Of a stretch of 46,379 nt of DNA, positions 1 through 46,379 are shown one piece after another. Source of the DNA: Macrostomum lignano (Eukaryota). The notes beneath the pieces were generated by a model. That model was not told the origin of the DNA, did not search any database, and saw only the letters and a list, made by a program, of their open reading frames with translations. Within the stretch, counting starts at the first letter, position 1; each line of letters begins with the position of its first letter. The translations under genes were made by a program, and so were the position numbers. The stretch covers positions 1 to 46,379 of the forward strand of contig NIVC01000060.1 in assembly GCA_002269645.1 (NCBI GenBank), given 5' to 3'.

Positions 1-3000
1 GAAATTCGAGAGGCCCTGACGCAAGTTGGTCTGGCTGACAGAAAGCGGTCTTTGGCGTCTCAACGCATTCAGAGAAAAACCGGATGTCAAAAACGCAACC
101 GGCTTAAAATTTGTTCGTGGTGGTGGAACTTCAGCTACTGGCAGTCCATGGCTTAGATGCAGTAAGTATGTGACAGTCAGGTGCACTGGGTAGCGATGGA
201 CCATGTGCTGTTGCTGACTCTATAGATCACGCTGAGCAGCTCTGTGTCTGTATTCGGACTGCAGTTTCGCGGCAGTTCTGTACACGCTGCGCCGTTCTCT
301 GGCGAAGCCATGACGAAACTGCCTTCGGCCCTACAGATGCTCGAGTGCAGACATAGGGAAAAAGTTCGCAAGTGGCCAAGTCAAGATTTGTCTGCGCACT
401 CAGCGTGACGCCAGCGGCCTCGCCAGGATGCACAGAATCTCCAGATGTCAGGTTGGCAGGTAAACTCAAATTTAGCATTAAGCATGAGGAGGAAATGCCG
501 CTGGTGTTCAAGCTACAGTTGCTGCGGCAGAGAAATAGGACTGGTTCCAGCTGTGGAAGTGAGATCATAATTTTTAATAATTTAAATAATCTATAACATC
601 GCACAAAAGTATGAAATTTATCTCTTACTTGAAAGTTTGCATCCGGCAGGGTCACCGCAGCCACGTGAAAGGGACTGGATGGGCTGAGGATGAGCACTGA
701 CTCAAAAATCAGAAACTCCTGAGTTGATCGAGTAATCACCGGAGGGCTTATCAGATGAAGTGATGCTGAGACATTCAACTCAGGCTGGCACAGCTTGTTG
801 AAAGAGACGCAGGCGTCGTTGTTGTCCAGCTGGTAGTCGACAAACTCGGAGAAGCTGCCCGGTGCTGCGGACACGCAGATGTTTGAGATCTGGTGGCAGA
901 TGCTTCCGGCAGGCAGCTTTAGTGTTGCTGTGCACACAACATCGAATGTTTCTCCAAGATAGCGTGCAGCACTGAGGTTTCCGCTGACAGCGATCGCTGA
1001 GCTGGCGGTGAAGTTCAAGTCGCTGAATAGTGACATAAAGCGGGCGGTGAGGTCGAAGTTCATCTTCGGAGACGGAGCGGCCGTCAAGCTTGTGGTGGCG
1101 TTGAGAACACGAATTCTGAAGCTGAACGTCAGGTTGGTTGTGATGTCCCGAACTACTGTCTGGGTAGAGACCAAACTCAGTGAGCTGACTTCGGTGTCCA
1201 TCACTGGAAAAGAAAATGAGGTTATGAATCACGCATTCTATCACTTGTAACGAAGCAAAAGCATGCAGCAATTTGTCCTGAGCCACTCACAAAGTTTGCA
1301 CAAAGCTTTCCGCATCACGTAGCCAGACTTGCACAAGCACGTCGTATTCAACGGTTCTCCGGGTGACAGACACACCGTGTACTTTGCCAGAGTGCAGCTT
1401 GCATCCGCGAAGCAAGCATCGTTAATATTTTTAGCTGGAAAAAATCGAGATTAGTTGTAGCTCCTTCGATAATTGAACAAGTTAGGGTAGCAAAAATCAG
1501 ACTTACGTAAGTGATAATAGGATTTTTGAATGATTCTCATTTGAACCTGAGCCCCTGACGCGCTGCTCAACGACCATCTGATGGAGTCGATCGGTTTGAG
1601 CGGCGCTCCCTGTGAGCTTCGTGCGGGACAGTCGCTGCTGAACCACCAGCCGCTGCCACCAGCAGTTGCGCACATCTTTGCGGTGCCGAAGTCGAACGTA
1701 GAGAAGGTCGACATGTTCTGAGCTTCGAACAGCTGCCCGTCACCGAAGTCGGAGGCGCAGTCTTCCAACCGGAGCTGAAAGTCCAGAAACGACGGTGCCA
1801 CTTTGACATTCCGGCACTCCACGTATCGAAAGCTTCCATCAGAGATCCACGCGTCGATCCGCATGGAGAACTTGGCCATGAGTGTCAGATCGCTGAGTGA
1901 CTGCAGCCCGATCCAAACGAGGTTGTCCATCTCGAAACCAGCCTGATACTGCGCTATAGAGAAGTTCATCGAGCTGTTCAGGTTGAAGTTTTGATAAATG
2001 ATCATCCAGTCGTGGTAGCAGTTGATTTTCTTGCTGTCAATGGCGGTCTCATTGCGACCCACGCATGTCGGTACTGGAAAAAGCATGTCGAAAGTCATTT
2101 AGCACTTTTTTACGCCAAAGAGCAGTTTCGAAAACTATAAATAAAGAATATATGCCGAAGCAGAGGACGACTCACCCTGCAGCACGCTTCCAAATATTTC
2201 ATATTTAAAACTCAAATCGCTCCGGTAAATTGCAGGCATAATCTTGGCCTGCTGAGTAACCACTATTGTGCGGGACTGAAGTATCACCACCTGGTTCAGC
2301 AGATGCTTTTCGTTTACGGAGAGTCGTGACGTCTGAAACCGATAGAGGTCATTCATTACTTCGTCCGGTAATTCTCAAAGAGAGATGCAGTTTTTAGCTT
2401 ACCTGGTTGTCGCTGAGCACAAATGTTGCAGGAAACCAAGTCATGGTCTCACCGTCGAAGTACAACAACAGGATGGAGTTGTATGCGAGGGGCTCTCCGT
2501 CTACGCGTTTCAGGTTGTTTCCGGCACCAGAGAAGCCTAATCCGGTGATTCTGACTTGCCTCGACATTGTCACCTGACGGTAGGTCATGATGGCTTTCTA
2601 TCTATCTCTATTAACAGTCTATCTTACAGACAAAAAACGGTCAATTACGAGTACCATTATGTAATATCCGTTGAAACACTCCGAAGGTGACAAAGTTGGA
2701 GACGACAAGAGCGAATCAGCTGCAGTTCCGTTTGTAGCGTTGGCTGTGAAAGTAACACTGACGTTCGATGTTTCAGACATCAAGTTCTGCCAGGAATCAG
2801 CTGAAATCATTTCAATTTTACCTAACTGTAAGTAAATGCTCATATCTACTGCACATGTCAAGACTCAGAATACGAAAGCGAAGTGACTCACGACGACAGA
2901 CTTGCTCCACGAAGTGAGTGCCGATTCGCAATACTGCTTGGAAACTGATTGACAGAGTGTCCACATTCAGCCCTGTGAAGCTCTCGTGGGAAATCTCCAG

Positions 3001-6000
3001 GCTCCTGCACCCTCCATCCTGGCACTTCACCAGCGCACTCTGAATGCTGTCCACTTGTAAGGACTGGCGGGTGTCGGAGACAATTGAGTAATTGTAGAAC
3101 ACATTGTAGAACGGGTTGGAGCAGCTCAGGTGTTGCAGAACATCTGCAATTAATCAAGTCATGGATCTGACCCAGTTCCAATGACAGTCTCTGCATCAAC
3201 CTAGATCAAGTCGGTGAGCTCACCGGCCTCAGTCTGGCACAGGATGTGACCTCTGAAGGAGCCGCAGTCAACTGCAGTCCAGGCCTCTTCAGTCAGCCTG
3301 GTGGCAGCGCAGGCTCCCGCCACCGAGGGCTCCCCGATGCTCCAGTGCGCCCAGGCTCCCAGGCTGCTGTTGGTCGCCTCAGACAGCCACTGACCGCTGC
3401 TGGAGTTGAGCACTGCGCCAACGTGAAACCTGAGGTCGCTGGGCTGCGAGCTGAAGCCGCTGCGGGTGCACAGAGTTGGGTGAGTTTGTCAGCGAGAGGC
3501 TGGCATAGTGCTGGGTTAAAGCAATGCGAGCGATTCTGGCATACAGCGAGTGATCGATGAAGGCCAGCTTCAGAGCGGTGTAGTCAGCGTATGAAGTAGG
3601 CAGGAAGAGGCCGCCAGGCCGGTCCCAGTTGAGGCTGCCGCAGTAAGCCTTCGCCACTTCGCGCGCGACTCCCGGAGTTCCGTCCGCAGAGTGGTGGCGG
3701 CAGCGGCCTTCGAAGTAGTAGAAGTTCACAGGGCAATCTGTAGAATGGCGCATGTTTGATTGAAATCTTGTGAATAAATGACAGGTAAAAAAGATTTAAA
3801 ACTGTGGCTCACCTCCCGATGGACAGCCGTATAAAGTGTTGATGGCCAAATTATGTATCTCAGATGCGTTTCCCAGTATCTTTCCGCTCTTGGCAATAAA
3901 AGTTTGATTCAGCCAAATACGGTTTCTACCGTTGATTACGCGGAAAGTCTAAAAACATCGTTAATAGTGAAGATTGTTTAAATAATCAAGTATAGCGAGT
4001 ATCGAGTATCTATCGGATTAATGGAATGGCTACATACCAAAGTGCTGTCGCTTCCATTGACAGACAATTGAAGAGCAGCCTCCGAAACTGTGAGATGAGC
4101 GCTTACAGTTAGGTTAGTGAGGTAATGTCCTTTCTGCAGCTCGAATTCAAGAACAAGCAAATCGGTTGCAGAAGCGAATTTGGTATTGAAAGCAGACGAA
4201 GATAACGTTGGACATTCTGAAAGCAAGAGGACACTCACGGGCTTCAATCAGCCCGTTTACAGAGATTCAATCAATCATGCACTAGTTCTAAAACTGCACT
4301 CACCGACAGGAAACCCGACGACTCCAACTTTGACCCGAGCGTCTCCATGGAAGCTGAGTGGTGACAGGACCAGGAACTTTGCCACTACTGGATCCGACAG
4401 ATCCTCTACAAAACTCACATTGGAAATGATTGAACCCAGCAATTCTTTGTCTGGAATGCCTGCCCTGGGCACCTCCTGCAGCTGGGAGTCGTCATGAGTT
4501 CCATAGTGCAGTCTGAACCGATTCAAATATGATCCATTGAACCCGGAAGAGACAATGGAAAACACTCGATGAGGAACCGGGAATGTGATGCGGACGGAGG
4601 CATTCACAGGTAGCTCAAAGGCTGAGCCACTACTCAGCAGCAGGGCGGCAGGCCCGCGTTCCCAGCTCGCACTGGAGGGCCGGCGCACCGTGACCTGGTG
4701 CGGCGCCACCGGCACGAGAGGCGCCTCAGGCAGCGACTCGGGAGAGCAGCCGAACAGCTCAAACTTTCCGGCAAACCGGCCAACCACTCGCAGTGGGTAG
4801 ATGCGGAAATGGCGGCCAATGACAGGGTTGGGTAGTTGCTCGATCGAGGTTATGCAGCTGTTCGGGTAGTCCGCAGGTCCGTGCAGAACCTGCATGATAG
4901 GTGATGAATGAGCCTGTTGTCATAGCTCAGTAATAACTGAAGTATTCAATGAATGCTAGTAGTCCACTTTCGCAACACTTACGGACGGCGCCAAGCCCCA
5001 GAATGTTCCGCTACGAGAGTACATCAGTACATAAGTGACTGCTGCCTCCCTTGCGAGTCCAGTTAGACAGTAGATACCGGACATTGCAACAGCTCGAATT
5101 CTAGCTTGCGTCTGGAGGGTGATTTGAAGCCACTCATCCAGACCGGCGGATGCTGCTCTAAAGAAGCCGAAGGTCCCGACCGGAGCGTCTGAAATATTGT
5201 ACAAATAAAGAAAATGGAGTATGCAGACAATCAGGCGAAAAACTAAAACCATGATTAATGGTGTGAGTGACGGTAGGGTAGTCATAATCATAATCAATTC
5301 TAATGGGTTAGTCGAACAGGGATTGCTAGCCTGCCAATGGATTCTTTTAAAGCTTTACATTTAAAATGAAGTTAGTAAACTTCAGGCTAGAGGTTACTAA
5401 ATCTTTTAGTAAAGATTTTTGTTAAAACATTAGGCAGAAAGCTTTGTAAGAAATCGGTTACTGCAAGTATAGCGATAAACGAATATGAAGCAATTGTCTC
5501 ACAAAATGTGAAAAAAATCAAACTTGAACGAATCTTGTATTATAAAACAAAATATGAAAATTAAGGGCACATAAAACTTTAAAGGCGATTAAAAAGCTTT
5601 TGAAGAGAATAGACTAGAGAATCAGCCATTGGTGTTCTGTGTTGAATTCTCACTTTATGATGCACATTTAGAAGTTTAAATGCATGACAAATACGAACTA
5701 TAGCAACCAATCACGGGAATGTCCCATGAAATCTTGTTGGTAAGGTTACCTTAGAAAATTAGAAGCCAAATAGAAGTTTGCTTACTTGGAGAGTAAAACC
5801 CGAACGATACGTGCTCAGGCGGGTAGCCTGGAAGGCTTGACTTAGAAGTGATGCTGGACACCATCACAGTTGCGTTGTCGTTTGGGTCCGGACTTAAAAG
5901 CGGGCTGTCACAGTCTGCAGCTGAAATTTGTTTAAAACAAGCAATAGATATATGAGAATGCTCAATAATCAGTTTAAAAATTTTTGCTTATGGATCAGTA

Positions 6001-9000
6001 AACACCGGCACTGTTACAGTCACGAACATTTTGCCAAGAACTTTCGTCGCTCACCATAGCACCGCCACCGAAACGAACTGTTCAGGGCAGCCGTTGAACT
6101 CTGAGTTGCAGCTTCAGCTTCCGCTGTGGCCGCATCACTGACGGTAGCGGGAGGATGACTCAGCAACACAGCTGAGCAGTTCCGAGTTTCGTTTCGGTGG
6201 CAGTCGATCAAAGGCTTCAGAATTGGGTTCGATGTAGCGTACGTCCTAATGGGAGTGGCTGCTGACGAACTCAGAGCGGTCACGAAATATTTCGACTCGC
6301 AGTAATTTCCTGCGTATTTAATTGTTAAAAATATGTGCGAGAGTTCAAACAACTCAATGTCAGATGCAGCAGAGAAAATCTCACCAGGTGCGGCTGGCAC
6401 CTCACAGATGAACGGAAAGACGGCAGTCTCGCTGTCGCAGGGCACGGTGAACCACTGCATTCGCTCGCCGACCTCCGACACCACGCAGCCGCTGGTTGCA
6501 TTGCTGGGCAGCTTCCAATTGTTCAGATGGGCTGACAGAAGCCTGCCGTCGGAGGTTTCAAAGCTGCCGCTGGCGTTGCTGAACTCGCCATCGATATGGA
6601 TGAAGTTGTAGGCCGGGACCGAGCTGAAACATAAGTTATCCAAGATATGATTCGATTGCATCTATCTGTAGAATGTTGCATGTGAATGGTTTCAGTTTAG
6701 CTCAAACTCTCACAGGTTCAATTTTCCAAAAAGGGCTTTGAAAATCTGTAGCTCAGACTCCGTAGTCATCTTTGCTAGCCGTCCTCTTTCGTTCCAAGCA
6801 AGAGACTTGCAGATCTTGTGAGCAGTTTGCCTCGTTGCGATTGTATGAGGCTGGCTGGAGTCCGAGAATGGAGCCCAGTAGCAGAGTTGGCCATGACGGA
6901 AGGTGTTGATGGGACAGTCTGCGGGCAGGGGTCCCAGTAATGCAGTTACGATTGTGTACTACATTTTTGTACTTTTGTATCGCTGAATCCCTGGCCTGCG
7001 AGGCACGTTACGGTAGGGTGTACAGGGTACACTGGGTACAGTACAAGGACATGGGTCTTTGCTCGCTCCAACGTGACTGAAGCCCTCTCAGGACGCCAGG
7101 ACACCAACCACCTGATGCTAGTTTCATAACACACAGGCTGGCGTAAAATCAAAGCGATTAGGGTGTGACTACATGTGCGTAGCCGAATCTGAGTCGGCGT
7201 CAGAGTACACGGACCCTTAGCTGCCACCTTGGCAACCGAAAGAAAAAAGACGGATGAGCCCACTCAGTGTACTTGACGGCAGGAACTAATACAAGCAGCC
7301 AGGCACAAACCTCCATAGGCTTCCCTTTTGATTCTGTTCTCGCTTCATATTGTTATTATTCAGCTTGTCCTGGAGTGGCGTGGGTGCCTGCAGACTAGTG
7401 GAGCGGGCGAGCAAAAGCTAGACAAAGTCAGATAGAAAAATCACACACACGCCCAGCAGAGCGCGGCGTGACTACGAGCTACCTAAAAGTCAGCCCGCGC
7501 GGGGAAACCATTCCACCACACACCCCACCAGCCGGCCGTTGGGCTTTACCCCAAACCAGCCAATCACAACGCGGGGTGAGAGAGGAAACTCGTCAAGCCA
7601 GCAACTTGGCGCAGCTAACCAGCCGCAGCGGCTCTCAGTGCCAGAGAGAGCTAAAGTCGAAAACAAAATGAGAAGCATGGGTGGCGGAGGGGCAAAGACA
7701 AAGAGCTCTTGCACTGTGAAAAAGTTCAAAAGGCAATACTACGTTTATCACTACTACGAGCATTGAAAGCAGTTTTAAAACAGTAGTCTGGGAAAGGGGC
7801 TTTCTAGGACAAAAATTATCGCAGCCTCTATAATGCACAAACGATTAACTTTATTATTCCCAAAGAGAATAATCACATCCCGAAGGATGTGAAGCTAACC
7901 GGAATCGAGCTGTATTTGGAAGTCATTGAGCCAAAGACTGCACTAAAAGCGGATTATCTCAGGGCAATAGAGAGAAGGAAATTGATGTTGCATACACGGC
8001 CTACATGTGTCGAGATAAGCGAAACGAAACTAGAACAAACATCTGCATTAAAGAGGGATCATGCAGCAATCCAAGGTATATCATTATTAATATGAGAAAC
8101 CCAAATAGCATTATACGCTACATGCATGGAGACGTGAGGTCCATTCAGCATGAAATCAGTGATAATCTTTACCCTGCACTGCCACAAAATGGAGATTTCA
8201 GTCAGAACAAGATTAGCAAATTTTACAGCGAGTTGGTCGACTTGGCTGTGAAAGAGAACAATGGAATTGCTATCACTGCTCTTCAATATGGAACTCTATA
8301 TCCGATGTTTGGCGCTGATGTGTCTGCCAGACAAATGCCTACTGATAACAGCCCTGTGAATATCGTGACTAACATTGAGAGGACTACCGCAACACCCGTG
8401 GACCTGTACATTATCTATGCATTTGAGAGAAAGGTGAAGCTTAACACGATCAAAAATTCATCCAGTAAAGTTTGAAGATTTTTGTGGGTGAAAAAAAATG
8501 GAAGCGATTGCTGAAAGACTAAATAATATTATTTCTCGCTCTAAGGAGAGCATTTCTATTACAATAACTGGGCGAATTAATGACTCAAACGGGATATTTG
8601 TTCAAAAATTAGAGCAGGCGATTCGCCTGGATCCAGGTGCTAAATACCATGTCTATCTTAACGACTTCACTGGTTGGTCAAACGTTCCCAATGTGACGGC
8701 AGCAAATAATAAGTTTTATTACAAATGGAAAGGTGCAGCAGCAGAACCTGTGGTATTCCCTGTGAGCACGCAAAGTGTGGATACCTACAAATACTTTCTA
8801 GAAAACGTCTTTACTAAAAGAGGCCATTTTGAGACACCTGATCTGATTAAGCCAGAACTGTTCCCTATCAAACTAGCCTATGATCTCACTGTAATGAGAG
8901 TGGTCATGCAAGTTCACAAAGATGCGGAGGTTGAGTTTAAAGATGACACTTGGTATAGGGAATTGGGATTCAAGAAGAAAGTTTATAAGGCAGAATCCGC

Positions 9001-12000
9001 GGCGCGGACTGTCACTCAAGCGCCGAAATCATCGGGGGTCGTTAGCATGGCCCGGGAAAGTGTAAGCGGTTTGTTTGCACCCAATATTGCAGACATTGTA
9101 AAGGGTTTGAATATTCTAATCAGAAGTAATCTCAGTCTTGATTGGGTATTTAAGGGAAAGCGAACGAATATTTTGTACAACATCTCTAACTCTGTAGCTG
9201 GAGGACAGATGCTGGTAGAGAAACCAAATCCAGTGAAAAGAGTTGTATTGAGTAATAAGGAGATTCACGAGATTGTGCTACAGTTTGAGACTGAAGATGG
9301 GGTGGGTGTTGATTTCAACGGTGAAGAGTTTGTATTGACGTTGATCATTGAGAGAATGTGAGAAAAAATTACAATTGCTTAATGATTTCTCCAAAGTTAT
9401 AGTATATCTGTCGTAATCTTTTACGTAGGTTGCTCCATACTTAAGAAACCAGTGTCTTTGGAGAGCTAGATTAATATTAGGGACATTGATATCAACACCA
9501 AGCCAATATTTTCTCATGTACTCACTGCATTCTAGTTTGCATCGGTACTTACTCTTGTAATAAGGCTCGTGCCTTTTGTAAAAAGAACCTGGAGAGACGA
9601 TTGGAAGCATTTTTATTGAGAATTTAATTCTATCGGAGGATGAGCACCCTGGGTTTGGGGATTGGCGCTAATTTGATTGTCTTGGCACACTTTTTGCAAG
9701 GCTGGGAATATGGAGACTGATATTTTGTGCTAGACTTATGAGGCTGCGTAAATTTTTGATAATAAATGTAGAGACAGATTTTTGGGAGGGGCAGTTACCC
9801 TTTTTCCTGATCTCTTTGGGAATAATAAAGTTAATTGTTTGTGCATTATGGAGGCTGCGATAATTTTTTTCCTAGAAAGCCCCTTTCCCATACTACTTAA
9901 AACACATAAGAGGAGGCAGTTGAATATTCAAAATGAATATATTACCAGGAATTGGGCAGCCACGAATTTCGAATCTCGTAGTGACTTGATCTGCATCAGA
10001 AAAGTTAATGAAAAGCATTCTAGTCCGTAACACTGCCGGCAGATATTGCTCAAAACCGAGACTCAAGTTGAACAGCTGGAATAATTCAAATGGGTGAAAT
10101 TATTTTTCAAAATATGCGTTTTTGGAAACTAATAATACATTTTATTTAATAAAAATTTCGTGGGTCTGTTGCTACGACTGAGTCAATTCGTAAGGTTAGA
10201 TCAGTCTTGTATCGCTGAAGTGGCTCCGATCAATATCCTAGGGCAACCACTAACCAAACTATAGTCACCCATTTTACACTGCTAAATTGCACAGAAGTAT
10301 AAAACCTTATATGAGCTATTAATAGACATCTCACATGCGCTGAACCGTGAAGTGTGACTGGACGGACGCTTTCATCTACAGGGCTTGCATAGGATACGAC
10401 GAATGTGGCTTTCTCTGACAGGCCGTTTAGTCTCCACCCTGTGAGCAAGTGCGCAGTTGCCAGCTGAACCTGAACTGTAGTTGGCGATGTTTGCGTGATT
10501 GTCAACACAGCGCTGCTGACCCAGTCGCAATCTGAAGTGAAGTTCAGCCATTAGCGTTTGAATTTCAGTTCTGATTGATTTTCCTAGGGCAACCGCCTCT
10601 CACCTTCAGGATAGCCCAGCAGTTCTAGTCTCAGCAGTCTCTTCCTCACAAATCTGATTGGCAGAATTCTGACTACTCTGGCAAGAAACGGCTTAGTAAA
10701 AGACATCCGAGTAGCCATTTCGTTGCCTGTGAGACCAGTTCTTATGATCTGTAATTGACGAAACAGTTTAAAAAGTAACATTGTCCTGCTTAGTAAAACA
10801 GTTGAATAGATAATAGGCATTTTAGAGCATAACGTAAATCTCACATGGCTAAGTCTTCCAGCAGAGTACTCAGTATAATTAAGCATTTCTCTCGAATTGT
10901 TTCCATACCAAATCCGTGCGGTCGTGACATAGCCGTCAAAGCCTCCAGTTGCGAAGTCCCAGACTCCGCTGCCCTGCCACACAATTCCGGTGATGCGGTG
11001 GATCACATCCAGCTGAATCTCCAGGAAGCTGCCGTCAGTGACTGCTGCAAAGTTGGAAATGCCATATTTTAGCCTCAACTATAAACTGCAGCACTGCTCA
11101 CAGCTGGGATCAATCAGCTCAATCAGCTCAATCAGCTCAATCAGCTGCCAAGCGACTCACAGTCAGAAAAGACGGCAGCGGGCGGCAGGCCGACCTCCTG
11201 GCCGCGATTCAGCGCTGCCATGAGCGGGGTCGGGTGCCGAAATGCGTCGTGTGGACTGGCGGCTGTCGCATCGCCGACTGACAGCTGATTGGCCATAATG
11301 CGACCGTCCTCGAGTCCGACATTTGAGTTGATGAAGTAGTAGGCAGCTGGAAATAAAAGAACTAGTTGACGTTAGAGTGACGCTGTTTACGAACTCCTGT
11401 AAACTCAGTTAAGTTGTTGTCGGAGTAAAGATTTGATGTAATCAGCTCACCAATGCTGGGATAGCCGTAGACTTCGAACTCGCAGAGTGAGAGAGTTCCC
11501 AGCGATGAAGGCTTTCGCAAGCCAGCGACTGAAGCAACCTGTTGGTTATTATAGATCACCTCTAAGACTTGTACTTCTCGTTGAGAGTGAAATAGCTGCC
11601 ATTTATTTTCTGTTTAAAATGACGGAATCGCTACCTTATTGACGTTAATCTTCCACAAATGGGACTTCATGAAGCCGCCAGTCCAAGTTTCCAATATCGT
11701 GACTGCTGTCGCGTCCCACGGAGCGGCCGTGCTGTTGCTGATGTAAACACTGGCTGACTGCATGTCCTCGGATAAGGCCTGGACTTTGTCTGTCGGATCA
11801 GGGGGGGGGGGTAAATATGGAGTCCAATAAGTGCGATTGATTTGTTTAAGGCGACACAGAAAACCTTCTGCAGCTACTGAGGACTCACCGAGTGTCTCGA
11901 CCATGTCGACTATAAAGATGAAGACGATTCGCTGCGCCACTCCGAGATCCACGAACCAGTACAGATAAGGATCGGCGGTGCCGGAGTGCTGGAAGCAACG

Positions 12001-15000
12001 GCCTGATAGAGCGTGGCTCTCGAAGTTCCCGTCGACAGGCAGTCCTGTTGCTGCGTCGGAATTCGATCCGGTGGGCCGGTAGCGGGACAGCAGAATCGGG
12101 TTGGCGATGGCGTCTGGATATGGCGCATTTGGAACGGCAGGATTGAGGCTTGCAAACGCATTACTCGGACCTCAAAAAACTAAACAATGCATGTCAATGT
12201 CCCAGATATGCAACTGTTTTTTACTTACTGGCGGAGTCGCTGCAGCCGAGCAGCTGCCACTTGAACTCGAGTTTCCGCGTCCAGCTCAGCGGATACAACC
12301 GGAAGCCCAACGCGACGGGCTCGGGCAGCAAGCGGTGCCGAGACTCGTGCTGAGCCACGAAGACTCCGGTCAGAATCTGTGGAAAGAATTGAGGCTGTCT
12401 GTGTGAGTAATTGCTCAATGAAGTCAATGGGGAAGCCCATGCAACTCACCCAGCCGTCTCGGTGCAGGCTCCAGTACTTGCCCTCCTCGCTCACCGCGGC
12501 CCTGAATGACGTCACGTAGTTAGAGTTGTCTCCGGCCTGGTTGACGAGGGCGCCGCCGCCGATGGCCACTGCGAACAGCCGGCAGCGTCGTGGAAGAATC
12601 GCCTGCAGAGTTGGCGCGTTCCTCGACCGTTAGTCAGCTGGTGCGAAATTGGACTTCAAATTACTAGGCGGAGCAAGCTGCACCTCCAAAAGGTCTTACC
12701 TGGACAAAGACTGCGGTAGTGGCTGGATTGTCGCTCAGGTACGCAAGCAGGCTGGGCGAGAACGCACCCATGCTGCTGTTGTCCAGCTCATGGAACACCA
12801 GGTGCGGCGCCATCTTGCCAGCAGTGTAGGAGTCTGACTCGACAACGAACCGCTTCTTCCGCCTTCTGTAGGGCTGAATGAGTCCGGAGTAGCCGATCTT
12901 GTTCACCTGGATGCCGTAGACGGAGTCCCAGCAGCTGCCCAGCGACTGGTTATTAGAGAACACCCTGATAATGGTGAGGTTGCTGCCAGCGCTTTTCGAC
13001 TGCTGCCAGGTGACGCTGATGTTGGCGAAATCGTCCGTGTCGAACACCACAGGGTCGGAGAAATCCGAATCCAGCGATGTGAGCTCAAAGTCTGCATATC
13101 TGTAGTCCTTGCGCTCAACGGTGCAGCCGCTCAGCCTGATGTGGCTGCTGTTTCCCGTCAGCATGACGATGTAACGTTTCTAGACAAGGCAGAAGTTTTC
13201 AGACCATCAATAATTTCCTGACCTATTTGAGTTTTATTTTAAGAGATTTTCTCACGTTTCTCATGGCTTTGTCGTATCCGTACTGATCCGTGAGCCAAAT
13301 TTTTAACGTTGTTGTTTTCAAGCGGGCTTGGAAATGTACTTCCTGCTGAGGGATCGCGGCTGCCACAACGCCTCTCGGCATCCATTCTGGCCTCACTTGC
13401 ACGTTCTCATCGAGAGTGTAGTCTGAGAAAGGAGAGTTGCACTCGTAACGAATTTCTGAGTAATCTGTACATAGAATTTGGAGAGTACATGTAAACCTTC
13501 TACCTTATTATGCAGCCTATCCTAAGTTATTGTTTCCTAGAGCAAATTAAAGAGATGATACTTGTACTTACACTCTTTGCCATATACATGCAGAGCAGTG
13601 ATGCTCAGCGGGGATCCGTGCTCGATCCTCCGCACAATGGCCAGGTATCTGGACGGTTCAGAAGCGACGCAGGCAACGACGAGCTTGGAGCTCAGGATCG
13701 GCACCTCGACAGATCCGCACTGGGGCCACGCGTCGAAGGCCGAGCCGCCAAGTGCCGGCTGCCAGACGATGCTGGTGAGCAGCCGAACTCCAAACTGGCT
13801 GTGAGTGGCTTTCAGGGTTGGGATTCGCTGCATCAGTCAGTTTCGATATGAGTACAACAAAGACCCTTTAATCCCCCATCCAGTTCAAAAACTTTCAGCA
13901 TAGCTAATGGCTTGTTGAGTCTTTACTATGCACCAAAGAAGCATCAATGCGGTTAACGTAAACGATTTTGCATTAGTGTTTCTCAATAACGTCAAACTAA
14001 ATATGAACAAACTACCTGTCTCCATGTCGACTCCGGAGATGAGGTGCAGGCTCTTGAAGTCAACAAGAAGACTGTTGACTTGCGTTCCGACCACAGGTGC
14101 AACGCTATTAAGGACGAGCGTCAGAAATCCTTGAGCAGTTCTACCGCTGATTTTGACCTTCTGACCGTTATAGTAGATGGTCTTGAAGTAGGCGATGTTG
14201 TGTGAGTACGGTTGCGATCTCCAAGGCTCGTAGTCGTGAACTTCAATGAGTGCAAAAATATTTACGAGTATTCTTACTTTTTCTGTTTCAGAAACAGTGT
14301 TTGGGTTTGTGAAAAGATGATCAATTTCCAGGGAATTTAGTCGCGGAATTTCTGTGGAAGGCTACCAGTTTGCAAAATTGGCCGGGATGTGGGACAACCT
14401 CGCTTCGAAATTAAGGGGGTGTTGAGCCAGAAATAACGGTAGCGAATAAAATTCAATACCACAAGTATAATTTCTGTATTTTAGTTAGGCAATTGGTATT
14501 TGCGTATTTTACCCAGTATAATTCTTTTATTTGAACCGACTTCGACAGCCAAAAATAAGCTGAGTAGCGAAACAAGAATATCTCAAATACTCGTAGCATA
14601 AAAAGATTAACATAAAAGTGAACACAAATAGTGTGAGACCAGAGGGCAAGAGGGGGTAAGAGCACAGAGGATGAGAGTACAGAGGTGAAATCATATTGTT
14701 TCACGGAATTCCGCAACGCACCCGCGGATCGGAGACTCTTTCCACAAACCCTACTGTATTCAACTAGGAGGTCTTTTGGAACTCACGGCAGTTGTGTCGA
14801 ATGCAGTCTTCTGTGGATAGTGTGACGGATTCTCGGCAATAGGGTGATCTGCCTTCGGTGGCTGCATAAGTATAAATAATTAAAAAATGCATTGAGGAAT
14901 TACAAACAATGGCTACTTTCGTTGAGTGAAACAATATTTCTGCAGGGCAAAAGCACTTACGACTAATGCAGTAATTGCGGAAGTGTCTTTTACTGCTTGT

Positions 15001-18000
15001 GGTTGCTGGCCTGCAAACCCGGCCCCTTGCAGTCACGTTGATCTTGTAGACAAAGTTCTCATAATCACCAGTTGATAGAAGACAGTTAGCTGAAAGGTGC
15101 TACTAAATTCAAGTTTGAGAAAGCATAGCAAGTGCAAGAAGTACTAGATCGATAGTGAACAAGTCTTACCGCGCATTCGAACTCCGCTTCCAATGATGGA
15201 GCCAGCAGCGTCAAAGTAGGACGCAGAGAACGGGAAGCCCCGGACCGAAGCTCCGCTGCCTTCGCCAAGGAGCGGACGGTAGCAGTCTGGATCGGGAATG
15301 ATGCACATGACCCAATGAAAACGATGTTAACAATCATAAGAACTGATTTTTGCTTTGGATTGTTAGCCGATGTTTACCTCTTTCGGCTGGCACCACAGTC
15401 ACAATTCTCCTATTAAAGGCTGGCCGAGCAACTCCCACCAGATCGGGCGGCACGCTGCAGGCAAACACAGTGGAGTTCGAATACTGAGTGCTGCTGGTGC
15501 TGAAGCCGCTCTGACTGCCCTCCAGCAAATGCAGCCGATCGTACAGCAGCCTGCGGTACCGGTTGCTGCCGAAGTCCGGCTGCTGAACACAAGCTCTACT
15601 GTAGCGGCCACCAAAGCTGGCCCTCTGATCCGCATAGGCCACATGACTCACTAACATCGTTACTTTTTCGCCTGAATTAGAGTTGAGTTCGTTTTTTAGA
15701 ATGGAGTTTGCACATTGACATTTTGCAAAATGCTTAATTGTTTAACGCACCGTTTCGTTGGGGTGCCTGCGGCAGCTGGCAGGCGAACATCTCCTTGGTC
15801 CCAGCTTCGTGTGCAACGATGGACGCTTGCATTGTGCTGTACACGCCGTAGATCTCAGACGGCTGGCCGAGCTTCCAGTGCGAGTTTGGCACCGCTGTGC
15901 CGTCGAACCAGAACCAGCCGGAGTCGTTCCGCTGCATCCCGATATGGAATTCAAAATCGTTCCTGAATGAGGAGAGTGTTAAAATACTTCACGGTAAATT
16001 GTATTGTAGCTACGCGTTTTTTTGTAATTTTATCTAAGTTCTTTTATCTGTTCTACGAGCGCTCAATCTTAACCGAATCACAAGTCCTGCATGATCTTTA
16101 CACTAACTTGATTTTAGTTATCACCTCATTAACTGAATGCTCTTCCTAACGGAGAGGGAAATGTTGAACGCTTCAGTTTTTTTGCTCCATGGTTGTTACT
16201 CGAATGACTAACTTACCGCAGCACTAATACCACAGTCATATACCTAGTGCAGTCCTAATACCACATCAGACTCACCAAACACTCAGGAAGCTCATCACGG
16301 CCGCGTCCTTCGGCATCAGTAAGCTTCCTCGGCCACCAGCCCAGAAGTAGGAGCTGCACAATCTGTGAGCACTGCTCTGCAAAGCCTTCACGGCGCCGAA
16401 GTGCAGGCAGATGTCTCCGTGTGGGGTGAAACCTGGCGGACAGGGACTGGCCTGGACGCCCCAGAGGGACACTTCCTCCGGCTGCAGAGACCCGTTGGTG
16501 ACGTGGATTGTAAGATGGATCGGCGTCAGCAGCACCGGGAACTCGAATATCCATCGGGCTGAGCTTTTCTGGAACTGAGAATCGTGATTTTAACGCGACT
16601 GTTATTTGTTCGAGCAAAAGCACCGACGCTTTTGATAATCAAATGGATTTTTTAGCTGTTTCAGTACGATTTTGAATATGCGCTGTTCTGTTGTGCAAAA
16701 TAACTTCCACAGAATATGAATCGAGTCTTATACTTTGTTTTTCGCTGTTTGCGTTGTTTTACTCCTTTCTCTTTATTATCTGTCCGGCCATGGATTCTTT
16801 CAGAGACATATCTCGTTGCAAATCGGTTGCCCTCCGTTCTGTCTTTTGTATGTTATAGGAGAGGAGACCAAGGAGCATCACGACACCCTCACTGCCCTTA
16901 CTTCAATAAGGTTCGGCACAAATATCTCGGCTACCCCCAGCGGATGGACTAGCTGACCACCCCAGACAACATCCGTGATTTTCGCCCCTTCGTCTGAGAT
17001 ACAGGCCTGATGAAGATTGCCGATTCCTCCCCTGCAAACATGCCGTTTACTGGCGGGGGCTGGGTGCGCCCCCAAGATTAGGCCTTGGCTTCTTCTACCT
17101 CAGGGGTTGCAATAGGAGCCTCGCGGCCTAACCCGCCAGTAGTAAGTAAATTTGCTCCTCTCCAAGGCGGCGTGTTTAGTATACGGGCGTATTTTTCCTC
17201 CAGTGCCCTGAAGTGGACTGGATCGTTGTGTTTATTACACTCCAACCCTCTTAGCTCGTACTACTATAATTGATGCACCGAACTGGCACACTTTGTTTTC
17301 CATATTATCAATACGAGTACACAATATGATCAGTAAAAATAAATTAGCAATCATCAACTCACCAGCCACTTTGTGCCACGCACAGTCAGTACCGAGTCTG
17401 GCTCGCCTGCAATGTCACTATAAGAGACGTAGAAGCTCAGATAGGAAGCCGCAGTCCTGTTCACCACGATTCTGTTCACGTGGAAGAAGGAGCGGAAGCT
17501 GATGCGCATTGAGTTTGTCTCGGTCATAGCTTTTCCTATGTCAGCGATTTCGGTTGCATCTACAATAGAAATTATTTCGAGGGCGTCTTTGTTGTCGTAA
17601 GATACCTTGACACAAAGACCTTGGGCTTTCCATTTTAACTCACTTGGATCTTGAGGATAGCCTACTAAGTCTAGCTTGATTTGCCTATAGTGGCAGCAGT
17701 TATAAAGGTGTATTTTGAGCAACTTCGCCAGAATAGAGCGCTGAAAATTGACTCGCATAACGTTAACGTCGTCGTATGTTGCATCGAGTGTTATCTGAAA
17801 AAATTACCCGTGCTTCTACTTAGCGTTCGGACGTTTAACATCTGTAGCGACTCTTCGGTTTACTTGACTATTTTTATAAAAAAGCCAGCTACGTGCATAT
17901 AATTTCAATTTAATCAAACCATGCAGTATTTGCACTAACGCTTCTATTGTTCACCGATTTTAGTATAGTTCTAATCTAATTAGTAATATAAGCTATTAAT

Positions 18001-21000
18001 ATAGCTGCCAAGTCTTGGACGGGAAATCCTAATGTGAATTCCCAGTCCCAATCCATATACTAAAAATGAAATTTTTCCTAATCCTCTATCAGAACTTATT
18101 TTAAAAATGACAATCAGGCAGTCTAAAAGCGTAAAATGTTCTTTTAAGTTTTCTTGAAAGCAGAAAGGAAAAAAATCGTTATAGGTTTAAAATTTAAGAT
18201 TTGTCTACGGTAAATAACGCATAACACATAAGAGTAAACTGTTTTTTGCAACAGTCCCTCGTTCCACTAAGCCAAGAGACAATAGTATTATGTCTTTTTG
18301 TCTGCTAGCGTTGTTGGGAAGGTTATCTTTACAATTAATCAATCAATTTTCTTTCTAAATTTGACTTTTTTCAATTGAACAAGTATTTTTTAATTAAGCC
18401 GTTTTGTTTTACTTTATTCAATTAATTTTCCTTGTGTGCTTCTCGGGTCACATTCTACCTCATTTTACCCATGAAGCATGCTTACGGTGCCCTTATCCAG
18501 TACGTTAACGAAATACTCCAGACGATTTCTGTTGCTATCCGGGCTGTACTGCAGTCGCATGCTGCGGCATCTGCCACGCAGATAATGCCAGCCGTAATGA
18601 CCGTACCACTGATAGCTCCCTCTCGCCAGTGCACCGGTCAGTACGAATGCTTGCGGCAAGTAAATATAAAAATTGCTATTTAAAAAGCTCTCATGAAAGC
18701 TCTCGTCACCGGGAAATTCAATCGGCACTGAGTAAGCATCCGAGCAGTAGTCATAAAATGAATTTCCATTGTGAGTAATTCCAGTTGATGGATATCGTGT
18801 GCCAAGACCGGTGGCTACGTCATAGGCTTTGGGAAGATAATCAGCCTCTGTGGATTCTGGAAATACAATCGATGCAGTTGTTAATAAATTCATACCACAT
18901 ACCTTGACCCAATTATTTACGATTTTTAGCTCGTAGCCAAACTTACCAAGAAGCGATCCGTAGACTTCCAACTCGGCAATCTTTAGAGGGCACGCCGCTA
19001 CACAAGCTGCTATCTTCGCAACACCGACTAGCCTTGCCAACTGAATGCAAAATATATAGCATGATATGTTAGCCTCAAATTACCTGCAACTTCCTGTAAA
19101 ATGAGGTACAAAACAACAATTCAAAGCCCATACTTGTCCAATGTTGCTTCTCCAAGGATGCTTCATTACTTCGTGAAGGTTTTCCGCTACAATAATTCGA
19201 TCTGTAAGCGAATGCCTTGATTGGTTGCTGATAAAGATGGCCACGTTTACGTTTGGCTCTCGGGAAACATCGTCTAAAATTACCATCGAAATATTGAAAC
19301 GAAATTAGCTTAAATTACTCATTTTTGCATGTGTTGCGCATCACCTTCATGGTACAATGAAGTTTGGCAACCCAATTGCTGCCCGCCTTCAGTCGGTGCT
19401 CACATATTGAGTCCTCTTTCAGCTCTGTTACAAGCTATTGTTTATCTTTCTGCTAGTATTAGCCCTGGCAGAGTAGTCTCTAAGCCAAGAATTGTGACCC
19501 TAATAGTTAAAGTATGATTTACTTTTGATTATAACTTTTATTTATTTCAGTTTAACAAAAGTGTGAGTTGTTCATGACATTAACAGTAACTTAAGTACTA
19601 ACTTGCGACACTGGCGTGGTACGGCCAAACAAGAACAAATTCAACATAGCACAGGGCCTCAAAGTCGATTGCAATCCATGGTAGGCTACCAGAGTCGCTC
19701 CAAATTTTACGATCGTATGCACCATTTCTCTCGCCATCATTGATTCGTCCCGCTGCTGCTGTGTTGCTGGCAATCACTTGGCGATATCGGTGTATTTGTA
19801 GGGCCGGCGGATTGTAGACTGTTCGGTCTGTAATCGATTTTAGCGAGAAATAGCAAATACATTACCTTTTAAAAGCTCGTTTCACAAGCTCAAACAAGAA
19901 ATTGCAACTGTATCACTTGAGGAAATCAAAGTCAAGAGCCAGATTATCCGATATTTTTGATACTAATAATAATAAATTACACCTGACTTATTGGCCAGAT
20001 GTACAACCGACAGCTCAGCCGCAGCTATTGCGCGGCGCATAGAAGGTTGCGTACGGCTGTTCAGTCCAAGGACTGGGGGTCGCCACACATACCCTCCACA
20101 CATACCCCAGCTAATGCTGGCACCCATTTTACAGCTGGGTGAACTGAAGCAATGCAGAGTTTAGCGTTTCGTTCAAGGACACAAATCGATTCGAGTGGTT
20201 AGAGAATCGAACCCCCGACCTTTCAGCCGGGAGTCCGACGCTCTATAACACTAGGCTACAACCCCCTTTTATTTTTGAGCAGAGTAGCTCAGTTTAAAAC
20301 GATTCTGATTTTCATCCCACTAAACCCTGGTTCCATTCCGTGCGTGGCCACTTTCTGGATCTAGTCCATGAAAACTGACGCGGGGTTGTCGACGGCCAAC
20401 CCCCCCCCCCCCCCAAACACAGAGAGTGCACATGTCTGATAATTAGAAAGTCAGGACCGCTGTACACCCTGTGCGAGCTGCGAGCATGAGTGCGTGCCTG
20501 CGTACAGTATTAGCGCTTGTATTGCTCAGGAGTCAGTGCTGGTTGTAGGACGATGTCTCCGAAGGCGCTAATCCAGGGTGTCCAAAGTTCTCTGTGGCTA
20601 TTTATGAGCGCATATATGTTGTTATGTTTTATTCCGCTGATAAATTTTTAGAGTATCATGCATTCATAGAATGCTACTGTAAGTAGAGTAAATGCAAACA
20701 TGCGCAGAAATACTTAAACTATGAATCATGTTACTCTATATATAATGAGAAGATGAATCATGTTACTATCTATATTTTGAAAAATTTGTGTATAAATATG
20801 AGTACAAGCGAAAGATCCGAGCTGAAATCTCAGACTCGGAGCGGCCTCAAGAGATCTTGAGCTTTGTTAGAGCAGCCAAACGAGGCTACATCTCCCAGGG
20901 AGAAGTAAACCAATTGGTAAGCCTTTGTCGAACTCTTTGATATCTGATTATTGAGAGTTGTCTTATTGCCGGCCGTTATCGTTTAGTTGATTTTCATTGA

Positions 21001-24000
21001 GTTATTGAACTTGAGGCCTCCCTATTTTTAAGGGATTGGATAGGATCTGAGGAACGATTTTAATACGATGGATTGATTTTGGTACCCTAGAGTAACAGAT
21101 AAGGGCACACGACTCTGATTCTGTCTGCTAGTTCTAGAAGAAGACGCCTTTTTGGAGGACCTCGTTATTGTTACAGAGTTGACTTTATTACTAGGGCAAA
21201 TCTCTGATTTTTATCACTGATTCTTCCGAAGAATACATCCCGTACAACAATCCGACGTATCTGACCGACGTCGTACGACGTCTATGTAACATTACGTGTT
21301 TCCTGTTGGTCGGACGTCGGGCTGACGTCGAGGTCGTAGTCGGAAAATTAAATTCGCCTTAATTCACGTTATTCGCCTTAAATAATTAAATTAAGCATAA
21401 CAGTATTGCTTGCCAGTTCATCCCGCGAAAATAAATGTTAAAGCAGCGCGAAATAAATTTTTGGACTGCGACTTCGACGTCGGCCCGACGTCCGACCAAT
21501 AGGAAACACGTAATGTTACATAGACGTCGTACGACGTCGGTTCAGAGGTCGGTGCGACGTCGGATTGTTGTACGGGATTGACGTCGACGGATTGAATTGT
21601 TACGTTCATTAAAGTGCTCATACTCGGCCGACTTCAGAATTCAAGAAACTCCGAAGGAAGACTACATTGAGAAGACGAGCTCTACGGACCTGCCCGACAA
21701 AGAAGAGGAGCCCGCGATAGTAAGTAATCACTAAATTCTGTTCCCAGACTTGCGATCTGGAAGTGGGGGTTTTCGAGTGACTGATCACCACTCCTAAACT
21801 CCTAAATTTCTCTCACCTGAAAGACAGCCATACAGCATCCAGCGGGATTCCCATCGGTTTCTGTATCCGCCTCGATGCAGCCTGAAGCTCCTAGCAACCA
21901 GCTCTGGTATGAAGCTGACGAACGAAGCAAACCATGGCTTTGCTCCGGCTTTTTGAATCTGCATTGCATATCAAATGTGTGACATCACATTCTTACTGTG
22001 GAAAATCTTTTATAGCCTTTGGCACTCCTTCAGGTCATGCATTTTAATTTTATATTCGTAACTAGCGTATTAGCTACAAGGGCGAAGTAAAGTAACGTAT
22101 TTTACTTAATTAGTCCTTGATTAGCTCATGCCTAGAAGTGATCAATAAAAAAGTCTTTTAAATAAATTTTTATTCTGTACAGAACAATAAAGTTTTAAAT
22201 TATTGTTCTGTACAGAACAGACCTTAAGTACAGACTTAAATAATTTTTAAGTCTGTACAGAAAAACGTACACACCAGCTCTTCCCGACCCTCTCAGTTCA
22301 GACCCAGTTAACAAGTAATTTAATAATTACGATATAAAATTTGACCCAATGATTTTATATTGTGGTTTTTTACTGTGAAACTCTTGCCACCTTTTCTATC
22401 AAAAAATCTCATCGATTCTTATCGCCTTCGACCTGTGAGTAATTTCAATTGCTTTTGATGCCTTCCTAGGTCCAAAAACTCATCCAATGCTCTACTTTCG
22501 ATACAGGGAGATGTACGAGTACATTTTTTAGCACGAATCGACCCATTAAACTCACCACCGGACTGTACGGTGAGTAGGAGATGCCGTCTGTAGAGTAATA
22601 TACATACAAATCGTAGTTGATTTGAAAGTACGATGGATCAGTCCCAGCTCGATCTGTTCCTGGTTGAACAGCCATGACAAACACATTGACCATTTTGGAG
22701 AAGGTTGCCTAAAAAGTAAATCGATGCAGAAGAGTCTACAAAATGACATTCACCTCAAAGTTTTAGGAAGAAAAAACTGTTAAAATTCACCTGAATGTAC
22801 TCCCTGAAGTCACAATAAGAGTTAATATTTCCAGGCGCCCACATTCCGAGTTGTCGATCGTCTGTAAAAACACAAAGTGTAGCACTCTAGGCAGTTGAAA
22901 ACTGGCTGATACCATCAATTAGAAAGTCAGGATTAAGGTAATACTTTTTGCAACTTTAGAGTTTTGCTTTAAATTTTTTTTTACAAAAACGACACTCACT
23001 CGGTATGTCGAACAGAACGTGCGCCCTGGTGCCGTCCGAGCCGCTTCCCAGAGTCGTGTAGCCGACAGTTTTCACGTCAACCGCGTGACTAGCGTTAGTT
23101 ACAAACAGATCGACTAAGAGTGCATCGCTGATGCTGATGTTGAGTCTCGTCTGAGTCCAGGACAGCCTAACTAGCAGGTAGTCATCGGTGATAGCAGAGA
23201 TTGTGTTGTTGATGATCACCTGCATAACGGCTAGATTTGTCTGGGTGACCGAGTCACCTAAGCGGATTGAGCAGTCAGTAGCGACAACGGAGGAGCCGTT
23301 GCCTTCAAGTGAGATTTCCCAGCGCAACTGCAAAATTGAAAAAAAGGCAAAAGGACGACTTTTATTTTAAAGTTAAAATTTAGCAGTATCGCTATCTTTA
23401 AAAGCAACAAAACTACTTATTAAATAATTCTTCGTACAATCTAGCAAGCATACATTATTGAGTATGTCAGCGTGTTCGTAGTGCTCTGTCAGCCACAGCT
23501 TGATCCCCGTCCTCCTCAGCCGAGCCTGCAGCGTCAAAACTTGATCTCTGGTGGCGTTTCTCATCACAATGGCAGGGACTCGGCGAATCAGATATGGAAA
23601 CGTGCGAACCTCTTCAAATTTTTCTATAAGGTTATACGATTTTCAGGTATTTAATGGTTATTAAGTAAACTATTATGAGGATTACAGGTAATGGTAAAAT
23701 ATTATAGCTTACAAACTCGATGTTACCTGAATGCAACTTTGTTCAACTGATATCTTGACACCATGCATTTTTCGGCCCCCCCCCCAACCTGGCCTTCAGT
23801 GATTCTACACGGTATTTGTTATTTGAAATCACCTTGACCCTAGCTATAAATTTTAGAGCTAGAGAATTTAGTTTGTGGAATTTTACATAGGCAGTACGCA
23901 TGGTGAATGAATAAACGATGAAATGTAGACAAAAATGAACAATTCGTTCTATTCGAATGTGTTTTGCATACGATACTGAACCAAAATTTATATTAGAGTA

Positions 24001-27000
24001 AAATTATTGTGATTTTGCTCACCTTCTTCAGCTTGAATTTTCAAGTTTCGGATACCCATTTTTCCCGTTGAAACGCCCTGCAAAAAGACAATATATCGAC
24101 CGCAGAGACGGCTAAGGCATCGCATCTGCAGTGACGAGGGCGCACTCATAGGTAGGTTGAATCTGTAGCACTCAGGCCAGGATTCAAACGCCAGGTCTTT
24201 CAGACTGGAGTTCCAATTGTTTCCAACTTTTACAGAGAAATTGTTGGTCGCTGAAGATTGAAGTTTTTATTAAAGCTGATAAATTTGATCTATATACTAA
24301 TGACAAAAGCATATTTTTTTAGATAAGGGAGACTTCTACATAACGGAAAGGAAATCAATTTCAGTAAAACATATAGCCTATATTTAGCTACACATTGACT
24401 AAAATATCTGTTAATGGATCGATCGACTTCACAACCGATGTAACCATGTACAATGTACCTAGTAGCTGGCGATAAACTTCTTTCCGATTTCATTTATATT
24501 AATACATTTTATATTAAACTAGGAAACTCGTATAAATTCTCTTGATGTGAACTACATGTACGTACACAATAAACAAAACAAAGGTTTTCTGAGTATATAT
24601 TTTTGAAGAGTGACGCCAATGGCGTTGCCAGGGGGTGGGAAGAAGTGACCTGCGACCCCCAATAGGCTTGACTCCCTTGATCACAACATTAGCAGCTTCC
24701 CAACAACTATTTTGGCGCCACCGTGGCTGGCTAACATATTATTCCCTAAAAAACATAACGATGGAAAACTCACTTAGTGAAAGGTCCGCGTGAATGTATC
24801 CAATGCAGTGGCTGGATTTTAAATCAACGAGAAGTCGCCAATAGTGCTTTGGCGTTGCAGAAGATATACCGTTAGTGTGCAAATAAACGTACTCCATATT
24901 TTCTCCAGGATTGGATATAATGACATCGTTGAAGTAAAATGTTTTTTGATAAGTAACGGAAAACATTTGCGTTGCGGCACTTGATCCCGATGGCGGGTAG
25001 TAAAAATGAGCTAAAAAGCGAAATAATTTCTGTAATAAATGACAATTTTATTGCTAAAAAACTCTTAGAATGACGTCATCTTACAGCACAAAAAGTCGTC
25101 CCTGGACTTATGGCAGGTTTGAGTGTCACCTGAATTAGTAACTTGGCACGTTGTTAAACCTCCAGTTGAAACTGAAAGTAGAATAATGAGATTAGGACAC
25201 AATATTTGGTGACTCACTTTACTGCTAAAATTAAACCAAATCAAGCCAAAGCAAGTCAGCTCTCCGGCCAGTCTCACCAGTGATGCAGGATCTATTGAAT
25301 CTTGAGTACCGTCCGTTCCAAGGCACGCATGCTCGTCCATAGTCGGTCATCGTAATCCCATAGTCGTAGAAATTTGAATCTCCTCCAACTACCGTGCACT
25401 TTAAGTGATCTGTACAGTTCAGTTATTCATATTGGCTTAGAAATAAGTCGGAGCTAAAGTCAATGAATTTTTCGCATAAAGATATAGATTAGCTACCTTC
25501 ATATTTCAGAGCCGCACCAATCAAAGCACCATCAGGACTTCGTCGGTAGTTGCTGCTGGAGGCCGACACTTCCACATCAAGCTTGCCGGCGATGCCGTTC
25601 AGCAGAGGCTGTAGACAGTCTAAATGGCGACGATGGCAAAGTCGAAATTCCAATTAACTTCAACTTTGATTTTATTAATAATTTTGTCATTGAACGCAAA
25701 AAATAAAAGTATAATATACACTATTAATGATGTCCATGAACTTGTTTATTTAGTCCATCTATGTTTCAATGCAAGATACATGTTTCTGTATCATACGTTG
25801 AGAAAATGAAAAATCTATTTACGAGTAGTTCGCGCCACTATTGCAATAGCTCAATAACCAAATTAATGAAATTGTTGCACATAAGCTCTCACCTTGCTTC
25901 ACTTGCAGTGGGTGGTATGTGACGTAATTCGACCTCCCGGAATGACAGTCACTCGGTAAACTTGTAATAAAGGTGCAGATGGAAGCACACGCAGCTACCT
26001 TACTACTTTGGCTATCTAAATTCAGCAGATGAATGGCCTGAAACAGCCCGCCTACATCGCTGATATCATCATCCAACCCAATGCTGCAGCTGTCCCCAGA
26101 GCTCAGTTGGACGGTGTGCCACTCGCTTTTCGATGCTGAAATGTGCAAAGAAAAACGGTAGAAAATATTAACAACATTATTAATAAATGCCATCAGTTTG
26201 AGCACTTACGTGTGTACTTGTCGATCTGGCAGATGAATTTCAGCTGCAGGCCGCAGGTGACGTCCACCATGGTTCCGGTGAAAGTGTCCAGCGCGGCACA
26301 GTTGGGCGCGGGCCGGCCCATGTAGAAGGCGCCAACCTCAGGCTGGGTGCCGTCACCCCAGACCCACTGGTTGTTGCTGGCGTTACGCTTGAGACCCGTG
26401 TGAAAATAACTGAAGTAACTTCTCTCACTCCCTGAGTACCTGTCATAATTTTTACGATTTCTACTTTTACATGTAGTTTCAAAATAAAGCGACTTGGTTC
26501 AAAAGAAAAAAAAGGAAGAACGGAATCACTTACTTTAAAGCAAATAACTTTCCGGTGTACCCTTGCTATTTTTTCTTTCTCTTAATGGCGACACAAACAC
26601 AAGATTTTGGCACTTCTATCGAAAAATAACTTAGTCCCTTTGTCCAAGAGGATTGGGAAACCACAGATATCATCCATCATATCCATTAATACTCAAATCC
26701 ATATTGATTGCTACTTTAACTCGAAATTAGATTATAGACTTTTCCTTGGACTTACTGAAAAGGGGTTGTAGTTTCGTGGTTAGAGCGTCGGACTCACGAC
26801 TTGAAGGTCGGGGGTTCGATTCCCGAATCCCACTGGAACAATTTGTGTCCTTGAGCAAGACACTCAACTCTGCATTGCTTCAGTCCACCCAGCTGTAAAA
26901 TGGGTGCCAGCATTAGCTGGGGTAATTGAGGGTTTGTGTGGCGACCCCCCCCCCCCAGTCTTGGACTGAACAGCCGTATGCAGTCTTCAGATCTGCCGCG

Positions 27001-30000
27001 CAATAGCTGCGGCTGAGCTGTCGGTTGCACATCTGCCCATTAAGGCAGGTGTAATCAGTTATTAGTATTAATATTGAACTTTCTAAAACATCCTTCTAAA
27101 AATCTAGTACATACCAGAATAACTAGACTGCTACTGAACCAAGCTTTCGAGGTTTTGCTTTGTTGACCCTCTGGTCCATTATAGCTTTAAGTACATGTAG
27201 ATTCGGGTTACAGAACCCACGGAGTGTTGTAAGCATACTGAAGTAGTAAGCAGAAGGTATTAAACTATTTAAATTACGGTGGTGTGATGAAGCTGCGTTC
27301 CACGGCAGTCTTGGCGTCCAACAGGCGGCCCCTGACGCCGCCCCAGGTGTGCTCGGAGCAGAACTGGTTGGCAGCGGTCCAGGTGACTCGGTTTTCCACC
27401 GGGTACCAGCAGCTGTGCATCGATGCGATCCAGCCGTCAGGACAGACTAGCAAAATGAGTATGACTTTTCAAGTAACCACGAACAGTGACATCAGAACCT
27501 TTAGCTGGAAGAAAACATAAAAAACAGAACTAACCATTAACTTTGCAGCCTTTCACGGAGTCAACGGTTATTTCTTCTGATGCATCGACGAAGTGAAACT
27601 TTATACTCAGCGGCGTCAGGAAAAACGGCATAATGAAGGTCTCGTTAGTGTAGGTGACTGGGAACTGGACAGGAGGGATGCAACTAAACGATTGTCGTAT
27701 GCCCGGAGTCTTGTAATTGAATCAATTTTAGTCCGAAGAAGATCCATAAATATGTTTATCATTTTTATTAGACCTCTATGATTTTTGAAAAATGCCTTGT
27801 TTATAATATAAAATTAATGTCTGCAAGAGAGTTGGGCCACCACAGCATGGCACACGGTCTCACAACTAAGTCGATTCTGCCTGCGAGCGTATTCTGCTAA
27901 CAGAAAAGCGCGCAGATTCTAGATGTACAGTTGTGTATTGACTTTCTAATCGTCAGGCATGTAAAATCTCTGTGTCTTGGTGGTCGGCCTTCGGACTTCC
28001 GACGATTAGGGTTAGGTAGGGTTTAGGTTAGGTCTTTAGGTTATGGATAGGGTCTGCTGTCAAATTGCGGCAGATAACTGTCGTAGACCCTGATTGAACA
28101 GAACTCCAACTTATGCCCCTCCTTTTGCGCATGGCGTTACGAGTATTACTTTGCCGGCTATGAAAGCTTTTAAAAGTTGACAGCTTCCATAAACTTCAGC
28201 TCACCATCCATAAGCTGTCATTCCAGGCGTGCGTCAGATTAACAAAGTCTTCGCCAGCAACCAGCTGGTAGGACAGCCAAAATCTGCTGTTTGCTGGCAG
28301 GCTGTCCATTGTGAAAGCGGTCACATAGTGGAGTCGAGTAAAGTTCAGCTGCACCAGAATCTCCGAGCCGCTACTCAGGGGCGCTGTTATCGAGTAGTCC
28401 GAGCTGTCGATCAGCGGACAAGCTGAGGGACAGTGCACGTTATTCACTTTATGGAACAATATCGAAGTTTTTCATGAATAATAAAATGAATATGCACGAT
28501 TTAAAATTATTCAAGCAATAGTTTTACTCTTGAAGTAACTAAATATTTGCAGGAGGGCTGCTGCCGGCACCTCTGGCGCAACGCCCTCTCGGCGACAGCG
28601 TCCCACAGCCGGCGCTGAGGCGATTCTGCCCATTCCGCCGACTCCTGAGCACACGCAAGTGCGTCATACACACGCTCACACGGGGTGTACAGCACGGCCC
28701 TTTTAATTTCTAATCGTCAGGCATGTGCACTCTCTGTGCCTTAAGGGCTGGCCCTAATGGAAAGTGAATCACACGACAACGCCTGGACCAATTTTTCGTG
28801 GAATCGAACCAGGAGTCGTGGAGCAAAAATCAGGCAGGTTTACCACTAAGCCCTCTACTTATGTAATCTTAGCATGCTACTTCGCTCGTAATAGTAGTCA
28901 TTCACAATGGGATGCTAAATTCTGTGTAATTTTGAAATTCAAGCTGCATTTGTACTGTATGTCAAAGGCATGTCTTCAGTGGAAAAAGGCAATGAATATT
29001 AGAAAAGAATATAATAGAATAGAATAGAATAGAAAAGGATAGCATAGAATAGGATAGAATAGAATAGAATAGAATAGAATAGAATAGAATAGAATAGAAT
29101 AGGATAGAATAGGATAGAATAGGATAGAATAGAATAGAATAGAATAGAATAGAATAGAATAGAATAGAATAGAATAGAATAGGATAGAATAGGATAGAAT
29201 AGGATAGAATAGAATAGAATAGGATAGAATAGGATAGAATAGGATAGAATAGAATAGAATAGAATAGAATAGAATAGAATAGAATAGAATAAAATAGAAT
29301 AGAATATAATATAATATAATAGAATAGAATGAAATAGAATAGAATAGAATAGAATAGAATAGAATAGAATAGAATAGAATAGAATAGAATAGAATAGAAT
29401 AGAATAGAATAGAATAGAATAGAATAGAATAGAATAGAATAGAATAGAATAGAATAGAATAGAATAGAATAGAATAGAATAGAATAGAATAGAATAGAAT
29501 AGAATAGAATAGAATAGAATAGAATAGAATAGAATAGAATAGAATAGAATAGAATGGAATATAATGAAATAGAATAGAATAGAATGGAATAGAATAGAAT
29601 AGAAATTCAGACGTACCGTTTGGACTAGGATAGCCGGCCACGTCAAGCTGAAGAAGGCACCGACTTGACCAGCCTCTTGGCTCAAAATAAACCAATTGAG
29701 TTTCAATCGGGCCATTGAGCGGCACGAGACACGGATAATTCTTGGCATCTGGGCACGATACGTAGTACAGGATCTGAGGGATGCGATGTCAAGAAATATA
29801 TCAGTTATTGTTTCTAACGCTTTAGTCCTAGTATAGTAATATAAAAGTATGTATTATGAGTTCTAATAACATTAATTTGCTATAGGACAAACTCCTAAAT
29901 AATTGTCATTTTGACTAAGGGTCAAAAGTCCAAGTTCCTAGTCAGTAAATAATAACTCGTAGATAAATTAATCGCAACTCAGGTGAGATTTAAGCGTTAC

Positions 30001-31669
30001 ATGAGGGGTTTTATTCTTGCTTGGGGTCTTTGACCACTTTAACCTTCATTAGAAGGGATGGGGCAGGCTTCCCCTTTAGCCCATATTCTGCAGTCTCTGT
30101 CCGGATTAGGAGAGCGTAAAATATTTTCCTTAGCAACTGGTAAACAAGACTTTATTTGTTTGGGAAGCTTGTTAAACGCTACTAATGCATTGGTAAAACT
30201 ATCCATCAATTTGATAATCCAGCCATCCATCACTCATATGACTTCACTGAAGCACATGCTTTTCCCCACTACTCCAATTCATTGAAAAACATCTTTGTAA
30301 TTGTTGTATTAACGTCGAATTGCTCCAGAAGTGCTCTTCAATGCTGTTTGTCATCCAGGCTGTCATCTCAAACGGCAGTTCTTTATTTGCAAGCTTGCGT
30401 TTATGGTTTCATTTAAAAAAATTATTCTATAAAGAGTTACTTAAGTATTCTGAATGATCGATAATGATTGACGCATTAAACAAGCTAACGCTAACGGTGA
30501 AATCGGTCGGGTTGCTATTCTAGTTAGTTAGCAGAATGACTTTCGAGGTGGCTTTCTCGGAGTTGGATTTCGAGTGAAATCATCCCAGGAGAATTTTACA
30601 AAGCCTGAAAGCATTCTACTCGCTTAATCTGCCTAATAGGCTTTACAGAGTCGATTTTAATGTGCTCGTGAGGGGATATCCGCTTCAGACATTCTAGAAC
30701 CGCTGAGACATCCTCGAGACATGCTAGAACCCTCGAAATATTTTAGAACCGCCGAGGCATCTTAAAAACGCCTATATCACCGCTAACACCATCAACTAAA
30801 CTATAGTAGCAATAGTGTTAGCGGACACCATGAAAGTGCTAAGGCACTTACAAACCAACAATGGTCAAAATTCAGAGCATTGAATGTTAGACTAAGATTG
30901 CATACCAACCTCAGACTGTTTTTTGATACCGATAAAAGACGAGCAAGAAAACTCTCTGTGAATTTTAATTCCCTGTAGTCTAGAGCCCTAAACTTAAGAG
31001 GTCCCATTTTCAGCTCATTAATCGTTTAAGGGTCCTGTAGTAACAGGTGAGTTGCATGTCCCGACGCTTAGAATTAGGCTTTTGGGTTTGAGCAATCTGC
31101 CTGAGTCACCTTGTTATTGAAGGTGTCAGCAGAGTACACGGGCGAGGAGGTCAACAGCGATTTCCTGGGCGAGTGGCCAGCGTAGAAACGGGTCACCCGG
31201 CCCGGGTTCTCCACTCTGGTGCTGTTGCCAAACACCAGGAAGCCAGTGACCGTGAAGTTCAGAGGAAAGTAGATCCGGACCCATTTATCGCCGTTCAGGT
31301 GGGCACCCTGAGCTGTGGGTCCGCCTGGCTCGGCTCGGAAGCTGAGCGACATCAGGCCCTGATCAGTGTCGCAGCTGCCGAGAACGACCCAGGAGACGGG
31401 GAAGTAGCGGCCGAGGCCCATCGGAGACCGGCTGAGCTGGTCGAGCTGGGGGGCACCTGCCGATGCAGGGAACGAATTTTGGGGACATTGTTTCGCAACC
31501 AGCGGAGCAAAAAATCGTTTCTTATCTACATATGACGAAATAAAAGCATGGCCAACTAAAATAGTTGTCCACGGCTCTTACCAATCTGCACTTCAGCATC
31601 TGCGGCCCAGACTGCTGCCCCTGCAGAGCTGCAGCAGGTGATGATTATTCTAATAAGGAGTCTCAGCAT
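1..31669 (-). CDS. Giant multi-exon secreted mosaic lectin-like gene (discoidin/FA58C, C-type lectin x4, F-type-lectin-like, Methyltransf_FA-like, fibrinogen C-terminal, Cys-rich module); continues past the left edge
   Basis: Dozens of minus-strand coding segments separated by GT-AG introns, all in one orientation. ATG at 31669 starts a signal-peptide exon that splices in frame to a discoidin exon. No internal second signal peptide was recognised. A full exon chain was not reconstructed, so it could be more than one gene. Confidence 0.7.
780..1435 (-). CDS. Cys-rich (EB-like) module and downstream beta-rich domain exons
   Basis: [15 protein letters not shown]...TCLCKSGY Cys spacing (1300-1435); long open frame in 227-1204 up to a probable donor. 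Confidence 0.45.
1500..2075 (-). CDS. Fibrinogen C-terminal (FReD) domain
   Basis: WMIIYQNF...[10 protein letters not shown]...[12 protein letters not shown]...MRID...FSTFD...CA...[10 protein letters not shown] is the FReD signature. Confidence 0.85.
3200..3740 (-). CDS. C-type lectin domain 4
   Basis: [13 protein letters not shown]...AKAYC...GGL, then GQWL...[40 protein letters not shown]. Confidence 0.85.
4290..5200 (-). CDS. Tandem discoidin/FA58C domains (unit 4)
   Basis: [19 protein letters not shown]...VTYVLMYS; [28 protein letters not shown]; [29 protein letters not shown]. Confidence 0.8.
6420..6950 (-). CDS. C-type lectin domain 3
   Basis: [15 protein letters not shown]...AHKICKSL...GRLAK, then NNWK...[30 protein letters not shown]. 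Confidence 0.8.
7782..7868 (+). repeat. Left TIR of mini-Polinton
   Basis: AGTAGTCTGGGAAAGGGGCTTTCTAGG...TTCCCAAAGAGA; reverse complement of 9811-9897 with 4 mismatches. Confidence 0.92.
7869..8475 (+). pseudogene. 5'-truncated, frameshifted Polinton/adintovirus major capsid protein (C-terminal half)
   Basis: [14 protein letters not shown]...[frameshift about 8010-8050]...NPRYIII...YP...[11 protein letters not shown]...[13 protein letters not shown]...[14 protein letters not shown] follows the Polinton MCP C-terminal motif order (PRY, YPxxxxxDF, PxFxxDxSxQ, terminal ER/DR). Begins abruptly at the TIR edge. Confidence 0.7.
8498..9361 (+). CDS. Polinton/adintovirus minor capsid (penton) protein, 287 aa, intact ORF
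   Basis: [35 protein letters not shown] at the N-terminus and [23 protein letters not shown]...[29 protein letters not shown] at the C-terminus match penton consensus motifs (PNxxxxNNKFYY; ExP; DF.GE). Lies directly downstream of the MCP. Confidence 0.85.
   Translation: MEAIAERLNNIISRSKESISITITGRINDSNGIFVQKLEQAIRLDPGAKYHVYLNDFTGWSNVPNVTAANNKFYYKWKGAAAEPVVFPVSTQSVDTYKYFLENVFTKRGHFETPDLIKPELFPIKLAYDLTVMRVVMQVHKDAEVEFKDDTWYRELGFKKKVYKAESAARTVTQAPKSSGVVSMARESVSGLFAPNIADIVKGLNILIRSNLSLDWVFKGKRTNILYNISNSVAGGQMLVEKPNPVKRVVLSNKEIHEIVLQFETEDGVGVDFNGEEFVLTLIIERM
9278..9610 (-). CDS. Small convergent ORF of unknown function inside the mini-Polinton (110 aa)
   Basis: AAAAATG start and open frame; the last 84 nt overlap the penton 3' end antisense. 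No motif recognised. Confidence 0.3.
   Translation of the reverse strand: MLPIVSPGSFYKRHEPYYKSKYRCKLECSEYMRKYWLGVDINVPNINLALQRHWFLKYGATYVKDYDRYTITLEKSLSNCNFFSHSLNDQRQYKLFTVEINTHPIFSLKL
9811..9897 (-). repeat. Right TIR of mini-Polinton
   Basis: Ends ...CCCATACTACT, immediately followed by the TSD TAAAAC. Confidence 0.92.
10335..11340 (-). CDS. Discoidin/FA58C domain (unit 3) plus degenerate module
   Basis: [21 protein letters not shown]...[10 protein letters not shown]...GNE...[31 protein letters not shown] is a canonical FA58C sequence. Confidence 0.85.
11400..13833 (-). CDS. Further F-type-lectin/discoidin-like beta-sandwich exons
   Basis: [32 protein letters not shown] (13560-13700) and [12 protein letters not shown] (about 11450-11490) are FTP/F5_F8-type C-terminal motifs. 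Confidence 0.5.
15740..16535 (-). CDS. C-type lectin domain 2
   Basis: [15 protein letters not shown]...AHRLC...GSLL, then [19 protein letters not shown]...FACQ. Confidence 0.8.
17440..17720 (-). CDS. End of discoidin (unit 2, [10 protein letters not shown]) plus following degenerate module
   Basis: ORF 17354-17758 contains [14 protein letters not shown] followed by a Cys-initiated beta-rich segment. Confidence 0.5.
18900..19820 (-). CDS. F-type lectin (fucolectin)-like domain exons
   Basis: [13 protein letters not shown]...[22 protein letters not shown] (19600-19820) and ...[12 protein letters not shown] (about 18950-19040) follow the A-x-DG / PWWxVDL / LxEVEVYG layout. Confidence 0.5.
19962..20265 (-). 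mobile_element. tRNA-derived SINE, family 1 (CORE-like central domain)
   Basis: Inverted near-copy of 26762-27070; A/B boxes at the right end. Confidence 0.85.
20280..20570 (+). mobile_element. tRNA-derived SINE, family 2 (degenerate)
   Basis: TAGCTCAGTTT A box and GGTTCCATTCC B box; body (ATTAGAAAGTC...GTGCGTGCCTG...TATTAGCGC) matches 28545-28858 and 43445-43795 in reverse. Confidence 0.7.
21237..21578. mobile_element. MITE with about 110-120-bp TIRs rich in GACGTC palindromes
   Basis: ATCCCGTACAACAATCCGACGT...GTAACATTACGTGTTTCC...GTCGGACGTCGG at the left is the reverse complement of the right end. The terminal AT may be a 2-bp TSD or part of the TIR. Confidence 0.8.
21820..22720 (-). CDS. 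Discoidin/FA58C domain exons
   Basis: VFVMAVQPG...[17 protein letters not shown] and [16 protein letters not shown]...SRWMLYGC match FA58C motifs. Confidence 0.65.
22173..22262. repeat. Two adjacent perfect hairpins built from a CTGTACAG core
   Basis: 17-bp IR at 22173-22189/22201-22217 and 13-bp IR at 22228-22240/22246-22258. Confidence 0.8.
22990..23560 (-). CDS. Methyltransf_FA (farnesoic acid O-methyltransferase-like) beta domain
   Basis: [14 protein letters not shown]...[15 protein letters not shown]...[15 protein letters not shown] resembles the YEIxIGGWGNxxS / FWISW / VxYVGFxTGWG motifs of this domain. Recognised by eye only. Confidence 0.45.
26215..27452 (-). CDS. C-type lectin domain 1 (two exons, intron contains a SINE)
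   Basis: Hand translation: [29 protein letters not shown]...RLL, then [21 protein letters not shown]...[26 protein letters not shown]. The CTLD cysteine and Trp pattern is present. Confidence 0.8.
26762..27070 (+). mobile_element. tRNA-derived SINE, family 1 (CORE-like central domain)
   Basis: A box GTAGTTTCGTGGTTAGAGC, B box GGTTCGATTCC, then TGTGTCCTTGAGCAAGACACTCAACTC...CAGCTGTAAAATGGG resembling the MIR/CORE domain; AT-rich tail. Confidence 0.85.
27855..28000 (-). mobile_element. SINE family 2 fragment
   Basis: Shares GACTTTCTAATCGTCAGGCATGT...CTCTGTG with the other family-2 copies. Confidence 0.55.
28205..28440 (-). CDS. Truncated/degenerate discoidin-like module preceding C-type lectin 1
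   Basis: [12 protein letters not shown]...[31 protein letters not shown] resembles the N-terminal half of a discoidin fold; GTGAG donor follows. Confidence 0.45.
28545..28858 (-). mobile_element. tRNA-derived SINE, family 2
   Basis: Minus-strand A box TTAGTGGTAA and B box GGTTCGATTCC; body similar to 43445-43795. Confidence 0.75.
29013..29604 (+). repeat. (ATAGA)n pentanucleotide satellite with GGATA variants
   Basis: About 590 bp of tandem AATAG; starts immediately inside the intron after a discoidin exon. Confidence 0.97.
29617..31525 (-). CDS. Discoidin/FA58C-like domain, unit 1 (exons about 31110-31525 and 29617-29773)
   Basis: [22 protein letters not shown]...VTRFYAGHS, then exon ...[29 protein letters not shown], the typical discoidin ending. 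Splice sites CAG| and |GTACG are visible. Confidence 0.6.
31582..31669 (-). CDS. Putative first exon with signal peptide ([29 protein letters not shown])
   Basis: ATG, hydrophobic stretch, then a G|GTAAG phase-1 donor. A 56-bp intron (31526-31581) ends TGTAG and joins in frame to the 31074-31421 ORF frame. Confidence 0.7.
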
Positions 31670-32360
31670 TGGTGTCTTCAGTGTGAAATTTGTAATTCTC
31701 AGTTAAGATGTTGCGCGTTGGTTCTCTAATAAGCGTCGGGTTTTATAGTTAAGAACCTGGCTAAGTCTTAAGGACGGAACGCATCGGTTTTTTCTATTTT
31801 AACAGCAGGATGTTGAAAAATGACAGCTGCAAAAGCGTATTTTTTCTAATGCGAAAAGAGTCGATTCCAATTTAACTAAAGCATCAGTTCTTGAATAGAA
31901 GCTACCGCGGGAATACTCTGGGCTGCCAGAAGGGTGTTTGTGTTCTCAATACTGTGCAACTGTGTAAAAATTGCCTCAAAGACAATTTAAGTCCATTGGC
32001 AGACATGGGTAAGAGTTCTTCTCTCTAAGGCTCTCTCAACTGAAGTAGCTAAATAGTAAAGAGGAAGGTAGCTACCTAGAGAAAAGTAAGCCTAATAGGG
32101 AGGGGTGGAATGAGAAGAAGAGTCAGAGGCGAAACGTTTGATCGGTTGACAGCCGCCATCACTTCTTCATCTAATGAGCAATAAAATCCCACGGCTGTTG
32201 TACAAAGCAAGAACCGCTAAATTGCGCCAAAAACCATATTTCCTGGAAAAATGGCAGGCCTGTTTTCGGTAAAAGATACACCGTTCATGTTTTTTAAATA
32301 AAAATTTCATTTTGCGATTTAAGTCTCAAAGATACATAATTGATATAATATTGTATTTTG

Positions 32361-32996
32361 CGCCAGCCCCAGGGGCTTTAGCACCAGCGGCTTTAGCACC
32401 ACGGGCTTTAGCACCAGGGGCTTTAGCACCAGGGGCTTTAGCACCAGGGGCTTTAGCACCACGGGCGCCAGCACCAGGGGCTTTAGCACCAGGGGCTTTA
32501 GCACCAGGGGCGCCAGCACCAGGGGCTTTAGCACCAGGGGCTTTAGCACCAGGGGCTTTAGCACCAGGGGCTTTAGCACCAGGGGCTTTAGCAACAGGGG
32601 CTTTAGCACCAGGGGCTTTAGCACCAGGGGCTTTAGCACTAGGGGCGCCAGCACCAGGGGCGCCAGCACCAGGGGCGCCAGCACCAGGGGCGCCAGCACC
32701 AGGGGCGCCAGCACCAGGGGCGCCAGCACCAGGGGCGCCAGCACCAGGGGCGCCAGCACCAGGGGCGCCAGCACCAGGGGCGCCAGCACCAGGGGCGCCA
32801 GCACCAGGGGCGCCAGCACCAGGGGCGCCAGCACCAGGGGCGCCAGCACCAGGGGCGCCAGCACCAGGGGCGCCAGCACCAGGGGCGCCAGCACCAGGGG
32901 CGCCAGCACCAGGGGCGCCAGCACCAGGGGCGCCAGCACCAGGGGCGCCAGCACCAGGGGCGCCAGCACCAGGGGCGCCAGAACCAGGGGCGCCAG
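32361..32996 (+). repeat. 15-bp GC-rich minisatellite (GCACCAGGGGCTTTA / GCACCAGGGGCGCCA), about 42 units
   Basis: Direct reading; TTTA variants dominate the left half and a pure GCCA variant fills the right half. Confidence 0.97.
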
Positions 32997-33499
32997 TACT
33001 AGCTTTTGTTACAGTCGATTGACATAAAATTTTGAACATGTTTACTCGCAGTTGAAGTTACTTAAATGCAATGAAGTGTTACATGTACGTGAAACTGTAG
33101 TAAAGCAATTCTACCCACGTAGCTGTTATCAATTATTTAATTTATTCTGAGTTCTCGCCTGCATGTTCGTCTGTTTGACTTAACCAAGTCGCGAACCTGA
33201 TAATTGTCAGCTTGGCAACGCTAATGGCCAACTGTTTGCGCAGGATAATGTCGGAGAAATAAATTGCAGTTTAAACAGACTGACACGACAATCGCGCTTT
33301 CTAACTGTGAGTCGGAAGGCTCAGATGCAGTTGATGGAGACTGCTGATGGGCAAACATTTCATTAGCAATTGTATATGCAGTCTATCGATCGCAAACACT
33401 GGAAATAAGCGAAGATATAATTTCATTTTGGATATAACTGTAGATAAGCGTGTGCGGAGCTCTGAACTGTTTTGATCCGTGCAGAGAAAGCTTAGCGCC

Positions 33500-34803
33500 A
33501 TGGCTCCACTACGAAATTTGTCAGCTGTTCTCACTGTTCTTGCTGTCTGTTTCTTCTGCAACAGCTTTGTCTGGGCGGACCACCAGGCTAACGTGATACA
33601 GTACTTGAAGAACAACATAACCAACTACAGTCCCCTGCTCCCGCCCAGGATAGAGCCGAATGCTAAAATTGCTGTCAGGATGGACCCTCTGCTGACCCAC
33701 ATAACTGCGGTTGACACGGTGAAGCAGACGATACGAGTGAGCGCATTGCTTCAGGCAAAATGGGAAGAGGAGCGGCTGGTTTGGAATTCGAGCAAATTCG
33801 GTGATGTTACCGTTATTAATTGGAAAGTTGATGAAATCTGGAGCCCTTTGATTTTGATGTACGGTGTAGGACAGGATCAGGTGCCGCAATCAAAAACGCC
33901 AGTTTTCCTAACGTCGCAATCACCCAACTTAACCCAAGTCACGGCTCCATGGCGTCGCGTGTTCGAATTCACTTGCAAGTTTGACGTAAGCTAAGCCAGT
34001 TTCCCGTGGACATGCACGACTGCTCTATATCATTCTGCTTCATCGATCCTGAACGGCACAATTCTGGGGTAGAACCTGAGGTCAACAAGCTGGTTCCGTA
34101 TAACCCGCTAGTTCTATACCAAAATAGCAGCGAATGGACACTTCTGAACTTCTCCACGTCTGCAGAGTTCAAGGAGTACGCACTGATTCGAGGTTCGAGA
34201 AAGGCGCTGCTTCCAACGTACGAATTAAGGCTTCAGATCTGTCGAGTATCAAATTATTACTTCGTTAACATCATTGCACCGCTCATTCTGTTGTCTGTTC
34301 TTCAAGTGCTGGTGTACTTTGTGCCACTGGAGTCCGGTGAGAAGCTGGGATTCGGCATCACAATCATGCTCAGCTACACTGTGTTCCTACTGCTCCTGGA
34401 CGGCATTCTATCGGTCACAAAAGCTGCCATTTGTTGCATATTTCATCACGTCTGCGATGATTCTGTCCACAGGATCTCTCCTACTGACTTCTTTGACCAT
34501 GCGACTTCACTTCACGCCTGGAGATGATGGAATGCCAACCTGCCTTAAAGTCGTTCTCGTCCATTTCTAGGCCGTCTGCTGTGCGTGAAAGGTAGCGACG
34601 CGACGGTTTGGACGGAAAATAGCGACAATAGCCGGACCAACGTTAGAAAAGTGGATGGAAACGCCGGCCGGATTCAATCGGATTTGACGGTGGCAACAAA
34701 GTCTGTCGAGTGGCTGATGGTAGCGCTGGGTGTTGCAGCCACAGCCGCCCTCCTGGGCGGCCTCATCATCAGGCCCTACTGGGATTCGCCGTACAAATGC
34801 TGA
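33500..34803 (+). pseudogene. Intronless Cys-loop ligand-gated cation channel subunit A (nAChR-like), three frameshifts
   Basis: Signal peptide; Cys-loop CKFDVSQFPVDMHDC after removing a 5-bp TAAGC duplication (33987-33996); M1-M4 homology to copy B; further frameshifts near 34413 and 34566. Confidence 0.85.
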
Positions 34804-35478
34804 CTTGGCTTCACAATTGGCAGCTAACAGTTTCACTGAGGCTAACATCTTCCTTTATTTTTGGAGGAATAAGCGCGAGAAAATGCGCATCACGCATCAA
34901 TATTTTAAATGTTTAAATAAATAAATATTTTCGTCTAATCAAACACTACTACTACCAGCTATACATTTTCTGTCCACATGTACTTCTTGTCGCTGGATAA
35001 TCTTAAATTTAACAATAACTTCACCAAAAAATGCGTCGTTAGCAAAACTTTTCCATCCGTTTTTAGCTACTTAGAGTAGTTTCGAACTTTTATGAAACGA
35101 GAAACTTTAGTGAGTGAACTAAGAAAAGTTTGGTTGTTATGTAGCCAGAAACTTCGTTGCCAGACATTTCGGTGCCAGAGCAAGTGAGAAAGGAGAGTTT
35201 CAGAGAAGTGTATTATTATTAATTATATATGTATAATTAATATAATTAGTTTATTTAGTTAAATATATTTTTGATGGAGCGAAGGTTTATTATTATTTCA
35301 GAACCACTCGTAAAAGTCTACTTTTCAAACTAGAAGTGGGAGCGAGTGAAGATTCATAGAAACTTGTTTTGTAGAAACTTCGACAAAATATTAAAAGCAG
35401 TATTACAAAAAATTGCAAACTATTTAATTTATTATGCAGTTATTGTATAATTGCTAATTGTAGTGATCCGCTAGTTGA

Positions 35479-36451
35479 TGTTAGGCGTCCCACTTTGTCA
35501 GCAGTCTCCCTCGCCCTCGCCCTGGGTTGCTGTCTGCCGCTGGTCAGCTTCCCACCCCCCTTGGCCCGTCTGTTGCTGCCCTTGGCCTGTTCTGCCCTTC
35601 TGCGTCTCTGTTCTCAGCCCTCAGCTTCTCTGCTGTGGGCTGTCTCTGTTTCGTTCCCGTCCCGTTTTCCTCTGTCATGTGAGCAAGTCACATGACAGAC
35701 TCTGCGTTCTTCGAGTCCTAAAGTGCAGTAAACATGTTTACTGCACTCGTTGGCCCTGTTTACCGGGAGAATCACGTGCTTTCGGACCCCTCCCTTCTCT
35801 AAGGAGAGGAGTGACTCATGTTGCTAAAAATAGCAACTGAGTCACAGCCGCGTGTACTCTGGCCGGAGACCTCAAGTGACGTCAGTTCTAAAAATAGAAC
35901 GAGTCACGAGGTCTTGCGCGCACTGAGACCCTGCCTCGAGATCTCAAGTGACGTCAGTTCTAAAAATAGAACAAGTCACGAGGTCTTGTGCGTGGGTGTT
36001 TCCCGGCTATAAATAGGACCCCTCTCCCCTTGTTTCCGTCAAGGATTTGGCTTCTTATCTGCGGAGAATTCACTAAGATCCCGTGTGCGTCAGTGTCTAA
36101 CTAAGTGCCCTTTGCGTACTGAATCCGTTTGTACTGGTCTGACTGAGACCCCACTAAAGCCCAAGCCTAAGGGAGGCTAACACTGCCTTCCCAGCCACCC
36201 CTGAGCCCGGCGGGGATCTGCTGATCAGGACGCCTTGTTCATTAATCTGCAAATCTGCACGCTGTGCTGAGTTCGTTGACTTGTTTATTTCGTTCCGACG
36301 GGAAGCTCACCTCATCGAAGGCCGAGACCTGAAGGAACTGGTGGCAGCACTACCTACGCTACTGAGAGTTGAGAGAACTTCCCACTGAAGAGGCTCGAGT
36401 CTTAAGGTAATCTTAAGCGCCTAAATCGGGAAGAAACCCCAATCTATTTCA
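35479..36451 (+). mobile_element. LTR (973 bp, TG...CA) of a gypsy-type retrotransposon, internal region truncated
   Basis: Begins TGTTAGG and ends TTTCA, followed 1 nt later by a PBS; TATAAATA at 36008-36015; two 48-bp direct repeats with TGACGTCA. Confidence 0.8.
35871..36015 (+). promoter_or_regulatory. LTR U3 enhancer/promoter: duplicated 48-bp unit with CRE (TGACGTCA), then TATA box
   Basis: Units at 35871-35918 and 35943-35990; CRE at 35877-35884 and 35949-35956; AP-1-like TGACTCA/TGAGTCA just upstream. Confidence 0.6.
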
Positions 36452-36452
36452 C

Positions 36453-36472
36453 TGGTGGCAGCGGTGGGATTC
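36453..36472 (+). other. Primer-binding site complementary to the tRNA-Leu 3' end
   Basis: TGGTGGCAGCGGTGGGATTC is the reverse complement of ...GAATCCCACCGCTGCCA-CCA, a eukaryotic tRNA-Leu 3' end. Confidence 0.85.
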
Positions 36473-37105
36473 AAAGACCTTCCAGGCCACCCCGAAAAAC
36501 CCCAAGCATTTCACAATCCACATTAATTCCACTCATCAAACAAATAGCATCAGTAAATTCAATGAGTAAATTTAACCGCAGGCACTAACACTCCAGTACA
36601 CAGTAAAACCAGGCACCGAATATCCGGTATTCGTTGTTAATATGCGCTTATTTGGCTTGGCTCGTCCGTCCAACTTTCATTCGTACCCACTCATTGTTGC
36701 GATAGCAAAGCAATTAACAATAGAAATTAAAGGCACTACGAGTAAAAGTGCCACTAAAATTGGTTTGGACGTTATATGGAAAGCTTTCAATCATGACTTT
36801 CATTTTATTTTTAGCAGAATTAATAATTAAAGCAGCTCTACTATATACTGCGTGCGCCCGTTTGCTTGCTTCTCCTAATCTGATCAATCAATCAACTTGC
36901 ACAGTTTTCACCACTCAGGTAAGCGTTGTGTTAGGAGCACCACTCAAATATGCATACTGTATGCGTGTGGCTCGCGTCAGAAGCCACACAGCAAGCCAAT
37001 CATGAAACAAATCCATTGTTTGGACAAACTCCATATTTATAACCAAAGTTTGATTGAATTTCTCTTGAGAACCGAGGCATACCAAAGCATAGCTAGCTGA
37101 TAAAC

Positions 37106-38410
37106 ATGACGCCGGCTCTATTTGTGACTGTCATCACACTATTGCTGACAGCGGCTGGTGTCCAGGGACAGCAGGACTTCGAGGGTGAACTTGACACGTA
37201 TTTAAAGAACAACATCAGCTATTTCAGCCCGAATCTGTTACCAAGAATTAACCAGGACAAGGTGATCCAAATCGTGATGGACTCGCTTCTGTCTCAGATT
37301 GTGTCTGTAGACACGGCAAAGCAGAGCATAAAAATATCAGCATTCATTCAGGCTGTGTGGGAGGAGGAGCGACTGGTTTGGGATCCGAAAAAGTTTGGCG
37401 GCGTGAAAGTGATTAACCGGGACGCGTCAGAGGTCTGGTTTCCTGTTATCATGGTGTATAATGGCATTGGAGACGGACAGGTTCTCGCGCCGCAGATGCC
37501 GGTAGATCTTTTGTCGACAACAGTGAACAGTACGCAAGTTACTGCAATGTGGCGTCGCGAGTTCGAATTCGCCTGCCAATTTGACGTGTCAAAATTCCCT
37601 TGGGATCAGCACGACTGCGAGTTGGAGTTCTTCTTCAGCGACCAGGGGCACGGAAATTCGATGGTAATTCCAATAGCGAAGACCAATCACCCATTCGATA
37701 TAAAGGCGCTATACACAGAGAGCAGCGAGTGGACATTGGTGAATGCATCCTCAAAAGCTGAATATAGGGCTTACAATTTGATTCGCGGAGTAGCTGCGAA
37801 GCAAATTCTCCCATCTTATATCATCAGGGTGCAGTTTAAAAGAGTTTCAACGTACTATTTGATAAGCGTAATCACTCCGCTGTTGCTGTTGACTCTGCTT
37901 CAAGTGCTGGTGTACTTTGTACCACTCGAATCCGGCGAGAAACTGGGATTCGGCATCACAATCATGCTCAGTTATACCGTGTTTCTGCTGCTTCTGGACG
38001 GCATCCTGCCGAAGTCGCAGTCAACACCAGCTATTGCATCGTTCATCACGTCTGCCATGATCCTGTCAACGGTGTCACTGCTGTTAACTTCGCTAATCAT
38101 GCGATTTCACTACGCTCCGGAGGGCACCAAGATGCCCGCATGTGCCCGAGGCTTCTTTGTCCGATTCCTTGGACGCGTGTTCTGCGTGAACGGCTCGTCC
38201 AGTGCGCAGGACAGTGAGACTCCGACTGCTTACGCAACGGCAAGTGAGTCCAGTGTGCGCAAGATGGCCGACTCAGCTCCCGTGGCGAAGTCGGAATGGA
38301 TTGTGGCTTCCTACGCGATTGAGAGGCTGATGGTGGCTCTGGGAGTTTTCGCCACAGCTGCAATCATCGGAGTGTTTGTTTTGAAACCCATGATTCAAAA
38401 TCAAGACTAA
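37106..38410 (+). CDS. Intact intronless Cys-loop ligand-gated cation channel subunit B (divergent nAChR-like, non-alpha), 434 aa
   Basis: Signal peptide, Cys-loop CQFDVSKFPWDQHDC, M2 GEKLGFGITIMLSYTVFLLLL, four TM segments, short M3-M4 loop; no vicinal CC. Confidence 0.92.
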   Translation: MTPALFVTVITLLLTAAGVQGQQDFEGELDTYLKNNISYFSPNLLPRINQDKVIQIVMDSLLSQIVSVDTAKQSIKISAFIQAVWEEERLVWDPKKFGGVKVINRDASEVWFPVIMVYNGIGDGQVLAPQMPVDLLSTTVNSTQVTAMWRREFEFACQFDVSKFPWDQHDCELEFFFSDQGHGNSMVIPIAKTNHPFDIKALYTESSEWTLVNASSKAEYRAYNLIRGVAAKQILPSYIIRVQFKRVSTYYLISVITPLLLLTLLQVLVYFVPLESGEKLGFGITIMLSYTVFLLLLDGILPKSQSTPAIASFITSAMILSTVSLLLTSLIMRFHYAPEGTKMPACARGFFVRFLGRVFCVNGSSSAQDSETPTAYATASESSVRKMADSAPVAKSEWIVASYAIERLMVALGVFATAAIIGVFVLKPMIQNQD

Positions 38411-39768
38411 GCTGTTTACGAGCGTAAGAGGAATCTACGAGCTATCAACGCGCAGTGAATTTAAGACTGTTTGTTTAAATAATCTTGCTCGAAATTTAAC
38501 CCACTGATAACTCAGAGTGAGCCTTATTTTTGAAAATTATTGTTTTAATTTTTTCACACATTTGAGGAGGTGAAAATCAGTCGATAATTGGAGTTTACTG
38601 GTCTTCAACTTGTACCCTCGCTGTGATCTTTGTTCGTATTCACGCCCAAGAAATGTTTATAATCTCAGCTGCACACAATTATGCTCTATCTAAATAAACT
38701 CTATTGGACATTATCCTTTCGCTTAAATATAAATTTTTTCTCAACGCTATCTTCATAAAATTTTCTGTCCTAGCTAAATCTTTGAAATAATACATTCGAT
38801 ATTTTACGAATATATCAGATTTATGTGACGCTTCTAATTGTGACCTTGTGACGCTGCCATCTAAGAACTCTGACAGCGCATTTTGTTTTTGTTTTAACTT
38901 CTTAGGGGGACAGTGGGGGTACACATAATTCGTCAATTATTTTACCTTAGTTGTCCAGGGACAAAGACATTCGAGTCCTTGCTCGCTAGATTACAAAATA
39001 TTGTAAATGGGAAGTATTATACTAGCTCCACTCCTATTGCTTTATGTAAAGGATATACGAGGGTAATGGTGTGTGTTGTGTTAATGTGTGTTAAATCTTG
39101 AAGAAATATCTAATTTAGATGAAGAAAAAAAAACTGAGTCTGTATTTTACCCTACAGAACCAAAAAACCCTGGGGAACAGCACCACTTCAGTCCAATTAC
39201 AAGCTTATAACTATAGACATAGAACTAAAGCTCCATATAAAACATAGATATAACGATTTACATTACTTCCATTCCGGGATTTCCGGGATTCAATACGCTC
39301 GTATTATCCTGGAAAATCGTTATGTCTATGCTCTCTTTAGAGGATTAAACATGCATTTTGAGGGAGCTGCAATATTGTAAAAAGCCTGACGGCCAAATGA
39401 TAAATCAAATTTAGTATAGAAGTTTCCAAGCCAATTGAGCCTAGGAGCAAGCAGTTTAATCCTTATTGGGAGAATCAAGCTATTGAACACTTGCTTTTCA
39501 TTGTCTATGGCCCAAAAAATGGGGACTATGGAGCAACCAATTTGAGAATTAATCCTTTTCACAGTGCTCGTATATCCTTCACGAATAACTTTACTGAAAT
39601 AACGTCTGCAAATAGATGGCATATCAAGAAACGATTGACATTAACACTTTGATTTCAGAGAAACCAATCAAACAGGCAAAGGAAAAACCATGGCATACAG
39701 TATAAGCCGAGAACAATCGTGTCTCTCAAAACAGTGTTGGACAGATTGAAACCAAACCCGATCAATGT

Positions 39769-40932
39769 TCAGAGAATTTCTTCCTCGTTTAAGCAGTGCG
39801 GGATGAAGCGAAGCATCTGCCGAAACCAGCCACCGCATTTGGCCTCTGTGATCTCAGCCGTTGTCTCCTCCGCAATCCGATGAAGAACGAGTACGCACCA
39901 CTCGAGCAGTGTTGTCTCTGGCGGTGGATTGTCCAATTCGATTTGCACCTGTGGCTGTGCAAGCTGCCGCTTGATGGCCGCCTTCAAACAGGAATGCGCA
40001 CACTCGGTCGGGTTCAGAATGGAGAATATGGAGGCAGTACTACAACCTGCCAGTTCAGCTCAAACTGCTGGGGGATCCTCAGCCGGCTATGGAAGCGAGC
40101 GCCATCAATGGTTACTAAGAAGTTCTCGGCATTGTCTACATCATCTCGATTGTTGACAGCATGGAGCAGCTCTTTCGACAAATGCTTGAAACACGTTTGA
40201 AGTCAGTGTGTGACCGACAATCTTGTGGTGTACCAAGCCGAAATTTGGTGCCACTGCCTGCAGGAAATTGACCTGAACCCCACGTTGCGTGTGCAAAACA
40301 CGTCGGACTCGCTGGCCACGTCTGCTGCGTCCTTGGGACCGGCGAGTTCAAATGTTGAAACCGGTCTCATCAACATAGATGAGGTGATGTTCAAGTGGAA
40401 CACCAGTGAACCAGTGAGAAAATTCTCGTCGGCGTGCCCGATATTCAGGACTATTCCTGACCACTGGCACATCGGCGTCTCGACCAAGGCACTTCAATGT
40501 AATCAGCTGTTTGTCCAAGGTCTGGCTTACAGCTGTAGTACTCACTTCGAAGCCTGGATAGGTGTCAGTCAACTTGCGTCGCAACTCTTTCAACGTCATT
40601 AGAGGATGGATATCCAGTGATGAAAGAAGTAGTTGGATGTGTTTCTCTTCCAGTTTCGATGCTCGATCTCCACCCCGTCGTGCGCGGTCCCGGCGTCCCG
40701 TGATTTCATAGCGACGCCTGATAGAATAAACTGTTTTTCTCTTTACGTCCAGCTATCGCGAAATGTGCTCAGCACTATCACCTCTATCGATGGCAGCGAT
40801 AATCAGGTCGTACTTTTCGTTGCTTATCTTGCGATAGGGTTCTCGCCCTGCAGGATTCTGCTCATCTACTCCATCTTGGGCTGTAGCAAAACTTTCGTCA
40901 CTGCTCTGCTCGCTAAATTCTTCGTCTGCCAT
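39769..40932 (-). pseudogene. Tc1/IS630-type DDE transposase pseudogene
   Basis: HTH region, then IYVDETGFN, IDGARFH, LPPYSP(F)LNPTE. In-frame stops near 40755 and at 40348; frameshifts near 40172 and 40015. Confidence 0.88.
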
Positions 40933-41063
40933 GTCTATGTTTGTCTAATGAAATCTGTTATTTTCTATGGTCTAAGGCTTGCGCAACTGTGGAAAGGATT
41001 AATAGCGCGCCCAAATTCTCAAATTGGTTGTTCCATGGACCCCCTTTCGGGCCATAGACAATG

Positions 41064-41265
41064 GATAAATAATCAGCGGTCCCAGTGCGTGACAACGATT
41101 GTCTGGCGAGCGCCGGTAGGCGCGAGCCATAGACAAATCGTTGCCACGTGCTGCGACCGCTGATTCTTTGCATTGTTTTTCTATTTGACGATCCTAAAGA
41201 AAATGCATTGCTTGTAGTAATGGATTGTTCTGCATTAAAAATGTGAATAATGATCGTCAAATTGC
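41064..41265. mobile_element. 202-bp insertion in the right TIR, flanked by a 9-bp direct repeat TAGACAATG, containing a 95-nt hairpin
   Basis: Repeat at 41055-41063 and 41266-41274; imperfect palindrome AATCAGCGGTC...GACCGCTGATT at 41071-41165. Confidence 0.65.
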
Positions 41266-41589
41266 TAGACAATGAAAAGCAATTGTCTTCAATAGCTTGA
41301 TCTTCCCACTAAGGATTAAATTTCTTGCTCCTAGCTCAATTGGCTTGAAAAAAAGCAAGTCTATTTTTTTCAAGCCAATATTTATCAAATATCTCGCTAG
41401 AAATGTGATAACACTGGCGCTGCTTTATGCTTTCATATTGATGAAAGCTATCTGTCCAATCGAATTTCAGTAGCAAACGGATTTTCAGGCGATCTTTGAG
41501 CCCAACCTGTAGTTGGTCGGGGTGAAACGGCATTAAAACTATTTTATCAGACGTACCAGTTGTCAATGCGATCAGCAATGCACTGGAAA

Positions 41590-42873
41590 ATGAGACATAA
41601 AATGCTATTCTCATTCATACTGCTGGTTTCGCTTTTAGCCTCGACACTAGCTACTGATTTCGATGTCCTGCTAATGCAGCACCTAAACAACAAAATTGCA
41701 AACTACAGCCAATGATTCTGCCAATATTAAACAAGACAAAGAAAGTCAACGTGTCGTTTCACATCATGGTCAGCCCATTTGTCTCAGTGGACACTGCCAA
41801 GCAGAACATCAAAATCGCTGCCTACGTTTAAGCCAGCTGGGAGGAGGAGCGACTCGTGTGGAATCCTGCCGACTTTGGTGGCGTCGTTCTACTAGCTGGG
41901 ACCCAGCGAAAATTTGGTACCCAATCATCATGACATACAACGGTAACGGCGATGAACAGATTCTGATTCCTCGGATTCCTACTTACACTGGCTTCTAAAA
42001 ATTCAAGCGTGACGACGGTTGCTTCATCCTGGCGCCGGGAGTTCGAATTTTTTTGCCAATTCAACATGTCCGACTTTCCGTACGACCAGCACACTTGCGA
42101 GCTGCTGTTCTTCCTTGCAACTCAGGCCAATCCTGATGCAATGCGGCCTGTTCGCAGCGCAATGCCCATGCGGGTGACAGGAATTTACAAGCCTAGCAAC
42201 GAGTGGATATTGAAAATTGCAACAGCAGATTTGGAAACCAAAAAATATTTTATAATCGAAGGACATAACGAGACCGAACCTTCGAACTTTGTTCTGCGAT
42301 TGCACTTGTAGCGAGTGTCAACGTACTATTTCATCAACATCATCACGCCTTTGCTGCTGTTGACTTTGCTCCAGGTGTTGGTGTACTTTGTACCCCTGGA
42401 GTCCGGTGAGAAGCTGGGATTCGGCATCACAATCATGCTCAGCTACACTGTGTTCTTGCTGCTCCTGGACGGAATCCTGCCGAAGTCGCAGAAGATGCCC
42501 GCCATTGCCCTGTTCATCACGGCCGCCATGGTGCTGTCCACCGTGTCGCTGCTGCTGACATCGCTGACCATGCTGTTCCACTACAGGCCGGAGGGCAGCC
42601 GCATGCCGGAATGCGCTCGGGCGGCCTTTGTTCGATGCCTGGGCCGCCTGCTCTGCGTCAGCGGCGCCACAGGTGGGCCAGCAGAGTCCGGCTGAAGCTG
42701 AGGGCGATGGCAACTGCGTGCGGAAACCGCCTACGGCGGAAGAGAAATCGGTCGATTCAGACTGGGTGGTGGCCACCCGCGCTATCGAGAGATTCTTGTC
42801 GCTGTTAGGAGTGGTTGCTACCGCCATCATAATTGTAGTCTTTCTGATGGGGCCGTATCTTCAGTTCTCTTAA
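41590..42873 (+). pseudogene. Intronless Cys-loop channel subunit C, pseudogene
   Basis: Signal peptide, Cys-loop CQFNMSDFPYDQHTC, identical M1-M2 block. Frameshifts near 41710, 41890, 41985 and 42670; in-frame stops at 41829-41831 and 42309-42311. Confidence 0.88.
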
Positions 42874-43444
42874 TGAAACTTGAATAACTGAGATTTGAAT
42901 GCTTATGAAAGGCATTGGCATTCTATTGACTACCATATTCATTGATACTCTTTGCAATGGTTTTGTTTTATTTTCTGAATAATCTTCTGAATTGAATTTT
43001 CGGAATTTTTTAGCTCTGAATTTAGGAAACAGGCATTGATCCCCGGGCCTTCTTGGGCAGTGACTAGATAGATCTGTAGTGAAACATGCGTGATCAATTT
43101 TTTCATGCATAGGCTAATGCCAATCGCGGAAGGGCTTGAATAAACGAAAGTAACTAGTCACCGTTGCCATTGGATACGCACTAGTCAAGCGCGAAATGCA
43201 GGCAATGGAAATAGGCTAGGCGTTTTGCTAATGCAATTAACGTTTGGGCAAATATTTGAATAGCTAGCAATGCGGCCCGTTCGTCCAGTTGCCATTGCTG
43301 GGCGCTAAATCTGCTTCAGTTGCAGAGTAAACAGTCTGTATTTCAGCGAGAGCAGAAACCGTGTATAATTAATTAAGTTCTTCCTAGCTAGTTAATTGAT
43401 GGTAGCTAGGAGAGGAAAGATTAAGTGCTCTCCCTATAACAAGA

Positions 43445-43795
43445 TTATTATTAATAATAATTACAAAGGGTTGTGGCTTCATCCACTATACTGCTCTTCT
43501 GCAATTCTGAGGCAATTCTGGCCATTCCGCCGAGTCCTGAGCACACACAAGCGCGCTAATACTGTAAGCAGGCACGCATTCGTGCACACGCTCACACAGG
43601 GCCTTTTTGACTTTCTAATCGTCAGGGGATGTACACCCTCTGCGCCTTGGGGTTTGGCCCGCATGTGGGCGAGAATCGCAGGACAACCCCCTGGGCCAAC
43701 TTTCGTGCACAGGCCCGATATGCATGTGGCCGCGTACTGAACCGATCCCGGGGGTCGCGGGGCGAGTCAGACGGCTCTGCCTACATCGAATACCG
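43445..43795 (-). mobile_element. tRNA-derived SINE, family 2
   Basis: CCATTCCGCCGAGTCCTGAGCACAC...TTTCTAATCGTCAGG is shared with 28620-28750. Confidence 0.75.
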
Positions 43796-44828
43796 AAGTC
43801 CTCAGAACTTCCGAACTTGGCAACAGAAATCGGCCACAATTCAAAATCAAATCAGAATTCAAGCTTCCATTTAAACACGTACTGTTAAAAATTATCCCTT
43901 AAAAAGCTTTTTTGAGGCAGAGAGGCAGGAATTACAGATGCAAATTACATATGTAACATGTAAATATTAGACAGGTGAGTTATAATTACATCAAATTTTT
44001 CCTGATCAAACATGAATAGGTACAAAAAATCGAAAAAATACAAATCGAGCTACAAGTTGCGAAGTTTGAATGCAGGTACCAGGTAGGGAGGCTTGGGTCC
44101 ATGTGATTTTGCAGCAGTGCATTTAGCTCCGTGGCAGATTTTGTCTGAATCGCATTGAGTCCTAGAGAGTCTTACTAAAGAGCTAGGGATTCTCCCAATA
44201 GAAAATTTCCGGTAGTAACCACATATTAAACTCATGCTTTTCTGGTATGAGAGGTCTTCATTTCTATGTACTCTAACGTGGGGGTACAGTTACATCGGTC
44301 AGTCATCAATACATGTGTATACCATGTCGCTATGTCCCCTATAGCCTCTTTTCTAAGAATCGGTGGCAGTTCTTGCGCTCGTACATGCAGATCTTACCAC
44401 CTCATCAACACTGACGTTTCCTTATTGCCTATGTTAATTCCACGTTCGGAGCACGGAAGCAGCCTGACGCAAACACCAACGTGGGGGAGCGAGGCACGCA
44501 AGCCCCATAAAACCCTATAGACTTGGGACATAATATTTCGACGAAAAGAGTAAAATAAGCTATCAGCAACGATTAAGGAAAAAGCGATCGCCATTATGAA
44601 TAAGGATAAAAGACACCACAGAGGATAAAACTTGACTCTGCGCAAACAGACAAGACGAGCCGACACAACGCTAGAAGACCTTAAAACCATATCGGGGGAG
44701 GTGGGTGCGCGCATGGCAGAGGGACGAAGAGGAGCGGGGCGACGGAAATAAAGAATACATGACGCAAAAAGTGTTCAGAGCAAGGGAGAGAGAACCATCG
44801 AGACCGGTGCCCGACCAGCTATTGACCA

Positions 44829-44864
44829 CCGTAAACGTCACCCCCTAAAGGGGCACGCTTACGG
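44829..44864. other. 36-nt GC-rich stem-loop at the edge of an unclassified element (about 44300-44870)
   Basis: CCGTAAACGTCACCCCC-TAAA-GGGGCACGCTTACGG; composition switches to AT-rich immediately after. Confidence 0.5.
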
Positions 44865-45729
44865 GTAATTAAGAGCAAACGTTTGATTACTTTCTACGTG
44901 TCTGTCAGTTGAATTACATGAAGTAGAATATATTTTTAAAATATAAACTAAAAAATACAGATGGAGCCAGACAGACTTAACGTCAGATACCCCAGAAAGA
45001 TAATACAAGATTGAACAGAGTTGATGTAGCTAATAGCCACATGTTTGTACTGTAGATATGACGATATCCTGGAAATTTCGTCTAAAACCTAAGAATTGAG
45101 GCTGTGAACTGAGCATTAGGATTAAAATGTTAATTACATATCCTACTGACATGTCCCATTCCGAAAAGTTATAAAAATAGCACCGCTCAACTCATCCTGT
45201 TAAAATTTTTGTTACATAGTCAGAAGCTGAGAATGGTAAAAAAGATATTCATAAAACTAATAAGTCGAGCTAGGCCATTTTTATAATTCTTAAGCACAGG
45301 AAATGTACGAAGAACATCAATTTAACATACATGTAGAATCCTAATTTTCTAAGCATATTAGGATCTTGTAACATGTATACGAAAGGCAAGATATCAAAAG
45401 ATGAACCAGGGACTACTTAAACTAGTTTAAGAAGTCCCTGAAGATGAACATTAGGTCTGCCTCCAGTCAAATGCAATAACAATGTTTGCGCTATGCTATG
45501 CTATGCCACTCAGCTGCGGAACATACTACTATCAGTACAGCGTGTTTTTGGTACTCAAATTTATTCGTCATCGTATCGATTGGATCTTGACTATAAAATA
45601 TTTGAACCAACATTGGTGAGTACTAAGCAAAGCAAGCACAAAAATACTTTTTCGTTGATACATTTATAGGAAAGATTCTCGTTTAACCAATAGACCTCAG
45701 TCAAAACACTTTCTAGGACTGCAACAAGG

Positions 45730-46379
45730 ATGTTTTCTCAAGTAATCCTAATCGGTTCTCTCTTCACGTATTCAGCAGCAACCGATTTCGATGTCCTGCT
45801 GATGCAACATCTTAAGCAAACCATAAAAAACTACAGTCCTTTCATACTGCCGCGAATTAATAAGACCAAAACTATTAAAGTAGCTACGGACATCATGGTC
45901 AGCCATCTGGTCTCAGTGGACACCGCCAAGCAGAACTTGAGGATATCTGCCTACTTTCAAGCCAGCTGGGAGGAGGAGCGACTCGTGTGGAATCCTGCCG
46001 ACTTTGGTGGCACCCAGCTCACTCGCTGGGACCCAGCGCATATCTGGTATCCGACAATCATGATATACAATGGCAACGGCGAGGACCAAGTTCTCGTGCC
46101 TCAGATCCCTGTTGCATTGTTATCGTTAAGGCCAACGCTGACCATAGTCACAGCATACTGGCGCCGGGAGTTCGAGTTTTATTGCGAGTTTAGCATGGTT
46201 GACTTTCCATACGATCATCATGTTTGCGAGCTGTTATTTATTTACCATAATCAAGGCTATCTCGATTCAATCATTCCTGTTCCGAGCACGGCCCCTCTGC
46301 GTGTGCAGGGAATCTACAATCCGAGCAACGAATGGATTCTGACCAATGCCACCACACACTTTGAAAAGAAACTTTACCA
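45730..46379 (+). CDS. Intronless Cys-loop channel subunit D, 5' part, open to the window edge (missing from the ORF track)
   Basis: Hand translation MFSQVILIGSLFTYSAATDFDVLLMQHL...ASWEEERLVWNP...IWYPTIMIYNG...CEFSMVDFPYDHHVC...SNEW, with no stop before the end. Confidence 0.88.
   Translation, partial: MFSQVILIGSLFTYSAATDFDVLLMQHLKQTIKNYSPFILPRINKTKTIKVATDIMVSHLVSVDTAKQNLRISAYFQASWEEERLVWNPADFGGTQLTRWDPAHIWYPTIMIYNGNGEDQVLVPQIPVALLSLRPTLTIVTAYWRREFEFYCEFSMVDFPYDHHVCELLFIYHNQGYLDSIIPVPSTAPLRVQGIYNPSNEWILTNATTHFEKKLY

Follow-up and report, generated by a model that had tools for sequence, protein, structure and literature searches.

A 2.1-kb capsid-only element in the Macrostomum lignano genome is a single, decaying Polinton remnant

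A 2,116-bp element lies in the 46,379-nt stretch of Macrostomum lignano DNA that was analysed (the window; contig NIVC01000060.1), bounded by a perfect 6-bp target-site duplication (TSD), TAAAAC, at 7776-7781 and 9898-9903. Its termini are inverted copies of each other over 87 nt, at 95% identity (7782-7868, plus strand, with 9811-9897), and the four mismatches, at positions 7, 29, 48 and 62, agree with the count in the original prediction. Both terminal inverted repeats (TIRs) have AGT-repeat termini; the right end alone has the AGTAGT-A of the other subfamily ends, and the left end carries a private change at position 7. The left terminus is followed on the plus strand by about 16 nt of junction sequence (7869-7884), the 3' part of a major capsid protein (MCP) gene (7885-8475) and a 287-aa ORF (8498-9361), and then by a right TIR homologue of about 533 bp on the minus strand (9365-9897). 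The ORF list contained only two long ORFs inside the element, 7930-8475 and 8498-9361, and the pPolB and rve integrase of its 15-16 kb relatives were missing from it, in line with the predicted lack of integrase, pPolB, ATPase and protease. Rfam gave no matches over 6600-10700.

The description of the TIRs as intact did not hold. In full-length relatives the TIR is about 620 bp long (12 mismatches in one copy) and starts directly after the penton stop. Since the last 533 bp of the element are homologous to this family TIR, the right TIR is whole and the left 87 bp are likely a stub of the TIR. Compared with the left TIR of a full-length copy, 9365-9897 was 87% identical over the inner 300 bp and 72% over the outer 100 bp. 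The outer ends are of a rare type (B), which is only 72% like the main family type (A) over 100 bp. There were 20 matches to the B-end motif, comprising the element's own 10 ends, nine unpaired ends of decayed elements and one weak match. None of these matches came from a full-length element with a B end on both sides, and the element has the only paired B ends.

The 287-aa ORF gave no match to Pfam or PDB sequences. An AlphaFold (AF2) model was built from 15 sequences (pLDDT 73), and Foldseek matched it to the mavirus penton (E 5e-11), the Sputnik penton (E 1e-7) and adenovirus penton bases. The fold search returned 40 matches with E up to 1e-3, with TM-scores of only about 0.4. By its modelled fold, the ORF is a single jelly-roll penton, as had been proposed. 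The upstream ORF is the tail of an MCP, with 161 of 167 residues (96%) identical to the end of the 428-aa MCP of a sister copy, which confirms the 3' MCP fragment of the original prediction. Comparison with the parent MCP showed that it starts at about codon 232 of 428, has no start codon and contains a frameshift near 7969 in the window copy. The sister MCP matched PF21738, a double jelly-roll family, with an E-value of 3e-5 that does not reach the curated Pfam cut-off; all nine homologues carried PF21738, and the MCP structure model was weak (pLDDT 53). By sequence, the fragment is thus assigned to a double jelly-roll major capsid protein. The viral identity of the element stands; its 6-bp TSD, AGT-repeat TIRs, penton and MCP place it among the Polintons/Mavericks as a non-autonomous member.

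A genome search with the whole element (best 40 of 663 candidates scored) recovered four end-to-end copies, and a junction search (best 40 of 229 scored) added a fifth. A 33-nt junction pattern allowing up to three mismatches had exactly five matches in the whole assembly, and the TSD and the host flanks, homologous over kilobases, were the same in all five copies. Six copies of the host locus were found with the left flank at 95-100% identity (11 of 11 candidates scored), five of which were filled; the sixth, on contig C3091, lacked the element and contained a single TAAAAC. The joint from 7774 to 9897, which skips the element, was present in one of four DNA runs. Because C3091 is empty with one TAAAAC, the duplication is not a chance repeat but marks a true insertion, and the empty allele, the rve gene of the parent and the penton fold together bear out the predicted Polinton identity and integrase-type insertion.

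The five filled copies, among which were near-identical contig pairs, represent three lineages that are 2.8-3.7% apart. Over the first 500 columns of the right flank the empty copy was the outgroup (2.7-3.3% vs 1.4-2.0%); in the left flank it was not, and the copies were mosaic there. The single junction, TSD and host site indicate a single insertion that then passed to the duplicated or allelic copies of the host region. Exon-like ORFs are present on both sides of the insertion, which suggests that the site may lie in an intron of a host gene on the minus strand. We also considered the element as a passenger within another transposon and rejected this, the flanks being a six-copy host gene region.

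A junction common to five copies could mean that the element founded a trans-mobilised family, a viral MITE or satellite, with the five copies as separate transpositions. The original prediction had proposed a genome-wide search for several loci sharing the junction but differing in TSD; instead, all five were found at one host site, with identical TSDs and flanks homologous over kilobases, as three lineages of one locus. This origin is refuted for the assembly and overall very improbable. An assembly artefact, in which a long element was collapsed, might be expected in a repeat-rich family with near-identical contig pairs, but the same junction occurs in five contigs differing by up to 3.7%, and flank-to-TIR contigs were found in three of the four runs, from separate studies. 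We regard an artefact as extremely unlikely.

The capsid region matched a large family at 91-95%. The end motif of this family occurred 449 times in the assembly, corresponding to at least 449 termini. TIR pairing used 293 listed termini, leaving out 156 or more, and among these 293 there were 64 inward pairs under 40 kb, with a median of 16.1 kb: 40 at 13-18 kb, three at 4-13 kb, four under 4 kb and 17 over 18 kb. The Polinton family of this host is large and has recently spread. Copies read in pieces contained an rve integrase (E 1e-9), DNA_pol_B_2 (pPolB) with an endonuclease VII match, a Pox_A32 ATPase, PLA2, a double jelly-roll MCP, a penton and a weak CE-clan protease match. The PLA2 gene, a candidate PLA2X-type gene by sequence matches, hit PF08398 at E 1e-13, and the pX match was in a separate ORF (E 4e-4). 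The proposed search for a full-length parent succeeded to the extent that this family of about 16 kb was found; no full-length parent with the B ends of the element was found. The MCP and penton genes lie at the right end of the parent, abutting the right TIR, and a small right-end remnant is consequently capsid-only. In the element, the left end is retained up to base 87 and the MCP gene resumes at about codon 232; a 15.4-kb copy has about 13.2 kb that the element lacks.

Several other short derivatives were found. At another site, one B-type insertion is represented on contigs C730, C305 and C279, which share one flank and break at different points; post-insertion deletion in the B-end subfamily is thereby shown. 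C544 is a 3.57-kb capsid-only derivative, unrelated to the element, with the TSD ACATAC and both termini kept; it is single-site, with one full-span match (best 40 of 822 scored) and one flank match. C124 and C289 (716 and 640 bp; TSD ACCAGC) keep both termini and occupy one site. The C124 junction showed a 3-bp microhomology and the C544 junction a tandem templated insertion (p=0.003). Templated insertions at junctions are linked to polymerase theta. The element and all four short A-type pairs (three sites) retain the end with the capsid genes, and their breakpoints lie within the opposite TIR. This sample of short derivatives covers four sites; one was selected because it has capsid genes, and another (C105) lacks a matching TSD. 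Stub lengths were about 75, 87, 240 and 455 bp, and B right ends broke at 22, 89 and about 207 bp; this spread ruled out a breakpoint hot spot at 87-89 bp.

On the basis of what was observed (one host site, an empty allele, the gene order of the parent, the segment retained and the decay), we consider deletion in place by end-joining repair to be the best explanation of the element, and a probable one. A Polinton, an adintovirus-like provirus, inserted once at the host site and made the 6-bp duplication. The empty allele and the rve integrase known from Polintons account for integration with a 6-bp TSD, and the incoming element would have been a near full-length, rare B-end copy that used either its own integrase or that of a sister. 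About 13 kb would then have been lost in one internal deletion inside the chromosome, likely after insertion, through end-joining repair of a break that presumably preceded the divergence of the three filled locus lineages. The product would be the 87-bp left stub joined to the last 2 kb, with the MCP tail, the penton and the right TIR. The remnant is now drifting, likely with gene-conversion patches from other Polinton copies.

Deletion in place is supported by the B-type site with three different deletions in three locus copies, the finding that each of the other short derivatives has its own junction at one site, the differing stub lengths of the short derivatives, and the microhomology or templated tandem insertion at derivative junctions, which resembles end joining. 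The two left-right TIR differences common to all five copies argue that the element was likely in place before the copies split, leaving time for the deletion before that split. A longer version of the insertion at the TAAAAC site was found in none of the six locus copies, and the order of integration and deletion is for that reason one that we infer. Counting against deletion in place are the capsid-end skew of the short derivatives, for which defective genomes born during replication could equally account, the lack of a significant template for the 16-nt junction of the element, the capacity of end joining to act on free linear DNA as well, the position of the empty allele as outgroup in the right flank only, and the lack of a full-length element with two B ends among the B-end matches. 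The junction sequence was identical in all five copies, and shuffling gave no significant template in the TIR or the MCP (p 0.79 and 0.07). A variant MCP loop or a templated copy as its source found no support, as it was absent from all copies compared and the shuffles gave p 0.07-0.79.

The deletion might instead have come first, in a free replicating Polinton genome, and the resulting 2.1-kb defective molecule might have been integrated once, in trans, by the integrase of a helper. The perfect TSD, the two kept termini and the lack of a longer allele at the site are consistent with this order, as are C544 and C124/C289, which also keep termini and TSD with the same polarity. In insects, there is a report of polintons that lack polB and have kept their mobility (10.1101/2025.02.07.637071). 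However, termini and TSD also survive deletion in place, each of the short derivatives checked has a junction of its own and occurs at one site, in-place deletion occurred at another B-type site, and the templated insertion of C544 is typical of host repair. We judge this order of events unlikely. As for a candidate helper, family A is abundant, and its ends are only 72% like those of the element over 100 bp. A broader version, in which the Polintons here spawn capsid-end defective genomes during replication that are integrated in trans, with at least three independent mini-elements with perfect TSDs (2.1, 3.6 and 0.7 kb) as chromosomal snapshots, is speculative and doubtful; it would mean that a 75-87-bp end suffices for integration. 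Of the two origins offered by the original prediction, the in-situ deletion remnant thus fits best, and the trans-mobilised MITE or defective interfering particle does not fit a junction found five times at one site with one TSD.

The predicted unbroken penton ORF was confirmed in the window copy; it is broken in the other four of the five copies. Private changes of the element's lineages in the penton were 21 nonsynonymous to 3 synonymous, against a neutral expectation of 28% silent (p=0.11), whereas variants common to the family were 28 to 36 (p=2e-4 for the comparison). By these counts, the penton appears to gather amino-acid changes without visible constraint. At 16 of 79 variable sites the alleles were common to family copies, with about 5% expected, and in the penton tree the window copy grouped with two other B-type remnants (99/90) and not with its sisters. 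The window-copy penton differs from its sisters by two indels, both in frame, and the tract of the in-frame 9-bp indel is also present in another B-type remnant. Patchy gene conversion among Polinton copies is therefore likely.

The intact ORF of the window copy and its in-frame indels could also be read as a sign that the host keeps the penton for a function, either domestication or antiviral interference. The broken ORF in the four other copies, the 21 to 3 ratio of private changes and the locus copy without the element speak against it, and the 9-bp indel tract in the other B-type remnant points to conversion, not selection; we hold a host function to be highly unlikely. The claim that the element is fairly young found no support, as TIR divergence was 4/87 in the element and 12/620 in a full-length copy (p=0.12) and the copies differ by 2.8-3.7%.

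The features of the element can be compared with known systems. Among vertebrate Maverick loci, 96% are degraded, and TIRs are 46-1,447 bp long with a mean of 402 (PMC8097293); these fossils share with the element the AGT-repeat end motif, the 6-bp TSD and jelly-roll capsid genes. Unlike them, the element, at only 2.1 kb, has retained its two termini along with the TSD, and the assembly that contains it also includes an empty allele. The parent resembles alpha-class adintoviruses, whose virion modules are marked by PLA2X (PMC8502044), in having pPolB with an endonuclease VII match, rve, an A32 ATPase, hexon, penton, PLA2, a pX-like ORF and a weak match to a CE-clan protease; of these, only the hexon tail and the penton are left in the element. 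The insect polintons without polB (10.1101/2025.02.07.637071) are 12 kb or longer, and their mobility is inferred to have outlasted the loss; the element is likewise TIR-bounded and without a polymerase but is only 2.1 kb, with no second site. Penton genes adjoin the MCP gene (PMC4028283), and general Polinton context includes a 584-bp TIR in a lizard Polinton (PMC3014272, PMC6431247, PMC11414722, PMC5753468). In the part of the literature searched, no report of a capsid-only mini-Polinton was found.

MITEs and Ds-like derivatives arise by internal deletion with both ends kept, and amplification to new sites defines their families; non-autonomous Polinton families were reportedly described by Kapitonov and Jurka in 2006 (Repbase). 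The element shows the same end-keeping deletion as these but has not spread to new sites. It carries no gene for mobility, and nothing indicates that it has moved.

The element is thus a real, single, decaying Polinton remnant, an ordinary fossil and not a new mobile mini-virus. It is usable as a dated presence/absence marker and illustrates the erosion of Polintons and the sequence exchange among them. If the deletion had occurred before integration, the element would map the minimal end for Polinton integration and would demonstrate that defective genomes exist in a group whose life cycle is known largely by inference. Of more interest than the remnant is the host's recently spread Polinton family, with its at least 449 termini.

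The mini-Polinton, the 2.1-kb capsid-only remnant at window 7776..9903, contains a tract of variants, including a 9-bp indel (window ~9010-9080), that matches the rare B-type remnants on contigs C305 and C730 and differs from the sister copies at the same host site. Alleles of family copies were found at 16 of the 79 sites variable among the three mini lineages, where ~4 were expected (p = 1e-6). Gene conversion likely generated the shared tract and the family-copy alleles, and hypermutable sites could have contributed to the shared alleles.

The B-type remnants on C730, C305 and C279 (loci L096, L098 and L110) represent a single insertion in three locus copies, which bear three different deletions adjoining the terminus. 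Nested among B- and A-type ends on C3908 and C2011 (L088-L090) were ORFs from a second, distinct Polinton-like element, with a hit to the integrase domain (rve, E = 3e-8), together with an MCP-like fragment that shares only 75% identity with family A, the large full-length family. Genome-wide, at least 449 termini of the Polinton family were detected. Its elements are typically ~16 kb, with ~620-bp TIRs containing internal repeats and a gene content that includes PLA2 and pX-like genes, and the capsid regions of its copies are 93-96% identical to one reference copy.

A second capsid-only derivative, independent of the mini, was found at a single site (C544:473028-476600, L108; 3.57 kb, TSD ACATAC), and its junction contains a 16-mer in three imperfect tandem copies. 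Other TIR-bounded deletion derivatives included 716- and 640-bp copies at one site (C124 and C289, L106 and L107; TSD ACCAGC), a 3.8-kb element without a matching TSD (C105, L105), and an 8.7-kb element lacking the polymerase (C33, L109; TSD 5/6).

A large host gene on the minus strand (window 200-19100) is represented by exon-like ORFs, two of which enclose the mini; its domain matches are to Fibrinogen_C (E = 3e-9) and, weakly, F5/8 type C. The six copies of the surrounding host region showed a mosaic of relatedness, and 0.5-1 kb to the right of the mini the window's copy was ~11% divergent from the others.

Elsewhere in the window, three or four tandem paralogous genes spaced ~4.1-4.5 kb apart (33594-46238) carry a candidate Cys-loop ion-channel-like motif. 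We also observed an inverted pair of SINE-like repeats (19961-20245 and 26781-27070), a possible 1.9-kb TIR element (39441-41334), a 94-bp hairpin repeat (21264-21541), and tandem arrays of 10-bp and 15-bp units (28850-29700 and 32255-33000, respectively).

Follow-up and report, generated by a model that had tools for sequence, protein, structure and literature searches.

The window analysed here (46,379 nucleotides, positions 1 to 46,379 of contig NIVC01000060.1 of Macrostomum lignano) contains four copies of a Cys-loop channel gene within 13 kb, henceforth A to D, all in the same orientation on the + strand and each colinear with a full nicotinic acetylcholine receptor (nAChR) subunit without a coding intron; a tblastn search with copy B recovered no others. 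Starting at positions 33500, 37106, 41602 and 45730, the copies are spaced by 3.6, 4.5 and 4.1 kb. An earlier note, made from the sequence alone, had described four intronless paralogs about 4 kb apart, and their number, orientation and spacing indeed agree with the tblastn result, whereas A and C proved to be pseudogenes and only B is demonstrably intact. The colinearity of the open reading frames with the alpha7 nAChR, together with the four copies, likewise bears out the description of the array as tandem single-exon genes for nAChR-derived cation channels. The features are as follows:

33500..34803, + strand: copy A, pseudogene of an nAChR-like subunit (end-to-end alignment with the coding sequence at 7884-9188 of the reference locus L001, see below)
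37106..38410, + strand: copy B, intact gene with one exon, encoding a Cys-loop cation-channel subunit of 434 aa (open reading frame, Pfam and alpha7 match)
37937..38005, + strand: residues 278-300 of B, GEKLGFGITIMLSYTVFLLLLDG, comprising the GEK motif for cation selectivity and, after it, the M2 helix that lines the pore, with its 9' Leu
41602..42873, + strand: copy C, pseudogene (alignment with the coding sequence of C at L001)
45730..46379, + strand: copy D, N-terminal 216 codons from the signal peptide to loop C (frame translation without a stop)

Similarity between the units is confined to the coding sequences, the flanks between them being unalignable. The intergenic open reading frames of the window have no Pfam match, and searches of the window for Rfam families and tRNAs gave none either. 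The "intron-rich gene" reported beside the array could be recognized only as a run of long minus-strand open reading frames, one of them with a fibrinogen-C domain; the longest open reading frame of this upstream gene has no annotated homologue in databases.

Copy B encodes a cation-channel subunit of the nicotinic type

Copy B is a single uninterrupted reading frame of 434 codons without any lesion over 1305 bp. Its product matches the Pfam domains Neur_chan_LBD (1.2e-25) and, downstream, the four-helix Neur_chan_memb (2.9e-21), both above the gathering cut-offs, and aligns colinearly with human alpha7, starting at the N-terminal helix and ending with M4. It is because of this colinearity over the full length that the gene can be called intronless, a term that refers here to the coding sequence only, as the untranslated regions may contain introns. 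B matches the alpha7 nAChR at 1e-40, compared with 1e-24 for 5-HT3A and 1e-25 for Alpo4, and its AlphaFold2 model, a β-sandwich followed by M1-M4, matches nAChR chains (Foldseek E ~1e-26). The Cys-loop has the C-x13-C form (C157-QFDVSKFPWDQHD-C171) with an F/YPxD motif (FPWD), and both cysteines, the proline and the aspartate are invariant in all six family sequences available. The segment ESGEKLGFGITIMLSYTVF, with Glu at -1', GEK and the 9' Leu, is common to all paralogs. The GEK motif (ESGEK in B), the 9' Leu and the short M3-M4 loop (~60 aa in the alignment) noticed earlier are thus all present; nAChR subunits are the closest sequence relatives of the family, which carries the motifs of the cationic branch.

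The locus exists in two versions that differ in their disabled copies

A database match 94% identical to B clusters with the M. lignano protein PAA92206.1, to which B itself is 95% identical at the amino acid level. The locus of this protein in the M. lignano reference (L001) has intact reading frames for A (434 aa), B and C (426 aa) in the same order, followed by only a 3' fragment at the position of D. The orthologues of A and C are unannotated even in this reference, so the family is larger than protein databases suggest. Between the two loci, dN/dS is 0.29-0.40 (0.29 for B against its orthologue), each value departing from neutrality at p ~1e-3 or below, which indicates purifying selection.

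Copy A is 95.8% identical at the nucleotide level to its counterpart in L001, from which it differs by three frameshifts (a 5-bp duplication at 33987, a 2-bp deletion at 34414 and a 1-bp deletion at 34563) and by an in-frame loss of 3 bp at 33861 that removes the invariant Asn of the YNG motif. Copy C (94.9% nucleotide identity) carries six frame-changing indels, at 41713, 41774/41781, 41886, 41973 and 42668 (-8 bp), two adjacent ones of which cancel each other; in addition, codons 89 (CTA>TAA) and 249 (AAG>TAG) have become nonsense codons. Copy D is open over 216 codons, after which the window ends. It shares 49% identity with B, and 97 of 100 bootstrap replicates place it with C.

Could all four copies be functional, with the frameshifts and stops of A and C introduced by sequencing or assembly? 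Macrostomum assemblies are long-read based and repeat-rich, and three of the indels in C are single bases. However, the lesions also include a 5-bp tandem duplication, deletions of 2 and 8 bp and two nonsense codons of the substitution type, none of them in a homopolymer run; B lies in the same window without a lesion; and P0003, an independent version of C in the databases, has a frameshift as well, at another position. Judged from these lesion types, error as the source of the pseudogenes is very unlikely.

The window carries a version of the M. lignano reference locus that has diverged as a haplotype, as a homeolog or in a sister species. It is decaying, with A and C recently disabled and B maintained. 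M. lignano is a neopolyploid with three subgenomes (PMC10733133), and such decay fits a loss of redundant copies in a genome of this kind; the pseudogenes may therefore reflect this process rather than a turnover of the kind seen in sensory receptor families. The dS between the window and the reference locus (~0.08) is, however, about three times the average SNP divergence reported for the M. lignano subgenomes (2.4%), so the window may come from a sister species rather than represent a homeolog, in which case the reading as loss of redundant copies becomes uncertain. As to the birth-and-death evolution suggested in the earlier note, gene death has occurred at both versions of the locus (A and C here, the truncated D in the reference), but the family in which it occurred is small.

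A small gene family so far known only from Macrostomum

The family comprises at least five paralog lineages plus fragments, namely A, B, C, D and one more known only as a protein (P0002). A profile search of a protein set clustered at 90% added one M. lignano fragment (P0014), which matches the reference B without a difference along 181 aligned residues. An exhaustive HMM search found no close relative outside M. lignano, a scan of metagenome contigs with B found no relative, no exact-sequence contig matches were found for B, P0002 and P0014, and the locus tag occurs in no paper of the searchable literature. Going by the five or so paralog lineages known, the expansion inferred in the note is not a large one: Octopus bimaculoides has up to 26 chemotactile receptors (PMC11526382), and the nAChR genes of five bivalves number 99-217 (PMC6896357).

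All 100 of 100 bootstrap replicates of the phylogenetic tree recover the family as monophyletic; it sits on a long stem and contains exclusively Macrostomum sequences, in agreement with the lineage-specific origin proposed before. The nearest sequences are alpha7/9/10-like nAChRs of a bivalve, amphioxus and a brachiopod; these outsiders are only ~25% identical to the family, and the best candidate for its sister group appears in just 39 of 100 replicates. Given a lineage-specific clade, any resemblance to the cephalopod chemotactile receptors would be convergent; the tree was built without sequences of these receptors, so that the likeness is one by analogy. The strongest non-Macrostomum matches (from a hemichordate, bivalves, an annelid and a tardigrade) were considered as special relatives and rejected, as they are long fused gene models, which looked closer than nAChRs because whole-protein scores sum two or more matched stretches. 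The schistosome "Cys-less" clade of ligand-gated ion channels (PMC9874803) was also discarded as a relative, the family having both Cys-loop cysteines.

Genes of M. lignano have ~5 introns on average (PMC5730564), and the single-exon coding sequences of B and of the M. lignano A, B and C thus stand in tandem within a genome whose genes normally carry introns. The proposal that the array was seeded by a retrocopy is consistent with the missing introns, the one observation in its favour, whereas neither a poly(A) remnant nor an intron-bearing parent was found; the 3' flanks of the units contain an AATAAA signal and no A-tract. Old tandem duplications of an already intronless gene produced the at least five paralogs. 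Taken as a whole, we regard the region as a tandem array from a small clade of single-exon genes for nicotinic-type Cys-loop cation-channel subunits, so far found only in Macrostomum, with the copy of the locus in the window decaying (probability about 0.75).

A conserved pore beneath a divergent ligand-binding site

The pore of these proteins is under strong purifying selection, while the ligand-binding loops are their most variable parts. Identity among the paralogs is 95% in the M1-M2/M2 segment (residues 271-300) as opposed to 26% in loop B, 24% in loop F and 34% in loop C, and M1-M3 shows dN/dS of 0.08-0.15 at dS ~0.9-1.0. Gene conversion as the reason for the near-identity of M2 was rejected, dS being about 1 in the M2 segment.

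Residues of the acetylcholine (ACh) site were read from the columns of an alignment of 119 sequences, 113 of them relatives of the family. The losses noticed earlier in B are real: its loop C, YNLIRGVAAKQILPSY, has no vicinal cysteines, loop B reads CELEFFFSDQ with S at the column occupied by W in 92 of the 113 relatives, and loop D has F where 81 of them have W. They moreover extend to the whole family, the W/W/CC signature of the canonical aromatic box and vicinal cysteines being absent from every member. The loop-B column, corresponding to the cation-π residue W149 of alpha7, is occupied by S, I, S, A, H and N, the loop-D column on the complementary face by F, L, I, Y, Y and F, and the Cys-Cys pair of loop C is found in none. 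Merely 16 of the 113 nearest relatives are devoid of all three features, while 21 retain both tryptophans without the cysteines. The loop-A Tyr (Y118) is retained, some paralogs keep Phe and Tyr in loops A, C and D and at adjacent positions of loop B, and loop B is hydrophobic in all (FFFS, FCFI, FFLA, FIYH, LFLN). Considering the remaining Phe and Tyr residues, an unconventional amine site may exist. The paralogs combine an almost invariant cation pore with extracellular ligand-binding loops that have diverged and lost the Trp/Trp/Cys-Cys signature, and the proteins may be expected to assemble into pentameric cation channels whose gating relies on something other than ACh in its canonical mode of binding.

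Possible roles of the family

Structural or accessory subunits occur in ordinary ACh-gated receptors, vertebrate beta1, alpha5 and beta3 being examples, and the Macrostomum proteins might similarly co-assemble with canonical alpha subunits, which would make their own site residues dispensable. The strongly conserved, nAChR-like pore, Cys-loop (FPWD) and M2 lining would suit such a role, and the absence of the vicinal cysteines is normal for non-alpha subunits, as in the relatives with the W/W configuration mentioned above. Accessory subunits, however, normally keep the loop-B Trp, whereas every member of this family has lost both it and the loop-D Trp; moreover, the five paralogs occupy a long private branch and their loops vary as if relevant to function, making this role quite improbable.

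A chemoreceptive role, favoured in the earlier note, is plausible as one candidate among several. The proteins would then be expressed in sensory cells and gated by food or substrate molecules, in convergence with the cephalopod chemotactile receptors, whose architecture is the same (nAChR-derived, intronless, clustered and with ACh-site residues lost; PMC11526382). The combination of a conserved pore and hypervariability in loops B, C and F, the hydrophobic loop B in all paralogs and the gene death in both versions of the locus point in the same direction. Against this stand the small number of paralogs known (~5), no sign of positive selection at an ortholog dN/dS of 0.29-0.40, the existence of orphan nAChR-like channels that have altered sites and no known sensory role, such as Alpo4 (PMC10338036), and the link of the bivalve expansions to development, immunity and stress rather than chemosensation (PMC6896357). 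On balance we consider chemosensation possible, if unlikely, and rather doubt the stronger statement that a nicotinic receptor gave rise, independently in Macrostomum, to a small family of environmental chemoreceptors. If true, it would add a further transition from nAChR to sensory receptor to that of cephalopods, in a transgenic, regenerating and genetically tractable model. Transgenesis and RNAi make function directly testable in M. lignano, and a cation channel that is specific to flatworms and whose binding site is unusual would be of general interest for comparative pharmacology. As it stands, the finding describes a small gene family, not characterised before, and its partial decay; it does not demonstrate a sensory system.

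Comparison with known systems

The vertebrate alpha7 and alpha9-10-type nAChRs are the best matches of the family in both sequence and fold and have the Cys-loop, GEK, the 9' Leu and the topology of four transmembrane segments in common with it. At about 25% identity, the Macrostomum proteins differ from them by having no equivalents of W149, W55 and C190-C191, by an M3-M4 loop much shorter than the aligned alpha7 segment and by a gene without coding introns. Alpo4 of Alvinella pompejana (PMC10338036; PDB 8BX5), a lophotrochozoan orphan gated by neither ACh nor 5-HT, is likewise an nAChR-like protein on an isolated branch with a loop C devoid of the vicinal cysteines, but it keeps the aromatic box (W159 in loop B, W65 in loop D), of which the Macrostomum family has lost both tryptophans, and is less similar to B than alpha7 is.

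The cephalopod chemotactile receptors (van Giesen 2020; Allard 2023; Kang 2023; PMC11526382) are, like the Macrostomum family, nAChR-derived cation channels encoded by intronless, clustered genes and without the signature residues of ACh binding. Sensory expression and hydrophobic ligands have been demonstrated for them, whereas for the Macrostomum family they would be predictions by analogy; the latter forms a separate, non-orthologous clade (in a tree that held no chemotactile receptors), is smaller and displays no detectable diversifying selection.

The closest parallel in gene architecture, and one that reduces the novelty assumed in the earlier note, is provided by the published intronless nAChR expansions of lophotrochozoans (Jiao et al. 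2019, PMC6896357), which resemble the Macrostomum family in their single-exon coding sequences and tandem arrangement, in forming lineage-specific clades, in the divergence of their ligand-binding domains and in including some dead copies. They comprise tens to hundreds of copies compared with about five known in Macrostomum, and retroposition followed by tandem duplication has been proposed as their origin. That study sampled molluscs and annelids and no flatworm, and among its species intronless nAChRs occurred only in molluscs. Intronless tandem nAChR-like arrays without ACh-binding motifs are already described in molluscs, annelids and cephalopods, flatworms being the phylum not yet sampled; if the Macrostomum channels are gated by a non-cholinergic ligand, they would extend the pattern of repurposed, retroposed and tandemly duplicated nAChR genes to Platyhelminthes.

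The array and the condition of its copies

A tblastn search with the 434-aa ORF at 37106-38410 as the query found four copies of the Cys-loop nAChR-like channel gene in the 46-kb window and no more, all on the plus strand and with start-to-start distances of 3.6 (A-B), 4.5 (B-C) and 4.1 kb (C-D):

33500 (start codon), plus strand, copy A (tblastn)
37106-38410, plus strand, copy B, 434 aa, the long ORF of the array region
41602 (start codon), plus strand, copy C (tblastn)
45730 (start codon), plus strand, copy D (tblastn), ending at the window edge

The four co-oriented paralogs about 4 kb apart that the earlier note described are thus present, but the note overstated what is a real observation: of the four copies, two are dead and a third is incomplete. 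Only B, with its clean frame, is demonstrably intact. Its product matches the Pfam domains Neur_chan_LBD and Neur_chan_memb, both over the gathering thresholds, and aligns with the human alpha7 nAChR (E = 1e-40) from the N-terminal helix to M3 and again in M4, and this colinearity means that the coding sequence is whole in one exon. An AlphaFold2 model of B (mean pLDDT 73.8) matched nAChR chains at a Foldseek E of about 1e-26. TATA-like elements lie about 80-140 bp 5' of the ATG in A, B and D, and AATAAA signals occur within 300 bp downstream of A, B and C, which weakly suggests that A-D are independent transcription units.

Alignment of A, B and C to their respective orthologues in a syntenic reference locus (L001) revealed the lesions. 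A carries a 5-bp tandem duplication (33987), deletions of 2 bp (34414) and 1 bp (34563), and an in-frame 3-bp deletion (33861) by which the YNG motif has lost its invariant Asn. In C, single bases were inserted or deleted at 41713, 41774/41781, 41886 and 41973, 8 bp were deleted at 42668, and substitutions created two nonsense codons, CTA>TAA (codon 89) and AAG>TAG (codon 249). D is open for 216 codons, from the ATG to loop C, where the window ends. We rejected homopolymer-type errors as the source of the lesions in A and C, as the lesion types differ from these and the neighbouring B is clean; since, in addition, the frame of C is also shifted, at another site, in an independent version from the database (P0003), both copies are treated here as real pseudogenes.

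A syntenic locus with a different set of losses

The M. lignano reference locus L001 lies on scaffold NIVC01000059.1 and has the same gene order and orientation as the window:

7884-9188, A, 434 aa, intact single ORF
10001-11305, B, 434 aa, intact single ORF
12825-14105, C, 426 aa, intact single ORF
16333-16674, C/D-like 3' fragment, M3-M4 only, at the place of window D

A GIPC1-like gene follows the fragment, and a deletion of at least about 1.9 kb seems to have taken away the 5' two-thirds of D in the reference haplotype. The members lost therefore differ between the two versions, A and C in the window and D in L001. The coding sequences of A, B and C are 95.8%, 96.6% and 94.9% identical between the versions, with dS of 0.076-0.093 and dN/dS of 0.37, 0.29 and 0.40, each non-neutral (p about 1e-3 or below) and with no difference among them. 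As these ratios lie below neutrality at such dS, A and C were disabled only recently in the window version. L001 has the TATA-like elements of A and B too, at unchanged positions.

M. lignano has a neopolyploid genome, whose three subgenomes show about 2-2.4% SNP difference and many long insertions (PMC10733133). For the window version there are two candidates: a divergent homeolog or haplotype, or a sister species.

In the record of L001, an M. lignano Mlig_3_7 scaffold, only B and the GIPC1-like gene are called, and the intact A and C are unannotated, so protein databases undercount the family. The best database match to B is a 434-aa protein (P0001) with 94% identity, and L001 is the locus of this protein. 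Since the M. lignano annotation was guided by the transcriptome (PMC5730564) and calls B, not A or C, there is a hint that B may be the member expressed in whole-worm RNA.

A maintained pore and a dismantled acetylcholine site

The paralogs share 45-54% protein identity and only the coding part is alignable between units, which points to old duplications. The window lacks a counterpart of a fifth paralog (P0002), whose identity to B, C and D is about 50%. Paralog identity reaches 95% in the M1-M2/M2 segment and 82% over M1-M3, against 46% in the extracellular domain, and is lowest in loops F (24%), B (26%) and C (34%). Gene conversion as the cause of the identical pore is ruled out by an M1-M3 dS of 0.9-1.0, and with dN/dS at 0.08-0.15 the pore identity reflects selection. 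The same motif, WRREFEF (window 37550-37570, B residues 149-155), directly precedes the first cysteine of the Cys-loop in every family member and stands in place of the YLPPGIFK segment of alpha7 at the end of loop E.

For comparison of the ligand site, an exhaustive HMM search of 1.84 billion representatives supplied the 113 nearest single-domain relatives, which were aligned with the family. In place of the loop-B Trp of 92 of the 113, the family members carry S, I, S, A, H and N; the loop-D Trp (81/113) is replaced by F, L, I, Y, Y and F; and the loop-C Cys-Cys pair occurs in no member. All three features are missing in only 16 of the relatives. The loop-A Tyr, the Cys-loop (FPWD), ESGEK and the 9' Leu are kept. 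Both the residue losses and the retention of the GEK cation motif and 9' Leu, noticed earlier in B, hence extend to the whole family. The family genes have a single exon and encode nAChR-type subunits whose cation pore has been maintained by selection and whose canonical ACh site has been dismantled. Such subunits would form cation channels as pentamers, opened by some ligand that is not ACh bound in its classical mode, and the divergence of loops B, C and F may set which ligand or partner each paralog prefers.

Origin of the family

The family forms its own clade in 100/100 NJ bootstraps, in keeping with the separate lineage proposed earlier, and sits on a long stem (distances of at least 1.74 to outsiders, at most 0.87 inside). 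Within it, B groups with A (76/100) and C with D (97/100). By distance, the sequences closest to the family are alpha7/9/10-like subunits from a bivalve, from amphioxus and from a brachiopod; the NJ bootstrap tree contains no well-supported sister group, and database searches, including the exhaustive HMM search, found no close relative outside M. lignano.

With about five introns per M. lignano gene on average (PMC5730564), the single-exon structure is atypical for the genome. It is compatible with the seeding by a retrocopy that the earlier note envisaged, but neither a poly(A) remnant nor a parent gene was detectable when unit flanks, 3' ends and relatives were compared.

Other features of the window

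The following elements accompany the array:

227-31421, minus strand, run of long ORFs (325, 215, 206, 213, 164, 166, 191 aa and others)
1451-2098, minus strand, ORF of this run with a fibrinogen C-terminal domain (2.7e-9)
8005-9361, plus strand, two adjacent ORFs (156 and 287 aa), opposite to the surrounding gene, GC about 40%
29000-29604, tandem array (TAGAA)x121, just upstream of the channel cluster
32360-32996, minisatellite, 15-bp unit GCGCCAGCACCAGGG x42, just upstream of the channel cluster
35139-36645 (approximate), between A and B, second window-specific stretch
39423-39507 and 41266-41351, inverted repeat pair, 85 bp, 88% identity, between B and C

The minus-strand run resembles the exons of a single large gene for an extracellular protein; another of its ORFs matches F5/8 type C weakly, and for the longest the protein database contains no homologue. 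The low-GC ORFs at 8005-9361, with no Pfam match, may belong to an inserted mobile element or virus-like sequence of unclassified type. The inverted repeats flank about 1.9 kb with three broken ORFs; L001 has no counterpart of this stretch (39423-41351), which therefore resembles an inserted transposon whose ends are the inverted repeats. Both tandem arrays give long spurious ORFs on both strands.

Comparison with known nAChR-like expansions

The structural inferences of the earlier note hold, and its overall interpretation is supported in part; its chemosensory reading of the family is an analogy, to which we give a low probability. Intronless nAChR genes in tandem arrays have been described in detail in molluscs, and an expansion is known in annelids too; a study whose species sample comprised no flatworm (Jiao et al. 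2019, PMC6896357) explained them by retroposed genes that were then duplicated in tandem, and described their binding domains as diverse and some copies as inactive. The chemotactile receptors of cephalopods, intronless and derived from nAChRs, no longer bind ACh and respond to hydrophobic molecules (PMC11526382). Alpo4, an orphan nAChR-like channel from the lophotrochozoan Alvinella, lacks the CC tip (PMC10338036). The Macrostomum family shares its gene architecture with all of these, and its site loss exceeds that of Alpo4, which keeps the aromatic box. Small as it is, the family brings a known gene architecture to a new phylum.
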